Numbered from the stretch's first letter, positions 1-64,000 are shown. The stretch: DNA of 64,000 bases from Planctomycetota bacterium (GCA_047638675.1 JBLIML010000004.1:1360-65359), one strand, 5' to 3'. Translations and numbers: made by a program. The notes: generated by a model not told the origin, from the letters alone.

Positions 1-1
1 T

Positions 2-736
2 AAGCCAGCAATGAAGGGAGGGCCGAATGGAGCGGATTTTTCAGATACATCCTGGAACGAATGGTTCTGTTTAAAGCTCTGTAATACCTTTGGCTTGAAT
101 ACAGCAGAAGCGGATGTTCGCTTGTTCGATAATAAGCCGGTCATTATCGTAGAACGCTTTGACCGTGTATGGAGAGACGGCACTCTATATCGTATTCCTC
201 AAGAAGACTTATGTCAGGCAACTGGCGTTTCGCCAACCAGGAAATATCAGAATGATGGTGGTTTGAGTATGGTTGATATTCTGGGTTTTCTGGATGGGGC
301 GGCAGATCCAAAGAAAGATAAGCTAACTCTTTTGAAAGCGCAGATTGTGTTTTGGCTTCTATCGGCCATTGATGGTCATGCCAAGAATTTTTCAATATTT
401 CTAACGCCAGGTGGATATGAGTTAACTCCCCTTTACGACGTTATGTCAGCGGCACCTTATCCCGAGCTTTCACCGCATAAAATTAAATTGGCAATGTCGG
501 CAGGTGATAATCGTCATTATCGCATCAAAGAAATTCTTCCCAGGCATTTTTATCAGACGGCGAAAAAAGGTGGGTTATCAGAAGAGGATATGGATGCGAT
601 ATTCGGAGAGATAAAAGAAAGACTTGGTCGTGGATTTGATGAGGAGATTGCTGAAGCGCTTGCGATAGGAATGCCAGAAGCTTGTTACGCATCAATACTA
701 GATGCCTTAGGAAATAAGGCAAAACGGCTAGAGTGA
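2..736 (+). CDS. hipA: HipA-family toxin kinase, C-terminal part (5' end lies outside the window)
   Basis: The frame is open to the window edge. HipA C-domain pattern is present: IIVERFDR, QEDLCQATG, KYQNDGG, DGHAKNFS. Confidence 0.8.
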   Translation, partial: KPAMKGGPNGADFSDTSWNEWFCLKLCNTFGLNTAEADVRLFDNKPVIIVERFDRVWRDGTLYRIPQEDLCQATGVSPTRKYQNDGGLSMVDILGFLDGAADPKKDKLTLLKAQIVFWLLSAIDGHAKNFSIFLTPGGYELTPLYDVMSAAPYPELSPHKIKLAMSAGDNRHYRIKEILPRHFYQTAKKGGLSEEDMDAIFGEIKERLGRGFDEEIAEALAIGMPEACYASILDALGNKAKRLE

Positions 737-751
737 TCCGGATCCGTCCTG

Positions 752-3334
752 TTGCGATGCAAGCCAACCCAATATTTAAAGACTACGCCATTGAATCCTA
801 CTGATATTAGATTGCCTGTTGTCGAAATTCTCGATGAGTTGAAGTCGACACTCAAACGGCAGCATGAGGCAATTCTGCAGGCGCCACCCGGCGCAGGAAA
901 AACCACCCTTGTGCCGCTAGCACTGGTAGATGAACCCTGGCTAGAGCAAAAGAAAATATTAATGCTGGAGCCACGCCGCATTGCAACTCGCGCAGCGGCG
1001 CACCGTATGGCGGATCTGCTTCACGAAGCTGTGGGCCAGACCGTGGGATATCGAATGCGACTTGATACCAGGGTTTCCTCTCACACAAAAATCGAAGTGA
1101 TTACAGAAGGCATCCTCACCCGGATGCTTCAGGAGGACCCCTCCCTTAGCGACGTAGGTTTGGTTATTTTCGATGAGTTTCATGAACGTAGCCTGGACGC
1201 GGATCTGGCGCTTGCCTTGTGCCTGAAGGGTCGATCCTTATTCAGGGAGGACGATCCACTTAAAGTACTCATCATGTCGGCAACGCTTGATAGCCATAAG
1301 CTGGCGGAGTTACTCAGGGCACCTGTTATCCAAAGTGAAGGCAAGCAATTTCCGGTAGATGTCATCTACGGCAAAGCTGTTCAGCCGCGAGAATCAATCA
1401 ATAACAAGACGGTTGCGGCAACCCTAAGCGCACTGTCTGACAACCCCGAGAGCAGTATTCTCGTATTCCTCCCCGGCCAGAGTGAAATCAGGAGCGTGGA
1501 AGACTCGCTTAGGATCGAGTTACATAATAGAAAAATTAGCGGCGTTCATCTGTGCTCCCTGTATGGCAATCTTTCCCTGGAAGCACAACAAAGTGCTGTC
1601 GCACCGGTAGCAAAGCCCGGTGAGAGAAAAATCGTACTGGCAACCAATATCGCAGAAACCAGCTTAACCATCGATGGTGTGGATGTTGTCATCGACACGG
1701 GTCTCGCCAGGGAATCTGTCTTCGATCCGACAACGGGAATGACACGGCTGCACACACGAAAAATATCCCAGGCATCGAGCACACAACGAATGGGCCGGGC
1801 AGGCAGATTGCGCCCCGGAAAATGCTATCGGCTCTGGTCAAAAAGTCAGCAGGATCAGTTGGCGCCTCATGCAACGCCAGAGATATTAAGCGCCGACCTC
1901 ACCTCGGTCGCGCTGCAACTTCTACAATGGGGGATAAATGATCCGATGGAACTCGCCTGGCTGGATCCACCAGCAAGCGGTCCCTGGTTGCAGGCAGTAT
2001 CGTTGTTGCTGAGACTCGGCGCGATAGTAAAGTCAGATAAGGGACTACAATTAACTGAACACGGCACCCAGATGGCGGGCCTTGCCGTGCACCCTCGCCT
2101 TGCGCATATGCTGATCTGCGGCGAATCGATTGGGCATGCAGACACAGCCAGTCTCATTGCGAGCATCCTGTCCGATCGCGATCCATTGAGTCGGGAGACG
2201 CCTGATATGAACGAGAGAATTGATATCCTGCAGGGACAATCAACATGCCCGAATCAACATCGTGGCTGGTGCCGTCGCACCCGTCAGCTCGCCGAAAAAA
2301 TTTCTGCGCAAATCAAACAGCTCGTCATCGCTACAGTGACGAACCCACTTAAGCCTCATCAGGTATCAGGCTATCTCATCGCCTGCGCCTACCCTGATCG
2401 GATTGCCAGGCGTCGACACGCTGGTGGCTTTCAATTGGCGAATGGCCGGGGAGCAAGCATCCCGGGAAACCATGCTCTGGAGGAGTCCAAGTGGCTAGCC
2501 GTCGCTGAGATCGGCGGCATCGCGAGATCGAAAGGCGACATGATTCGATCGGCTGCAACGTTAGATGAAACACTATTCGAATCACTACTCTCAGAGCAGG
2601 TGACGAACAACACCATTGTTGAGTGGGACAGCAAAACAAAACGCTTCATTGCCGAAGAAAGACAACAAATTGGCGATCTCGTTTTAAGCCGCAACAAACT
2701 CGCAAAGGTGCCGGCTGAGGCCAAGAAAGAAGCGCTCATAAAACATGTCCAAACCTCAGGCCTGGAAATCTTACCGTTTACACCGGAGCTTCGACAATGG
2801 CAGGCTCGCGTTGAACTCATCCGCGCTAATAGCGGCGATCTTACCTTGCCGGACGTGTCCGATGAACACCTGCTGGTTTCCATGAATGAGTGGCTTGGGC
2901 CGTATCTTGAACCCGTCAACCTGCTAAGCCATTTTAAGAAGCTTGATTTAAAATCCATTCTTACCTCGCTACTGACGTGGGAGCAGAATCAACAACTGAA
3001 TGCACTGGCACCGCAACGCTTGCAGGTGCCTTCCGGTTCGAGTTACGCGATTGATTACACAACTACGCCGCCGGTACTCGCAGTCAAGCTGCAGGAAATG
3101 TTTGGATGTGTTGATACACCGACAGTCCTCAATGGCCAGGTGCCAATCACTGTCCATCTGCTATCGCCCGCCGGCAGACCTCTACAGGTTACTCAGGATC
3201 TGGCGGGGTTCTGGCAAACTTCCTATCAGGACGTCAGAAAGGAAATGAAGGGGCGCTATCCAAAACATCCGTGGCCGGAAGACCCGCAAAATGCCGTACC
3301 AACAAGAAGAACAAAACCGAGACGAAAGGATTAG
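752..3334 (+). CDS. hrpB: ATP-dependent RNA helicase HrpB (DEAH-box)
   Basis: Motifs: GAGKTT (Walker A), DEFHERS (motif II), MSATLD, TNIAETSLTIDGV, QRMGRAGR. Long HrpB-type C-terminal domain. Listed start is TTG at 752; in-frame TTG at 791 gives an N-terminus closer to E. coli HrpB. Confidence 0.92.
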   Translation: MRCKPTQYLKTTPLNPTDIRLPVVEILDELKSTLKRQHEAILQAPPGAGKTTLVPLALVDEPWLEQKKILMLEPRRIATRAAAHRMADLLHEAVGQTVGYRMRLDTRVSSHTKIEVITEGILTRMLQEDPSLSDVGLVIFDEFHERSLDADLALALCLKGRSLFREDDPLKVLIMSATLDSHKLAELLRAPVIQSEGKQFPVDVIYGKAVQPRESINNKTVAATLSALSDNPESSILVFLPGQSEIRSVEDSLRIELHNRKISGVHLCSLYGNLSLEAQQSAVAPVAKPGERKIVLATNIAETSLTIDGVDVVIDTGLARESVFDPTTGMTRLHTRKISQASSTQRMGRAGRLRPGKCYRLWSKSQQDQLAPHATPEILSADLTSVALQLLQWGINDPMELAWLDPPASGPWLQAVSLLLRLGAIVKSDKGLQLTEHGTQMAGLAVHPRLAHMLICGESIGHADTASLIASILSDRDPLSRETPDMNERIDILQGQSTCPNQHRGWCRRTRQLAEKISAQIKQLVIATVTNPLKPHQVSGYLIACAYPDRIARRRHAGGFQLANGRGASIPGNHALEESKWLAVAEIGGIARSKGDMIRSAATLDETLFESLLSEQVTNNTIVEWDSKTKRFIAEERQQIGDLVLSRNKLAKVPAEAKKEALIKHVQTSGLEILPFTPELRQWQARVELIRANSGDLTLPDVSDEHLLVSMNEWLGPYLEPVNLLSHFKKLDLKSILTSLLTWEQNQQLNALAPQRLQVPSGSSYAIDYTTTPPVLAVKLQEMFGCVDTPTVLNGQVPITVHLLSPAGRPLQVTQDLAGFWQTSYQDVRKEMKGRYPKHPWPEDPQNAVPTRRTKPRRKD

Positions 3335-3367
3335 AATGGTGCTCCAGGATAATAATATGAGACAAGC

Positions 3368-4231
3368 ATGCTGACCCTCGGGCAAACCTACAACTTGCGT
3401 GTAGTAAAAATAATTGATCAGGGCGCCTATGTGGATGGGGAGGAACTGGGCGAAATCCTGTTGCCAACCAAACATTGCCCCCCTGACCTTGCGGTAGACA
3501 GTGAGCTACCTGTTTTCCTTTATCAGGATTCTGAAACCCGACTCATCGTCACGACACAAACTCCCAAAGTACAGGTTGGGGAATTCGCTTACCTGAAAGT
3601 TGTTGAGAACACAGATTACGGTTCTTTTATGGACTGGGGTCTGGACAAAGACTTGCTGCTACCTTTTGGCGAGCAGCACAGGCCAATGGAGGTGGACCGA
3701 TCCTATCTGGTGTATGTCTATTTGAACAAGGCTGATGGCAGAATTACCGCTTCATCCAAAGTAGAAAAGTTTCTAGATACTCAATCGGCACACGACTTCG
3801 CACCAGGCCAACAGGTTGACCTTATTATCGCAAACAGCACTGACCTGGGATTTAAGGCCATTATCAATCACAGCCATTGGGGACTACTCTACAAAGATGA
3901 GGTGCATGAACGGCTTAGTTTTGGTCAATCGAGGCGTGGTTTCATTAAATTTGTGAGACCTGATGGCAAGATTGACCTGGCCCTCAGGGAGGAACAAATC
4001 ACACGAGACCAATACACCATGACAGTTGTTAATTACCTCAAGGAGCACGATGGATTTGCAGCCGCTCATGACAAAACAGATCCTGAGATAATTCAGGCGC
4101 TTTTCGGTATGAGTAAAAAATCCTTTAAGAAAGTCATCGGCAGACTCTACAAACAGCGTATTATTAAGATTCAAACCGATGGCATTCGCCTCAACAATGA
4201 GACCACCAAGCCAACAAAAAACGGAACTTAA
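3368..4231 (+). CDS. CvfB/YitL-family S1-like RNA-binding protein
   Basis: 287 aa. Repeated S1-like segments (YNLRVVKIIDQGAYVD, EFAYLKVVENTDYGSFMDWG, DLIIANSTDLGFKAII) and a basic C-terminal winged-helix-like tail. Confidence 0.7.
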   Translation: MLTLGQTYNLRVVKIIDQGAYVDGEELGEILLPTKHCPPDLAVDSELPVFLYQDSETRLIVTTQTPKVQVGEFAYLKVVENTDYGSFMDWGLDKDLLLPFGEQHRPMEVDRSYLVYVYLNKADGRITASSKVEKFLDTQSAHDFAPGQQVDLIIANSTDLGFKAIINHSHWGLLYKDEVHERLSFGQSRRGFIKFVRPDGKIDLALREEQITRDQYTMTVVNYLKEHDGFAAAHDKTDPEIIQALFGMSKKSFKKVIGRLYKQRIIKIQTDGIRLNNETTKPTKNGT

Positions 4232-4233
4232 CT

Positions 4234-4719
4234 ATTAACAACAACGATATTCTCCGCCGACTTCGCTATGCATTTGATTTTAGCGATTCGAAAATGATCG
4301 CCGTCTTCGCACAAGCTGAGCTCGAAGTAAGCCGCAGCCAGGTAAGTGACTGGTTGAAAAAGGACGAAGACTCCGAGCAGCAGCCGTGCGATGACAGGAT
4401 TTTGGCCTGCTACCTAAATGGCCTGATTAACGAGATGCGCGGCAAGAAAGAAGGTAGGCAACCGGAACCGGAAGACAAACTCGATAACAACATTATCTTC
4501 AGGAAACTCAAGATAGCCCTTAACCTGCAGGCTGAAGACATATTAAGAATTCTGGCGCTTGTCGATATTACGATAAGCAAGCATGAACTCAGCGCATTTT
4601 TCAGAAAGAAAGGGCACAAGCATTACAGAGAGTGTCAGGAACAAATCCTGAGAAATTTCCTACACGGTATCCAGATAAAATACCGAGACGAAACAGAGAT
4701 CGAAAATAACGCAGACTAG
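4234..4719 (+). CDS. DUF1456 (YehS-like) protein, probably with a non-canonical ATT start
   Basis: The ORF track starts at ATG 4294. The conserved-looking N-terminal motif NNDILRRLRYAFDFSDSK is encoded in-frame upstream. No ATG, GTG or TTG lies between the in-frame stop at 4198-4200 and 4294. Confidence 0.6.
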   Translation: MNNNDILRRLRYAFDFSDSKMIAVFAQAELEVSRSQVSDWLKKDEDSEQQPCDDRILACYLNGLINEMRGKKEGRQPEPEDKLDNNIIFRKLKIALNLQAEDILRILALVDITISKHELSAFFRKKGHKHYRECQEQILRNFLHGIQIKYRDETEIENNAD

Positions 4720-5077
4720 TTCAGCAGCATAACGGCGAACCGCCCCAGCATCACGGGTTCAAACTTATGTGGCCAATATGATTTAATCTCTTAACCGGGG
4801 TTAGGGTAATCCTATCCCAGTTTGACGCGCACATTCTAAAAGGGACTGGACTGAGGCAATTCCAGCGTCGATTGATGTTGTTTTGCGTTCCCGAAAAGAT
4901 CCAAAGACGCAGACCCTATTAATTCTATTAGCAGCAAGAGGGCCAGGAGTTTTTACTCGCCATGTGCGCTTTTTGTGTGTCACAATTGTGCCCTGTTATG
5001 CTCAGTTAGGCATATTTTGCAACGAACGCCCTGTCTAACTATTTGTTAATTAAAATGTTATATTTCCCAAAATAAAT

Positions 5078-5122
5078 CTGAAAATCCCTATGTCGGTGGT
5101 TCAATTCCACCCCCGGCCACCA
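5078..5122 (+). other. 3' half of a tRNA-Phe(GAA) gene without a 5' half (att-like remnant)
   Basis: Reads CTGAAAA / TCCCT / ATGTC / GGTGG-TTCAATT-CCACC / CCCGGCC / A / CCA. These are the anticodon loop, 3' anticodon stem, variable loop, T arm, 3' acceptor strand, discriminator and CCA. No GGCCGGG acceptor 5' strand or D arm lies upstream. Confidence 0.75.
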
Positions 5123-5147
5123 TCTTCTTAAATACTGGTATTTAATT

Positions 5148-6095
5148 ATGGAAAAATCGATCGATCAAGCCGTGCATCGCAGTAATTTGTACGGCACAAA
5201 CCCCGAGCAAACCTATAGTGGTGCTCTCAGTTTCATGCGTCGTTTGTATACGCGTGAACTTAAAGGTGTGGATGTGGCTGTTACTGGCATTCCGTTTGAT
5301 ACGGCCACAACCAATAGGCCGGGAACACGTTTTGGACCGCGTTCAATTCGGGAGGCTTCCACGCAAATTGCCTGGGCGCAGATGGATGGCTGGGATTTTG
5401 ATGCCTTTGATAAACTGGCGGTGATTGACTACGGGGACTGTGATTTTGACCACGGTCGGCCTGAAAAAGTACCAGCACGTATTCAGAAACATACGAAAGC
5501 GATAATTTCCGAAAATGTTGGCTTGCTAACATTGGGTGGTGATCATTTTATAACTTATCCGATTTTGAAAGCACACGCTGAGCTTTACGGCCCTTTATCC
5601 CTCATTCATTTTGATGCACATTCCGATACCTGGGCAGATGAAGAGGGTCGGATTGACCATGGCACCATGTTTTATCATGCCGCGAAAGAAGGGATTGTGA
5701 ATGCGGAAAAATCAGTTCAAATTGGTTTACGTACGCACAATGATGATGCCTGGGGTTTTAATGTATTAAAGGCACCGTGGGTACATGAGCAGGGAATAAA
5801 TGCAGTGGTCGAACGAACAAAGGAAATCGTTGGCGATAACTTATGTTATTTAACATTTGATATAGACTGTCTTGATCCGAGTTACGCTCCGGGCACGGGG
5901 ACACCGGTGATCGGTGGTTTAACGACGCATCAGGCACAACAGATTTTGCGCGGCTTTGCCGGGATAAACCTGGTGGGTATGGATCTGGTGGAAGTAGCGC
6001 CGGCCTATGATGTCGGCGATATCACCTCACTAGCTGGCGCCAGTCTGGCCCTGGAGATGTTGTATGTTTATGCTTCCAATCCAAACCGCAAGTAG
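5148..6095 (+). CDS. speB: Agmatinase (ureohydrolase family)
   Basis: Collinear with E. coli SpeB. Mn-site motifs: GGDHFITYP, HFDAHSDT, LTFDIDCLDPSYAPGTGTPVIGGLT, VEVAPAYD. Confidence 0.85.
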   Translation: MEKSIDQAVHRSNLYGTNPEQTYSGALSFMRRLYTRELKGVDVAVTGIPFDTATTNRPGTRFGPRSIREASTQIAWAQMDGWDFDAFDKLAVIDYGDCDFDHGRPEKVPARIQKHTKAIISENVGLLTLGGDHFITYPILKAHAELYGPLSLIHFDAHSDTWADEEGRIDHGTMFYHAAKEGIVNAEKSVQIGLRTHNDDAWGFNVLKAPWVHEQGINAVVERTKEIVGDNLCYLTFDIDCLDPSYAPGTGTPVIGGLTTHQAQQILRGFAGINLVGMDLVEVAPAYDVGDITSLAGASLALEMLYVYASNPNRK

Positions 6096-6113
6096 TTGCG
6101 TGTTTCGGCGTTG

Positions 6114-7400
6114 TTAGCGTAAATCCATTAAACGAAAATAAATCATACCGAGCGCGACAAGGTTGTTTCCGATCCATTGACTGCCGGGAATGCGGAAATG
6201 TCTGACATCATTGAACAAATCAAATCTTTCGAAGGTGCCGGAAATCGTCTCAGCCAATATTTCCCCGACAAGGTGGGTGACGTTTACGCCGTGACCTGAA
6301 TAACCCTGTGCATAATAGATATTGTCATCCAGTCTGCCGATGTGAGGAATACGGTTAATCACGATGCCGATTTTACCACCCCATTCATAGTCGATTTTTA
6401 CCTCTTTTAGTTGAGGGTATATTTTTATCATTCTCGGCAGCATGGTTTTTTTGATACTTAAGGGATCACGCCCGGAATAATTACAACGTCCACCAAACAA
6501 CATGCGTTTATCTGCGCTTAATCTGAAGTAATCAAGCACGTAATTTGGATCACACACGGCCATATCAAGCGGGTTTATTTCATGAGCCAATTCATCCGAC
6601 AAAGGCTCGGTGGCAATGATGAAGCTTCCCGCGGGAAAGACTACGCCGCTAAGTTTTTGCTGTTCAAGTGCATGATAAGCATTGCCAGCCAGAATAACGA
6701 AATCACTTTCAACATAACCGTTTTCGGTATGCACTCTGGGTCTTTTACCGTGTTCAATTCGGGTGACAGGCGATTGTTCAAATAGGCTCGCGCCCTGCTC
6801 TACAGCGGCCTTCGCTTCACCTATACACAAGTTCAAAGGATGCAGGTGACCATTCGCCATGTTAATCAAACCTGATCGGTATGCTGTTGTCCCCAGTACA
6901 TCCGACATTTCTTCTGTGGGAACCATTCTTACTTCGTGAGGGAAATTATGCTTTTGAAATTCTTCGTATTGTTCGATTAAATCGCGTTCGTGTCGTGCTT
7001 TGATGGCGACGTCCATGTAGCCGAACTTCAGATCGCAATTGATTTTGTATTTTTCGACACGCAGCTTCACTATTTCGTTGCCCGCCCAGCGCATTTGCCA
7101 GAGAAGGTCACTTATATTTTTATCCTGGTATTTTTGCAGGCGCGCCTCACCACTTATACCACCAATCAGCTGTCCGCCATTTCGACCGGAAGCGCCCCAG
7201 GAAACCTGATTGCTTTCCACAACACAGACCTTGTAACCACGTTCGGCCAGGTGCAAGGCTGAAGATATACCGGTAAAACCCGCACCAATGATACAAACAT
7301 CCGCGCTATGTGCGCCTTCGAGTACTGGATAATCAGGAATACTATTTGCAGTTGCTGCGTAATAGGAGCCGGTGTGGGGCTGTGGCGAATTGCTGGACAT
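6114..7400 (-). CDS. FAD-dependent oxidoreductase, gamma-glutamylputrescine oxidase-like (PuuB/PauB family)
   Basis: 428 aa. N-terminal DVCIIGAGFTGISSALHLAERG dinucleotide fold (DAO family). Last gene of the spu-like operon. Confidence 0.8.
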   Translation of the reverse strand: MSSNSPQPHTGSYYAATANSIPDYPVLEGAHSADVCIIGAGFTGISSALHLAERGYKVCVVESNQVSWGASGRNGGQLIGGISGEARLQKYQDKNISDLLWQMRWAGNEIVKLRVEKYKINCDLKFGYMDVAIKARHERDLIEQYEEFQKHNFPHEVRMVPTEEMSDVLGTTAYRSGLINMANGHLHPLNLCIGEAKAAVEQGASLFEQSPVTRIEHGKRPRVHTENGYVESDFVILAGNAYHALEQQKLSGVVFPAGSFIIATEPLSDELAHEINPLDMAVCDPNYVLDYFRLSADKRMLFGGRCNYSGRDPLSIKKTMLPRMIKIYPQLKEVKIDYEWGGKIGIVINRIPHIGRLDDNIYYAQGYSGHGVNVTHLVGEILAETISGTFERFDLFNDVRHFRIPGSQWIGNNLVALGMIYFRLMDLR

Positions 7401-7414
7401 AAGGTGATTACTCG

Positions 7415-8824
7415 TTAAAGACTGGGATGGTTATCTTGCCATTTCAAATGTGTTTGCAGGTTTGCGCCGATTTGTAAAACGGTTAAATCATCATAAGTTC
7501 GGCCAACTATTTGAATGCCGGTGGGCACGCCGTTTTCGGCTTTGCCGGAAGGCACCGATAATACGGGGCATCGACCAAGCATATTAAATGGCCAGGTCAT
7601 GCACTCATCAAGAATCAGTTTAAATGCCTGAGGTTTGCCTTCTGCTGGCCAGCCGCTCGTTGCTATGCTCGGGCAAATCAGGGCTTCAAAATCATCGAGA
7701 ATATCGCCAAGGTCCTTATACATTTCACCTGCCGCGCTGATTGATTGAAGATATTCTTCCGTGCTTGTGGCGAGACCCATTTCCGCCCATTCAATACTGT
7801 AATCATCCATTTTTTCTTTTCCCTGAGAAAAGCGTTTGGCAATATCCCTGCCGGTGCGAAAACCAAGATGCGCTTTTGCAGCATTGCCCACCGTCACTTT
7901 CCAGGGAATATCGACTTCCTCAACTGTTGCGCCCAGATCTCTCAATGCCTGACAGGCTGTGTTCATGTTATTGCGCACAACTGGCGCTACATTAAAAAAC
8001 CCGAGGTCAAAGGAACAGGCGATCCGCATGTCCTTGATCTTATCGAAGCGACTGGGTACTTCGAGTTTTGGTCGGAGACTGGCTATGTCGTGAGGGTGAG
8101 GTCCATTGATCACCTGAAACATCAGCGCGCAATCTTCGACTGTTCGCGCCATGGGTCCGTTATGGTTATAGCTATCGAGGGCGTAATAAGCCTCACCCTC
8201 CGGTACCCGGCCGTAACTTGGTTTTAAACCCACAAGGCCACACAAACTTGCCGGGACTCTGATTGAACCGGCAATATCAGAACCGCTTGCCAGAGTACTT
8301 GTGCCAGCAGCGAGCGATGCACCGGCGCCACCTGAGGACCCGCCGGGACTGTAGTCGAGATTCCATGGATTACGCGTTATGCCATGCAAACGATTACGGG
8401 TAAATACGGCGCTGGAAAATTCCGGGACATTGCTGCGCGCATGTATGACAGCTCCGGCATCAATCAGTCTTGTTACTAAAGGATGGTCACTCTCATCAAT
8501 ATTGTCTTTGAATAACAAAGAACCTTGCGTCGTATTTTCCCCGCGCATGTTTGTTTCATCTTTAAGGGCGACACTTATTCCCGTCAGAGGTCCCAGCTTA
8601 TCCGGCGATTTCAGGTAGGCAAGTTCAGCCTGTTTGGCCAGGGCTCTCGCTATTTCGAAGCGCTCGTAGGAGAAGGCATTTATTTTGGGTTCAACAATTT
8701 CCGCTCTGGCAATTTGTGCATCCAGCAGCTCAAGTGGTGAGAGAGACTTAGTTTTGAACAGCGTTATTGCTTCAGTGGCGCTTAAATAGCAAAGCTCGTC
8801 GTTTTTACTGACAGTCGATTGCAT
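7415..8824 (-). CDS. Amidase-signature family amidase
   Basis: 469 aa. GGSSGGAGASLAAG signature with downstream GSDIAGSIRVPA. Confidence 0.85.
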   Translation of the reverse strand: MQSTVSKNDELCYLSATEAITLFKTKSLSPLELLDAQIARAEIVEPKINAFSYERFEIARALAKQAELAYLKSPDKLGPLTGISVALKDETNMRGENTTQGSLLFKDNIDESDHPLVTRLIDAGAVIHARSNVPEFSSAVFTRNRLHGITRNPWNLDYSPGGSSGGAGASLAAGTSTLASGSDIAGSIRVPASLCGLVGLKPSYGRVPEGEAYYALDSYNHNGPMARTVEDCALMFQVINGPHPHDIASLRPKLEVPSRFDKIKDMRIACSFDLGFFNVAPVVRNNMNTACQALRDLGATVEEVDIPWKVTVGNAAKAHLGFRTGRDIAKRFSQGKEKMDDYSIEWAEMGLATSTEEYLQSISAAGEMYKDLGDILDDFEALICPSIATSGWPAEGKPQAFKLILDECMTWPFNMLGRCPVLSVPSGKAENGVPTGIQIVGRTYDDLTVLQIGANLQTHLKWQDNHPSL

Positions 8825-8841
8825 AAGGTCTTGCTTTCGAC

Positions 8842-10671
8842 TTATTTGGAAAGCGACAGACGCTCGAGAGTAGCCGTTAATGGCACACCGTTCTCATCCC
8901 AACCTCGCAATTTATAATAGTCAGGCAACATTTCATCTAGACGACATACCAGTCCTTTTGCTGACCCGCTAGTTGCCGGTTCATTAAGAATTCTGGGAGG
9001 CAAAGAATCGTCCTTAATGGTGAGATGGGCGATCAGGTTAAATTGCTTCTCCAGATTCCATATGCGTTCGCCGGTTTCCAGCAAACGTTCTAGATCCCAA
9101 TTGCCTTCACATGCCATGTTAATTTGCCCGGCGAAAAGCTCCTCTGACATTCCTGCGTCCCCGGGGAAAAGGCATAAGCCGCTGGAGTCAACAGCGGCGA
9201 TATAATCTTGAGAGTCTTTTACCACCTGCGCTTTGTTATCAGGTTCTGTTGTTTCGAAATCATCTTCGTAGGGACTGGCGCGTAAGTGACAGGCGCCGCG
9301 ATTACTGGTCGCATAGGCCAGACCCATGCCCTGCATACTGCGCCCATCATAGGCCGCGAATTCCTGGCCTTTTACTGACATGGAAAGTTCAGGGTGCCCG
9401 TATTTTTCACACAGTCGGCGAGATCCCTTACCAATATCGATACCAAATCCTTCTGCCCTGGCAGTCGCTTCTGTCATCGCACATAAGGCTTCGGCAGAAC
9501 CAAAATTCAGTTCAATACCACCTGTATCTTTTACAGTTATAGCACCAATGTCATATAATTCCATTGCCGCCGCGATAGAACCGCCGAGTGAAATCGGATC
9601 CATTCCATACTCGTTACACAGAAAACCGCAGTAAGTTGCCGCATCTATATCCGCAACGCCCACCGCCGAGCCAAGTGCAAAGGCAGTTTCGTACTCAAGC
9701 CCACCTGAGGCACCATGGTATTGCGGTTTGTCTTTTACGGAAAAGTGTTCAGGGTCTATGTGACATATACGCCCACATGCAATAGTGCAGCCGAAGCAGG
9801 CACTGTTTGTTATCAGGTTCGTATGCTCGTGCGCATTCGGAGAGTGCATCGCTTCAACATTTATTTTATCTGCGCCCTCAAACTGGACTTCTCGAAAATT
9901 ACGCGTGGGTAGTGTGCCAAAGGTGTTGGTGATATCCATCATTGAAAGCGTTCCTTCGCGAGTTAAGGCGGCTCGATCGTCACTTTTCTGCATAACAGCT
10001 TTGACTTCATTCGTTATTCGCATAAACCCGGCTGGGTCTGAAACAGTGACACCTCGATAACCTCTTACCGCGATCGCTTTCAGGTTTTTTGATCCCATTA
10101 CGGCTCCCACACCCGAACGTCCGGCTGCCCTGTGCATATCGTTGACGATGCAGGCAAAGCGGCAGGTATTCTCACCGGCAGGTCCGATGGAGGCGATGCG
10201 AATCAGTGGGTCCTGGTGAATGGTTTTAATAAGGGGCTCTGTTGCCCACACTGTTTTTCCCCAGAGGTGATCAGCAGCTAATAACTCCACATGATCGTTT
10301 TCGATATAGAGATAAACAGGGTTAAGCGCTTTTCCTTCGATGATGACCAGGTCGTAGCCGGCCATTTTTAATTCTGCGCCAAATTGGCCGCCGGAGTTTG
10401 AGCAGGCGATGGCTCCTGTTAGCGCACCTTTTGTAATAACAGAATAACGGCCGCCCGTTGATGCCATTGTCCCGGTCAGGGGACCCGTAGCGAAGATAAG
10501 TTTGTTCTCTGCTGACAAAGGATCGACGGCGGGATCGATTTCTTCAAATAGATATTTTGTCCCCAGACCCCTTTGGCCCAGATAGGACATTGCCCACTCC
10601 ATATTGAGTGGCTCGGTAACACATTCGAGGGAGGCGAGATTAACTCGCAGTAATTGACGTTGCCAGGCCAT
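8842..10671 (-). CDS. Aldehyde:ferredoxin oxidoreductase (AOR family, tungsten/molybdopterin plus 4Fe-4S)
   Basis: 609 aa. AOR N-domain (LLRVNL..., GQRGLGTKYL, GRSGVGAVMGSKNLKAIAVRG). CxxCxxxC cluster motif (CFGCTIAC) plus the distal Cys in DSSGLCLF. Confidence 0.88.
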   Translation of the reverse strand: MAWQRQLLRVNLASLECVTEPLNMEWAMSYLGQRGLGTKYLFEEIDPAVDPLSAENKLIFATGPLTGTMASTGGRYSVITKGALTGAIACSNSGGQFGAELKMAGYDLVIIEGKALNPVYLYIENDHVELLAADHLWGKTVWATEPLIKTIHQDPLIRIASIGPAGENTCRFACIVNDMHRAAGRSGVGAVMGSKNLKAIAVRGYRGVTVSDPAGFMRITNEVKAVMQKSDDRAALTREGTLSMMDITNTFGTLPTRNFREVQFEGADKINVEAMHSPNAHEHTNLITNSACFGCTIACGRICHIDPEHFSVKDKPQYHGASGGLEYETAFALGSAVGVADIDAATYCGFLCNEYGMDPISLGGSIAAAMELYDIGAITVKDTGGIELNFGSAEALCAMTEATARAEGFGIDIGKGSRRLCEKYGHPELSMSVKGQEFAAYDGRSMQGMGLAYATSNRGACHLRASPYEDDFETTEPDNKAQVVKDSQDYIAAVDSSGLCLFPGDAGMSEELFAGQINMACEGNWDLERLLETGERIWNLEKQFNLIAHLTIKDDSLPPRILNEPATSGSAKGLVCRLDEMLPDYYKLRGWDENGVPLTATLERLSLSK

Positions 10672-10685
10672 ATAGTCGTAGGAGA

Positions 10686-12071
10686 TTAATTACTTTGAGA
10701 AATGCCGAGTTCCTTCGCTGTCAAATCAAGACATTTATGAGCAAGCTCAATCAATTCATCTATATTTTCTTTTGTCATGGTCAGTGGCGGTGAAATGATC
10801 ATGGTCTCTCCAACAGCTCTCATTACCAGGCCATTATCGAAGCAAAAATCACGACACATCTGTCCTACATTATCAGCGGATTCAAAAAATTCGCGACTGG
10901 CCTTATCCTTTACTATCTCAAGAGCACCAATAAAACCAATGCCTCTTGCCTCACCAACCAGGGGATGATCTGCCAATTCCTTCCAGCGTTTTTGTAAGTA
11001 GGGGCCTGTATTTTTTGCTACATTTTCAATGATTTTTTCATCGCGCAAGATATTGACGTTGGCGAGCGCGACAGCGCAGGCTGCGGGATGACCGGAGTAG
11101 GTAAAACCATGGGCGAACTCTTCCCCTTCAGATATGAGCAAATCCGCAACGCGATCGCCGACCATGACGCCGCCAATGGGCAGGTAACCCGATGAGAGAC
11201 CTTTGGCGATGGGAGTAAGATCGGGTTTTATTTGAAAGTAATCCGATCCAAACCAGGTGCCGAGTCGACCAAAGCCGCAGATAACTTCATCTGCTATTAG
11301 TAAAATGTCGTACTCGTTACAGATGCGTTGTATTTCCGGCCAATAGGTATCAGGAGGAATGATGACGCCACCAGCCCCCTGGACAGGCTCGGCTATAAAG
11401 GCCGCGACCTGGTCTGCGCCGAGGCTAAGAATTTTTTCTTCGAGTAAACGTGCGGTTTTAAGTCCGAATTCCTCCGGCGATAAATCACCGCCATCACGAT
11501 ACCAGTAGGGAGGCGCGATATGTGTGATCCCGGGAATGGGCAAGTGCCCCTGTTCATGAACGGCCTTAAATCCACCCAGGCTGGCAGCGGCGATCGTACT
11601 GCCGTGATAAGCATCAAAACGACTGATGATCATTTTTCTATCAGGCTTGCCCGCGAGATCCCAGTAACGTCGCACTAATCTGATTACCGTATCATTTGCT
11701 TCCGATCCGGAATTTGTGAAAAAAACGCGATTCAAATGCGGGGGAGTCACCTCGGTGAGCAGCTTTGATAGTTCAATGGCAGGTGGGTGCGATGACTGAA
11801 AAAAACTATTGTAAAAAGGCAATTCAAGAAGTTGTTTATAGGCCGCATCAGCAAGTTCTTTTCTGCCATAACCAATATTCACGCACCACAAACCAGCCAT
11901 GGCATCGAGCAGCCGTTTACCCTCAGAGTCCCATATGTAAACGCCATCGGCACGCGTGATTACCCGACAGCCTTTTTCCCCCAAAGCTCTGGTGTCTGTA
12001 AAAGGGTGTAAATGATGATCACGGTCAAATGCCTGCCAACTTGCTGTATCTTTTGCCGTCGCGGTATTCAT
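10686..12071 (-). CDS. spuC: Putrescine-pyruvate aminotransferase (class III PLP)
   Basis: Near full-length collinearity with P. aeruginosa SpuC: GLWCVNIGYGR, SGSEANDT, AFIAEPVQGAGGVIIPPDTYWPEI, ADEVICGFGRLG, GFTYSGHP. Confidence 0.9.
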   Translation of the reverse strand: MNTATAKDTASWQAFDRDHHLHPFTDTRALGEKGCRVITRADGVYIWDSEGKRLLDAMAGLWCVNIGYGRKELADAAYKQLLELPFYNSFFQSSHPPAIELSKLLTEVTPPHLNRVFFTNSGSEANDTVIRLVRRYWDLAGKPDRKMIISRFDAYHGSTIAAASLGGFKAVHEQGHLPIPGITHIAPPYWYRDGGDLSPEEFGLKTARLLEEKILSLGADQVAAFIAEPVQGAGGVIIPPDTYWPEIQRICNEYDILLIADEVICGFGRLGTWFGSDYFQIKPDLTPIAKGLSSGYLPIGGVMVGDRVADLLISEGEEFAHGFTYSGHPAACAVALANVNILRDEKIIENVAKNTGPYLQKRWKELADHPLVGEARGIGFIGALEIVKDKASREFFESADNVGQMCRDFCFDNGLVMRAVGETMIISPPLTMTKENIDELIELAHKCLDLTAKELGISQSN

Positions 12072-12076
12072 GAGCC

Positions 12077-13411
12077 TTATACCTTCAATAATAAATGTTC
12101 ACGTTCCCATGAACTAATCACCTGGGAAAATGTTTCATATTCTAACTCCCTTACTGCCGTGTAGAGTTTGACGAACTTGTCACCGAGGATATTTCGAAGT
12201 GGTTTACAATTTAGAAGAAGGTCAATTGACGAGTGCAGATCTCTCGGCAGTGAAATATCATTTTCATAAGCGCTGCCCTCAAGCGGTTTCGTGGGCACCA
12301 GTTTCTCCTGCATCCCCAGATATCCGGACGCCAACGATGCCGCTATTGCAAGGTAGGGGTTAGTATCGGCACCCGCTATCCTGTTTTCGACGCGTGTATT
12401 CTCGGCAGTTGATATTGGAATACGCAGGCCGACGGTTCGATTATCAAATGCCCAATCTACATTAATAGGTGCCGAATTGTGTGGGGCGATGCGCCTGTAA
12501 GAATTAACATTAGGCGCAAATATCGACATGGCTGCCGGGATATAGGTTTGCTGACCGGCAATGTAATTTCTAAAAACGTTATTGGGCTTACCTGACTTAT
12601 TGATAAAAATATTTTTACCTGTTTTCCGACTGACAATACTTTGGTGTAAATGCGTTGAGCTGCCGGGTTCATCTTGATGTGGCTTGGCCATAAAAGTTGC
12701 ATACATGCCATGTTTGAAAGCGGCTTCACGAACAGTTCGCTTAAATATGAACACCTGATCCGCGAGATTCAGGGCATCACCATGTTTAAAGTTAACTTCG
12801 AGCTGAGCAATGCCATCTTCGTGAGAGAGTGTTTCGAGATCAAGTCCCTGTATTTCAGAGAAACCATAAATATCTTCAACAACACCTTCAAATTCATTCA
12901 GCGCATCGAGACTAAGGGTTTGTCTCGATTTTTCCTGTCGCCCGGATCGACCCACAGGTGGTTCGAGTGGCTGGTTTGCGTCTGTATTAACTTTGACCAG
13001 GTAGAATTCAATTTCAGGTGCAATGACGGGTCTCCATCCTTTTCTTTTATATAATTCCAGCACATGTTTTAGCACATAACGGGGAGCAGTTTGGATGGGG
13101 CTTCCATCAAGACTATAACAATTATGGATAATTTGAGCCGTGGGTTCCGAGGCCCAGGGGACTTTGCGAAGTGATTCGAGGACGGGTCTGGCTTCCATAT
13201 CAATGTCAGTAGGGTTTATGTCATCGACGTAATCTGTGTATTCACCACTAATTGTTTGTGTGAACATAGCTTCCGGAATACGGACACCGTTATCTTCCAG
13301 GTAGCGATCCGCGGGCACAATTTTTCCTCGCGCAGTTCCGGCGAAATCGGGAATTATCGCTTCCACTTCTTCAATTCGGTTTTCTTCAAACCACTGTTTG
13401 ATAAGAGTCAT
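12077..13411 (-). CDS. Glutamine synthetase-family gamma-glutamylpolyamine synthetase (SpuB/PauA/PuuA-like)
   Basis: 444 aa GS catalytic-domain protein (NVNSYRRIAP, VENRIAGADTNPYL). Lies immediately upstream of spuC, as in the Pseudomonas spu cluster. Confidence 0.82.
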   Translation of the reverse strand: MTLIKQWFEENRIEEVEAIIPDFAGTARGKIVPADRYLEDNGVRIPEAMFTQTISGEYTDYVDDINPTDIDMEARPVLESLRKVPWASEPTAQIIHNCYSLDGSPIQTAPRYVLKHVLELYKRKGWRPVIAPEIEFYLVKVNTDANQPLEPPVGRSGRQEKSRQTLSLDALNEFEGVVEDIYGFSEIQGLDLETLSHEDGIAQLEVNFKHGDALNLADQVFIFKRTVREAAFKHGMYATFMAKPHQDEPGSSTHLHQSIVSRKTGKNIFINKSGKPNNVFRNYIAGQQTYIPAAMSIFAPNVNSYRRIAPHNSAPINVDWAFDNRTVGLRIPISTAENTRVENRIAGADTNPYLAIAASLASGYLGMQEKLVPTKPLEGSAYENDISLPRDLHSSIDLLLNCKPLRNILGDKFVKLYTAVRELEYETFSQVISSWEREHLLLKV

Positions 13412-13702
13412 TTTCTTTGGCTACTATTGGTGATAAATATTTTTCTTAGTCCACAATTTTGAAAATTCATTGGATTAAGCGTGTATTAAAGCTAGTGATA
13501 ATAGCGACAGCCCAAGGAGCAGGAAGTTGCCTGAAAGCTTTAAAGGTAATGTCGAAAGGTCAAAACTGCTTCACAGTAAAGCATCGTCCAGCCCTTGTGC
13601 TAATAATTTAAGCGCCAGGGTGCTGTGGAGCTGTTAAGCCTTCGGTACTCCAGTATCTTAATTCAAGTGTTGTGTAAAACACAAGCGCTAAGGGACAGAA
13701 TT

Positions 13703-13722
13703 ATGAATGAGGGTTCATTCAT
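13703..13722. promoter_or_regulatory. Palindrome ATGAATGA-N4-TCATTCAT, a putative second site for the TetR regulator encoded at 19733-20374
   Basis: 8-4-8 inverted repeat sharing the 16-nt core and spacing of the perfect palindrome at 20453-20480. Lies in the divergent intergenic region between the GS-like/spuC operon and the hydroxylase gene. Confidence 0.5.
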
Positions 13723-13912
13723 TAATAATTATTAACTAATTGATATAAATATAAAATATATTATTACCTTATGTCTCTATTTCTTTAAAAATCATCAGAA
13801 AATTAAAATTTGAAGTTGTATATGCACAACGAATACGATATTAATCCGCCATTACTGGAGAATTTTAGTATCCTCCCATTTTTCACGACAAGTTCTCATT
13901 GGTGCTTACGTA

Positions 13913-14479
13913 ATGGATATAGCTGAACCGTTAAAGATACTGGGTAAGGTTGACATCGCCGAACTGCAAAGCCGGATCCTCTCTCTGGATGATGAGGCCT
14001 GGCTTGAGCAGGACTATCGACAAAAAGAATATGATGTACACCGTTACACGGAATCGGTGGTTCTCATATTTACCGATGGCTCTGGTTGGCCAGATATAGA
14101 AGTGAGCAAGCAGCCCGGTTGGGACAAGTTGGCCGATGTCGCCGTGCCGGTTATGCACAATATAGTGGAAAACTTTTATCCCGCTGGCGGTACTATCATC
14201 CGCGCAATGGCGGCCAAACTGCTTCCTGATGGAAAAATAAAACCACACCGGGATTCACATCCTTCCTTTCACCATGGCCACAGAATTCATGTTCCAATCA
14301 CAACAAATTCCAGAGTAAGGTTCATGATAGACGGGCGACCCTATAAATTTGAAGTGGGTCAGGCCTATGAAATAAATAATCAAAAAACGCACAGTGTGAT
14401 GAATAAGGGAAAAGAAGGGAGAATTACCTTTATTTTTGACTATGTCCCACCCAACTTAATTGATCGCTCTGGCCAATAA
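13913..14479 (+). CDS. Aspartyl/asparaginyl beta-hydroxylase-family (cupin, 2-OG/Fe) protein
   Basis: 188 aa. KPHRDSHPSFHHGHRIHVPI and EINNQKTHSVMN fit the His/Asp...His facial triad of this family. Confidence 0.65.
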   Translation: MDIAEPLKILGKVDIAELQSRILSLDDEAWLEQDYRQKEYDVHRYTESVVLIFTDGSGWPDIEVSKQPGWDKLADVAVPVMHNIVENFYPAGGTIIRAMAAKLLPDGKIKPHRDSHPSFHHGHRIHVPITTNSRVRFMIDGRPYKFEVGQAYEINNQKTHSVMNKGKEGRITFIFDYVPPNLIDRSGQ

Positions 14480-14528
14480 GTAAATCCACATTTAGCATGA
14501 ATGGTGTATTGATGCAGTTCATTGAAAT

Positions 14529-15371
14529 CTAGGATCCGGCTCTAACAATAAGTTGCTCGTCTGTTTTTCGTTGTTTTTCCTGTCGTATCAATAGCCAACC
14601 TGCAAGCGCGACGCCAATGCTTACGATAGTAATAATGAGAGTGGCCAGGGCGTTTATGTCCGGTGTTACGCCGAGTCGGATCTTGGAATAGATCCACATT
14701 GGTAGCGTACTGGCGCCCGGTCCGGAAACGAAGCTGGCAATAATAAGATCATCGAGAGACAGGGTGAACGCCAGTAGCCAGCCGGATAACATTGCGGGAA
14801 AGATCAAAGGTAAGGTAATGTCCAGCGTTACGCGAAACGGTCTGCCGCCCAGGTCCATCGCGGCTTCTTCCAGTGACTGATCCATCGAGATTAATCGTGA
14901 TTGGACAATGACAGCGACATAAGCCATTGAGAAAGTGATGTGTCCAATCATGATGGTGGTTGCGCCTCGTTCACCGGGCCAACCCGTTAAATCCTGCATA
15001 GTGACAAACAACAAAAGCAAAGATAGCCCTGTGATAACTTCCGGCATCGCCAACGGTGCTGCAATCATCCCGGTAAAAAGCAATCTGCCACGGAAACGGC
15101 CCATTCGAGTCAGCGCAAGGCCCGCCAGTGTCCCCATAAGGGTAGCAAAGGTAGCGCTAATAAGGGCGATACGAAGACTGAGTAAAGTCGCTTCGATTAT
15201 TTGTCTGTTTTCCAATAAAGCCAGGTACCAACGAAATGAAAAGCCGCCCCACACAGATACAATTCTTGAATCATTAAAGGAGTAAACCATTACCAGAATA
15301 ATGGGTACATAAAGGAAGGCATAACCAAAGCAAAGCACAGTGATCAAAAAGCTTGATCGCTTGCTATTCAT
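14529..15371 (-). CDS. Polyamine-type ABC transporter permease (PotI/PotC-like)
   Basis: Multi-TM permease. The likely start, ATG at 15371 (MNSKRSS...), overlaps the upstream stop as ATGA. The longer listed ORF (to 15473) would overlap the upstream gene by about 100 nt. Confidence 0.85.
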   Translation of the reverse strand: MNSKRSSFLITVLCFGYAFLYVPIILVMVYSFNDSRIVSVWGGFSFRWYLALLENRQIIEATLLSLRIALISATFATLMGTLAGLALTRMGRFRGRLLFTGMIAAPLAMPEVITGLSLLLLFVTMQDLTGWPGERGATTIMIGHITFSMAYVAVIVQSRLISMDQSLEEAAMDLGGRPFRVTLDITLPLIFPAMLSGWLLAFTLSLDDLIIASFVSGPGASTLPMWIYSKIRLGVTPDINALATLIITIVSIGVALAGWLLIRQEKQRKTDEQLIVRAGS

Positions 15372-16285
15372 GGTGCGTCCTGTGATTCCGGTGCCTGAAA
15401 GTGTTGAAAAAGCATCATTGGCAAGATCAGGATTAGCAAGAGAATAGTGGCAACGGCTGCTGACAATGGCCAATCACGATTACCGAAAAATTCATCGTAA
15501 AGTGTTCGACCAATCATCAGCGAATCCAGTCCGCCCAGTAAAGATGGAATAACAAATTCCCCCAGGGCGGGAATAAATACCAGCAAACTACCGGCGACGA
15601 TGCCGGGCAGGGAAAGTGGCAGCGTGATATCGCGAAAGATAACCAGCGGTTTCGCACCTAGATCAGCGGCGGCGTCATTCAAATCAAAATCCAGTTTTTC
15701 CAGATTAGCGAAAAGTGGCAGGATCATAAAAGGCAAATAAGAGTAAACAATACCCAGATAGACAGCGAAATCGGTATATAGCAGTTTCAGAGGTTGTTCG
15801 ATAAGTCCCAGTGCGATTAAGGAATTATTGATTAAACCGTGGGTGCTCAACATTCCCATCCAGGCATAGACTCTGAGTAAAAACGATGTCCAGAACGGCA
15901 GGATGATCAGGAACAGAAAAATATTGCGCCATACTGAATCTGCCCGAGCTATAGCGTAAGCCATTGGATATCCAATGAGTAAGCAAAGACAGGTCGATAT
16001 AAAGGCAATTTTTAGTGATTTGAAATAGCTTATCCAGTAAAGATCATCCTCCATCAGGAATCGATAGTTATCCAGAGTGAAATGAAAAGAGATGTTTGCG
16101 TTTTCCGAAAACTCAAGCAATGGTGTAAAAGGCGGGAGCGCCACTACAGGGTCAGAAAAACTGATCTTGAAAATAATGGCGAAAGGCATGAGGAAAAAAA
16201 TCAGAAGCCATAAATAGGGTGCCAAAATAACAAAACGTCGCCACAATATATCCAGCGTTCTTTGTTGAGACAAAGGGGCATTCAT
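15368..16285 (-). CDS. Polyamine-type ABC transporter permease (PotH/PotB-like)
   Basis: 305 aa, six hydrophobic spans, EAA-like loop (DLGAKPLVIFRDITLP). 4-nt overlap with the ATPase gene. Confidence 0.85.
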   Translation of the reverse strand: MNAPLSQQRTLDILWRRFVILAPYLWLLIFFLMPFAIIFKISFSDPVVALPPFTPLLEFSENANISFHFTLDNYRFLMEDDLYWISYFKSLKIAFISTCLCLLIGYPMAYAIARADSVWRNIFLFLIILPFWTSFLLRVYAWMGMLSTHGLINNSLIALGLIEQPLKLLYTDFAVYLGIVYSYLPFMILPLFANLEKLDFDLNDAAADLGAKPLVIFRDITLPLSLPGIVAGSLLVFIPALGEFVIPSLLGGLDSLMIGRTLYDEFFGNRDWPLSAAVATILLLILILPMMLFQHFQAPESQDAP

Positions 16286-17421
16286 TCGGTTAGCACGACG
16301 CTGCTTTGCGCATCCCAGGACAGGTAGACTTCTTCATCCCATTCAAGAACACGTTCAGCTGAGCGCACTCTGTTTTGTGCACTAACCTGAACAATTTTAC
16401 CCGAGGCTGTTTTAACCCTGTAAATTGACAAATTACCGTGATAACCCAGATCCCAGACAACACCTTTTATAACGGACAAACCATTTCCCTGTGGTCGATC
16501 TTTATCTATAGTTATTTTTTCTGGTCTGACGGCAATAGTTAGTTCAGAACCCACTACTGTATCAATAGGATTCACGGCCAGTATTGTTGTCCCCGTTTCC
16601 TTACATTTCATTTCCAGTTCTCTGTCATTGAGTTTACTTACAACACCTTCAAACAAGTTTATGCTGCCAAAAAAATCGGCGACATAGCGATTGACAGGAT
16701 ATTCGTAGATTTGCTTTGGTGTGCCAGTTTGTATCACTTTGCCACTATGCATAACCGCTATACGTGAGGAGAGAATCATGGCTTCATCTTGATCATGGGT
16801 CACAACGATAAAAGTTATGCCGATTTGATCCTGAATATTCATCAATTCAAATTGAGTATGCTCACGCAGTTTTTTATCAAGTGCGGCAAGCGGTTCATCC
16901 AGCAATAAAACTTTTGGTTTTTTAATAAGCGCTCTGGCCAGCGCAACGCGTTGTCGCTGTCCCCCAGATAATTGATGAGGCTTACGTTTTGCAAACTCCG
17001 TCATTTGTACCAGTTCGAGCATTTCCTCTACACGGTTTTGTATTTCCTGTTTTCTTACGCCTTCTTTTTTTAGACCATAGGCAACATTTTTCTCAACCGA
17101 CATATGTGGAAATACTGCATAAGACTGAAACATCATGTTCACCGGGCGCTCGTATGGCGGCACGGTAGTCATGTCAACTCCGTCAATAAGGATCCTGCCA
17201 GCGGCAGGTGTTTCGAATCCGGCAAGCATGCGCAATAATGTGGTCTTACCGCAGCCGGATCCACCGAGAATAGCAAAAAATTCATTCTTATAAATATTGA
17301 GATTTACATTATCCACCGCCAGATAACCATCAAAGTCTTTTGAAATATTTTCAATCTGAATGAAGGGCGCTTCATCCGGAGCCTGCCAGACGGGTTTTAG
17401 TTGAGATGTTGCATCAATCAT
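16282..17421 (-). CDS. Polyamine-type ABC transporter ATPase (PotA/PotG-like)
   Basis: Walker A GGSGCGKTT, signature LSGGQRQRVALARAL, Walker B LLLDEP, C-terminal TOBE-like domain. Confidence 0.9.
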   Translation of the reverse strand: MIDATSQLKPVWQAPDEAPFIQIENISKDFDGYLAVDNVNLNIYKNEFFAILGGSGCGKTTLLRMLAGFETPAAGRILIDGVDMTTVPPYERPVNMMFQSYAVFPHMSVEKNVAYGLKKEGVRKQEIQNRVEEMLELVQMTEFAKRKPHQLSGGQRQRVALARALIKKPKVLLLDEPLAALDKKLREHTQFELMNIQDQIGITFIVVTHDQDEAMILSSRIAVMHSGKVIQTGTPKQIYEYPVNRYVADFFGSINLFEGVVSKLNDRELEMKCKETGTTILAVNPIDTVVGSELTIAVRPEKITIDKDRPQGNGLSVIKGVVWDLGYHGNLSIYRVKTASGKIVQVSAQNRVRSAERVLEWDEEVYLSWDAQSSVVLTE

Positions 17422-17440
17422 TTTGAATGGTTAGCTATCT

Positions 17441-18529
17441 TCAAATTCCGGTTTTCATTCGCGTCCATGCCCTCGAACGTGGACGTTCCTTTTTGGGTGA
17501 GAAAACTACCACAGCTTGCAATCTTTTTCTCACGCTTGCATTGGGGTAAATCCCGGGATCGCTCGTGATCTCAATATCTACAAGCGGAGTAGCGGATTTA
17601 TTGCCGTTAGCATAACCGGTAAAATTGGAGATAGCTGCAATAACTTCCGGGCGTAACAAATAGTTTATAAGAAGGAGTGCATTACCTGGGTGTGGGGCAT
17701 CGGCCGGTATAACCAGTGTGTCGAACCAGTTATGCACACCCCTGGAGAACATGGCAAAACCCAGATTAATATCAATGTCAGCTTCTTTAGCCCGTCTTTT
17801 TGCGACGGAGTAATCACCCGACCAGCTCATGGCTGCACAAACTTCCTTATTCGGCATATCAATCAACATTTTTCCCGAACTGAAATATTTTATATAGGGG
17901 CGAATTGCCTTTACTACCTGCTCGGCCTCTTTCAAGTGTTGTGGTTCGATCGAGTTTGCGTGATGACCAAGATAATTCATTACCGAAGGTATCGTATCAA
18001 TCGAACCGTCCAGTAAACTGACGCCACAATCGCTTATGCGGGACAGAATTTTCGGATCGAAAAAAAAGTCAGCAGTCTCCAATGATACTTCGGGGATACG
18101 TTCCTTTAGCAAGTCAATGTTGAAGGCGACGCCGGTTGTTCCCCACATATAAGGTGCTGCATGTCGATTGTCCGGATCGAAGGCAGATAGCTTATTCAAA
18201 AGCTCGGGATCAAGGTGATGCCAGTTAGAGAGTTTGCTCCGGTCCAGTGTCTGATAAATACCTGCAGTAATTAGTCTTGCGGAAAATGATGCTGAATGGA
18301 GAACAAGATCATAGCCACTTTTACCTGCCAGCAATTTGGCATCTACAATGTCGGTCGTATCGTAAATATCGTAATTGACCTTGATACCGTATTCTTTCTC
18401 AAAATTGCTCAGGGTATCTGGTCCGATATAATCTGCCCAGTTGTAAAAATTAACAATTTTTTCTTCTCCTGCATACAAATTCTGTAGCAGAAAAAAAGTC
18501 GCCAGTAGAATAAATAGATTTCTAATCAT
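17441..18529 (-). CDS. Periplasmic substrate-binding protein, PotF/PotD family
   Basis: 362 aa. Signal peptide MIRNLFILLATFFLLQNLYA. PotF-like N-terminus (NFYNWADYIGPDTL..FEKEYGIKV). Confidence 0.85.
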   Translation of the reverse strand: MIRNLFILLATFFLLQNLYAGEEKIVNFYNWADYIGPDTLSNFEKEYGIKVNYDIYDTTDIVDAKLLAGKSGYDLVLHSASFSARLITAGIYQTLDRSKLSNWHHLDPELLNKLSAFDPDNRHAAPYMWGTTGVAFNIDLLKERIPEVSLETADFFFDPKILSRISDCGVSLLDGSIDTIPSVMNYLGHHANSIEPQHLKEAEQVVKAIRPYIKYFSSGKMLIDMPNKEVCAAMSWSGDYSVAKRRAKEADIDINLGFAMFSRGVHNWFDTLVIPADAPHPGNALLLINYLLRPEVIAAISNFTGYANGNKSATPLVDIEITSDPGIYPNASVRKRLQAVVVFSPKKERPRSRAWTRMKTGI

Positions 18530-18564
18530 TATTAACCTGGCTTTGTAAGCCAGAGATAGTCTGT

Positions 18565-19719
18565 CTACATATCTGCGAGACCGCGTTTTAGCAGGCCTTT
18601 CGCAATAATCATACGCTGTATTTCACTTGTGCCTTCCCAGATACGATCAACACGCAACTCTCTGAAATACCGTTCGGCCAGGTTTTCGCGCATATAGCCG
18701 CGACCACCGAATATTTGTACTGCGCGATCTGCCACTCGATTGGCCATCTCAGATGCATAGAGTTTTGCCATAGAACAACGCGCATGTAATTGTTTCAAGT
18801 CATCACCACGATCATGTGCCTGTGCTGCCTCAAAAGTCATGAGTCGAGCGGCCCAGAGTTCTGTGACGCTGTCTGCCAACATAAATTGAATGGCCTGTTT
18901 GCTTGCCAAAGGCTCACCCTGAATATCACGGTTTTTGGCGAATTCAGCCGCTTCCTCTATCAAACGTGCCGCCGCTCCACAACATCGGGCTGCTATCATC
19001 ATACGTTCGTGACGAAACCAGCTTCTCGAGTACTGCATGCCCTCTCCTTCGGCACCAATGCGCATCGCATCCGCTACGAAGACATCTGTGAAGCGATAAG
19101 TTGGGTGATGAGCGGCGTATGTATGACTGAATAAAGGGTTGGCGATAACTTCTACGCCCGCTGTATTAATATCAAGAAAGAAGAGCGCGTGTTCGCCATT
19201 TTCTAATTTAGCCTGTATAAAAAAATAGTCGGCAAGATTGGCACTGGTTACGTACCATTTTTCACCGTTGATGGTATAACCACCTTTACACTTCGTTGCC
19301 CTTGTATTTATCGTCTCGTTTGAACCTGCCTCCGCTTCAGTGATGGCGTAGCACTCTTTTCGAGAGCTATCTATGAGAGGCAATATATAATTTTCTATCT
19401 GCTGTTTGCTGCAGGCTTCAAACATCCACTGTTGCGCTTCGGAAAAACACCAGCATAAGGCATTGGTTACTTTTCCAAGTTGCTCCCAAACCGCAACTTG
19501 TTCCGTCATACCAAGTTCGAGACCGCCGAACTTTTTCGGCACATCCATTTTGCTAAAACCCAGTTCTATCGCAAGTAAGTTGTGTCGTTTACTTATCTTC
19601 TCTGGCAGCACGCCTCCGTTAAATTCGGCCTCAATTTCCCAGGGCTTTAACTCTTCTTCGGTAAACTTGAAAGCTTTCCCCTGCCATTCTCTGGCGTTAT
19701 CACTTAATACGAGATCCAT
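18565..19719 (-). CDS. Acyl-CoA dehydrogenase family protein
   Basis: ACAD C-terminal motifs (QIFGGRGYMRE, IWEGTSEIQR). The preferred start, ATG at 19719 (MDLVLSD), lies 13 nt after the tetR stop. The listed ORF start at 19791 would overlap tetR. Confidence 0.85.
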   Translation of the reverse strand: MDLVLSDNAREWQGKAFKFTEEELKPWEIEAEFNGGVLPEKISKRHNLLAIELGFSKMDVPKKFGGLELGMTEQVAVWEQLGKVTNALCWCFSEAQQWMFEACSKQQIENYILPLIDSSRKECYAITEAEAGSNETINTRATKCKGGYTINGEKWYVTSANLADYFFIQAKLENGEHALFFLDINTAGVEVIANPLFSHTYAAHHPTYRFTDVFVADAMRIGAEGEGMQYSRSWFRHERMMIAARCCGAAARLIEEAAEFAKNRDIQGEPLASKQAIQFMLADSVTELWAARLMTFEAAQAHDRGDDLKQLHARCSMAKLYASEMANRVADRAVQIFGGRGYMRENLAERYFRELRVDRIWEGTSEIQRMIIAKGLLKRGLADM

Positions 19720-19732
19720 AAGGTCTAATCGC

Positions 19733-20374
19733 TTAGTTGTTACTGAAATGATTTGGAAACATAACGGCGAGATAATCAAAACATATCTCACAGGCTTCTT
19801 TACGATTTATCGCGTTTGGCGTCATTAAAAGATCCAGCCACAGACCGTTTACGAGGGCAGATAAACCAACCGCAAATGACTGTGATTTGATATGCTTGTA
19901 GGCAGGGTCTTTTTTCAATTCGTCACATAGTTTTGCCAGCACATTATTGGCTATTTCGTCACTTTTCGCACAAATCTGCAAGTAAGTTGGTCTGGACTTT
20001 GCTTCGCCCCAATAAGCGAACCATACGGCGAGTTTTTTCCTGTCACAAACTTTTGCACTAAAATCGAGGTTCACCAATGCGGCCATTTTTTCTTCCGCTG
20101 AATCGCCTGCTTTGTTTACTGCCCTGGTGCAAATGTCCTGATACTCATTCGAAAGATATAACAAAGTCTCTTCAAGCAATTTATCTTTGCTCTGGAAATG
20201 CAGATTCACGATACCCAGGCTCAAGCCAGCATCCTTTGTGACATCGGCCATCGTCGTTCCGGCAATACCACGATTAGCGATACAATTTATCGTGGACTTG
20301 ATGAGCTGCTCGCGTCGACGTTCTTTGCCCGTGACTCTGCTATTTGAGACTGCCTTTTGCGCTGCAATTACCAT
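19733..20374 (-). CDS. TetR/AcrR-family transcriptional regulator
   Basis: N-terminal HTH: CIANRGIAGTTMADVTKDAGLSLGIVNLHFQSKDKLLEETL. 213 aa. Confidence 0.9.
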   Translation of the reverse strand: MVIAAQKAVSNSRVTGKERRREQLIKSTINCIANRGIAGTTMADVTKDAGLSLGIVNLHFQSKDKLLEETLLYLSNEYQDICTRAVNKAGDSAEEKMAALVNLDFSAKVCDRKKLAVWFAYWGEAKSRPTYLQICAKSDEIANNVLAKLCDELKKDPAYKHIKSQSFAVGLSALVNGLWLDLLMTPNAINRKEACEICFDYLAVMFPNHFSNN

Positions 20375-20452
20375 GAAAGATATTGTTTATCGCTCGTTTA
20401 AAAACATGAGTACATTACCTGCAAATTTGTATTTAGCAAGTATTTTATCACA

Positions 20453-20480
20453 AAATATGAATGAATAATCATTCATATTT
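20453..20480. promoter_or_regulatory. Perfect 12-4-12 palindrome AAATATGAATGA-ATAA-TCATTCATATTT, the probable TetR operator
   Basis: Read directly from the sequence. It lies 79 nt from the tetR start and 61 nt from the divergent aminotransferase start. Confidence 0.7.
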
Positions 20481-20540
20481 GTAGACAATTTATCTGGCGC
20501 GTGGCATGCTGACAGCCCAATCCAAACCAATGGAGGCTAT

Positions 20541-21884
20541 ATGAGTCGTGTACACACCAAATCAAATGCACAGTTTCAAAAGGCAATAAAACGCCTCCCG
20601 CTTGGCGTTTCTTCCAATTTTCGCTATTGGGGCGAAGACAAAACTATTTATGCGAAACGCGGTAAAGGTGGCCGCTTGTGGGATATCGATGATAACGAAT
20701 ACATCGATTACCGACTTGGCTATGGCCCGGCGATCCTTGGCTATGCAGATGAACGTGTCGATCAAGCCGCTCGTGATGGTATGAATGTTGGCGGCGTGTT
20801 TGCGCTCTCAACTGAACTCGAATATACGGTCGCCGATCGGATATGCAAAATGGTGTCATCAGCTGAGCTGGTGCGATTTTCCATATCCGGTACGGAGGCC
20901 GTCATGGCAGCATTACGGCTGGCTCGAGCTTACAGTGGCAAAGATGAATACGTATTGGTAGAGGGCGGTTATCACGGCGTCTTCAGTGAAGGTTTGTGGT
21001 ATTCAGAAGTTGAAGATTGGAAGGTGAGTGAGGGTGATCCGGAATTAATGCCATACAGTGAAGGGGTACCCGAACTTTACGGCCACCTTATTCATAGTGT
21101 CCCCTTAAACGATGCTAATCGTGTTGAGCGTTTGTTTCAGCGACATGCTGGCAAAATCGCGGCTTTTTTGATTGAACCCATGATGGGAAATTGTTGTTCC
21201 ATCACCGCTGAACAGCAATACCTGAAAGACGTACGTGAATTATGTACAAAGTATGATGTGATTTTGATCATCGATGAAGTTAAGACTGGTTTCCGGGTGG
21301 CTAAAGGTGGTGTTCAGGAGCTTTTAGGCGTTGATGCTGACCTCTCAACTTTTGCGAAATCAATGGCCAATGGATACCCGATTTCAGCCTTGGTGGGTCA
21401 GGAGGAGATCATGAGAATGATTGGTAACGGCGTTGTACATGGCGGCACCTATACGGCTCACTCTGTTTCAATAGCAGCGGCAAACAAGACACTTGAAATT
21501 CTCGATGAAACGCCTGCCCTGGCCAATATTGCTGAATATGGAATTAAACTTCGTGATGGCCTGGATAAAATATTGTCACGCCGAGGTATTCCGCATTGTT
21601 TTGTTGGCCATCCAGCTATGTCAGGTATGTTTTTTAGTGCAACGCCACCTAGTAACTACCGTGATTGGGTGAAAACCGATTACACATTTTACGACACGCT
21701 CGCGCCGAACTTGCATGATCTGGGTATTCTGGTTGAACCGGATTCTCGTGAACCCTGGTTCATGTGTGAAGCGCACGATGATAAGTGCTTTGACGAAACT
21801 ATTTTGAAATTTGAACAGGCAGTCGATATAACTATCGAGCAACTTCAACACACAACTAACAATCCGGTACAAAAAGTTAATTGA
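20541..21884 (+). CDS. Class III aminotransferase (glutamate-1-semialdehyde aminomutase-like)
   Basis: 447 aa. GYGPAILGY, SGTEAVMAALRLAR, IIDEVKTGFR, FAKSMANGYP. Confidence 0.85.
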   Translation: MSRVHTKSNAQFQKAIKRLPLGVSSNFRYWGEDKTIYAKRGKGGRLWDIDDNEYIDYRLGYGPAILGYADERVDQAARDGMNVGGVFALSTELEYTVADRICKMVSSAELVRFSISGTEAVMAALRLARAYSGKDEYVLVEGGYHGVFSEGLWYSEVEDWKVSEGDPELMPYSEGVPELYGHLIHSVPLNDANRVERLFQRHAGKIAAFLIEPMMGNCCSITAEQQYLKDVRELCTKYDVILIIDEVKTGFRVAKGGVQELLGVDADLSTFAKSMANGYPISALVGQEEIMRMIGNGVVHGGTYTAHSVSIAAANKTLEILDETPALANIAEYGIKLRDGLDKILSRRGIPHCFVGHPAMSGMFFSATPPSNYRDWVKTDYTFYDTLAPNLHDLGILVEPDSREPWFMCEAHDDKCFDETILKFEQAVDITIEQLQHTTNNPVQKVN

Positions 21885-21893
21885 GATGAAAAC

Positions 21894-23510
21894 ATGAAAA
21901 AGTATGACGCCATAGTGATTGGTGCTGGCCATAACGGCCTCACCAATGCTGCTTACTTAGCCAAGTCCGGTTTGAAGGTATTGGTAGTTGAAAAAAATCC
22001 CTGGATAGGCGGTGCGTCCGTGAGTCGTTCTCTCTATGAAGGCTGGACTTATTCGAATTGCTCCTATGTATGCAGTTTATTTCGCCCGGAAATTTATCGA
22101 GATCTTGAACTGGCGCGTCACGGTTTGCAGGTTATTCCTTATGAAGGTGGTCTTACCTTTATGCAAAATGGAGATTACTTCGGTAACTATCCGGATGCTG
22201 AACGCCATCATCGAGAAATTGCGAGACACTCCGCGCGTGATGCCAATGCTTATGACCGTTATAGCGCCGATGTGTCGAGGCAAACACGTCTTATTAGACC
22301 TTTTTTAATGAGAACACCCCCCGATCCTACCTCTTTCAAACCTGGTGATGTGATGGAGCTGATTCACATGATCAAGACTTACTGGGATCTCGGCGAGGAA
22401 ATTCTCTATGACACGATCCGTTTCTGGACGATGAGCGTGGGTGATTTTCTTGATGGGTATTTCGAATCCAATATTCTAAAAGCGCATCTTGCGGGCTCCG
22501 GCATTATCGGTACGGCGCTTGGTGTCTACTCACCGGGTACAGCTTACGTATTATTACACCATTATATGGGGGATGTGGACGGCAGTATTGGTTCATGGGG
22601 TTTTGCCCGTGGAGGAATGGGTTCGATTGCTAAAGCCCTGGCTGGTTCTTTCGAGTCATTTGGTGGTGAGATCATGGTCGATGCGGGTGTCGATAAAATT
22701 CTTGTTAAAGATGAAAAAGTGACTGGCGTGGTGCTCGAGAATGGCGATGAGCATTATGCGGACATTGTTATATCTAATCTGGATCCGAAGCGTACCTTTC
22801 TCAATATTATGAATGAAGAGGATTTGCCAGCAGATGTCGTTAAGAAGGCGAAGAATTTCAAGATTAGAGGCTCTTCTGGAAAACTGAATATTTCTCTGGA
22901 TGGCATGCCTTCTTTCAAAGCAATCCCTGATGGCCATGAATTGTTGAAAGCCGATTTTCATTTTATCGATTCAATGGAACGCATGGAACGCGCCTACGAC
23001 GACTGGAAGAACGGCATGTGGTCGAGAGATCCCTATGTAGATGCCTTGATTCCTACTCAGGTCGATCCGACCATGGCGCCTCCCGGGAAACACATGATGA
23101 CGGTGTTCGTTCAATACTGCCCACCAAAAGTAAAAGATGAGGAATGGACAGATGAGAAGCGTGACGCTTTTGGCCAGACAGTGATCGATCAAATTTCAGA
23201 ATATAGCCCCAACTTCAAAGATCTGATTCTTCATGCAGAAATTCGTACGCCACGAGAGATTGAAAATGAAGTGGGTCTTACCGAAGGCAACATATTTCAG
23301 GGAGAGCTGACCATGGATCAACTCTTGTTTAATCGACCTTTTCCTGGATATGCGCAATACCGGGGTCCGGTAAAAGGAATGTATATGTCCGGATCCGGCA
23401 CGCATCCGGGGGGCGGTGTTATGGGCGCGCCTGGCGTTAATTCCGCAAGAGAGATCCTCAGAGATCTAAATCGAAAGAATATTACTCCGGAGGCCTTCAG
23501 CGATGAGTAA
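21894..23510 (+). CDS. NAD(P)/FAD-dependent oxidoreductase, phytoene-desaturase-like (COG1233/PYROXD2-like), copy 1
   Basis: 538 aa. YDAIVIGAGHNGLTNAAYLAKSG, GGASVS, SLFRPEIYRDLELARHGL, C-terminal GSGTHPGGGVMG. Confidence 0.8.
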   Translation: MKKYDAIVIGAGHNGLTNAAYLAKSGLKVLVVEKNPWIGGASVSRSLYEGWTYSNCSYVCSLFRPEIYRDLELARHGLQVIPYEGGLTFMQNGDYFGNYPDAERHHREIARHSARDANAYDRYSADVSRQTRLIRPFLMRTPPDPTSFKPGDVMELIHMIKTYWDLGEEILYDTIRFWTMSVGDFLDGYFESNILKAHLAGSGIIGTALGVYSPGTAYVLLHHYMGDVDGSIGSWGFARGGMGSIAKALAGSFESFGGEIMVDAGVDKILVKDEKVTGVVLENGDEHYADIVISNLDPKRTFLNIMNEEDLPADVVKKAKNFKIRGSSGKLNISLDGMPSFKAIPDGHELLKADFHFIDSMERMERAYDDWKNGMWSRDPYVDALIPTQVDPTMAPPGKHMMTVFVQYCPPKVKDEEWTDEKRDAFGQTVIDQISEYSPNFKDLILHAEIRTPREIENEVGLTEGNIFQGELTMDQLLFNRPFPGYAQYRGPVKGMYMSGSGTHPGGGVMGAPGVNSAREILRDLNRKNITPEAFSDE

Positions 23511-25071
23511 GCAATACGACGCCACAATCATAGGGGCGGGTCACAACGGTCTGGTCTGTGCCACTTATCTCGCCAAAGCCGGGCAGAAGGTATTGATCCT
23601 GGAGGCAAATGAACAAGTTGGCGGTGCGGCAATCACACGTGAGTTCGCTAGTGGATTCTCTGTTTCTGCCTGTGCACATTTACTGCATTTGTTACACCCC
23701 CAGATAATTACTGATCTGTCCCTGCCGAGTCACGGTTTGAAAATGGCTGCGCAGGGTTTGAGTACTATCGCCTTGTCAGCAGACGGTGAGCATCTTACTC
23801 TTGATAGAGACACCATTAGTGGAGCGGGAATTTCAAATAGCGATCAAACTGCCTATCGCGATTTCCAAACCAGGCTCCGACGTTTTGCCAGGATTGTTCA
23901 AAAGACTTTCATGACGCGTCCGCCACGTCTTGTGCATAAAGACAGAAAAGATTTGATGACTCTTGCGAAGCTGGGTCTTAGCGTACGATTGTTGGGAAAA
24001 GAAGATATGCGCGAGCTGCTTCGCATTGGCGCAATAAATATCTATGACGTATTGCAGGAAGACTTTGAAAGTGAGCTGTTAAAAGGTGCACTTGGTTTTG
24101 ATGCGGTGCTGGGCAGTAATATGGGACCACGCTCTCCTAACTCGGTACTCTCCTATCTCTATCGTCTTACTGGACAACTTAATGGAAATGATACTGCAAT
24201 TTCAGTTCCAGCGGGTGGTATGGGCGCAGTTACAAAGGCATTGCGCAAGGCCGCTGAAGCTGCTGGTGTTGAAATTAGAACTGGCACACGAGTCAAACAG
24301 ATTATTCTGGATGTCGACAATGTTACCGGGGTAGAAACGACAGAAGGTGAAAAAATAAATTGCGGCCTGGTCGTTTCCAATGCAGATCCGAAGACAACCT
24401 TTTTAAAACTTATCGGTGCAAGAAACATTGAAACCGGCTTCGCTCGACGCGTTGATAATATACGTATGAAGGGCAAAGCGGCCAAACTACATTTGGCTTT
24501 GGATGGCGTTCCCAGTTTTGAAGGACTGCCTGAAAAGCTGCTTGGTAATCGTCTTGTGATCGCACCTACTCTGCAATACATTGAGCAGGCTTTTGATCAT
24601 TCAAAATATGGCGAATATTCAAATGAGCCTGCCATTGAAATCAGCATTCCATCGATTCATGATGATAGCCTCGCGCCGCCAAGCAGGCATGTGCTCTCTG
24701 CCGTGGTTCAATACGCACCTTATGAATTACGTACTGGCTGGGATTCGCATCGCGATACTTTCAAACAAGTGGTGATAGACAAAATCGCAGAGTATGCCCC
24801 CGGAATAAAAGATCAAATAACTGCGTCAGAGTTATTGGTGCCAGCAGACATAGAAAGGGAATTTAATATTCATGGCGGGCATTGGCATCATGGTGAATAC
24901 ACGCTTGATCAATTTATGATGCTGCGCCCAGTACCCGGTGCTGCACAATATTCCACACCAATAAATGGTTTGTACCTTTGTGGGGCGGGTTCGCATCCCG
25001 GTGGCGGTGTAATGGGTCTCGCCGGACGTAATGCCTCAACAGAAATAATAAATCGGGAGCACAAGTCATGA
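23503..25071 (+). CDS. NAD(P)/FAD-dependent oxidoreductase, phytoene-desaturase-like (COG1233/PYROXD2-like), copy 2
   Basis: 522 aa paralogue of the preceding gene (YDATIIGAGHNGLVCATYLAKAG, GAGSHPGGGVMG). The start overlaps the upstream stop by 8 nt. Confidence 0.8.
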   Translation: MSKQYDATIIGAGHNGLVCATYLAKAGQKVLILEANEQVGGAAITREFASGFSVSACAHLLHLLHPQIITDLSLPSHGLKMAAQGLSTIALSADGEHLTLDRDTISGAGISNSDQTAYRDFQTRLRRFARIVQKTFMTRPPRLVHKDRKDLMTLAKLGLSVRLLGKEDMRELLRIGAINIYDVLQEDFESELLKGALGFDAVLGSNMGPRSPNSVLSYLYRLTGQLNGNDTAISVPAGGMGAVTKALRKAAEAAGVEIRTGTRVKQIILDVDNVTGVETTEGEKINCGLVVSNADPKTTFLKLIGARNIETGFARRVDNIRMKGKAAKLHLALDGVPSFEGLPEKLLGNRLVIAPTLQYIEQAFDHSKYGEYSNEPAIEISIPSIHDDSLAPPSRHVLSAVVQYAPYELRTGWDSHRDTFKQVVIDKIAEYAPGIKDQITASELLVPADIEREFNIHGGHWHHGEYTLDQFMMLRPVPGAAQYSTPINGLYLCGAGSHPGGGVMGLAGRNASTEIINREHKS

Positions 25072-26255
25072 GTGTAAGAGAAGCTGATAAACGTGTATTA
25101 ACTACGCCATTTTATTCACGCACTTCTGCGCTATGTGAAACCAATCTTTGGTCGCCCTGGAAAGCCTATACCACGGTCGATTGCTATTCCGTGCTGTTCG
25201 AAGAATATTTTGCAATTCGTAATGCGACTGCCGTGTTTGATCTTACGCCAATGACCAAGTATCGAATAAGCGGTATTGATGGGCTCGCCTATCTTGATAA
25301 GTTAATGACTCGCAAGATGAGTAAACTCACGCCAGGACGCGTTATGTACGGGGCGTGGTGTAACGACTTGGGTCATGTTCTGGATGATGGAACCGTTTTT
25401 CACCTGGAGGAAAATGTATGGCGTTTATGTTCGCAGGAACGTCATATGGATTGGTTGCAAGCAACGGCGATGGGCTTCGAAGTTGAAATTGAAGATGAGA
25501 CTGACGATGTTGTTGGTCTGGCAGTACAGGGACCCACTTCCTGCCAAACATTAAAATCGATGGGTCTGCAGGGTGTTGAAAATATTAAACCATTCCAGAT
25601 GAGGTCCTTCCCTTTCGCAAACTCAGAATTGCTGGTGTCACGAACTGGATTTACCGGTGATCTTGGCTATGAACTCTGGGTCACGCCCGATCTTGCCGAG
25701 AAACTATGGGACGCACTGTTTGAAGCAGGCAAATCTCATGGCATTCTTCCCATCGGTTCCCACGCTCTTGATATAGCACGTATTGAAGCCGGCTTTATTC
25801 AGGCTGATGTCGATTTCGTACCCGCATTGAACGTCGTGCGTGCAGGTAGAGGACGATCGCCCTTTGAGTTGGGTCTGGACTGGCTGGTTCATTTCGACAA
25901 ACCAATATTTAATGGACGAAAGGCCCTGTTAAAAGAGAAAGAAACGGGTTCTCGATATCGTTTTGTGCGTCTTGACGTTGAAGGTAACAAGCCTGCAAAC
26001 GACTCGTTTGTTTACAATGGTAAAAAGGAAATTGTTGGGCATGTGACTTCAGCAACGTGGTCGCCCAGCGCAAAAAAGAATATTGCATTGGCTTCAGTGG
26101 AAATGCCCTGGGGTCGCCCGGAAGATGAATTATATGCGGAGATCTATTACAACCGCGAATTACAGTGGAATCGTCTCATGGCGCGTTGCCATGTCGTGGA
26201 AGGGGCGTTTTTTGATCCACCTCGACGACGTGAAACACCTCCCCTGGATTATTGA
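25068..26255 (+). CDS. GcvT-family (aminomethyltransferase fold, folate-binding) protein
   Basis: 395 aa. RTGFTGDLGYELW, ARIEAGF, SATWSP. ATGA overlap with the upstream gene. No gcvH or gcvP nearby. Confidence 0.8.
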   Translation: MSVREADKRVLTTPFYSRTSALCETNLWSPWKAYTTVDCYSVLFEEYFAIRNATAVFDLTPMTKYRISGIDGLAYLDKLMTRKMSKLTPGRVMYGAWCNDLGHVLDDGTVFHLEENVWRLCSQERHMDWLQATAMGFEVEIEDETDDVVGLAVQGPTSCQTLKSMGLQGVENIKPFQMRSFPFANSELLVSRTGFTGDLGYELWVTPDLAEKLWDALFEAGKSHGILPIGSHALDIARIEAGFIQADVDFVPALNVVRAGRGRSPFELGLDWLVHFDKPIFNGRKALLKEKETGSRYRFVRLDVEGNKPANDSFVYNGKKEIVGHVTSATWSPSAKKNIALASVEMPWGRPEDELYAEIYYNRELQWNRLMARCHVVEGAFFDPPRRRETPPLDY

Positions 26256-26359
26256 TTCATTCATACGGGAAAAGAAAAACCGGGATGTAAAACTACCAGA
26301 GAGTAATCGCTGGTCCTTATGCCTAATCATTTCATCTCTATCTTCATCGTCACATAACC

Positions 26360-28495
26360 ATGCCTCATAAGCTAGATTCATTGTTGCGACCCCGGTCTAT
26401 TGCGGTAGTGGGTGCAAGCCGACGTGATGGCGTTGTTGGCAATATGATTCTGAAGAATCTATTAAGAGGAGAGTATCCAGGTAATCTCTATGCAGTTAAC
26501 CCCGGCTATAACGAAGTAGAGGGGCTTGCCTGTTTCCCATCACTTTCTGAATTACCTGAAGCGGTTGAGCACGTAATTTTTGCCGTCAATGATGAGCGCA
26601 TTGAAAATGCACTTGATTCGGCAATAGCGCATGGAATTAAAGCTGGCACAATTTTCTCATCACTAATTCTCGCAAATGATACCTCACCTTTATTGAAAGA
26701 GAGGATATATAAAAAAGCGAAGGAGGCAAATTTGTTACTCTGCGGTGCCAATGGAATGGGTTACTACAACTTTACCGAGAGTATTTGGGCCTGCGGATTT
26801 GACACCCGCTGTCACCGTAAACAGGGTAATGTGACGTTAATCAGCCAGTCTGGTGCGGGTATGTCGGGAATTCTGGATGTAGATGAACGACTCGATTTTA
26901 ATTTTGCCGTATCTACCGGTCAGGAATTGATGGTGTCAGCGGAAGACTATCTTGATTACGCTTTGGATCAAAAGGAGACGCGTGTCATCGGCTTCTTTAT
27001 GGAAACCAGCCGTAGCCCTGATAAGCTCATTGCGGCTTTTGAAAAAGCCAATGAACGAAAAATCCCGATTGTCGTGATTAAAGTTGGACGCACGGCGCTT
27101 GCTTCAAAACTTGCTGTGTCTCATTCCGGTGCGATGGCAGGCGCTGACAATGTTTATAACGCGATTTTTGACCGTTATGGCGTGCAGCGAGTTGAGGACA
27201 TGGAAGAGCTTGCGACTACACTGATAATGTTTGCTCAACCACATTCAGTCGGCCCCGGAGGATTTGTTAGCCTTCATGATTCGGGCGGGGAGCGTCAATT
27301 GATTATTGACCTGGCTGATAAGGCGGATGTCACACTTGCCGATTTATCTGCCCAAACAATTCGCAAACTGGAAGGCTTGCTCGATCCTGGATTACCCGCG
27401 GTAAACCCGCTGGATGCATGGAGTGTAGGTGGCCCCGATTATGATAAAACAATGGCAGAATGTTTTGCTAGTTTGTTGTGTGATCCAGGCGCCGCTCTTG
27501 GCGCCGTTGTACATGACCGTGCGCCCTTCGGTCATATCTATCCGGAATACATTGGCTATTTACGCAGTGCGCACAAGGCCTCAGGTAAACCGGTTTTCCT
27601 GGTGTCGAACAGACAAGGCACAGGTGAGGATCCGATGGTGCTTGAATCCACCCGTGAGGGATTTCCAGTGCTTGACGGCGTTAGCGCTTTTCTGAGTGGC
27701 GTAAAGTGTCTGATGGCCTATCGGGACTTTCTTGAGCGGCCTCAGATGATTTTGCCCACTTTATCAAATGATACGATTAGCAGCTGGCGGACCAGATTTA
27801 GGGAAGGTCAGACAATTACAGAAAATGTGGCCAGTAGTTTTCTGGCAGCGTGCGGCCTGCCGATGAACAAATCAGTGTTGATTGAAACAGAGGCTGAGCT
27901 AGTAAACTCAATAGCAGAAGTCAGCTATCCTCTTGCCTTGAAAACAGCCAATCCAGAGATAAAGCATAAAACCGAACAAAAAGGGGTCATTCTTGATATC
28001 CAGAATGAGAAAGAATTATTGGAAGTCTATTCCGACATGTCATCGCGACTAGGTGGCAAAGTTCTTCTCTCGCCGATGATAGATTCGCCAGGCATTGAAA
28101 TGATACTGGGTATCGCCAGTGATGAGCAGTTTGGACCCATGATTGTAATGGGCTTTGGTGGGGTGTATACGGAAGTATTGGAGGACATAGTTATTCTCTT
28201 TCCTCCTTTTGATGCACAGTATGCTTTCCACAATCTTCGATGCTTGAGGATGAGGAAAATACTGGACGAAGTAAGAGGCAAGCCAGCATGGGATTTATCT
28301 GCATATTGTGAAGCCGCTGCTATTCTTTCCGTTGTCGCCCTTATGTTTAAAGATGAAATTATTGAACTGGATATTAACCCGGTGAAGGTTATGGAACATG
28401 GTTGCCTCGGATTAGATGCGCTTGTCGTCACAACAATCAAAGAGACAACTCGTCTTGCTGAATTACGGATGGAATCGAAAAACAGTTATGCTTGA
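26360..28495 (+). CDS. ADP-forming acyl-CoA synthetase (acetate-CoA ligase family; CoA-binding, ligase-CoA and ATP-grasp domains fused)
   Basis: 711 aa. PRSIAVVGASRR CoA-binding N-terminus, central SHSGAMAG phosphohistidine-loop-like segment, C-terminal ATP-grasp. Confidence 0.8.
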   Translation: MPHKLDSLLRPRSIAVVGASRRDGVVGNMILKNLLRGEYPGNLYAVNPGYNEVEGLACFPSLSELPEAVEHVIFAVNDERIENALDSAIAHGIKAGTIFSSLILANDTSPLLKERIYKKAKEANLLLCGANGMGYYNFTESIWACGFDTRCHRKQGNVTLISQSGAGMSGILDVDERLDFNFAVSTGQELMVSAEDYLDYALDQKETRVIGFFMETSRSPDKLIAAFEKANERKIPIVVIKVGRTALASKLAVSHSGAMAGADNVYNAIFDRYGVQRVEDMEELATTLIMFAQPHSVGPGGFVSLHDSGGERQLIIDLADKADVTLADLSAQTIRKLEGLLDPGLPAVNPLDAWSVGGPDYDKTMAECFASLLCDPGAALGAVVHDRAPFGHIYPEYIGYLRSAHKASGKPVFLVSNRQGTGEDPMVLESTREGFPVLDGVSAFLSGVKCLMAYRDFLERPQMILPTLSNDTISSWRTRFREGQTITENVASSFLAACGLPMNKSVLIETEAELVNSIAEVSYPLALKTANPEIKHKTEQKGVILDIQNEKELLEVYSDMSSRLGGKVLLSPMIDSPGIEMILGIASDEQFGPMIVMGFGGVYTEVLEDIVILFPPFDAQYAFHNLRCLRMRKILDEVRGKPAWDLSAYCEAAAILSVVALMFKDEIIELDINPVKVMEHGCLGLDALVVTTIKETTRLAELRMESKNSYA

Positions 28496-29321
28496 TAAGA
28501 ATAAATATCAGACAATAATTTACAAAACCGATGGGCCTGTCGCCACCTTAACACTTAATCGACCGGACAAGCTCAATGCTATCAACGCTCAGATGGTTAA
28601 GGAGTTAAACGAAGCGCTTGATGATGCCGAAAGCTGTGATCAAGTGCGCGCTATTATATTGTCTGGAGCTGGACGTGCGTTTTCGGCCGGATTTGATCTG
28701 ACTGCAGGCAACGACGGAAGCGCAGAATCTGATCTTGAGTTCTGGCGTCAGGAATTAAAACGCGATTTCGATATAATCATGCGTTTCTGGGATTGTCCGA
28801 AACCGACAATCGCCGCTGTTCATGGTTATTGTCTCGGCAGTTCGATGGAGATGGCCGTTGCCTGCGATATCACTATCTCATCAGAGGATTGCCTGTTTGG
28901 CGCACCGGAAGTTAAATTCGGTAGTGGCATCGTTGCATTGATTTTGCCATGGGTTATAGGCGTTAAAGCAGCGAAGGAACTTTTACTTACTGGCGATGAT
29001 AAAGTGACGGCAGTACGTGCTTTGTCACTAGGACTGATAAACCGGATCGTCGAGAATGTAGAACTTGAAGAGAGTGGCCTGTCGATTGCTCGCTCCATAG
29101 CAAATAACGACCGATTGGCGGTAAAGCTTACCAAGCAGGCAATAAACAGTAGTTGCGAAGCAATGGGAATGCGAGAGTCATTGTTGCAGGCGCTCGACGC
29201 GGACCTGATAATTGAAACCACGGAAACGCCAGAGTCAAAAGAATTTAACCAGATACTTAAACAACAAGGCGCCAGGGCAGCATTTGACTGGCGAAGCAAA
29301 AAAGTGAATAACGAAGAATAA
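28488..29321 (+). CDS. Enoyl-CoA hydratase/isomerase (crotonase) family protein
   Basis: LNRPDKLNA and GAGRAFSAGFDL oxyanion-hole motifs. The preferred start, ATG at 28488, overlaps the upstream stop by 8 nt. Confidence 0.85.
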   Translation: MLDKNKYQTIIYKTDGPVATLTLNRPDKLNAINAQMVKELNEALDDAESCDQVRAIILSGAGRAFSAGFDLTAGNDGSAESDLEFWRQELKRDFDIIMRFWDCPKPTIAAVHGYCLGSSMEMAVACDITISSEDCLFGAPEVKFGSGIVALILPWVIGVKAAKELLLTGDDKVTAVRALSLGLINRIVENVELEESGLSIARSIANNDRLAVKLTKQAINSSCEAMGMRESLLQALDADLIIETTETPESKEFNQILKQQGARAAFDWRSKKVNNEE

Positions 29322-29326
29322 TTATT

Positions 29327-30718
29327 ATGAAAATAGCAGATAGAGCAAGTGTCGAAGAATTGCAGGCTTTCCTGAAGAAAAATCCCGGGACAAAAATGAT
29401 TGAAGCTCTTATGGTCGACGTTAACGGCATGCTACGAGGCAAACGCATTGGCGTTAACGAATTTACGACTCTGTATGAAGAGGGTCTAAAGGCCTGTGGC
29501 TCAACGCCCTTTGTTGATAGTCGTGGTGAAATTGCCCTTGAAAATGGGCTTGGTACAAGGGATGGCGATCCCGACGTTATGAATTATGCCGTTAAAGATA
29601 CGCTGGTATCTGTTCCATGGCTCGATTCTCCCGTTGCTCAGGTGCTTACCTCACTGGCAAATTTTGATGGCTCACCTTATTATTCGGATCCCAGACACGT
29701 ATTACAAGGCACCTGCGAGAAACTTGTCGAATCGGGCTTTCATCCAGTCGTGGCAACTGAGTTTGAATTTTACTTACTCAAGGCAGGTAAGGGTATCGTA
29801 CCTGGACCGGAACTGGGTACTATTCCCGGCACCACACTGGAACAACAGGGTCTGCAATTCTCAAGCATGGAGGACTTGTGGGAAAGTGATCCTGTATTGA
29901 TGGATATACTGGCGTGCTGTGAAACGCAGGCTATACCTGCCACAACCGTCCTGTCCGAGTTCGCACCAGGTCAATTTGAAATCAATTTACAACACGTTAA
30001 GGATCCTTTGACTGCTTGCGATCATGGTGCAATGCTAAAACGTGCAATCAAAGGGACCACATTTAAACATGGACTTGGTGCCTCCTTCATGGCAAAACCT
30101 TTTGCTGAGTTTTCCGGCAGTGGCTTGCACATCCATGTGAGTTTATATGATGAGGATGGTAATAATGTCTTTGCAGATGACAACTCAAAGACAGTGCCGG
30201 CTTTATCCACGACAATTCGACATGCCATTGGCGGGCTACAACGCAGCATGGCAGATGCCATGGCCATATTTGCACCCAATGCTAATTCCTATCGTCGACT
30301 TCAGCCTAACTCCTTTGTACCCTTGTCGCCCCACTGGGGATATAACCATCGCGGCGTTGCCCTTCGCATACCTGTCAGCGATAGTCGTAATATGCGTATC
30401 GAACACAGGGTAGCGGGTGCAGACGCCAATCCCTACCTGGTCATGGCCGCTCTTTTGGCTGGAATTCATTATGGTATTTCTAATAAGTGTGAGCCAACGG
30501 AGATGATTGCTGAAGGGACACTGATTGAAAAGCAGGAGGTTACACTTCCTATTCGTTGGGAAGCGGCACTGCAGAAATTCAAAGATAGTGAAATTTTACC
30601 AATGTATCTGGGTGAAGAGTTTTGTCATGTTTTTGAAATTGCAAGACGCAGTGAAAGTGATCGCTTCCATGCACAGATTAGTAATCTTGATTACGAATGG
30701 TATTTACGTTCTGTTTGA
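29327..30718 (+). CDS. Glutamine synthetase-family gamma-glutamyl-amine synthetase (second paralogue)
   Basis: 463 aa GS catalytic domain (NANSYRRLQP, IEHRVAGADANPYL). Confidence 0.8.
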   Translation: MKIADRASVEELQAFLKKNPGTKMIEALMVDVNGMLRGKRIGVNEFTTLYEEGLKACGSTPFVDSRGEIALENGLGTRDGDPDVMNYAVKDTLVSVPWLDSPVAQVLTSLANFDGSPYYSDPRHVLQGTCEKLVESGFHPVVATEFEFYLLKAGKGIVPGPELGTIPGTTLEQQGLQFSSMEDLWESDPVLMDILACCETQAIPATTVLSEFAPGQFEINLQHVKDPLTACDHGAMLKRAIKGTTFKHGLGASFMAKPFAEFSGSGLHIHVSLYDEDGNNVFADDNSKTVPALSTTIRHAIGGLQRSMADAMAIFAPNANSYRRLQPNSFVPLSPHWGYNHRGVALRIPVSDSRNMRIEHRVAGADANPYLVMAALLAGIHYGISNKCEPTEMIAEGTLIEKQEVTLPIRWEAALQKFKDSEILPMYLGEEFCHVFEIARRSESDRFHAQISNLDYEWYLRSV

Positions 30719-30796
30719 TTCTTGTGCGCGGACAGTTGGTTCAATTTGAACCATGCTGATCAATTTTAATAACTGAATCACTACTGTCTTTTTCTA

Positions 30797-31462
30797 ATGT
30801 CAAATCCAGGCTATATAGCCATCAAGGAATTTTGCGTCAATTCACCGAAGACGGATCCGAAAGGAATATTTCTCATGGCACATGGGGCCGGCAAGGGAAT
30901 GGCAAGTCCTTTTCTGGAGGCGATCGCCAATGGTGTTGTCGACGCAGGCGTCAGAGTCGTCCGGTTTCATTTCCCGTATATGGAAGACATGTTGCGGACT
31001 GGGATACAAAAAAAACCGAATGGCGGCAGACTTTTGCGGCAGACTTTTGCTGAATTGATTGAACATTGCGTAGAACACGAAAAAATGTCCCGCAACAAAA
31101 TAATAATTGGCGGCAAATCCATGGGCGCCAGGGTTGCATCCATGATTGCCGATGAACAAAAAGTCGCTGGCGTTATTTGTCTAAGCTATCCCTTTCATCC
31201 TCCGAAGAAACCTGAGCGAATACGCATAGATCATCTTCTTAATATCCAGACGCCTACGCTAATATGTCAGGGAGATCGCAATCCGAATGGCAAGCGGAAA
31301 TCGCTTGAAGAGTTAAGGCTATCTAAATCGATTCAGTTCCATTGGCTGGAAGATGGTGACAATAACTTCAAGCCGCGTAAAAAATCTGGCCGAACTCTGG
31401 ATGACAATATGACTGAGGCGATTATAAGTTGTAACGCGTTTATCAAAGGCTTATTAGAATAA
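30797..31462 (+). CDS. Alpha/beta hydrolase (dienelactone-hydrolase/KANL3-like)
   Basis: 221 aa. Nucleophile elbow GGKSMGARV. Typical alpha/beta length and order. Confidence 0.65.
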   Translation: MSNPGYIAIKEFCVNSPKTDPKGIFLMAHGAGKGMASPFLEAIANGVVDAGVRVVRFHFPYMEDMLRTGIQKKPNGGRLLRQTFAELIEHCVEHEKMSRNKIIIGGKSMGARVASMIADEQKVAGVICLSYPFHPPKKPERIRIDHLLNIQTPTLICQGDRNPNGKRKSLEELRLSKSIQFHWLEDGDNNFKPRKKSGRTLDDNMTEAIISCNAFIKGLLE

Positions 31463-31565
31463 TGGTAGTGTCTGTGATTTCTGGTGGCTTTAGTAACATT
31501 GCAGCAAGGCAAAGCATTAATGCTCTCCATGCTAGTTTTGCTAGCACCACCTTGTAGATGTAGAC

Positions 31566-33917
31566 TTATTTGAAATTCTTTCTGAAATTGATGCCAAAAG
31601 TCCGCGGTTGATTCACAGTCAATCTTTGTTTGGCCCATCGATTGCTGTAGAAGCCTTCGCCGCGTTCATCCCAAACATTGTCTACATAGATCGATGCGCT
31701 CCAGAGTTCCCCTTCGAGGCCAATTTTCAAATCACCCGTGGTATATGGGTCTTGATTCGATGGTGGCGTGGCGGAAATAGCAGCTTCAATACCGTTCAGA
31801 GAGTTTACTGACGCGCCAGTATAGGCAAGATCAAAGCTAACATAGGGTTGCGCACCAAAGACTTCTCGTTGAAAATTGTATTCAACGCCGAGCGCTCCTT
31901 TCCATTCTGGCGCAATCGGCAGGCGATCACCTTCATTCGCACTTACCACAACCGGAGTACCAAAAGTGGCGTCCGCAGAAACCTTCGCACTGTTATAAGC
32001 ACCCGAGCCGTATACATTCCAGCCTTCTGCCGGAAGCCAGGCAAAATCCATTTCAAAACCTCTGATTTCTGCCTCTGGAAAATTAGCAAAGAACACCTGG
32101 AAGAAAGGAGAGGGGTCTTCAACCTGTACAATGATGTTGTCCCACTTCATGATATACGCCGTCGCATTAACACGGAGTCTGCCATCGAGCCAGGTGGTCT
32201 TAGTTCCCCACTCGAGATTTTTCAATTTGTCCGAATCGAAATTACCAAACAAAGACAAAACCTGGGCGCTGGAGCCTGGCTTAAGACCATTGACGCCGCC
32301 AACGCGAAACCCCTGTGAATAGGTCATGTAAATCATTTTGTCATCGTTAATATGATAAGAAACGTTAACCTTCGGCACGAAACCGGTTTCCTGTGTGCTG
32401 TCCTGAGCATCTTTAAAGAAAAATCCGCCGCTCGTTAAACCCTGTGGTTGTTCCTGACGACGGTTAATATCCTGCTTATATTTGAACCATCTCCCACCAG
32501 CCGTAATAGACAGGTTCTCAGTAAAATCAAATGTAACTTCACCGAATATGGAAACCTGTTTTTCGGTATCGTCATAGAGTCCGAGGAAACCCACTGTGGT
32601 GGGGTTCTGAATAAATGAACCGGTATAGTAATACTGTAGATAATTGAAGTAGGTAAAAGCGGCCGTACCGAGCAAGTCATCCTGAGTAGCCGTAAATATT
32701 GCTTCTTCTTTTTGGTTGTTGTAGAAAAATCCCAGGAGCCCGTGCCATTTACTGTCTGAATCACTGGGTGTTGCGATACGCGCTTCTACAGACACGCGTC
32801 TATCATCGCCACCGAGGAAAGCATACGAACGTGGATCACCGCCAAAAGCATAGGATACATAACCGTAATTGATGTAGCCCTGATTCAGGTTAAAGTTATA
32901 GTCTGCAGCATCGGCATTATATTCAAATTTGCGTTTATAGTAGGAAACTGCGAGCACGGTATCGGCGAACCCCAGCTTTCCTTCCACAGACAAGGCAAAT
33001 TGATACCACTTGTCGGTGAAATTTTCGTCATTAAAGCGCACCTGTTCCAGGTCACCGACATCGAGGTTTACATCACTAAACGCATCGTGTTTCAACTCCT
33101 GGTAGATAGCGCTAACATCAACAGTCCAATTATCATTCGGTGTCCAGCGTACAGCAGCACGACCACCGGTGGTTGTTTGAGTATTAACGTCATCTTCAAC
33201 CAGATCGGCGTTGGTAAACGTCCCACCCTGACTCGTACCTAATACATTATCGATATAACCCGCTTCCTCCGCGCGAAAGCCAACCATGCGAATGGCCAAT
33301 TCATTTTCAATAATAGGGAAATTGAGCATCGCACTGACGTCATATCCAGCATCACCGTGGTCGACCTTAGAGCCAGAGACGTCGATCCAGCTATCAAATT
33401 CATTAGCATCAGGCTTGTTTGTTATTATACGCAGAGTACCTGATTGTGAACTGGCACCAAAGAGAGTGCCTTGAGGTCCACTGAGTGCTTCGACCCGCTC
33501 TATATCAATAAGGCGAGGATCCGGATTAAATCCACCTGAGGTAAGGGGTTGCTCATCCAGGTAGACTGAACTGGATGGAATACCGCCAAACTGTAGACCA
33601 GCAGAGGCAACACCTCTGAATACAACAGAGGTCCCGCCGGGCTCACGTCTTGCAAATGAAAGACCGGGGACAAACTTCGCGTAATCGTCAATTTCGGCTA
33701 ATCGTTTCTTTTGAATGGCATCAGTAGAAAAGGCCGTAATGGCTACCGGCAGATCCTGCAAAGTGGATTCACGCTTTGATGCCGTGACGATGACTTCTTC
33801 CAGCACGCTTTGAGCATTGGCAGATTGCATACCACCGACTATTGCCGAAATGGCATAAGCTAGTGCGCGTTTGTGACTTGGCAAATAAGAAGGAATTCTA
33901 TTGTCCTGGATGCTCAT
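31566..33917 (-). CDS. TonB-dependent receptor (copy 1)
   Basis: 783 aa. Signal peptide, plug (EEVIVTASKRESTLQDLPVAITAF), long beta-barrel with aromatic-rich strands. Confidence 0.9.
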   Translation of the reverse strand: MSIQDNRIPSYLPSHKRALAYAISAIVGGMQSANAQSVLEEVIVTASKRESTLQDLPVAITAFSTDAIQKKRLAEIDDYAKFVPGLSFARREPGGTSVVFRGVASAGLQFGGIPSSSVYLDEQPLTSGGFNPDPRLIDIERVEALSGPQGTLFGASSQSGTLRIITNKPDANEFDSWIDVSGSKVDHGDAGYDVSAMLNFPIIENELAIRMVGFRAEEAGYIDNVLGTSQGGTFTNADLVEDDVNTQTTTGGRAAVRWTPNDNWTVDVSAIYQELKHDAFSDVNLDVGDLEQVRFNDENFTDKWYQFALSVEGKLGFADTVLAVSYYKRKFEYNADAADYNFNLNQGYINYGYVSYAFGGDPRSYAFLGGDDRRVSVEARIATPSDSDSKWHGLLGFFYNNQKEEAIFTATQDDLLGTAAFTYFNYLQYYYTGSFIQNPTTVGFLGLYDDTEKQVSIFGEVTFDFTENLSITAGGRWFKYKQDINRRQEQPQGLTSGGFFFKDAQDSTQETGFVPKVNVSYHINDDKMIYMTYSQGFRVGGVNGLKPGSSAQVLSLFGNFDSDKLKNLEWGTKTTWLDGRLRVNATAYIMKWDNIIVQVEDPSPFFQVFFANFPEAEIRGFEMDFAWLPAEGWNVYGSGAYNSAKVSADATFGTPVVVSANEGDRLPIAPEWKGALGVEYNFQREVFGAQPYVSFDLAYTGASVNSLNGIEAAISATPPSNQDPYTTGDLKIGLEGELWSASIYVDNVWDERGEGFYSNRWAKQRLTVNQPRTFGINFRKNFK

Positions 33918-34171
33918 GGTTAATCTGCCCCTTGAATTTAGGATAGGCGTGGACGCTTTATGCCTGTATACGTAATATACTAACCGATGTTGTAATTATT
34001 ACCAAATGAGTTCTTTGCCAATAGTTTAAGTAATTTAACAACTTAACACGACATCTAGAACTTAATTCAACATAAGGTGTGGTATTAATACTACATATAG
34101 GAGATCACTTTACCTCAAACTGAAGTGCACGCGTATGTGAGCCAATTATTTTTAAATAGAAAGCCGTTTTT

Positions 34172-35119
34172 ATGACCATTCTTATCGCAACTTCTGTTGT
34201 CCGTGGCGCGCATCAAGGTGAAAGTCACGGCGGCGTGTATCTCGTTGATATTGAACACGAGCGGGTAGTTCAAACAATTGACTGGAATACTGCCAATATC
34301 GATTGGCAGGGTCGAGGTTGGGATAGAGGCTTACGAGGGATTGCTTTTGACGGTGACAGGGTATTTATAGCAGCGAGCGATGAATTGTTTGAATATACGC
34401 CGGACTTTAGTCTGGTGGCCTCTTACCGCAATAAGTATCTAAAACATTGCCATGAAATTTGTTGTCATAAACGACGTCTGTTTTTAAGCTCGACCGGCTT
34501 TGATTCCATACTCGGTTTTGACCTGGACAACAACCGGTTCTCCTTCGGACTGAGCCTGTCTGATTTGGGAAACGAATTTCGTGGCTCACCTTTTAACCCT
34601 GAATCCGATCAGGGGCCGCAAGCGCATAACAGTCTTCATGTTAACAATATCGTTTGTAATAGCGATGCTATGTATGTCAGTGGCCTTCGAACAAGGGGTT
34701 TACTGGAGTACACGGGCCAGCACATTAAAAAATTGATAGAGTTGCCAGAAGGCATTCATAATGCGCGACCCTACGAGGAAGGGATTTTGTTCAATGACAC
34801 TGAATCTGACGTCGTAAGATATGTCAGCAAAGCCGGGCAACATGCGTTTAAAATTCCGAGGTATGATGAACAGCAATTAACCCATAGGGAGCTCGGCGAT
34901 GACAGAATTGCGAGACAGGGCTTTGGTCGTGGCCTGTGCAATTTGGATGACGGGATTATCGCTACGGGATCTTCTCCGTCGACCATTACTTTGCATAACC
35001 TCCACACGCTTAAAACATTCAAACAGATAACTTTGTCTTTTGACATACGAAATTCAATACATGGACTGGAAGTCTGGCCTTATGATTTTATCTTTCCGGC
35101 ACAAACGAATGAAAGATAA
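34172..35119 (+). CDS. Hypothetical protein, possibly beta-propeller-like (tentatively TIGR03032/DUF4915-like)
   Basis: 315-aa ORF with clean boundaries and no catalytic motif I recognise. The family assignment is from memory only. Confidence 0.4.
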   Translation: MTILIATSVVRGAHQGESHGGVYLVDIEHERVVQTIDWNTANIDWQGRGWDRGLRGIAFDGDRVFIAASDELFEYTPDFSLVASYRNKYLKHCHEICCHKRRLFLSSTGFDSILGFDLDNNRFSFGLSLSDLGNEFRGSPFNPESDQGPQAHNSLHVNNIVCNSDAMYVSGLRTRGLLEYTGQHIKKLIELPEGIHNARPYEEGILFNDTESDVVRYVSKAGQHAFKIPRYDEQQLTHRELGDDRIARQGFGRGLCNLDDGIIATGSSPSTITLHNLHTLKTFKQITLSFDIRNSIHGLEVWPYDFIFPAQTNER

Positions 35120-35165
35120 ATCATCTGAACAAGCTAATCACGCTGAAAATTTTTGAGGAACGTAT

Positions 35166-36068
35166 ATGTTTAATTTTAAGGCATCAATAACGGCTATTAC
35201 CATGATCTTCCTTTGCCATACACAGGTAGCATGGTCACAAAATGCCCTGGTATTTCAAACTGATTTTGGTCTCGAAGAACCTGCTGTCGCCTCCATGAAA
35301 GGCGTCGCCTATGGCGTGTCCTCGGAACTGAAAATGTTTGACATCACTCATGAGATTCCGGTGTTTAATATTTGGGAGGCAGCTTATCGTCTGAATCAAA
35401 CGGCAAAGTACTGGCCAGGCGGCACGGTGTTCGTTTCTGTCGTTGACCCAGGTGTGGGCACGGAGAGAAAGTCAGTGGTACTAAAAACAAATTCGGGACA
35501 TTACTTTGTCAGTCCTGATAACGGCTCATTAACACTGGTCGCTGAAACTTTAGGCATTGCTGCAGTAAGGCAAATCGACGAAGTCGTGAACAGATTGAAG
35601 GGCTCGGAAAAATCCCACACCTTCCACGGTCGCGATGTCTATGCCTATACCGGCGCTCGTCTCGCATCAGGGAAAATTACCTTTGAGGAAGTTGGGCCTC
35701 TTCTGGAAAACAGGGTGCTTAGTATCGAGTACCTTAAGCCGCTTATCGGCAACGGCAAAATTGAAGGTAATATTCCCATACTGGATATTCACTATGGAAA
35801 TGTCTGGACCAATATCGATAACGAATTTTTCACTCAACTTGGGTTGAATATCGGCGATAAGGTATGGGTAAAAATATCGCGGGGTAATAAGCTGCTGTTT
35901 AAAGAGAAGGTTCGCTTTGTGAGTTCATTTGGCGGAGTGGCGCCTGGTGAGCCTGCGCTTTATGTGAATGACGTGTTGAATATTGGTATAGCCATCAACC
36001 AGGGTAATTTTGCTGAGCACTATGGCATCTTACCCGGCCCTGATACGAACATAGAAATTTGGAAGTAG
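35166..36068 (+). CDS. SAM hydroxide adenosyltransferase/chlorinase-fluorinase family (DUF62) protein with an N-terminal signal peptide
   Basis: FQTDFGLEEPAVASMKGV, VDPGVGTERK, VSPDNGSLTL and TFHGRDVYA fit DUF62. The N-terminus MFNFKASITAITMIFLCHTQVAWS-Q looks like a Sec signal. Confidence 0.78.
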   Translation: MFNFKASITAITMIFLCHTQVAWSQNALVFQTDFGLEEPAVASMKGVAYGVSSELKMFDITHEIPVFNIWEAAYRLNQTAKYWPGGTVFVSVVDPGVGTERKSVVLKTNSGHYFVSPDNGSLTLVAETLGIAAVRQIDEVVNRLKGSEKSHTFHGRDVYAYTGARLASGKITFEEVGPLLENRVLSIEYLKPLIGNGKIEGNIPILDIHYGNVWTNIDNEFFTQLGLNIGDKVWVKISRGNKLLFKEKVRFVSSFGGVAPGEPALYVNDVLNIGIAINQGNFAEHYGILPGPDTNIEIWK

Positions 36069-36098
36069 GGTTGTCAGGAAGGATATGACGATGCAAAC

Positions 36099-38114
36099 TT
36101 AATTGTTGTTGTCTAATTCAAGCAGATGCTGATATCGGGGTAATATGGGCTCAAGCACTTCAATTAACTCACCGAGATGTTTGGCATACTTTTGCGAGTG
36201 ATTTATTGAGTTTGTATAGATCGGTTGACGAACCTGTTCCGAACTGGGGGTTCTAACCGGCCGCTGTGTTTCATAGAAAGTCAGGCAATTATCCTCCCAG
36301 GGTAAATTGCAATACTCCAGAATGCGTCGAACCTGGTTTTCAAAGTCGGTTACCAGTTCTTCATACTGAACAGTCAGTATGCGTCCTGGCAGGACATCGT
36401 GCCAATGGTCCATCATTCTCTGGTATTCAAGGTAGTATTCACCTATCTCGACGAGGTCGTAGGTAAAGGCCTGGCCTTTGGCGAATAATTGTCGATAGCA
36501 ACTGAGACAGGCATCCAGAGGGTGACGACGCGCATCTATAATCTTCGCATTGGGCAGAATTAAGTCCAGAAAACCTATCAATGAAAAGTTATTTGGCATC
36601 TTGTCGATAAAGTATGGAGTGCTATCAGATCTATGCATTTTTGCGTAGTGTAAATAATCATTTCCCAGTGCACTAAAATGAGATTCAGAGAGTTCTTTCA
36701 CCGCTTCGGGGTAATTGACACCATCAGCACGATTCCTGTTTAGTGAGGTTGCGACGCGACTTAGGTAGGGTAATTCGCTCGTTCCTTCAACCAGGCTATG
36801 ACTGGCAAGAATTTGCTCCTGGAGTGTTGAACCTGAACGAGGTAAGCCAAGTATAAAAATTGCTGACGCATCTTTAAGACCAGGGCCTGCATTTTTTTCG
36901 AATAACTCTCTGTTATAAACTTCTATAAGCCTATCGTGCAGTGTTTCTGTTAGCACGGGATCATAGTTTTCCGAGATTCGCCTGATAGCGTTGCCCTCTT
37001 CGTAATAGCGCCAGGCTTTATCATAATCATCCTTGTCTTCAAAGGACTTCGCCAGGGTAAAGAAAAAGCTGACCTTCGATTGATCATCTAACTCAGGATC
37101 CTTTACACATCGTTGCATCTCTTCTATATCGGCACTACTAAATTTATAGGTTTTGAGGTTTGATAAACTCCAATAGGCTTCACCATGATTCGGATTCAAT
37201 TCAATACATTTTCTGTATGCATCTATTGCGCCGTCCAGTTCGCCTACGGTTTTCAATACGTGACCCAGGCCAAGATGGGCTCCCGTATGATTTGGTTTTA
37301 CTTCTAGTGCTTTTCTATAGGCTTCAATCGCATCAAAAGTAAGAGAAGACGGTGCAAGTGTACTGCCGAGAAGGAAATGCGCCTTAACAGCGCCGGGATT
37401 TAGTTCAGTGGCCTTTTTGAAGCACTCAACAGCTTCTTCAAGGCGGTGGCTTTCTTTATACACATTCCCGAGATCAATGAGGGCATCAACAAAATCAGGT
37501 GCAAGTGAAAGCGCTTTGCGCAGATACTTTTCTGCTTCGTATTCGCGATTACCAATGAATACGACTAATCCTAATAAGCGTAATACATCAACGTTACCGG
37601 GATCATCGTCAAGAAGTTTTCGATAAACCCGTTCAGCTTCCTTAAATTTCCCTTCGCGATGTAAAGCAAGACCCTGAGCCATCAGTTTACGGTGTGGGGA
37701 TAATTCGAAAGATTTTTCGTAGGCTTCATCAGCCTCTTTACCGCGACCAAGGTTGCCGAGTGCCTTTCCAAGAGTAAAAAAGGCAGCATCAAGGCTCGGA
37801 TCGAGATTCACCGCCTTTTGCAGAACCGTGACAGCCTCTTCGTAGTTGGCCTTTTGAAATAACAATAGACCAAGATCTTCATGGGGTTTCGCAAATGTAG
37901 GTGCAAGCGCAACTGTTCGTCGCAGATATCGCTCGGCTTCATCCAGCTGGTTCGATTTAAATAATATTACGCCAAGCAATCCAAGCATGCTTACATCATC
38001 AGGACTAAGCGCTACAGCCGCCCGGCATTTTTGCTCTGCATGGGTTAAATCACCTTTGCCCAGTAATTCAATTATTTCATTGAACTGATATTTTGATGCT
38101 TGTGCGAGTGACAT
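36099..38114 (-). CDS. TPR-repeat protein fused to a C-terminal sulfotransferase domain (copy 1)
   Basis: 671 aa, about 10 TPR units. PAPS 5'-PSB motif LPRSGSTL, 3'-PB-like region IIDARRHPLD, and the paralogue-shared VRTPSSEQVRQPIY. Confidence 0.85.
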   Translation of the reverse strand: MSLAQASKYQFNEIIELLGKGDLTHAEQKCRAAVALSPDDVSMLGLLGVILFKSNQLDEAERYLRRTVALAPTFAKPHEDLGLLLFQKANYEEAVTVLQKAVNLDPSLDAAFFTLGKALGNLGRGKEADEAYEKSFELSPHRKLMAQGLALHREGKFKEAERVYRKLLDDDPGNVDVLRLLGLVVFIGNREYEAEKYLRKALSLAPDFVDALIDLGNVYKESHRLEEAVECFKKATELNPGAVKAHFLLGSTLAPSSLTFDAIEAYRKALEVKPNHTGAHLGLGHVLKTVGELDGAIDAYRKCIELNPNHGEAYWSLSNLKTYKFSSADIEEMQRCVKDPELDDQSKVSFFFTLAKSFEDKDDYDKAWRYYEEGNAIRRISENYDPVLTETLHDRLIEVYNRELFEKNAGPGLKDASAIFILGLPRSGSTLQEQILASHSLVEGTSELPYLSRVATSLNRNRADGVNYPEAVKELSESHFSALGNDYLHYAKMHRSDSTPYFIDKMPNNFSLIGFLDLILPNAKIIDARRHPLDACLSCYRQLFAKGQAFTYDLVEIGEYYLEYQRMMDHWHDVLPGRILTVQYEELVTDFENQVRRILEYCNLPWEDNCLTFYETQRPVRTPSSEQVRQPIYTNSINHSQKYAKHLGELIEVLEPILPRYQHLLELDNNN

Positions 38115-38447
38115 AACAAATACGAATGATTATAAGTTCTGAGTCCAAAAGTTAACTCAATGACAGGCTGATGTCGTGTTGTGATTTGTTAGCCATTATA
38201 GATAAACCTGTAGAATTAAACATAGATATATATGATTTCCTCCACAAATGGGTATTGGCGAATAAGATAGAAATTAAACTGCCCAGGCTTCATAAATAGC
38301 GCGCTGAAATGTCATGGTTTATATACGAAGAATGGAAAATTTGGTAAAATTCGGTGGCAGTTATGGCAATAATCAACTATTTAATGCTTTTAGTGTTTTT
38401 ACGTCTAACCAGCATAAAAAGCATAGACTAAATTTCCAGTATCCAGG

Positions 38448-39653
38448 ATGAAATACATGAGTTCAGCAGATATATCGACATTGTTTAAAGACCAAATAAA
38501 AGGTTTTTCCCTTCAACAAGCTTTCTATAAAGATGCTGATATTTATCAGCGCGAAATTGACCGGATTTTCATGAAGTCCTGGCTTTACGCTGGACACATA
38601 AGTCAGGTGCCTGAAGTCGGCGACTATTTTCTTTATGATCTGGATACAGAATCTGTAATTATTATCCGCGAGAGTAAGGATGATATTAAAGCCCTGATGA
38701 ACGTTTGCCGCCATCGAGGTTCAAGGGTGTGCCTCGATGCCAGCGGAAATAATAAATTGCTGGTTTGCCCCTATCATGGTTGGACCTATGAGAAAGATGG
38801 TGCATTACGCGGCGCCAGTTATACCGCTAGTGACTTTGATAAATCGAAATACTCTCTCAAGTCAGTTAGTCTCAAAATTTTTCATGGCATGATCTTTATT
38901 AATTTTGATAGTGATCCTGTTTCGTTTGATCCCATTGAAAGAGACCTGGACGAGAGTCTTCGCCCCTATCACATCGAAAAAACAAAAATCGCTCATAAGC
39001 AAAGTTATCCTATGAAAGCAAACTGGAAACTTGCTGTGGAAAATTATAGTGAGTGTTATCACTGTGTGTCTGCTCATCCTGAATATGCAGAGGCCCATGG
39101 ACGTTCTTTCTCCGATAAGGATATGGAAGACTTAACCAAAAAGGTAATGCAAAACGCTGAAAAAGCCGGTTTATCAAACTGCAGTATCAATTACGACTGG
39201 CTGGAATCCGGCGGAGTTGGTATAGATCGCAGCTATGATCGCTACCCACTTTTAAAGGGCTTCGTAACAGGAAGTCGAGATGGAAAACCAGTGGCGCCAC
39301 TTTTGGGAGAGCTCAAGGATTATGATGGTGGAACTGCGGACATGCATATTGGTCCGCCAACCTTTTTTCTTACGTACTGTGATCATGTTGTGGTTTATCA
39401 TTTCAAGCCACTTACTCTCGATACCGCTGATTGCGAAATTACCTGGCTCGTCAATGAGACGGCCGAAGAAGGTAAAGACTATCAACTGGAAGATCTGATT
39501 TGGCTTTGGGACGTGACTACACTCGCTGACAAACGAATTATTGAAAACAATCAGAAAGGCGTAAACTCACATTTTTATCAGCCAGGTCCCTATACGGCTA
39601 TGGAGGATTTTGCGCAAGGGTTTATAAATTGGTATCTGGCGCTAATGAAATAA
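38448..39653 (+). CDS. Rieske (2Fe-2S) non-haem-iron oxygenase alpha subunit, GbcA/CntA/Stc2-like
   Basis: Rieske motif CRHRG...CPYHGW. Mononuclear-iron region NWKLAVENYSECYHCVSAHPE. Confidence 0.82.
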   Translation: MKYMSSADISTLFKDQIKGFSLQQAFYKDADIYQREIDRIFMKSWLYAGHISQVPEVGDYFLYDLDTESVIIIRESKDDIKALMNVCRHRGSRVCLDASGNNKLLVCPYHGWTYEKDGALRGASYTASDFDKSKYSLKSVSLKIFHGMIFINFDSDPVSFDPIERDLDESLRPYHIEKTKIAHKQSYPMKANWKLAVENYSECYHCVSAHPEYAEAHGRSFSDKDMEDLTKKVMQNAEKAGLSNCSINYDWLESGGVGIDRSYDRYPLLKGFVTGSRDGKPVAPLLGELKDYDGGTADMHIGPPTFFLTYCDHVVVYHFKPLTLDTADCEITWLVNETAEEGKDYQLEDLIWLWDVTTLADKRIIENNQKGVNSHFYQPGPYTAMEDFAQGFINWYLALMK

Positions 39654-39677
39654 TAATTGCCAACAGGGCAGGCTAAG

Positions 39678-40913
39678 CTATTTCGCGAAATTGGAGCCCT
39701 TTTCAACAATTACATATTGATCTGAAGAGTAGCCGTTGAATCGAGTAGTGGTTGCCGATCCATAAGCACCAGTTAAGCCGAATTCTATCCAGTCACCTGT
39801 ATCAATGGACGAAGGCAGGAATATAGTTTCTGTAAAACAATCCGATGAATCACAGGTGGGTCCATAAACTTTAAACTCATCCAAAGTATCTAGAAGAATC
39901 TGCGACTCACGGTGCACTTTAATCGGTAATTTGAAAAAAGTAACAAACTGTTCCATGAACCCGCCATAGATCCCGTCATTTAAGAACAGGATGTTATCTT
40001 TCCTGCGATGTTTTACACGGGTCACTAATGAAGATGATGCGGCAACCAGACTTCGGCCAGGTTCACATACAAGCTCGCACTTAGATTTAGAGAACCAAAG
40101 ATGAAACTGCTCATCAATGGCCGCAAAGAATTCAGATAATGGTGGAATGCTTGAATTACGGTACTGTGCAGGAAAACCACCACCAACATTGAGCATTGTG
40201 ATATCGACTTTCGCCTTCTTTGCAATAATTGCCGCGGCATATATAAAGTCCTTATAGGCTTTGGGCGTAAAACATTGTGTGCCCGGATGAAAAGTAAGAG
40301 CAGGTCTATACCCGGCCTTGCTTATCATCTTCAATAGTACGCTCGCCTCTTCTGGTTGTGCTCCAAATTTCGTATTGAGGTCTTGCGCAGCATATGAGCC
40401 CTTAATCTTAAATCTTACTGTGAGTTGGACTGAAGGATCCTTGCCAATGACGGATTGAATCTTCTGCAGTTCGATTTCGTCATCCAGTGCAAACGAGCGG
40501 ACACCATATTGAAAATAGGCTTGTTCAATTTCGTAAACGGATTTTATTGGGTTGTCATAAAAAATAGTGGCTTGTGCATCCAGTTGTCGCACCAGGGCGA
40601 TTTCAGGAATTGAGGCCGCGTCAAAGAAATGTATCCCGGCTGCAATGAGATGTTCAAGCACGAGGGCTTCGCCATTGGACTTGACGGCGTAAGCGACTTT
40701 ACCGGGAAAATTATTAACGAAAAGATCAACACGTTTACTTAGCTCTTCAGGGCAGAAACAATGAACAGGGAAATCCGGGCGTAAGCGTTGAATAAGGTCT
40801 GCTGTATCCTTAAATCGTTCTATTGCCTGATTATCCTTGCCTGAAGGGAAAGAATCGAGACGGCTTATTTGATGGAAATCTGCTGCAGTCTGGCTGTTCA
40901 TCATTTTGCTCAC
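39678..40913 (-). CDS. Fold-III PLP-dependent decarboxylase (ornithine/lysine/arginine/DAP decarboxylase family)
   Basis: 411 aa. PLP lysine motif YAVKSN, GGGFP motif (NVGGGFPAQY), C-terminal CDS..D substrate loop (GPTCDSSD). Confidence 0.82.
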   Translation of the reverse strand: MSKMMNSQTAADFHQISRLDSFPSGKDNQAIERFKDTADLIQRLRPDFPVHCFCPEELSKRVDLFVNNFPGKVAYAVKSNGEALVLEHLIAAGIHFFDAASIPEIALVRQLDAQATIFYDNPIKSVYEIEQAYFQYGVRSFALDDEIELQKIQSVIGKDPSVQLTVRFKIKGSYAAQDLNTKFGAQPEEASVLLKMISKAGYRPALTFHPGTQCFTPKAYKDFIYAAAIIAKKAKVDITMLNVGGGFPAQYRNSSIPPLSEFFAAIDEQFHLWFSKSKCELVCEPGRSLVAASSSLVTRVKHRRKDNILFLNDGIYGGFMEQFVTFFKLPIKVHRESQILLDTLDEFKVYGPTCDSSDCFTETIFLPSSIDTGDWIEFGLTGAYGSATTTRFNGYSSDQYVIVEKGSNFAK

Positions 40914-41043
40914 TTTGTTGCCTGGAAGTCGTTTACAAGTTGTTACAGTATCGGCAATAAACCAGTCAGAATGAAGATGTTAAACTGTCATTATTATGTA
41001 TAATTCTAGAGAATATGACACTATAACCAGGCAAATAGACTAA

Positions 41044-41490
41044 ATGAGTGAGATAAAACCGCTAAGCGACAAAGATGAGGCGCTAATACATTTACTACAA
41101 TTGAATGCTCGAGAGTCCATCAGCAATCTGGCAAGACAACTGGGTGTTTCCCGAACTGCGGTTCAGGAAAGGTTAAATCGGCTTACTCGTCTTGGCATTA
41201 TTGAAGGATTTACAGTAAAACTAAACCCCAATTGGCAGAAGAATCGGATATCGACCTTTATTGAATTGGTCATTGTTCCAAAAGAAGCCAGACAGGTTAT
41301 ATCGGCTCTGGAGAGCATGCCCTATATAAAAGCATTATGGAGTGTAAGCGGACGTTTTGATTTGTTGGCTGAAGCAAGTGCACCAACCACAGAAAAAATT
41401 GATCTCCTACTTGACGACGTTGGCGATATAGAGGGTGTTACTCGTACTGAATCCTCGGTGGTGTTGTCGACAAAATTTGAACGCAGATAA
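41044..41490 (+). CDS. Lrp/AsnC-family transcriptional regulator
   Basis: 148 aa. HTH (ARESISNLARQLGVSRTAVQERLNRL) plus a RAM-like C-domain. Divergent from the decarboxylase. Confidence 0.88.
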   Translation: MSEIKPLSDKDEALIHLLQLNARESISNLARQLGVSRTAVQERLNRLTRLGIIEGFTVKLNPNWQKNRISTFIELVIVPKEARQVISALESMPYIKALWSVSGRFDLLAEASAPTTEKIDLLLDDVGDIEGVTRTESSVVLSTKFERR

Positions 41491-41708
41491 GACTATTCAT
41501 CGTCCTGACTTCAGCAAGAAGTTAGTCAGATAGAATCAGCTTCGATCAATTTAAAGATGGCTCTTCCGCAGAATCGGTGGGTGAAAATATACTATTCTTT
41601 TGAGCCCGGAAAAACAAAGCACGCGGGAAGCGCGAAGCCTGCCCTTGGGGTATGACAGTGTTTTTTTAACTGCCTTTCCTGTTAACCCATAAATTCTGCT
41701 GAAGACCC

Positions 41709-42413
41709 TCAAAGATTGTCAGACCAAAGACTATAGAGCTGCTTAGCCAGTTTACGACTCAATTCATAATTATCGACGCTTAACTTCAAGATCTCTTCGC
41801 TCGTTTGAACGCCATCACCCGGGGCAGGATGTTTTTCATGCAGTTCACTTGCCCAGTGCTTTATCATATCAAGCTCAATTTCTACATGAAATTGCATTGC
41901 CAACATTTTCTCGTATACGAATGCCTGGTTGGTACAAAAGTCACCACCAAGTATTTTTGTAGCGCCTTTTGGAATAGTAAACGTGTCGCTATGCCACTGC
42001 ATGGCTTTCAGGTTTTCAGAAGAATTACCCAGCCATTGTGAAGCTATTTGATTAGTCTCCGGATATAAAGTCGACCAACCGAACTCAACAAGCGAGTGTT
42101 GTGTTACTTCGCCACCGAGGGCTTTACTGATTAATTGACCACCCAAACAATGACCAATCACTGGTTGACCAGTTTTTTTCGCCGCTTTAATCAAGGTAAT
42201 TTCCCTGAGCATAGCTTGGCTCGGCTGAGTAACACTTTCTATTCCGCCCAGAAAACATAAACCTGAGAAACTGGAAAGATCCGATGGATCCGGAATCTCG
42301 TCTCCATTATTCGGATATAGAATTTGATAGGGCAATGAGCGAAGTTTAAGAAACGCCTCAAACAAACCGGCCTTGCTGGTATTAATGTGTTCGAAAATCA
42401 GTATTGGTTTCAT
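41709..42413 (-). CDS. Class I glutamine amidotransferase-like protein
   Basis: 234 aa. Nucleophile elbow IGHCLGGQL and His-x-Glu (FHVE). Confidence 0.8.
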   Translation of the reverse strand: MKPILIFEHINTSKAGLFEAFLKLRSLPYQILYPNNGDEIPDPSDLSSFSGLCFLGGIESVTQPSQAMLREITLIKAAKKTGQPVIGHCLGGQLISKALGGEVTQHSLVEFGWSTLYPETNQIASQWLGNSSENLKAMQWHSDTFTIPKGATKILGGDFCTNQAFVYEKMLAMQFHVEIELDMIKHWASELHEKHPAPGDGVQTSEEILKLSVDNYELSRKLAKQLYSLWSDNL

Positions 42414-42658
42414 TTAGAGGTGATCCGTATTGTTCGGAGACTGTGCTCACAGTAGTGACTGCAAGCGCTCGCTTTGCTATTTCATTCAATGTCATCTTTA
42501 AGAGTTGTTTTCGCGGACTAAGACTTCTATCCGTCGTAAATCGAGTTTTTCGGCGGCGCTGGACATCATTCGCTTTTCTTGTAGGATTGGTCGATAAGCT
42601 TCAGTCTATATATTCTGTTTGCCAGCACAATGCTGATTAATAAAAAGGCGTATCACCA

Positions 42659-42829
42659 ATGAAACAATGGGAATGCATTATGTGTGGTTTTATATACGAT
42701 GAAGCGAAAGGGATTCCTGAAGAAGGTATTGAGCCAGGTACAAGTTGGGATAACATTCCGGATAGCTGGTTATGTCCGGATTGTGGTGTGGGCAAAGCCG
42801 ACTTCATCATGGTTGAGATTGATACCTGA
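42659..42829 (+). CDS. Rubredoxin (56 aa; below the ORF-track length cut-off)
   Basis: Own translation: [56 protein letters not shown]. It has the two CxxCG knuckles. The listed minus-strand ORF 42637-42840 is its antisense shadow. Confidence 0.9.
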
Positions 42830-42857
42830 TCACAGACCAATATAACGAGAGAATCAT

Positions 42858-43919
42858 TTGTTCTTGGTGAGAAAATTGAAAAAGATAATTAAGTTATTCA
42901 AAGAACCTCAAGGTGCCATTTATCACAGCCTCGCCTGTGGCTATGCAATTTTGATGTATATCCTGGGTATTGCAGGTCTATTTCAAACTAACTGGTTGAT
43001 TAACTTTCTCTCCACTATAAGCCTGGCTCATGGAATGACCATAGCGGCCTACATGATTCACGAGAGTGGTCACAACACCATCTTTCGTAGTAATGAAAAT
43101 AATGCAAAATTAGGAAAATTCCTGACATGGATATGTGGTGCTTGCTACGGCACTTTTGAAGATATCCGATACAAACATTTTCGGCATCACGTCGATAATG
43201 ATGATGTCGCCTGGTTCGATCATACGAATTATTTTCGACGACACCCTGTTTTCACAAAGCTGGTAGAAATACTGGAATGGTTTTATATACCAGCGCATGA
43301 TTTATTAATGCACTTTATCATGGTCTTTACTTCGTTCATTATTTCTCAACGCCGTTACCAACGCGGGCATAATTTGGCAGCGATTTTAATAAGGGGTTTC
43401 ATCTTCTTAGCGGTTCTCTACTTCAATACGAAAGCCGCTATTCTTTATGCCACGGCTTATATGATCATGATTCAAATACTTCGTTTCATGGATAGTCTGC
43501 AGCATGACTATGGGTATCATTTAACATTATTTAGTAAGGAAGACGCACCTCTAAAGGGAAACAGCGAATACGAACAAGCTCACACTTTTAGCAATCCACA
43601 TACCCTCAAATATGATTGCTTAAACTGGTTTACGTTGAATTTCGGCTTCCATAACGCACATCACGCACGTCCAATTGTGCCCTGGTACAGATTACCAGCG
43701 CTGCATCGAGAACTTTATGGAGATAGTCTGGATCTGGTCATACCTTTACTTGCACAGTTGAAGATGTTTCACAATTTTCGTGTTGAACGGGTGGTCTTTG
43801 GCGAGGCAAGAGAAGATTCGACAGTCGATACTAACGACGCTGAAAGTAATTTTCTCTTAGCTGCACAGCAAGCACAGGTATCCGGTGGCAATGCGGCATC
43901 ATTTCTAACTTCATTCTAG
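42858..43919 (+). CDS. Membrane fatty-acid-desaturase/hydroxylase-family di-iron enzyme
   Basis: Three His boxes (HESGHN, HFRHH, HNAHH) and hydrophobic spans. TTG start 28 nt after rubredoxin. Confidence 0.8.
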   Translation: MFLVRKLKKIIKLFKEPQGAIYHSLACGYAILMYILGIAGLFQTNWLINFLSTISLAHGMTIAAYMIHESGHNTIFRSNENNAKLGKFLTWICGACYGTFEDIRYKHFRHHVDNDDVAWFDHTNYFRRHPVFTKLVEILEWFYIPAHDLLMHFIMVFTSFIISQRRYQRGHNLAAILIRGFIFLAVLYFNTKAAILYATAYMIMIQILRFMDSLQHDYGYHLTLFSKEDAPLKGNSEYEQAHTFSNPHTLKYDCLNWFTLNFGFHNAHHARPIVPWYRLPALHRELYGDSLDLVIPLLAQLKMFHNFRVERVVFGEAREDSTVDTNDAESNFLLAAQQAQVSGGNAASFLTSF

Positions 43920-45445
43920 CTGTTGACTGGAAAAGAAAACTGCGCTTTTTCAATCGTGTCATCAGGCCAACGTTGTGTAATGGTTTTTCGTTGCGTATAA
44001 AAACGCACTGAGTCCGGACCATAAGCACTGAGGTCACCAAAAAGCGATCGTTTCCAGCCACCAAAACTATGGTAGGCAGCAGGCACTGGTAAAGGCACGT
44101 TCACACCCACCATGCCGACCTTAATGTTCTCAGTAAAGTAACGCGCCATCCCGCCATCACGAGTGAAAATACATGTGCCATTACCGTATTCATGATCGTC
44201 AATCAGTTGCATAGCATGTTCCATAGAATCCGTTCTAAGCACACATAAAACAGGGCCGAATATTTCTTCCTGATAAATACGCATATGCGGTTTAACGTTA
44301 TCGAACAAACAGCCCCCTAGAAAAAAACCGTTCTCATGATTACTAACAGATAAGTTTCGACCATCCACCACAAGTGTCGCGCCCTCTTCCTGGCCAAGAT
44401 CAACATAAGCTCTCACTTTTTCGTGATGTTGTTTTGACACTAATGGACCCATATCATTATTATTATCGCTGCCGGGGCCAATTTTCAGATTAGAGATGCG
44501 TTTTGATAACTTGCCAACAAGTTCATCGGCGACTTCATCTCCTATACAGACTGCAACAGAGATCGCCATGCAACGTTCCCCACAGGAGCCGAAAGCGGCG
44601 CCCATTAGCGCATTTACCGTGTTGTCCATGTCAGCGTCGGGCATCACCAGGGCGTGATTTTTTGCGCCACCCAGTGCTTGAACGCGTTTACCATTTGCCG
44701 TACCTGTGGCGTAGATATACTCGGCGATGGGCGTTGAGCCAACAAAACTTACCGCTTGTACGCGCGGGTCATGCAACAAAGTATCGACGGCTTCCTTGTC
44801 TCCATTGATGACATTGAATACTCCCTCAGGTAGTCCGGCCTCGCTAAAAAGTTCTGCGATAAATAACGAACAACTGGGATCTTTTTCAGAAGGCTTTAAT
44901 ATAAAGGTATTACCACAAACAATAGCCATCGGAAACATCCACATGGGTACCATTGCAGGAAAGTTAAAGGGCGTAATGCCAGCGACAACGCCCAGAGGAT
45001 GGAATTCTGACCAGCTATCAATCGCCGGACCCACATTTCTGGAATGCTCACCCTTTAATAATTCAGGCGCCGCACAAGCATATTCAACTACTTCGATGCC
45101 ACGAATGAACTCGCCCCTGGCGTCGTCAAGTACCTTTCCATGTTCTTCTGTAATCAGGGCGGCGATAGCATCCGCATTTTGTTCCAGAAGTTCTTTAAAC
45201 CTGAACATAATGCGGGCACGTTTTAAGGACGGCGTATCGCGCCAGGCGGGGAAAGCCGCCTGGGCGTCCTTTATAGCATCCTCAACAATATCTTTGCTGG
45301 CTGCAGCAACATTTCGAATTACCTGCCCGGTTGCGGGATTAGTTACGGCTAACAATCGATCGTAAACGTTAACTTTTCTACCATTAATGTAGTGACCAAC
45401 AATATCACTTGTGGATTCATGCTTTGCTAGTTGTATAGATGTCAT
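43916..45445 (-). CDS. mmsA: CoA-acylating methylmalonate/malonate-semialdehyde dehydrogenase
   Basis: 509 aa ALDH. CGNTFILKPSEKDP and catalytic-Cys region FGSCGERCMA, typical of MMSDH. Lies downstream of the beta-alanine transaminase gene. Confidence 0.85.
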   Translation of the reverse strand: MTSIQLAKHESTSDIVGHYINGRKVNVYDRLLAVTNPATGQVIRNVAAASKDIVEDAIKDAQAAFPAWRDTPSLKRARIMFRFKELLEQNADAIAALITEEHGKVLDDARGEFIRGIEVVEYACAAPELLKGEHSRNVGPAIDSWSEFHPLGVVAGITPFNFPAMVPMWMFPMAIVCGNTFILKPSEKDPSCSLFIAELFSEAGLPEGVFNVINGDKEAVDTLLHDPRVQAVSFVGSTPIAEYIYATGTANGKRVQALGGAKNHALVMPDADMDNTVNALMGAAFGSCGERCMAISVAVCIGDEVADELVGKLSKRISNLKIGPGSDNNNDMGPLVSKQHHEKVRAYVDLGQEEGATLVVDGRNLSVSNHENGFFLGGCLFDNVKPHMRIYQEEIFGPVLCVLRTDSMEHAMQLIDDHEYGNGTCIFTRDGGMARYFTENIKVGMVGVNVPLPVPAAYHSFGGWKRSLFGDLSAYGPDSVRFYTQRKTITQRWPDDTIEKAQFSFPVNS

Positions 45446-45454
45446 TGCTATCCC

Positions 45455-46807
45455 TTAATCTATTTTTTTAATAATTTTAGCGATCTTGGCGAAAGCCTCT
45501 TCATATAAGTCCTGAGTAAAATTGAGGAAGGGAGAAAAAACCAGTGTGTCCATCCCATTGCGCACCAGTAAGCCTTCAGCAAAACATTGTTTATGTATTT
45601 CAAAGCCGCGTGCGCCAGGCTCACCCTGCCGAGGGGCCAGTTCAATAGCGCCCATCAATCCAAAATTGCGTATATCGATGACATTTTCAGTCCCTTTAAA
45701 CGAATGCAGAACTTCCTCAAACATAAGCTCGTTTTCCCGTGCACGCTCAAACAAACCTTCTTCTTCATAGACATCGAGCGTAGCAAGTCCTGCTGCAGCT
45801 GCAACAGGATGTCCTGAGTAGGTGTAGCCGTGAAAAATCTCAGCAGCATTTTCAGGACCCTGCATAAAAGCATCATGTATTTCTTTACGCACCAGCACTC
45901 CGCCCATGGGAATGACACCATTGGTTATTCCTTTGGCCATAGTGATGATATCGGGAATGACATCAAAACGCTGACAGGCAAAGGCTGAACCCACGCGACC
46001 AAATGCGGTAATGACTTCATCAAATATTAGAAGAATTCCATGTCGATCGCAGATCTCGCGTAATCTTCTTAGGTAATCAACAGGCGGCACTAACACACCG
46101 GCAGACCCCGCAACCGGTTCAACAATCACAGCAGCAATATTTGAAGCATCCTCCAGCGTGATAATGCGTTCAAGGTCATCAGCCAGATGCGCACCCCAAT
46201 GTGGTTGCCCACGACTAAATGCATTTTTTTCCAAATTGTGTGTGTGGGAAATATGGTGGGTGTTTGGCAGTAATGATGCGCTAAACATTTTTCTGTTTGC
46301 GGGTAGTCCACCAACAGACATGCCACCAAAATTCACGCCGTGGTAACCCTTTTCTCTACCGATTAAGCGAGTACGTGAAGGATTGCCGGATAGATAATGA
46401 TAGCCGAGGGCAATCTTTAACGCGGTCTCAACCGCTTCCGATCCGGAATTTGTAAAGAAACAATGATCAAAACCATCGGGCGCCAATCGTGTAAGGCGAT
46501 CGGCCAATTCAAAGGCACCACGATGTCCCACCTGAAAGGTAACGGAGTAATCAAGTTTCGCGACTTGTTTTTGTACGGCTTCAACAATTTTAGGATGACA
46601 ATGCCCGGCGCCACTGGTCCAGAGTCCGGAGATCATATCGAGAATCTTCCGCCCATCGTTCGATGTGTAGTAAAAACCCTCTGCTGACTCAATCATGCGG
46701 GGACTTTCTTTAAATGCCCGATTGGCGGTATACGGCATCCAATATGCGTCCATATTCGGGGCGGATTCAACTTCCCTTAGATGCTTATTCTGGATTTGCG
46801 ATGACAT
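45455..46807 (-). CDS. bauA: Beta-alanine/omega-amino acid-pyruvate aminotransferase
   Basis: Long collinear blocks with P. aeruginosa PA0132: GLWTSGAGH, DASNIAAVIVEPVAGSAGVLVPPVDYLRRLREICDRHGILLIFDEVITAFGRVG, HGYTYSGHP. Confidence 0.85.
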   Translation of the reverse strand: MSSQIQNKHLREVESAPNMDAYWMPYTANRAFKESPRMIESAEGFYYTSNDGRKILDMISGLWTSGAGHCHPKIVEAVQKQVAKLDYSVTFQVGHRGAFELADRLTRLAPDGFDHCFFTNSGSEAVETALKIALGYHYLSGNPSRTRLIGREKGYHGVNFGGMSVGGLPANRKMFSASLLPNTHHISHTHNLEKNAFSRGQPHWGAHLADDLERIITLEDASNIAAVIVEPVAGSAGVLVPPVDYLRRLREICDRHGILLIFDEVITAFGRVGSAFACQRFDVIPDIITMAKGITNGVIPMGGVLVRKEIHDAFMQGPENAAEIFHGYTYSGHPVAAAAGLATLDVYEEEGLFERARENELMFEEVLHSFKGTENVIDIRNFGLMGAIELAPRQGEPGARGFEIHKQCFAEGLLVRNGMDTLVFSPFLNFTQDLYEEAFAKIAKIIKKID

Positions 46808-46995
46808 AACGGTTTTCTCTTTAATGTTAAAAATTAATTTGCAAGACGCAGCCTATGTTATTAAACTAAATTTAACAATATTTAAATAAGGATACTTAAC
46901 TACCTGTTTTTAAAAAATAATTTATATTTAAATTAAGTAATATTTAACAGTTTAATGAGTGCTTAAACATCAGACCCATAAAATAAGACATTGCT

Positions 46996-47544
46996 ATGGA
47001 AGACATTGGTATACGACTAAAAAAAGCGCGACTGGCAAAAGGTTTGTCACAGCGTCAGTTGGCACTTTCATCGGGAGTCAGTAATGCGATGATTTGCCTC
47101 ATCGAGAGAGGGAAAAGTAATCCTTCTCTGGGACTGTTGAAGAAAATTCTCGATAAATTACCAATTTCAATTTCAGAGTTCTTTAGCTTTGAACTGGAAG
47201 ATGAGCCTGCAAAAGTTTTTTATGAGAAAGATGATTTGACGGAAATAGGTAGCGGTCTGATTTCTTATCTCCAATTGGGCAGTAACCGGCAGAAAATAAA
47301 TTTGCAACTCATGTACGAGTGTTATCAACCAGGTGCCGATACGGGTCGTTCGATGTTGCATCATGAAGCGGAAGAAGGAGGTATCGTTATTAGTGGTCGC
47401 ATAGAATTAACTGTGGGTGACAGAACACGAATCCTTGGCCCTGGTGATGCCTACTTATTTAATAGCCGAACACCACATCGATTCAGGAATATCGACAAGG
47501 AAGCCTGTACGCTGGTAAGCGCCTGCACTCCGCCCAGTTTTTAA
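46996..47544 (+). CDS. XRE-HTH plus cupin regulator, PuuR-like
   Basis: 182 aa, collinear with E. coli PuuR: HTH GLSQRQLALSSGVSNAMICLIERGK, LSISEFF, cupin YECYQPGADTG...PHRFRN. Confidence 0.82.
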   Translation: MEDIGIRLKKARLAKGLSQRQLALSSGVSNAMICLIERGKSNPSLGLLKKILDKLPISISEFFSFELEDEPAKVFYEKDDLTEIGSGLISYLQLGSNRQKINLQLMYECYQPGADTGRSMLHHEAEEGGIVISGRIELTVGDRTRILGPGDAYLFNSRTPHRFRNIDKEACTLVSACTPPSF

Positions 47545-47593
47545 AAGACAAAAGAGATAAATCAATAATAGTAGAAGTACATAGCGAATTAAT

Positions 47594-48364
47594 ATGACGA
47601 AGATACGAAAACAAAATAAAACCAGATTGCCGGTGGTCGGCGTGCCAACTTGTCGTCACCAAATCGGCGAGCTGGATTACGATTGCACCCAACATAAATA
47701 TCTCAAAGCGCTCTATACCAGTGCAAAGGTATTGCCACTGCAAATCCCGTTATTTGCCGAACGTATAGAAGTAGATGCAATATTGGATAATATTGATGGC
47801 CTTATGCTGACGGGTAGTCATTCGAACGTTCACCCTCGTCATTATGAAGCGACGACTGAAAAACCAGACTTCATGCTCGATACAGAGCGTGATGCTACCG
47901 TACTGCGATTGATTAGACCGGCAGTTGAAAGAGGTATCCCACTTTTGGCGATTTGTAGAGGGTTTCAGGAATTGAATGTGGCTTATGGTGGCACATTACA
48001 TTCAAGATTGGATCTTGTCGGTTCTTTCAACGAACATCGAGAGGATAAAAGCCTGGCTCTAGAGCTGCGATATAATAACGCGCATAGTGTTAATCTCGTA
48101 TCCGGAGGACAACTGAATAAAATGTTAGATCTTGAGTTCATAGAAGTTAATTCGCTTCATGGGCAAGGTATAAACAAGCTGGGAGAGGATCTCTTTGTTG
48201 AAGGTCGCGCAGAAGATGGATTAGTAGAAGCCGTAAGTGTAAAAGGCAGCGATAGTTTCGCAATTGGGGTGCAATGGCACCCGGAGTGGAAATCAACAGA
48301 AAATGCCGTGTCTTCTGTACTATTTTCAGAATTTGGCAAAGCCTGTCTTAAGGCGACAAGCTAG
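47594..48364 (+). CDS. puuD: Gamma-glutamyl-gamma-aminobutyrate hydrolase family (peptidase C26, class I GATase)
   Basis: LAICRGFQELNV nucleophile and GVQWHPE His/Glu motif. 256 aa. Confidence 0.82.
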   Translation: MTKIRKQNKTRLPVVGVPTCRHQIGELDYDCTQHKYLKALYTSAKVLPLQIPLFAERIEVDAILDNIDGLMLTGSHSNVHPRHYEATTEKPDFMLDTERDATVLRLIRPAVERGIPLLAICRGFQELNVAYGGTLHSRLDLVGSFNEHREDKSLALELRYNNAHSVNLVSGGQLNKMLDLEFIEVNSLHGQGINKLGEDLFVEGRAEDGLVEAVSVKGSDSFAIGVQWHPEWKSTENAVSSVLFSEFGKACLKATS

Positions 48365-48598
48365 CGCTATTAATAATTTTGCTTAATTACTTCGTCAGCC
48401 CAATAGTGCTAATTTTTCATCTCGACAGAGTTGGTTTCAGTGACTTTACGACTCACAATGGCGCATCTTTTAATGTTGTGTTTGAAGGAATTACAACGAT
48501 GTTTCAAATTAACTCATCCAGAGAGAAAATATTCCCGGGTGTTAAAGTATATTGGTCAGCATTAAGCCTGAAAGACAGTGTCAGAAATGATTGAGTTC

Positions 48599-48708
48599 GA
48601 ATGTCCGCTTCCGTTGGTATAGCAGACCTTAATAACAAGCAAAATCACCTTGTGGGAATGACGGCTATGTGCCATAAGCGGACATTTTCGACATTTTCGA
48701 CATTCTGG
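48599..48708. repeat. Palindromic intergenic repeat element (REP/MITE-like) with an adjacent 9-nt tandem repeat
   Basis: 11-bp inverted repeat AATGTCCGCTT (48600-48610) / AAGCGGACATT (48676-48686) around a 65-nt spacer. It is followed by ACATTTTCG x2 and a degenerate third copy (48682-48708). Confidence 0.55.
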
Positions 48709-48907
48709 CGAATTCCAGAATCCAGTCTATTTTTAAAGTATCCTTCCCTTATCAATAACAAAATGGGGAGGAAGCATCATGAATTCACTGACACTGGAGC
48801 TGTCCAACTATAAGTCGCTCAACGACGACGCCAAAAAGCGGCGCGCGTTAGCGAGTCGTTAGCTTGTCAATACTTAACTTTCACCTTGGACTGAGGATTT
48901 TACTATA

Positions 48908-49552
48908 GTGATCAAACTACAAAAGCTTGGAGGCTCAGCAGCAATTGCAGAAGCCCTAATTTACATAGCCATGTTCATTTTTTACGGTGCTTTATGGGAC
49001 TTCCCACATGAAGCCAGCGTCGTTCAAAAGTTAGCTTTTTTATCAGAAAACCAGTTATCTTTATCTATAATGAATTTCATAGGCTACGTTTTATTCGGGG
49101 TGTTGTTAGCCATTCTTGTACAGTCCCTCTACTCTATGCTCGAAGGAAATCAAAGGCCTCTAATTCAAACCGCAACAATATTTGGTCTCATTTGGGTTTG
49201 CATTATTATCTCTGGAGGGATGATTGCCAACTTAGGATTACAATCTATTATAGATCTATCTATTTCTGAGACAGAACACGCTAGGGCTGTTTGGTTGGCT
49301 AACAATATTGTAGTAGAAGGTTTAGGTGGCGGCATTGAAATTGTCGGGGGGCTATGGATGTTTCTTTTATGCGTTGATACTGTAAAAAATGGTGGACTCC
49401 CAAAAGGTTTGAGTGTTCTGGGCTTACTAATTGGCGCTGCTGGAATACTAACAATTCACCCGGCAGATGTTCTAACTGAAATATTTGGTATAGGTCAGAT
49501 TGTTTGGTTTATATGGCTTGGAACCTTCATGTTACGTAACACTAAAAGCTAA
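48908..49552 (+). CDS. Small integral membrane protein (about 6 TM; possibly DUF4386-like)
   Basis: 214 aa, GTG start, six hydrophobic segments. The family name is a recollection only. Confidence 0.55.
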   Translation: MIKLQKLGGSAAIAEALIYIAMFIFYGALWDFPHEASVVQKLAFLSENQLSLSIMNFIGYVLFGVLLAILVQSLYSMLEGNQRPLIQTATIFGLIWVCIIISGGMIANLGLQSIIDLSISETEHARAVWLANNIVVEGLGGGIEIVGGLWMFLLCVDTVKNGGLPKGLSVLGLLIGAAGILTIHPADVLTEIFGIGQIVWFIWLGTFMLRNTKS

Positions 49553-49950
49553 CGACGCTTACGTATATTCGGTAATGGCTAATGTTTGCAGTGGGTCGAT
49601 TGCTGCCAGTCGTAGGCAAGAGGTGTGACCGTCTGCTATCAAGAGTAAAGCATCCTGTGGCAGAAGCAGACCTGTCTACCGAACTCACCCGCCGCTACTT
49701 TTTACGTTCGGGTGGGGTGCCTTATTATGCATTTATTCTTGTTCTTCTCAACGCAGATAGGTAGAAAAGCTGCCTGACTGAACATATAGCCTGATACATT
49801 TTCAGGTTTAGTACCTAATTCAAGCATATCCCAATTGCTCTCATAAGATGGTCTTGTGATTCTTTGTTCAAGGCAGAGTAATAACTTGTTTGTGCATTGG
49901 GGTTTGCAATTGAGCACTCTGAACTTTCGCTATTCACTAACTTACGACGC

Positions 49951-51930
49951 TTATAACAATACGGGTTTGAGACTTGTCTTCAACGAGTCCAACCAAGGTT
50001 CGAAGTTCTTCCATTCCTTCAGGCCATCGCGGTAGATGGGTTGCCTGACCTGTTCCGAACTGGGAGTCCGGACTGCCCGTTCTGTTTCATGATATTCCAG
50101 GCATTGCTTTTCAAAGGGCAACTTTAGGAACTCCAGTATCCTGCGAACTTGTGTTTCCAAATCACCAACCACTTCTTCGTACTGGACGCTTAAAACAAAA
50201 CCTGGCAACACTTCGCCCCAATGATTCATTAATGACACATAGTCGCTGTAATACCTGCCCACCTCATCCAGACCATAGGTAAATTCCTGGCCTTCCGCGA
50301 ACAGTTGTTTGAAGTTACTGAAGCAACAGGACATGGGATTGCGACGTGCGTCGATGATTTTTGCGTTGGGCAATATCAATTTTATCAGACCGATGTGTCG
50401 GAAGTTATTTGGCATCTTATCGATGAAAAAAGGCGCGCCTTGTCGGTGTATTTGGGTATCGTTAATGAATTGTTCACCGAATTGCCGCAGTTGTTCTGCA
50501 TCCAGTTCGCGTAAAATTGTGGGATAACGCTTATCACCATTTTGTCCTTCCCCCCTTCGTAGTCTGTGCGAGAGGGACAGGATGTTGGGCAGTTCCAGCG
50601 TGCCATCGACCTGGCTATGAGATGAGATGATCTGTTCCAGCAGAGTTGATCCCGCCCGCGGCATGCCAACGATAAAGATGGGATCCGGTGCAGGACATCC
50701 CAACCCTTGTTTTTCTTCGAAAAGCTCCGGCGTACAGACAATATGCTGAGCATTTAGATCCTCACTCATCTGCTCCGCCTTGTAACGGCATTGGACCTTC
50801 TTCAGTCGATTACCACTTTCGTAGCAGCTAAAGGACTTAGGATAATCGTCCCTGTCTTCGTAAGCTTTACCCAGTGCAAAGTACAAGTAGATCCTGTCCA
50901 GATGAGACAGGTTGGGATTGTCCTCCAGGCTGCGCATCTTTGAGATCTCATCGTCCGTAAACACATAGACTTTGAGATTGGCCAGGGCATACCAGGCCTC
51001 GCCATGTTGCAGGTTGCTTTCCAATGCGCTCTGAAATGAATTGACCGCATCCTGATAGCGACCCGATGTTTTCAGTGCGTAGCCTAAGGAGGTCAGGGTA
51101 ATGGGATCTCCGGGTAATTGTTCAAGTACCTTGTTAAACAGGTCAATTGCTTTATCAAATTCTCCGGTCTGCATGCACTCGACGGCATACAGGGAAAGAA
51201 ACTGGGGATTATCGGGTGCGCGATCCAGCAGGACTTTCGCTTGTTCCAGGGCCTGGTGAAATTTCTGTCGTTTTCGCAAGGTCTGCACGTAATCGATGCG
51301 CACCTGTACATTCTCGGGTTCGAACTCCACCGCACTTTCCAGAAGGAACTCGGCATCGTCCAGCACACCGAGGCGGACACCGATATCGGCGAGCAAACGC
51401 ATTGCTTCAACATGCTGTGGTACCTTTAGCAGGAATTGACGACAAATATCTTCCGCTTTTAATAATCTGCCCTGGGCAATTAAATCAGTGACGGCGAGGA
51501 TTGTTTTTGGCAGGTTCTCCAGGCGCTCAAGCTGAACACGGATCTGAGAGGCCTGTTGTTGTAAACCTTCCCTTGTCAGGATTTCAAGTTGTGCTCGCCA
51601 ACTTGACAACAGGGCTGGGTTCATACGGCAAGCCCGGTTATAGGCCTGTAAGGCCTGGTCGCTGCGCCCCATGTCTCTGTAGATGTGACCTTCTTCCTGA
51701 TGGGCGCGGCCATGTTCCGGTACCAGGTCCTTTAATTGATTCAGGTATTCAATTGCCTTGTTGAATTCGCCGCGGTAGCGATGACATACCGCTACCATAT
51801 ACAGTGCCTCGGTATTCTCGGGTTCCAATTGCCTGAGTTCGGACAGATCAACCAGAGCGTCGTCAAATTGTCTGGCAACAATTTTCTCCTGGATCGATTG
51901 CAGGATCGAATCGATTTCCGCAGCTTGCAC
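49951..51930 (-). CDS. TPR-repeat protein fused to a C-terminal sulfotransferase domain (copy 2)
   Basis: 659 aa paralogue of 36099-38114. MPRAGSTL, FIDKMPNNF, ILPNAKIIDARRNP, VRTPSSEQVRQPIY. GTG start with a GGGAG RBS. Confidence 0.85.
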   Translation of the reverse strand: MQAAEIDSILQSIQEKIVARQFDDALVDLSELRQLEPENTEALYMVAVCHRYRGEFNKAIEYLNQLKDLVPEHGRAHQEEGHIYRDMGRSDQALQAYNRACRMNPALLSSWRAQLEILTREGLQQQASQIRVQLERLENLPKTILAVTDLIAQGRLLKAEDICRQFLLKVPQHVEAMRLLADIGVRLGVLDDAEFLLESAVEFEPENVQVRIDYVQTLRKRQKFHQALEQAKVLLDRAPDNPQFLSLYAVECMQTGEFDKAIDLFNKVLEQLPGDPITLTSLGYALKTSGRYQDAVNSFQSALESNLQHGEAWYALANLKVYVFTDDEISKMRSLEDNPNLSHLDRIYLYFALGKAYEDRDDYPKSFSCYESGNRLKKVQCRYKAEQMSEDLNAQHIVCTPELFEEKQGLGCPAPDPIFIVGMPRAGSTLLEQIISSHSQVDGTLELPNILSLSHRLRRGEGQNGDKRYPTILRELDAEQLRQFGEQFINDTQIHRQGAPFFIDKMPNNFRHIGLIKLILPNAKIIDARRNPMSCCFSNFKQLFAEGQEFTYGLDEVGRYYSDYVSLMNHWGEVLPGFVLSVQYEEVVGDLETQVRRILEFLKLPFEKQCLEYHETERAVRTPSSEQVRQPIYRDGLKEWKNFEPWLDSLKTSLKPVLL

Positions 51931-51949
51931 GTATCACTCCCGGTTAAAT

Positions 51950-51976
51950 AAAAAACGCCCCTCAAGAGGGGCGTTT
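51950..51976 (-). terminator. Rho-independent terminator downstream of TonB-dependent receptor 2
   Basis: On the minus strand: AACGCCCCT-CTTG-AGGGGCGTT followed by TTTTTATTT. It ends about 20 nt before the TPR-sulfotransferase RBS. Confidence 0.8.
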
Positions 51977-52012
51977 GAAATTACATCACATTACGAAGTT
52001 TGACACTACACC

Positions 52013-54682
52013 TTAGAAATTATAATTCACCCTTACGCCAATAGTGCGTGGACGTACATAAGTGACTTGTTGTGTATCAAAAACAAAGTTACGGGCAATT
52101 TCCGCTCGCTTGTCGGTGATGTTGTTCACATAGAGCTCGGCCCCCCATTTATCACCAGTAACACCGGCGGTAAGGCCTCCCATCACCCAGCTATCAATTT
52201 CATCCCTGTTAATGGTGACAATATCGCTGAAAGACTTTGCGGAAAAGGAGATGTTGGGCATGAAATGCGCCGTTAAACCACTATCGCTGAGGTTCCATTC
52301 GTATCTCGCTCGAAGATTACCCTGGTAGTCTGGCGCAAAGGCGAGTTCATCACCTTTCCTGACATCATTCGTGGGTGTCAGCACTTCTGTAATTTTTGTA
52401 TCGAGAATCGAAAACGCACCGAATATAGTCAGTCCGTCGATAGACTCCGGTGTCCAGATGATGTCACCCTCAAGACCCAGAATCTCGGCATTAGCCGCAT
52501 TGTCTGAAAAGAAAAGATTGACGACGCTAGGATCAAAAATAGTCGTCTGCAGTTTATCTATCTCCACATAAAAGAGGCTGCCGTTAAAACGCAGGGTGTT
52601 ATTGAGGTAACTGGACTTCCAGCCAAACTCGTAATTAGTGATTTCGTCAGTATCGAGTACGAAGGGTACGGTGAAGGTCCCCGCAGGATTGGTAGCACCG
52701 CCAGGCCGGTTCAAAAGACCGGGACGAAAGCCCTCCGAATAGGTGGCGTAATAAAGCTGGTCGCCGGTGGGCGTCCAGGTAAAGGTCCCCTTGAAAATAA
52801 CGCCACTGGTTTTGGCTTTGTTCGGCGCGCGGGTGGCATTGAATATGGCCGTTGCCTGGGCCAGGCTGAGCGCAGGATCAACGCCCTGGATATCGGCGAT
52901 ACTTTGCGTGTCGTTGTAAACGGTATGTCGCGTTGTATCGCAGGTACCGATAAATTCAAACTCGCCATCACCGTTATAAAGATCGCTGATATCGGTGCCA
53001 AAGGCATTGGCATCGGCCTGGAAGCCGTTACAGAAGGAGGAGTTTGCGCTACCGTCGAAATCCACGCCGATATCGTAGTAGCGGGCACCAAAGGTGGCGG
53101 AGAACTGATCGTTAAAATCATAGCTCATTTCTCCAAAAATGCCGTACTGCTCGTCAGTGCGCTTGATATCGTTTCTGAATATCACGCCACTGGGAAATGG
53201 TCCAGGATCCGATATAAAACCCGTCGTTTGCGGAGAGTTAGATGAAAAGCCGGGGGAACCAAACACAACAGGATTGACCGAACCAGGATAAGTAAAGTCG
53301 TTACGTTCTTTCAATTCAAGGTCGCTGTAAAAACCACCGGCTGTTGCGCGCCATCGATTCGAGGCGTCAGTTGATACCCTGATTTCGTGGGTCATGACCT
53401 CCGTCCGTGTGCGACTTTTGACGAGCAGATTAGGTGCCTGGCAGGTACCGCCGGGAACGTCCTGGGTAAAGCCGGGATAAAAATTATTGTAGACCGGGTA
53501 GCTTACCGTTGAGTCGCAGATGTAGTAAGGCAGGTACTGGCCGACAAACAAGTAGTCCGTGTAATCCACATTCTGATCGGTTTCACGATCTGTGTAAGCA
53601 CCTGTATAGACGACTTCCAGTTCCCCCATGCGCCCGGCATCGAAGGCACCGGTCAGGGTCCAGTTTGTATTGTGATACTTGTCTTCAATGGAATCATCCT
53701 CAAAGCGTTCGATAGCAAGATCATCAGACAAGGTCGGGTCAGCAAAAAAAACACCGTCCGAATCGACATCCTGACGCGCGTGAGCGACGAGCAGGCTCAA
53801 GTTATCATTAATGTCCCAGAGTCCACTGATACGGCCCCCTGTATAGGTGGTCTCATTGAAGTTCTTTTCTGCCCTTGCGCTGTTGTCGGCAGCGATAAAG
53901 GTGACACCACTTAGATCCTGACCTGCCTGAAAACCCGCTCGTCCGGCACTTACTACCGAGCCGTTATCACGCACTGTACCGGCGGATCTAAAACGGGCGC
54001 TCCCTGAAAGATCCCGGGTCCCGGCAACATTATCGATATAGCCACCCTGGTTATCGACGTAGACCACGGCTCGCAGGGTAAAGTTATCAGCAACAGGGAT
54101 ATTGATCATGCCGGTGACGTTGGCGCTCATTTCCCCTCCTTCTGTGAACCCCGTGCCAAACTTCATGTTGCCATAGGTTTCAGAAGGATCGGGCTTGTTT
54201 GTGATCAGCCGTACCGTACCCGCCTGTGAACTTGCACCGAACAGGGTACCCTGCGGGCCGGAAAGGGTTTCGATTCGGGCAAGATCGGCCGCATACACGT
54301 CCAGGTTCCGCCCCGGCTGAGACAAGGGCTGTTCATCAAGATAGAGGGCTACGTTAGGTGCTAGACCCGCAACACCCGCCGTCGTCAGGTTGGGCGTTGT
54401 CGAGGCCACGCCACGGATGTAAATAGTATTCTGCCCGGGGCCGCTGCCGCCAGCCGTAATGCCCGGAAGTTGCATCATGTAATCAGTAAAGTTGGAAATG
54501 CCTAGCTGGTCCATGGATTCTTCAGTTAGCGCCGATATAGCAATGGGCACGTCCTGCATTGATTCTGCTCGTTTCGTTGCGGTCACGACCACTTCTTCAA
54601 TCTCACCACTGGCGGGGCCGGTAATTGATGCCATAGCCATGGCAGTAATGATCGCTTCACTGATTTTTTTGCGTTTAAACAT
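52013..54682 (-). CDS. TonB-dependent receptor (copy 2)
   Basis: 889 aa. Signal peptide, plug (IEEVVVTATKRAESMQDVPIAISAL), C-terminal ...GVRVNYNF barrel-closing Phe. Confidence 0.9.
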   Translation of the reverse strand: MFKRKKISEAIITAMAMASITGPASGEIEEVVVTATKRAESMQDVPIAISALTEESMDQLGISNFTDYMMQLPGITAGGSGPGQNTIYIRGVASTTPNLTTAGVAGLAPNVALYLDEQPLSQPGRNLDVYAADLARIETLSGPQGTLFGASSQAGTVRLITNKPDPSETYGNMKFGTGFTEGGEMSANVTGMINIPVADNFTLRAVVYVDNQGGYIDNVAGTRDLSGSARFRSAGTVRDNGSVVSAGRAGFQAGQDLSGVTFIAADNSARAEKNFNETTYTGGRISGLWDINDNLSLLVAHARQDVDSDGVFFADPTLSDDLAIERFEDDSIEDKYHNTNWTLTGAFDAGRMGELEVVYTGAYTDRETDQNVDYTDYLFVGQYLPYYICDSTVSYPVYNNFYPGFTQDVPGGTCQAPNLLVKSRTRTEVMTHEIRVSTDASNRWRATAGGFYSDLELKERNDFTYPGSVNPVVFGSPGFSSNSPQTTGFISDPGPFPSGVIFRNDIKRTDEQYGIFGEMSYDFNDQFSATFGARYYDIGVDFDGSANSSFCNGFQADANAFGTDISDLYNGDGEFEFIGTCDTTRHTVYNDTQSIADIQGVDPALSLAQATAIFNATRAPNKAKTSGVIFKGTFTWTPTGDQLYYATYSEGFRPGLLNRPGGATNPAGTFTVPFVLDTDEITNYEFGWKSSYLNNTLRFNGSLFYVEIDKLQTTIFDPSVVNLFFSDNAANAEILGLEGDIIWTPESIDGLTIFGAFSILDTKITEVLTPTNDVRKGDELAFAPDYQGNLRARYEWNLSDSGLTAHFMPNISFSAKSFSDIVTINRDEIDSWVMGGLTAGVTGDKWGAELYVNNITDKRAEIARNFVFDTQQVTYVRPRTIGVRVNYNF

Positions 54683-54819
54683 AATTTCTCTTTTTTAGGT
54701 GATGAAATTAATTACAACAAGAAAGTTATAACTGTAATCTTTTATTTTCAATAAAATAATATAAATCTATATATTTCAATGATATAGTTATTATAGATGA
54801 AATTATTTATCTTATTGCT

Positions 54820-54846
54820 GTAAGTATCTTATCAAATAATACTTAC
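54820..54846. promoter_or_regulatory. Inverted repeat GTAAGTAT-N11-ATACTTAC in the AT-rich region between the TBDR-2 and BCCT genes
   Basis: Perfect 8-bp arms read directly from the sequence. The binding protein is unknown; the MarR encoded downstream is a candidate. Confidence 0.3.
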
Positions 54847-54975
54847 ACATTGAATTAATTTAAATAGAAGCGTTGTAGAATCAGCGCAATAAAAAAATCA
54901 ACCACTGAATAATTGTTAAGGGGCGTTAATTATGTGGACACTCAAACCTGCCCTTGATCTTTCTGAGTCAATTAC

Positions 54976-56535
54976 ATGAATACAACAGACACTGAGCCAC
55001 AAACGAAAACCAGGGGAAAATTCTTCGAATTCGATTTGCATCCGGTTGTTTTTGGTTTCTCCCTCTTGATAATCCTGATTTTCATCGTCTTCACACTATC
55101 CAACATCGATGCTGCTGAAGACATGTTCTCGACGATGAAAACCTACATCGCCTCTTCGTTTGGCTGGTTTTTCATACTCAGCGTCCAACTGTGCCTGCTT
55201 TTCTGTATCTACCTGGCCCTGAGTCGTTTCGGTAACATCCGTATCGGCGGTCCCGGTGCCGCGCCGACGTATTCCAGAATTTCTTGGTTTGCCATGCTGT
55301 TCAGTGCCGGCATGGGCATTGGCCTGATGTTCTGGGGTGTCGCTGAACCCATACAGCACTTCCAGAACCCGCCCGGTCTTGAGCCCTTAACGAGACAGGC
55401 CGCTGTTCGCGCGATGGACCTGACTTTCCTGCACTGGGGATTTCACGCCTGGGCTATCTATGCCCTGGTGGGCCTGTCACTGGCCTTTTTCGGATTTAAC
55501 CGGAAGCTGCCATTGAGCATGAGAAGTTCGTTCTACCCCGTATTTGGTGAACGGATACACGGGCACCTCGGTAACGTCATCGATACTCTTGCCGTCGTCG
55601 CCACCTTGTTCGGCGTGGCGACATCTCTTGGTTTTGGTGTCACCCAGATCAATACGGGTTTGAATTATCTTTTTGGTATTGGTATTTCCAGTAGCACCCA
55701 GATCGTGCTCATAGCCAGCATCACCTGTGTCGCCACCATTTCCGTGGTTTCGGGACTTGATCGCGGTATTCTCAGATTAAGCCAGTTGAACTTCTTTGCC
55801 GCCCTGCTGTTATTGATTTTTCTGTTGATTACAGGACCGACCTTATTTTTGTTCAACAGTTATGTACAGAATACCGGTCATTATCTGCAGAACCTGTTCA
55901 CCCTGGGTAGCTGGACTGAAACCTATAGTCGCAACCCTGGTTGGCAGGGAAATTGGACTGTGTTCTATTGGGCCTGGTGGATCTCCTGGTCGCCATTCGT
56001 CGGCATGTTTATTGCTCGTATCTCCTTTGGCCGAACCGTAAGGGAATTTATACTCGGCGTATTGATCGTACCCTCGCTGTTGACATTCGTCTGGATAAGC
56101 ACCTTTGGTGGTTCGGCCATTCAAACGGTGTTGCAGGGAGATAATACGGTGCTAATGGCGGTAGATGCGAATATTGCCACCGCCCTGTTCGAACTCCTCA
56201 AACACTACCCATTGGCAAGTGTCAGTTCCTTTATCAGTATCGTGCTGATTTTTATATTCTTCATCACCTCATCAGATTCCGGTTCCCTGGTTATTGATAT
56301 CATTACCTCAGGCGGCAATCTTAATCCTCCGGTCATCCAACGAATTTTCTGGGCGGTGATGGAAGGTATTGTGGCGGCGGTTCTTCTTGTTAGCGGTGGA
56401 CTTACCGCCTTGCAGGCCGCTACCATCAGTACGGCATTGCCGTTATTGCTCGTGCTTATTCTGATGGCTTATTGCCTATTGCGGGCGTTTCAGGAAGAAT
56501 TACCACCCTACCATTACAACGGAAAAAGTCATTAG
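54976..56535 (+). CDS. BCCT-family (betaine/carnitine/choline-type) transporter
   Basis: 519 aa, 12 TM. SAGMGIGLMFWGVAEP and Trp-rich WTVFYWAWWISWSPFVGMFIARIS signatures. Confidence 0.9.
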   Translation: MNTTDTEPQTKTRGKFFEFDLHPVVFGFSLLIILIFIVFTLSNIDAAEDMFSTMKTYIASSFGWFFILSVQLCLLFCIYLALSRFGNIRIGGPGAAPTYSRISWFAMLFSAGMGIGLMFWGVAEPIQHFQNPPGLEPLTRQAAVRAMDLTFLHWGFHAWAIYALVGLSLAFFGFNRKLPLSMRSSFYPVFGERIHGHLGNVIDTLAVVATLFGVATSLGFGVTQINTGLNYLFGIGISSSTQIVLIASITCVATISVVSGLDRGILRLSQLNFFAALLLLIFLLITGPTLFLFNSYVQNTGHYLQNLFTLGSWTETYSRNPGWQGNWTVFYWAWWISWSPFVGMFIARISFGRTVREFILGVLIVPSLLTFVWISTFGGSAIQTVLQGDNTVLMAVDANIATALFELLKHYPLASVSSFISIVLIFIFFITSSDSGSLVIDIITSGGNLNPPVIQRIFWAVMEGIVAAVLLVSGGLTALQAATISTALPLLLVLILMAYCLLRAFQEELPPYHYNGKSH

Positions 56536-56607
56536 CGAATGACAACGATATTACCTAATTTTCCTTAAATGTATACTCAATCCTGAACTCGACATTTACA
56601 AATTAAT

Positions 56608-57087
56608 ATGGAAAAACACGAGGAAGTCCTGGTTGCATTGCGTCGGATTATCCGAGCGACGGATTCTCACTCCAAGCGGCTAAGTAAGGAGTTTGGACTG
56701 ACCACGCCGCAGCTGCTTATCTTGCGATCCATCAGAGATCTTGGAGACGTGACCATCGGGCTTCTATCCAATGAAGTCAACCTGAGCCAGGCGACGGTCA
56801 CAACGATTATCGACAGGCTGGAAGATCGTGGACTGGTAAGCAGACGCCGTAGTGAACAGGACAGGCGAAAAGTCTATACCACGCTAACAAGAGAAGGAAA
56901 GAAGATCCTGAAAAATGCGCCAGCCCCAATTCAGGAAGAATTTATCAATTCGTTTCAGGACCTGAATGACTGGGAACAAAGTCTCATTCTGTCTACCGTC
57001 CAACGCGTGGCAGCAATGATGGATGCGGGGAAAATTGATGCAGCTCCCCTTCTGGATGTAGGCGAACCCGGACGGCATAATAATTAG
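56608..57087 (+). CDS. MarR-family transcriptional regulator
   Basis: 159 aa. Winged HTH: LTTPQLLILRSI..., QATVTTIIDRLEDRGLVSRRRSEQDRRKV. Confidence 0.88.
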   Translation: MEKHEEVLVALRRIIRATDSHSKRLSKEFGLTTPQLLILRSIRDLGDVTIGLLSNEVNLSQATVTTIIDRLEDRGLVSRRRSEQDRRKVYTTLTREGKKILKNAPAPIQEEFINSFQDLNDWEQSLILSTVQRVAAMMDAGKIDAAPLLDVGEPGRHNN

Positions 57088-57131
57088 ATCGCCCATTGTC
57101 TATAATCAGAAAGGGAACGTAACCGGTCTAA

Positions 57132-58055
57132 CTACTTATTGAGATCCGCCAGTACTTCAATATGTCCAGGTGACAGACCACAACAGCCACCAACAATTTG
57201 TACACCCGAGTCCACCCAGCTATTGGCAAAATCTAAAAATTCAGCGGGTGGGATAATATTTTTGAATTGCCATTTAGGCATAGTGAAATAACCTGAATCG
57301 GGATAGGCCATCAGGCTCCCCGTGAATTCTTCGCGCAAAATACTGATCGCCTCATCAATCAGGTTGGATGGGGTATGCATCACCCCGGCCACATCTAATT
57401 CATAATCTTTCAGGATGTGAACGATGTCAGCGAATGGGATTTCTCTGTCCTGGGCAAAACTGATTAGTTGTCCATTGTCACCACGCCGTGCCGATAGACC
57501 AAGCCATACCGGCAAACCGCTTGCAAGTGCAGCCTCAATTGCAATGGGAATTCTTTCGGGGAAATACATCATTTCCAGCAAGATGAAATCGCAACCTTCA
57601 TCTTTAATAAGCAACGCTAGCTCTCTGAAGCATTCCTTCATTTTGGTTTGAGATGGCGCCCGCTGTGGATCCGCTACAGCGCTTCCACTGCCAAGTGGTG
57701 TCATATGCGATAGAGAACCTGCCACCAGAACATCATGCCGGCCACTTTCCTTTCGTGCTTGTTGCGCCGCAGAGATCGCGTTTTTATTTATTTCCGTAAA
57801 CCGATCGCCAAACCCTGCGGGTTCCAACATCAATCGTGAAGATGCATAAGTATTGGCCGTTATTATGTCCGCACCAGCTGCGATATAATCTTTATGGATG
57901 TCGATCAGGGCTCTTACGTTTCCAAGTGATGCTGTCCCACACCAGACATCGGGATCCATGACAATGCCGCGCCTTTCCAGCTCAGTTCCCGTTCCCCCGT
58001 CAAGAATCAGGGTCTCACCTGTTTGAAGTCGTTGTTTTACGTTTGCATAACTCAT
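57132..58055 (-). CDS. Homocysteine S-methyltransferase family protein (MmuM/BHMT-like)
   Basis: 307 aa. N-terminal ILDGGTGTELERRG, ADIITANTY, C-terminal zinc-site GGCCG. Confidence 0.85.
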   Translation of the reverse strand: MSYANVKQRLQTGETLILDGGTGTELERRGIVMDPDVWCGTASLGNVRALIDIHKDYIAAGADIITANTYASSRLMLEPAGFGDRFTEINKNAISAAQQARKESGRHDVLVAGSLSHMTPLGSGSAVADPQRAPSQTKMKECFRELALLIKDEGCDFILLEMMYFPERIPIAIEAALASGLPVWLGLSARRGDNGQLISFAQDREIPFADIVHILKDYELDVAGVMHTPSNLIDEAISILREEFTGSLMAYPDSGYFTMPKWQFKNIIPPAEFLDFANSWVDSGVQIVGGCCGLSPGHIEVLADLNK

Positions 58056-58376
58056 TGGGATTTCTTAAGTATTTTATGGCGTTTATATATCAAAATAGCC
58101 TGATCCTTATATTAATTCGTCCGCTACTACAGCTGTTACAGTAATCGTGCTTTGGGGAGCGCAACACAGCCAGTCAAACCGCGAGCAGCTGCACCACACC
58201 ATCTGGACGAGACCCCATTAGTTTTGCCCTTATTGAAGTAATCCGCAATAGAAAAGAGGACAGAGGGTTAATATGTTGTGGAAGTTGAAATCACCTGGGT
58301 TTAGCGGTCATTCAGACAAGATGAAATGCCGCCCAATACAGTTAATGTCATCTATGTAGAATTCATGGCCACTGAT

Positions 58377-60854
58377 CTACTTTCCGGGCGAACCTTGTTC
58401 CAAACCCTGAGCTGATTTCTGTGCCTTGGATAGTAAAAATTGGTTAAGCGTTGTTCTCTCAATCGTTCCTTCACTCATACCTTTCTCTAATACCTCAATT
58501 GCTTTTAAGGGCTTGTCGCGTAGAAGATATAGACTGGCAAAGTTTACTTGTTGGGTGCCTGTCTTTAATTCACCTTGCTCATAAAGCATTTCCATAACGG
58601 TGATTTGATTTTCATGTTGAGCCAGTGCGGAGTAGGCGCCAGCCAAAGATAACCAGTAATCCGTTTTCGGGTATAGCGATACCATCTTTTTAAGGACATT
58701 GACCATGTTCTTGTAATCACCCAACTTATGATAGTTAGCACTCATGAGTTGCAGCAGAGTTTCCCTGGGTTCGTCACCGCTATCCATAGTCATTTTGTAG
58801 GATTTTTTCAGCGGCTCTAGCGATTTCGTAAATTCATCCATGCTGTAGTAGATTTGTGCCAATGAATATAGTGCGCGAGTGATCATAGCCTCCGGCAGAT
58901 CTGCCTGCTCCAGGACTTTCTCATAAGAGCGAACCGCATCATTAGGCTTTTCCAAAGTGAAATAGGTCAAGCCAAAAGAATTATATAACTGTGCTTTCTC
59001 ATAAGGGGTAAGGTTCTTTTCGAGCTCGAGCGCCCGTAAAACCTCCAGTCCCTGGTCGTATTTTTTTGCCTCGAATAACTCCTGCGCTTCCATGAGATTG
59101 TCGTAGACTTTATTGTTCATTGACAATCTATTCTGCGCTGTTAATTCTTCTTTACGTTTAATTTTTTCCGCTTCCCTGGCGCGCGTCGCGTTCGCTGCGC
59201 GCTTTGCCTGTTCCGTTTCAGCCTGTAAGTTGTTTGTCTTTTCTCGTTCTGTGGCATCGTTCAGAAGTCGTCTAGCTCCAAGCAACCTGGTTGAATCTGG
59301 ATGAATGGCCCGGATCCGCTCAATGTATTCTGCTGCCTGATCAAACTGTTGACTAGCAAGTGATTCATTAAAGGATGACTGGTAAGAGTCCAGTATCTTT
59401 TCGATACCGGCGACAGCTTTTTTGTTGCCGAAGTTGAGTTCCAATACTTTATTATATTTATCGTAAGCATTATTGCCCGAAGGACTTGTTAAACGATTCT
59501 CCTGCAGGTCGTTTTCCGCGCTCTCTAAAAGCTTCTCTATTTGTCTATCCTTAATTTTGGTCGCGTCCCTAAGTTTTGCCGATGTAGCATTTTGTTCGGC
59601 TATAAGTTGTTTTTGTTTTATACTTTCGGCCATCTCTACAGATTGTTGAACTGGTTTTTCTTTCGAATACTCTCGCGAGAAAAGGTAAATACCAACGCCA
59701 ATTAGAACGAGTAGAACTAGCGAAATCGTGAGATGTGTATTGACAGAATTCCTGGGAGTATTTTGAGATGCGGCTTTCTGTGATTGGGGTGGAGGTGGAT
59801 CTTGTTTTACGACTTCCTCGACTTCTGGTTTTAAAGTTGATTGGTTTACATTATAGGTTCTAGCAGTTTCATAAGCTTCTTCGAGATTTTTCGAAAGACT
59901 TAATTCAGCATCCCTTTTCTCGCTTATCTGTTTTTGGGCCTTAGACTTAATAGTAGTTGCCACTGGTACCTCAAAATCCTTCAACCATTCCTCAATAGTC
60001 TGCGGGCGCTCCTCCGCCTTGAATTGGATTGCATGGTCAATGGCCATCAAAATATGATCTGGATACTTGCCCTTTGCAATTTCGGATGCACTCACAATGG
60101 CATCTTTCGATGTAGTCAGTATGGATTTACCGCGCTCAATAGCATCGATTGGAGCGATACCCGTGACAGCACGATAAAGCGTTGCTCCCATTCCGTAGAT
60201 ATCTGAAAACGGTCCCTGTTCATCACTCCTGGAGTAATATTGCTCAAAAGGCGCATAACCTGGTGTCACCAAACTTGTTAAGGTTTTGGTCTCTTCGCTC
60301 AAAGCCTGTCTGGCTGAACCAAAGTCAAGTAGTACCGGGCTGCCGTTTTTGCGTATATAGATATTATCGGGTTTGATATCCCTGTGAATAAAGCCTCTCC
60401 TGTGAATTTGTTCTAATCCGCCGAGGAGGGGAAGAACAATTTTTTGGAGTTCTTGAGCATCCAGTGTCTTTTTGCCTTCCAATATTTCTCGAAGACTACG
60501 TCCAAGCTCATACTGCATGACCATGTAGCCGGTATTGTTGTCCTCAAAAACAGAATCAACGCGGACAATATTAGGATGATTGAATTTGGCCAGAGTGCGT
60601 GCCTCGGAGATAAATCGGTCGAGACCCCACTTATATTTATTACCGTGGTCATCCGAGAGAGGATGGACAGAAAAATCCTTTTCACGCATAGCGATTTCAA
60701 CAGGCAGGTATTCCTTGATAGCAACATTTCTCATGAGGTTTACATCATGTGCAAGATAGGTAATACCAAAGCCACCCTGCCCGAGGATTTCTTTTATCTC
60801 ATACCATTGCAGTTTGTGACCAGGTTTTAATGAATTGCGGTGAACTTTGTTCAT
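58377..60854 (-). CDS. Transmembrane Hanks-type Ser/Thr protein kinase with coiled-coil and TPR-like extracytoplasmic region
   Basis: GQGGFGITY, VAIKEY, HRDIKPDNI, DFGSAR, TPGYAPFEQ. One TM span (LTISLVLLVLIGVGIYLF). About 430-aa C-terminal helical repeat region. Confidence 0.88.
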   Translation of the reverse strand: MNKVHRNSLKPGHKLQWYEIKEILGQGGFGITYLAHDVNLMRNVAIKEYLPVEIAMREKDFSVHPLSDDHGNKYKWGLDRFISEARTLAKFNHPNIVRVDSVFEDNNTGYMVMQYELGRSLREILEGKKTLDAQELQKIVLPLLGGLEQIHRRGFIHRDIKPDNIYIRKNGSPVLLDFGSARQALSEETKTLTSLVTPGYAPFEQYYSRSDEQGPFSDIYGMGATLYRAVTGIAPIDAIERGKSILTTSKDAIVSASEIAKGKYPDHILMAIDHAIQFKAEERPQTIEEWLKDFEVPVATTIKSKAQKQISEKRDAELSLSKNLEEAYETARTYNVNQSTLKPEVEEVVKQDPPPPQSQKAASQNTPRNSVNTHLTISLVLLVLIGVGIYLFSREYSKEKPVQQSVEMAESIKQKQLIAEQNATSAKLRDATKIKDRQIEKLLESAENDLQENRLTSPSGNNAYDKYNKVLELNFGNKKAVAGIEKILDSYQSSFNESLASQQFDQAAEYIERIRAIHPDSTRLLGARRLLNDATEREKTNNLQAETEQAKRAANATRAREAEKIKRKEELTAQNRLSMNNKVYDNLMEAQELFEAKKYDQGLEVLRALELEKNLTPYEKAQLYNSFGLTYFTLEKPNDAVRSYEKVLEQADLPEAMITRALYSLAQIYYSMDEFTKSLEPLKKSYKMTMDSGDEPRETLLQLMSANYHKLGDYKNMVNVLKKMVSLYPKTDYWLSLAGAYSALAQHENQITVMEMLYEQGELKTGTQQVNFASLYLLRDKPLKAIEVLEKGMSEGTIERTTLNQFLLSKAQKSAQGLEQGSPGK

Positions 60855-61100
60855 CTTCCCGACATCCAGTTATTCTGATTTCTTTATGAATAATAGCATG
60901 TATTCAAATGACACCCAGAATAGAGTGGGGTCATAAGTAGAGACACAGGGCAAATGAATTAGGATAGACTTTAGTCCTTCTGATCATTGAGTGGTTTTTC
61001 CTGATGTGTGGATCGATTTTTCAGAAAATCATGCTTTTCTCCGCGTCACCTTAGAGTATAGTTCGTCATGTCCGGTTGTGATTAAACGAGGGTAATTACT

Positions 61101-61760
61101 ATGATGAGAACACGCGCCACATATATCTTTTGCTTTTTTATCTTTTCTTATTCCCAGTTAATTTATGCCGACACCTTCAAAGAGGGCGGAGAAGCTTATG
61201 TGAAAGGCGATTATTCAACTGCAGCCAAAAAATTTCTCGAGGTTGCAGAAAAAGGCGATCATCGTTCAATGTATGCGCTTGGTTCAATGTATGCCGGAGG
61301 CACTGGAGTAGAAAAAGATTACAAGAAGGCTTTTAGTTGGTTTTCCAGGGCGGCAAAATATGGGCGTATTGATGCTCAATACAAAATCGGCCTGTTGTAT
61401 GAATTAGGTGTTGGTGTCCCGCAAAATTACAAAAGGGCAGCGCGATATTATAATAACGTCGCAACCAAAGGTTACGCCCATGCACAGTTCAAACTCGGTA
61501 TGATGTTTGCGAACGGACTTGGTGTTAATCAGAGTAATGTTAAGGCATATGCGTGGTTAATCGTTGCAAGTCAAAATCTCAAAAATAGCGCATCGACAGA
61601 GCAGAAAGCAATCGGTGAAATAGAACAACCGGCGGGAGACGTGTTCGCAAGCATTCATGGGGATTTAATTGTCGAGGAACTGGCAAAAATTGAAAAAAAT
61701 ATTCTACCTGAGCAGATGGCTGAAGCAAAAAAGCTTGCTCAGGAATATATTCAGTATTGA
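61101..61760 (+). CDS. Secreted Sel1-like repeat (SLR) protein
   Basis: Signal peptide (IFCFFIFSYSQLIYA). Four or more SLR units (A...Y.LG.MY..G.GV..D...A..W). Confidence 0.82.
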   Translation: MMRTRATYIFCFFIFSYSQLIYADTFKEGGEAYVKGDYSTAAKKFLEVAEKGDHRSMYALGSMYAGGTGVEKDYKKAFSWFSRAAKYGRIDAQYKIGLLYELGVGVPQNYKRAARYYNNVATKGYAHAQFKLGMMFANGLGVNQSNVKAYAWLIVASQNLKNSASTEQKAIGEIEQPAGDVFASIHGDLIVEELAKIEKNILPEQMAEAKKLAQEYIQY

Positions 61761-61881
61761 TAAACGAATATGCGGCTATGGGAGACAAAAAATTGTCTGA
61801 TGCGATCAAATAGTCGATTAATAATCATTAAAAAATAGTTGTGCGGGCCCTTTAAATGTTTCTTTTTTATAACAAAAATAT

Positions 61882-62928
61882 TTAAGCGGTTATTGTGGGC
61901 TCTGGTTGTTGTTGTGTGATGCAGTGAATAGCTCCCCCGCCTTCTGCAATAGCCAGAATTTCAACCTGCACAATTTCCCTTTGCGGATATAAACGCGCAT
62001 AAGTCTCTACGGCTTGCACGTCTCGCTCGCTATTGTAAGCAGGTACGATAACCGCCCCATTTGCTAAATATGAGTTGACGTAAGAGCGACAATCTTTATC
62101 AGATTCGACGTTTGCATAAGAACTCGTACAAATAAACTCCAGGCGCAAAGGGCGTCCTTTGGCATCCGTTTGACCGTGTAGCGCGGCAGTATTTAGCTCG
62201 CCGGTAGCATAATATGGATCATCCTCATCCGCGCCAATTTCCACAAGAACCACACCAGGTTTTACAAATGCAGCTATGCCATCGATATGTCCGTTGGTTT
62301 CAATTTCTGCCACATCTCCGGGTATCCAGATCACCTTTTCAGCACCCAGGGTACGGCACAATTCATGTTCAATTTTCTCTCTGCTCCAACCGGGGTTTCG
62401 ATTCGAATGAGGAAAGCAGGACTCAGTGGTAATGATTGTTCCTTCACCGTCAACAGTTATCCCACCCCCTTCTGCTATCAGCTCAGAGGAAAATACTCTC
62501 AACTTTTCATGCGCAAGAATGCGTTCGCCCATTAATGCATCTTGATCATAGGGTTGATAATTTCCTCCCCAGGCGTTGAACTTCCAGCAAGAACCGGCTA
62601 CATCACCGCTTTTGTTGACCAGGAAGTTTGGGCCAGTATCACGAGTCCAGGAATCGTCAATTTCCATTTCGACTACCTCGACCCCTTCGTCCAAATGGTC
62701 ACGCGCACCATTAACATGTCTGGGCGATGCCAGCATTTTTACAGGTTCAAATTGGGCAATAGCATTGGCCACATTGGCGTAGGCTTGCCTTGTGGCAGGC
62801 TCATTTTTCCACATACCATCACGACACGGCCATGCCATCCAGGTACAGCTATGTGGAGTCCATTCTGCAGGCATATAAAAACCGGAATCCGCGGGGCTTT
62901 CCAGCCTGGATTGATCGGATGAGTTCAT
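61882..62928 (-). CDS. aguA: Agmatine deiminase
   Basis: 348 aa. PAD_porph family pattern (YMPAEWTPH, WTRDTGP, catalytic GGGAIHCITQQQP). Confidence 0.88.
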   Translation of the reverse strand: MNSSDQSRLESPADSGFYMPAEWTPHSCTWMAWPCRDGMWKNEPATRQAYANVANAIAQFEPVKMLASPRHVNGARDHLDEGVEVVEMEIDDSWTRDTGPNFLVNKSGDVAGSCWKFNAWGGNYQPYDQDALMGERILAHEKLRVFSSELIAEGGGITVDGEGTIITTESCFPHSNRNPGWSREKIEHELCRTLGAEKVIWIPGDVAEIETNGHIDGIAAFVKPGVVLVEIGADEDDPYYATGELNTAALHGQTDAKGRPLRLEFICTSSYANVESDKDCRSYVNSYLANGAVIVPAYNSERDVQAVETYARLYPQREIVQVEILAIAEGGGAIHCITQQQPEPTITA

Positions 62929-62932
62929 ATTG

Positions 62933-63718
62933 CTAAACCTGTTTTAAATAAAATTCCCAATCAAAGCTGGTATCGCCGATGACCAGGAAATGTGGGTTCA
63001 AAATCGATTCCTTCCTGTTGTATTCCAATGGTCTGAGTTGGGTATCGGTGACGATTCCGCCGGCTTCGCTAACGATGGCATGGGCGGCGGCGGTGTCCCA
63101 TTCGGAAGTCAGGCCAAAACGTGGATAAATATCCACTTTTCCTTCAGCAACCAGGCAAAGTTTGAGCGAGCTGCCAATGGCGATGACTTCAACTTCATTT
63201 CCTAATGCTGCAAAAAATTTTTGTTGCTCTTCACTTCCATGTGATCGACTACCTGCTACGGTAAATGAGTCAGCTGTGGTGCCTTTCGTTTTTATTCTTT
63301 CTGCTGCCTGTCCGGCTAATTGTTTGTATGCGCCTTGCCCTTTGCGCGCATAAAAACAGAGTTGGGTGGCGGGAACATAGACGACGCCGAGAATGGTCTG
63401 GTGATTTTCAATCAGGGCAATATTGACGGTAAACTCACCATTGCGTTTGACAAATTCCCTCGTCCCATCAAGAGGATCGACCAGCCAGTATCGTTGCCAC
63501 GTTTGTCTGGTTTTATACGGAATCGTTGCAGACTCTTCTGACAGTATAGGAATGTCGGGTGTCAGTTGGGTCAATCCTGATATGATGACTTCGTGTGAAG
63601 CCATATCGGCTGCGGTAAGAGGCGAATTATCATCTTTGTTTTCTACAGAAAATTCAGTTTGATAAACTTCAAGTATTTCTCTTGCCGCATGTTCTGCGAC
63701 AGTGATTATGGACGGCAA
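62933..63718 (-). CDS. cysQ: 3'(2'),5'-bisphosphate nucleotidase
   Basis: 261 aa. Inositol-monophosphatase fold motifs (LSEES, WLVDPLDGTREF, WDTAAAHAI). Confidence 0.85.
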   Translation of the reverse strand: MPSIITVAEHAAREILEVYQTEFSVENKDDNSPLTAADMASHEVIISGLTQLTPDIPILSEESATIPYKTRQTWQRYWLVDPLDGTREFVKRNGEFTVNIALIENHQTILGVVYVPATQLCFYARKGQGAYKQLAGQAAERIKTKGTTADSFTVAGSRSHGSEEQQKFFAALGNEVEVIAIGSSLKLCLVAEGKVDIYPRFGLTSEWDTAAAHAIVSEAGGIVTDTQLRPLEYNRKESILNPHFLVIGDTSFDWEFYLKQV

Positions 63719-63823
63719 AAGCTCAGATGAATTGATGTCCAGTGTGATACTCCTTAATGTTGTTGAATACGAACGATGGCCTGAGTTTACGATTATAAAG
63801 TTCTAATACTTATTAATAATACT

Positions 63824-64000
63824 GTGATTAACTGGAACGAAATAGACACCGTTTTGCTGGATATGGATGGTACCTTATTGGATCTGCATTTCGATAATTA
63901 TTTTTGGCAGGAACAACTCCCACAGAAATGGGGTGAGCTTAATGGCATGGATACTGCGACTGCAAAAACAATGTTGGCGCCAATTTTTAAAAGTACGGAG
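63824..64000 (+). CDS. HAD-IA hydrolase, GMP/IMP nucleotidase YrfG-like (5' part; runs off the window)
   Basis: Own translation from GTG 63824: MINWNEIDTVLLDMDGTLLDLHFDNYFWQEQLPQKWG... It is collinear with the E. coli YrfG N-terminus. It is not in the ORF track because it is truncated. Confidence 0.7.
   Translation, partial: MINWNEIDTVLLDMDGTLLDLHFDNYFWQEQLPQKWGELNGMDTATAKTMLAPIFKSTE

Follow-up and report, generated by a model that had tools for sequence, protein, structure and literature searches.

A conserved trio of two PYROXD2-like flavoproteins and a GcvT-fold protein as a candidate tetrahydrofolate-linked N-demethylase

Architecture and conservation of the trio

The analysed window, a 64,000-nucleotide (64-kb) stretch of DNA from a Planctomycetota bacterium, contains three overlapping genes, all placed on the plus strand by ORF calling. 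The first encodes FlvA (21894..23510, 538 aa), a PYROXD2-type (COG1233/CrtI-like) flavoprotein; the second encodes FlvB (23503..25071, 522 aa), a divergent FlvA paralogue and putative second flavoprotein subunit; and the third encodes a stand-alone GcvT-fold protein (25068..26255, 395 aa) that is predicted to bind tetrahydrofolate (THF). The FlvA and FlvB reading frames share 8 nt at 23503-23510 (gcgATGAGTAAg), where the FlvB start lies over the FlvA stop (ATGAGTAA, 23503..23510, plus strand). The start of the GcvT-like gene lies over the FlvB stop in the 4-nt overlap ATGA (25068..25071, plus strand; context tcATGAgt). These ORFs and both overlaps match the initial annotation exactly.

FlvA and FlvB share 36% identity across 521 residues (E 1e-118), and both carry YDAxxIGAGHNGL at the N terminus and a shared C-terminal motif (GSGTHPGGGVMG in FlvA, GAGSHPGGGVMG in FlvB), which bears out their proposed paralogy. 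Matches to PF01571 (E 4e-55) and PF08669 likewise confirm the assignment of the 395-aa protein to the GcvT family. The nearby absence of gcvH and gcvP noted earlier extends to the whole 64-kb window: no GcvH lipoyl-lysine motif was found in any frame, there is no second GcvT-family match, and no annotated ORF is of GcvP size, the three longest others being HrpB, a TonB receptor and a kinase.

The FlvA-FlvB-GcvT order is intact in 65 of the 68 species loci with enough flank; FlvB is frameshifted in the remaining three. The 8-nt overlap is repeated in 55 of 64 related loci and the 4-nt overlap in 38 of 64, and because the proteins encoded there share no more than 57-86% identity with the window's, the overlaps recur more than by chance. 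They are evidence for co-translation, not for a physical complex. The trio is also present in cultured Alphaproteobacteria (Parasedimentitalea marina and Shinella zoogloeoides, where FlvA identity is 63-65%) and in soil Rhizobiaceae and Steroidobacteraceae, and the GcvT subfamily is carried by at least 591 species genomes. The gene order first read from this one locus is thus a conserved feature.

The flavoproteins and their GcvT-like partner

The closest relatives of FlvA include animal PYROXD2 proteins. Mouse PYROXD2 is 37% identical to FlvA (E 1e-129) and 35% identical to FlvB, in both cases over the full length, and the motif SPGTAYVLLHH is common to FlvA and animal PYROXD2; on these identities and shared motifs, the earlier label of "PYROXD2-like" is correct. 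All 75 family-conserved columns are kept in FlvA and 10 of the 75 deviate in FlvB, from which the LLHH motif is absent and in which the GxGxxG fold and the HPGGGV motif are intact. Alphaproteobacterial orthologues show 63-65% identity for FlvA versus 41-43% for FlvB. FlvB thus evolves faster and, as the more divergent subunit, may not be equivalent to FlvA, the conserved and presumed catalytic subunit.

The AF2 model of FlvA (pLDDT 91.7) has 4REP, 3KA7 and 4DGK as its top folds, followed by amine oxidases; the matches after CrtD and CrtI are NicA2, putrescine oxidase and MAO. The modelled fold belongs to the flavin amine-oxidase superfamily. Among the NCBIfam models, FlvA scores under every carotenoid-enzyme cut-off, and the DAO Pfam match is limited to the first ~50 residues. 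As a separate observation, a PYROXD2-like protein is encoded in one ORF as a fusion with a glutathione-dependent formaldehyde-activating (GFA) domain.

Among the NCBIfam models, the GcvT-like protein matches TMAO demethylase best (Tdm; 248.7 bits), in its C-terminal half, the part that captures formaldehyde; it misses the GcvT, DmdA and Tdm cut-offs alike. Its D107 aligns with Asp96 of the Thermotoga maritima T-protein, E202 and R238 are retained, and the GFTGDLGYE and RIEAG motifs do not vary across 24 homologues. The AF2 model superimposes on T-proteins with TM 0.77-0.85 and on the THF domains of DMGDH, DMGO and SoxA with TM ~0.75. The folate residues, which had been named as a point to check, are therefore present, with the catalytic Asp and the folate-site motifs retained on a modelled T-protein fold, and the protein is predicted to be competent for folate.

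A GcvT neighbour was also found for the PYROXD2-like gene in 4 of 10 sampled distant relatives, in four further arrangements: GcvT and then an overlapping Flv in Nocardioides; an A/B pair lying 1.5 kb from GcvT in locus L087; ECH, ACS, HADH, Flv and GcvT in Shinella sumterensis; and a Rieske gene followed by an IclR-GcvT fusion, Flv and DAO in locus L095. These GcvT proteins share only 28-36% identity with the window's, and the linkages are independent of the window's clade. The other six sampled genes have no GcvT neighbour and animals have no dedicated GcvT partner for PYROXD2; THF coupling is therefore not family-wide.

Neighbouring genes

The genes around the trio were compared across 45 full-flank loci. 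On the minus strand lie a PotF/PotABC-type ABC importer (14529..18529; binding protein, ATPase and two permeases), whose binding protein scores 355.6 bits with the PotF model and whose potD (PotF-type) gene occurs in 24/45 loci, and an acyl-CoA dehydrogenase (18565..19791; 23/45 loci) with ACAD Pfam domains and a score under every NCBIfam equivalog cut-off. A BetI-type TetR repressor (19733..20374, minus strand; PF13977 and PF00440; BetI models 113 and 112 bits) is divergently transcribed; it occurs in 29/45 loci, and also at the Parasedimentitalea and Shinella loci. On the plus strand, a class-III (HemL/GntE-like) aminotransferase (20541..21884; PF00202; GntE model 457 bits, under the 525 cut-off) ends 9 nt upstream of FlvA. 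An aminotransferase of the window's type adjoins the trio in 17/45 loci and one of a second type in 12/45.

Downstream of the trio and on the same strand, an ADP-forming acyl-CoA synthetase (26360..28495; CoA_binding_2, Succ_CoA_lig and ATP-grasp_5; 22/45 loci) is of a type that also adjoins the single Flv-GcvT pair in Shinella sumterensis. It is followed by an enoyl-CoA hydratase (28416..29321; ECH_1; 11/45 loci), whose coding sequence probably begins later than the ORF (JGI call, 288 aa), and by a glutamine-synthetase-like amine ligase of the gamma-glutamyl-amine synthetase type (29327..30718; Gln-synt_C; 28/45 loci), which reaches none of the GS type I, GS type III and gamma-glutamylputrescine synthetase cut-offs. 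The same-strand run ends with an alpha/beta hydrolase gene (30797..31462; Abhydrolase_11 by Pfam); it is not recurrent among the neighbours in related loci and is only doubtfully part of the system.

A GbcA/Stc2-like Rieske oxygenase (38448..39653, plus strand) lies 12 kb downstream of the trio. It scores 327.8 bits with the GbcA model (cut-off 670) and is 45% identical to the Rieske gene found after GcvT in many related loci, whose best PDB matches are 3N0Q, Stc2 (3VCA) and 4QUP, a "demethylase". The enzyme may carry out the first demethylation step on a quaternary amine. Oxygenase genes of the GbcA/Stc2 Rieske type, which are N-demethylase homologues, or of the SRPBCC type occur in 20/45 and 11/45 loci, and the alphaproteobacterial loci carry an extra ~680-aa gene annotated as an NADH:flavin oxidoreductase (Shinella) or FAD-dependent oxidoreductase (Parasedimentitalea).

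Neighbour sets vary from locus to locus, and in 9 of the 45 (L011, L029, L036, L051, L058, L061, L067, L072 and L075) nothing more than a transporter, TetR, ACAD or single oxygenase gene accompanies the trio. Close to the trio, no gene for an electron acceptor (ETF or ferredoxin) was noticed. By their family assignments, the recurrent neighbours point to methylated amines.

Proposed function and comparison with known systems

On balance, it is somewhat probable that FlvA, FlvB and the GcvT-like protein form a THF-linked oxidative N-demethylase in which a CrtI/PYROXD2-type flavoprotein replaces the DAO-type one. The complex, its reaction, its substrate class and its electron acceptor are what we infer from the genes. 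A secondary or tertiary methylamine would be oxidised at its N-methyl C-N bond by a FlvA-FlvB heteromer using FAD, which would yield an iminium. THF bound to the GcvT-like subunit would then accept the one-carbon unit, either as the iminium or as newly formed formaldehyde, and the products would be 5,10-methylene-THF and the demethylated amine. FlvA would be the PYROXD2-type catalytic subunit; FlvB would either catalyse the demethylation step that follows or have a structural role. The module would take part in the breakdown of an N-methylated omega-amino compound, candidate substrates being a methylated di- or polyamine or the betaine of an omega-amino acid. Such a substrate could enter via the PotF-type transporter and, if quaternary, lose its first methyl to the GbcA-like Rieske oxygenase. 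The resulting primary amine would undergo transamination or gamma-glutamylation, and the carbon skeleton would pass to aldehyde dehydrogenase, CoA ligase, acyl-CoA dehydrogenase and enoyl-CoA hydratase.

The initial annotation had suggested an undescribed oxidative N- (or S-) demethylase. Linkage, folate motifs and neighbours support the N- alternative; the S- alternative gained no specific support. A check for prior assignment agrees with "undescribed": none of the papers, curated NCBIfam models or database names consulted gives the trio a function, and the same sources leave the PYROXD2 reaction unassigned. The genetic tie of PYROXD2 to methylated amines named in the initial annotation is documented, the animal locus being an mQTL for trimethylamine, dimethylamine, ADMA and N2-acetyl-N6,N6-dimethyllysine (PMC9286311, PMC13352909); one mQTL study credits the TMA signal to HPS1, not PYROXD2 (PMC9286311). 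Animal PYROXD2 is described as having no known reaction (PMC8777681). If the trio is an amine demethylase, it provides a testable reaction for human PYROXD2.

A counterpoint is that characterised CrtI/COG1233 members all act on C-H (allylic) or C-C bonds, none being known to oxidise a C-N bond. This favours a reading of the genes as one pathway and not one enzyme, with FlvAB acting on the pathway's substrate through a different kind of flavin chemistry; candidates are polyamine-oxidase-type internal C-N cleavage or C-C desaturation/saturation (CrtI, RetSat, CtmAB, delta-24-SD). The GcvT-like protein would then separately handle a one-carbon unit from elsewhere, for example Rieske monooxygenase formaldehyde, and a Rieske oxygenase, which would release formaldehyde, is indeed a frequent neighbour. 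However, it is the flavoprotein gene that GcvT directly overlaps, in three arrangements (A-B-T, T-Flv and T-Flv-DAO), and not the Rieske gene, which varies in position and is often missing. Acyl-CoA enzymes are common neighbours and many PYROXD2-like genes lack a GcvT neighbour, as a shared pathway would allow, but the trio is kept in loci without Rieske or acyl-CoA genes, and the mQTL data indicate N-methyl compounds. We regard this reading as doubtful.

More improbable still is a non-redox, DmdA/LigM-like GcvT methyltransferase that would move a quaternary ammonium or sulfonium methyl to THF, giving 5-methyl-THF, with FlvAB re-oxidising the latter to 5,10-methylene-THF and so regenerating the folate pool. 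DMSP demethylation proceeds through DmdABCD, and the GcvT-family protein, CoA ligase, acyl-CoA dehydrogenase and enoyl-CoA hydratase classes of that set are all in the window, where the CoA ligase differs in being ADP-forming. DmdA and LigM, GcvT-family enzymes without a redox partner (DmdA requires no flavoprotein), are both among the matches, but at 137 bits (cut-off 410) and 69 bits, with DesA at 68, against far higher scores for methylene-forming models (Tdm half 248.7, GcvT 212.9). The T-protein catalytic Asp is retained, animal PYROXD2 is tied to methylated amines and not to folate traits, and among the carriers of the trio are soil Rhizobiaceae and Steroidobacteraceae, which are unlikely to meet DMSP. 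Coupling of THF-dependent demethylases to an enzyme dedicated to oxidising methyl-THF is known (PMC11868366).

The database-level identity, carotenoid desaturases/ketolases plus a glycine cleavage T-protein, follows the best NCBIfam names (CrtO, crtI family, GcvT) and the source names of homologues ("phytoene dehydrogenase-like", "aminomethyltransferase") and can scarcely be credited, being contradicted by curated cut-offs (CrtO 292 and 260 vs 1000; crtI_fam 114 and 154 vs 238; GcvT models 213 vs 300 and 160 vs 236) and by gene context, with no carotenoid genes, gcvH or gcvP within the window and conserved neighbours that are amine-catabolic.

The proposed N-demethylase can be set beside several known systems. 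Limonene dehydrogenase (CtmAB) and delta-24 sterol desaturase are heterodimers of paralogous COG1233-type flavoproteins that offer a methyl-oxidising precedent, CtmAB oxidising a methyl group; they are encoded by adjacent paralogues with 26-27% mutual identity, versus 36% for FlvA/FlvB (PMC4109377, PMC11061730). Their substrates are hydrocarbons, attacked at an allylic carbon, and a folate partner is absent; FMN is attached covalently to each subunit through a His motif missing from FlvA, and CtmAB works with a ferredoxin. Animal PYROXD2 shares SPG(S/T)xYVLLHH and HPGGGVMG with FlvA; it is encoded by one gene only, and the protein has a mitochondrial presequence and no dedicated GcvT partner. 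Heterotetrameric sarcosine oxidase (SoxABDG) and N-methylglutamate dehydrogenase (MgdABCD) are multi-subunit, operon-encoded, THF-linked N-demethylases, as proposed for the trio, and the SoxA THF domain is a structural match of the GcvT-like model (soxA model, 143 bits); they differ in their DAO-type catalytic beta subunit and small gamma and delta subunits, none of which was found in the window. Tdm (PDB 9Q59) resembles the window protein in its C-terminal GcvT-like half (E 2e-45), and in both Leu replaces the Arg of the T-protein GARD motif; Tdm is one ~790-aa chain with a non-flavin N-terminal catalytic half, whereas the window protein spans model positions 387-760 only. In dimethylglycine dehydrogenase and oxidase (DMGDH, DMGO) and sarcosine dehydrogenase (SARDH), a flavoprotein is likewise combined with a THF module of GcvT fold, which takes up the one-carbon unit once the N-methyl group has been oxidised, but there a DAO-type flavin domain is fused to the THF domain in one ~830-aa chain, whereas the window encodes two CrtI/PYROXD2-type flavoproteins and a separate THF protein.

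Organization and conservation of the FlvA-FlvB-GcvT genes

The initial annotation placed two paralogous PYROXD2-like (COG1233) flavoproteins, here FlvA and FlvB, ahead of a stand-alone GcvT-fold protein, and an ORF check in the window returned exactly the coordinates claimed: FlvA at 21894-23510 (+, 538 aa), FlvB at 23503-25071 (+, 522 aa) and the GcvT-like protein at 25068-26255 (+, 395 aa). Direct reading of the sequence recovered the 8-nt overlap between the FlvB start and the FlvA stop (ATGAGTAA) and the ATGA overlap between the GcvT-like start and the FlvB stop. The two flavoproteins are indeed paralogous (36% identity over 521 residues); each has the dinucleotide fold YDAxxIGAGHNGL and, towards the C terminus, the motif HPGGGVMG. 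The reported absence of gcvH and gcvP nearby also held, as the window contains no GcvH lipoyl-lysine motif in any frame and no annotated ORF of GcvP size; no second GcvT-family gene was found in it. A promoter and terminator scan of 19700-31700 gave counts at chance level. Two neighbouring ORFs, encoding an enoyl-CoA hydratase (ECH) and an acyl-CoA dehydrogenase (ACAD), have starts that overlap their neighbours by 80 nt (28416-28495) and 59 nt (19733-19791), and the public gene calls start later, giving 288 and 404 aa, respectively.

The GcvT subfamily, scanned in one genome per species, is present in at least 591 species. The best 80 of these at least 591 loci belong to Gammaproteobacteria (Halieaceae, Porticoccaceae, Steroidobacteraceae, Woeseiaceae and Lentisalinibacter), and 68 of the 80 have enough upstream DNA for the gene order to be judged. 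That order is conserved: an intact FlvA-FlvB-GcvT trio in the same arrangement was found at 65 of the 68 loci, and at the other three FlvB is frameshifted. These three (L009, L019 and L038, about 8400-9970 in each) are soil MAGs from one project with FlvA and GcvT intact, and the frameshifts that split FlvB are probably long-read assembly errors, not pseudogenisation. Of 64 loci compared, 55 share the 8-nt overlap and 38 the 4-nt overlap. Among cultured Alphaproteobacteria, the trio lies on replicons of Parasedimentitalea marina W43, Shinella zoogloeoides ATCC 19623 (locus tags K8M09_RS20840-20830), Ensifer adhaerens, Fuscovulum ytuae and Rhizobium sp. SL42; besides W43 and ATCC 19623, Nocardioides caldifontis and Lentisalinibacter spp. 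are available in culture with relevant genes.

In a sample of ten PYROXD2-like genes from further afield (34-48% identity to FlvA), four have a GcvT neighbour, in different arrangements; the other six have none. In N. caldifontis, GcvT overlaps a single PYROXD2-like flavoprotein gene (Flv). In L087, GcvT lies 1.5 kb from an A/B flavoprotein pair, on the opposite strand, and a Shinella sumterensis plasmid carries ECH, an ADP-forming CoA ligase, a hydroxyacyl dehydrogenase, Flv and GcvT. In L095, a Rieske oxygenase adjoins an IclR-GcvT fusion, Flv and a DAO-type protein, all overlapping. The distant GcvT partners share only 28-36% identity with the GcvT-like protein of the window, which indicates that the link is either ancient or repeatedly re-formed. 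The L095 fusion itself (4433-6004, 523 aa) joins an IclR-type HTH domain to a full GcvT fold directly upstream of, and overlapping, the PYROXD2-like gene; it may represent a regulator that senses folate or the substrate, or else two gene calls merged into one.

Family assignment of the flavoproteins and the GcvT-like protein

PYROXD2 sequences were retrieved from the protein database with a PYROXD2 query, to which the primate entries are 98% identical. FlvA aligns with mouse PYROXD2 over its full length (37% identity, E 1e-129) and FlvB at 35% identity (E 2e-102). An exhaustive search of 1.84 billion representatives gave 2128 clusters at E<=1e-30, and the oyster and flatworm PYROXD2 clusters, together with an unnamed choanoflagellate homologue, fall inside the best 60 of the 2128. 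The homology to the PYROXD2 subfamily is therefore full-length, with animal PYROXD2 among the closest relatives.

The two paralogs differ in how closely they follow this family. FlvA keeps all 75 family-conserved columns, whereas FlvB departs from the consensus at 10 of them. Among the PYROXD2 motifs GAGHNGL, SPG(S/T)xYVLLHH and GSG(T/A)HPGGGVMG, all three are present in FlvA and only the first and last in FlvB, which reads SPNSVLSYLYR where the LLHH motif would stand; this second motif is common to animal PYROXD2 and a subset of the bacterial relatives. FlvB has also evolved faster, at 41-43% identity to its alphaproteobacterial orthologs against 63-65% for FlvA.

The nearest folds to the AlphaFold model of FlvA (pLDDT 91.7) are two carotenoid desaturases (4REP, 4DGK) and an uncharacterised oxidoreductase (3KA7), after which come NicA2, MAO and putrescine oxidase, all flavin amine oxidases. 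Neither flavoprotein belongs to the DAO family, as PF01266 covers only residues 5-56 of FlvA and two short stretches of FlvB; their full-length similarity is to Amino_oxidase/CrtI-type proteins. Scores against the curated carotenoid desaturase and ketolase families (CrtI, CrtD, CrtO) fall well short, with 292 and 260 bits for CrtO (cut-off 1000) and 114 and 154 bits for crtI (cut-off 238; FlvA and FlvB), and the window yielded no carotenoid genes.

No natural PYROXD2-GcvT fusion occurs among the 150 best representatives, where the long matches are one fusion to a GFA (glutathione-dependent formaldehyde-activating) domain (P0296) and eukaryotic gene-model extensions without an extra domain (P0288, P0394, P0121). 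The GFA fusion is an 816-aa single ORF (L085:1437-3887) in which an N-terminal GFA domain (PF04828) precedes a PYROXD2-like flavoprotein. It is found on one, eukaryote-like contig and adds a weak hint to an N-demethylase reading.

The GcvT-like protein matches PF01571 and PF08669, and its full length can be aligned both to the Thermotoga maritima T-protein and to TMAO demethylase (Tdm), in the latter case to the C-terminal half. Loss of the folate-binding residues would have spoken against a folate-linked role, and they are kept: D107 occupies the position of Asp96, the catalytic residue in the T. maritima T-protein, and does not vary among 24 homologs; nor do the GFTGDLGYE and RIEAG motifs. 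The fold matches include the DMGO D552A-THF and E. coli T-protein D97N entries, which mark this Asp as a functional residue. The Arg of the GARD motif of T-proteins is replaced by Leu, as in Tdm. The model (pLDDT 77.9) reaches TM 0.77-0.85 to T-proteins and about 0.75 to the THF domains of DMGDH, DMGO, SoxA and DmdA. The protein does not qualify as a glycine cleavage T-protein (212.9 bits against 300 and 159.6 against 235.85 for the GcvT cut-offs, with no gcvH or gcvP partner), and it falls below the Tdm cut-off (249 bits against 1100, the match being confined to the C-terminal half). Relative to T-proteins, it carries an Arg-rich insertion, VRxGRGRSPFELG (residues 246-263; window 25800-25860), and an Arg-rich C-terminal tail, FFDPPRRRxTPP (residues 384-395; window 26210-26255). 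Both segments are family-specific, with invariant arginines and low model confidence, and could serve as docking or polyglutamate-binding elements.

Genomic neighborhood and proposed reaction

In the window, the trio lies in a same-strand run of a class-III aminotransferase, FlvA, FlvB, GcvT, an ADP-forming acyl-CoA synthetase, ECH, a glutamine synthetase (GS)-like ligase and a hydrolase; a BetI-type TetR regulator, ACAD and a PotF-type ABC importer are upstream and divergent. Across the 45 loci with full flanks, the most frequent neighbors are a BetI-like TetR (29), a GS-like ligase (28), a PotF-type binding protein (24), ACAD (23), an ADP-forming CoA ligase (22) and a Rieske oxygenase (20), followed by aminotransferases of type 1 (17) and type 2 (12), an aldehyde dehydrogenase (16), ECH (11) and an SRPBCC-type oxygenase gene (11). 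The nearest relatives of the neighboring Rieske protein are the glycine betaine monooxygenase GbcA and the stachydrine demethylase Stc2; in the window, a gene for such a protein lies at 38448-39653. The alphaproteobacterial loci have an extra gene of about 680 aa, annotated as an NADH:flavin oxidoreductase in Shinella and as an FAD-dependent oxidoreductase in Parasedimentitalea. A GmaS identity for the GS-like gene was rejected (209 bits against 469.6), and a glutaryl-CoA dehydrogenase identity for ACAD is unsupported (111 bits).

The whole window, an island of amine catabolism, encodes agmatinase and agmatine deiminase, omega-transaminases, malonate-semialdehyde dehydrogenase, a DAO-type oxidase, an amidase, PuuD-like hydrolases, two GS-like ligases and a PuuR-like regulator. 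Several further features were observed within it. A complete tungsten-type aldehyde:ferredoxin oxidoreductase (8842-10671, -; AFOR_N + AFOR_C, E 4e-126), unusual for an apparently aerobic marine gammaproteobacterium, sits between an amidase and an omega-transaminase in a polyamine-catabolic run. At 54976-58055, a homocysteine S-methyltransferase (PF02574, BHMT-type family) is grouped with a MarR regulator and a BCCT betaine/choline/carnitine transporter; the group resembles a locus of its own for non-oxidative demethylation of betaine. Paralogous TPR-repeat proteins flank the island (36099-38114 and 49951-51930, both -), at least one of them with a C-terminal sulfotransferase domain, and a SAM hydrolase/fluorinase-like gene is found at 35166-36068. 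A 188-aa protein with no NCBIfam match (13913-14479, +) recurs near the trio or the trio's neighbors in about 10 related loci, at 67% identity.

From homology, cofactor motifs and conserved linkage, it is moderately likely that the trio constitutes a tetrahydrofolate (THF)-linked oxidative N-demethylase, for which we infer the complex, reaction, substrate and electron acceptor. FlvAB would oxidize the N-methyl C-N bond and the GcvT-like subunit would capture the one-carbon unit on THF. The resulting primary amine would pass to the transaminase or the GS-like ligase, and a quaternary substrate would lose its first methyl group to the Rieske oxygenase.

A rather unlikely alternative is that the flavoproteins and GcvT belong to the same pathway without forming one enzyme, FlvAB performing other chemistry. 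Less probable still is a DmdA-like methyl transfer yielding 5-methyl-THF, which FlvAB would re-oxidize. The THF domain of DmdA is among the fold matches; a DmdA (DMSP demethylase) identity for the GcvT-like protein was rejected on its score of 137 bits against a cut-off of 410. The annotation-level reading as carotenoid desaturases beside a glycine-cleavage T-protein is contradicted by curated cut-offs and gene context and is hardly credible.

PYROXD2 and comparison with known systems

The initial annotation had stated that human metabolite-QTL studies tie PYROXD2 to N-methylated amines, and this is documented for trimethylamine, dimethylamine, ADMA and N2-acetyl-N6,N6-dimethyllysine (PMC9286311; PMC13352909), although one study favors the neighboring gene HPS1 for the trimethylamine signal at this locus (PMC9286311). 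Some metabolite QTLs at the locus are among the strongest for methylated amines; the protein is conserved from bacteria to humans, and its loss leads to a severe infantile mitochondrial disorder. The trio had been put forward as undescribed, in agreement with the openly searchable full-text literature, in which no biochemical assignment of the trio or of PYROXD2 was found. No curated NCBIfam equivalog exists for the trio proteins, and homologs bear generic names ('NAD(P)/FAD-dependent oxidoreductase' and 'aminomethyltransferase family protein' in PGAP).

Because a conserved bacterial operon sets close PYROXD2 homologs beside a THF one-carbon acceptor, it provides a concrete, assayable reaction hypothesis. 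We tentatively suggest that FlvAB-GcvT could be the bacterial prototype of the PYROXD2 reaction, that PYROXD2-type proteins could form a second, unrecognized class of N-methylamine dehydrogenases/demethylases, evolutionarily apart from the DAO-type DMGDH/SARDH/Sox, and that human PYROXD2 could be a mitochondrial demethylase of N6-methylated lysine derivatives or other methylated amines. If true, this would explain the metabolite-QTL signals and perhaps also the infantile disease. The operon opens the function of an orphan human disease gene to direct testing. The at least 591 carrier species range from Halieaceae and Porticoccaceae, which are abundant in the sea, to Woeseiaceae of sediments and Steroidobacteraceae of soils, and in these bacteria the module would be an unrecognized route for methylated amines into the folate C1 pool. 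In enzymology, the CrtI branch of the amine-oxidase superfamily would be added to those that oxidize C-N bonds.

CtmAB and delta-24 sterol desaturase are heterodimers of two paralogous COG1233-type flavoproteins that oxidize methyl groups (PMC4109377; PMC11061730), and FlvA and FlvB are likewise encoded by adjacent paralogous subunit genes whose pairing is conserved. Both subunits of those enzymes carry a covalent-FMN His motif, G-F-L/R-x-N/S-T/L-H-A (PMC11061730). At this region, where the register against CtmAB is approximate, FlvB reads GFSVSACAH (residues 50-58; window 23650-23680), resembling the His motif, and FlvA reads GWTYSNCSY (residues 49-58; window 22040-22070), without the His. 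FlvA and PYROXD2 have Tyr at the column of this FlvB His, and a Cys lies two residues before it in both FlvA and FlvB. The homarine operon homABCDER was rejected as a counterpart, since HomA/HomB are a different flavin pair and GcvT is not involved (PMC13236597).

The THF-linked flavoprotein N-demethylases (DMGDH/SARDH/DMGO, SoxABDG and NMGDH) share with the window protein a GcvT-fold folate module with the catalytic Asp. They oxidize an N-methyl group and form 5,10-methylene-THF, as the trio would in the proposed reading. Their oxidizing component is of the DAO family, whereas the window has a pair of CrtI/PYROXD2-type flavoproteins, and their flavin and THF modules reside in one chain or a stable complex, whereas the trio is known from conserved overlapping genes. 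There is precedent for a flavoprotein working with a GcvT-fold THF module, but none is known for this class of flavoprotein or for the layout in three genes. Glycine betaine is converted to glycine by way of dimethylglycine and sarcosine. The logic proposed for the trio would mirror this route, with a CrtI/PYROXD2-type flavoprotein in place of the DAO-type enzyme.
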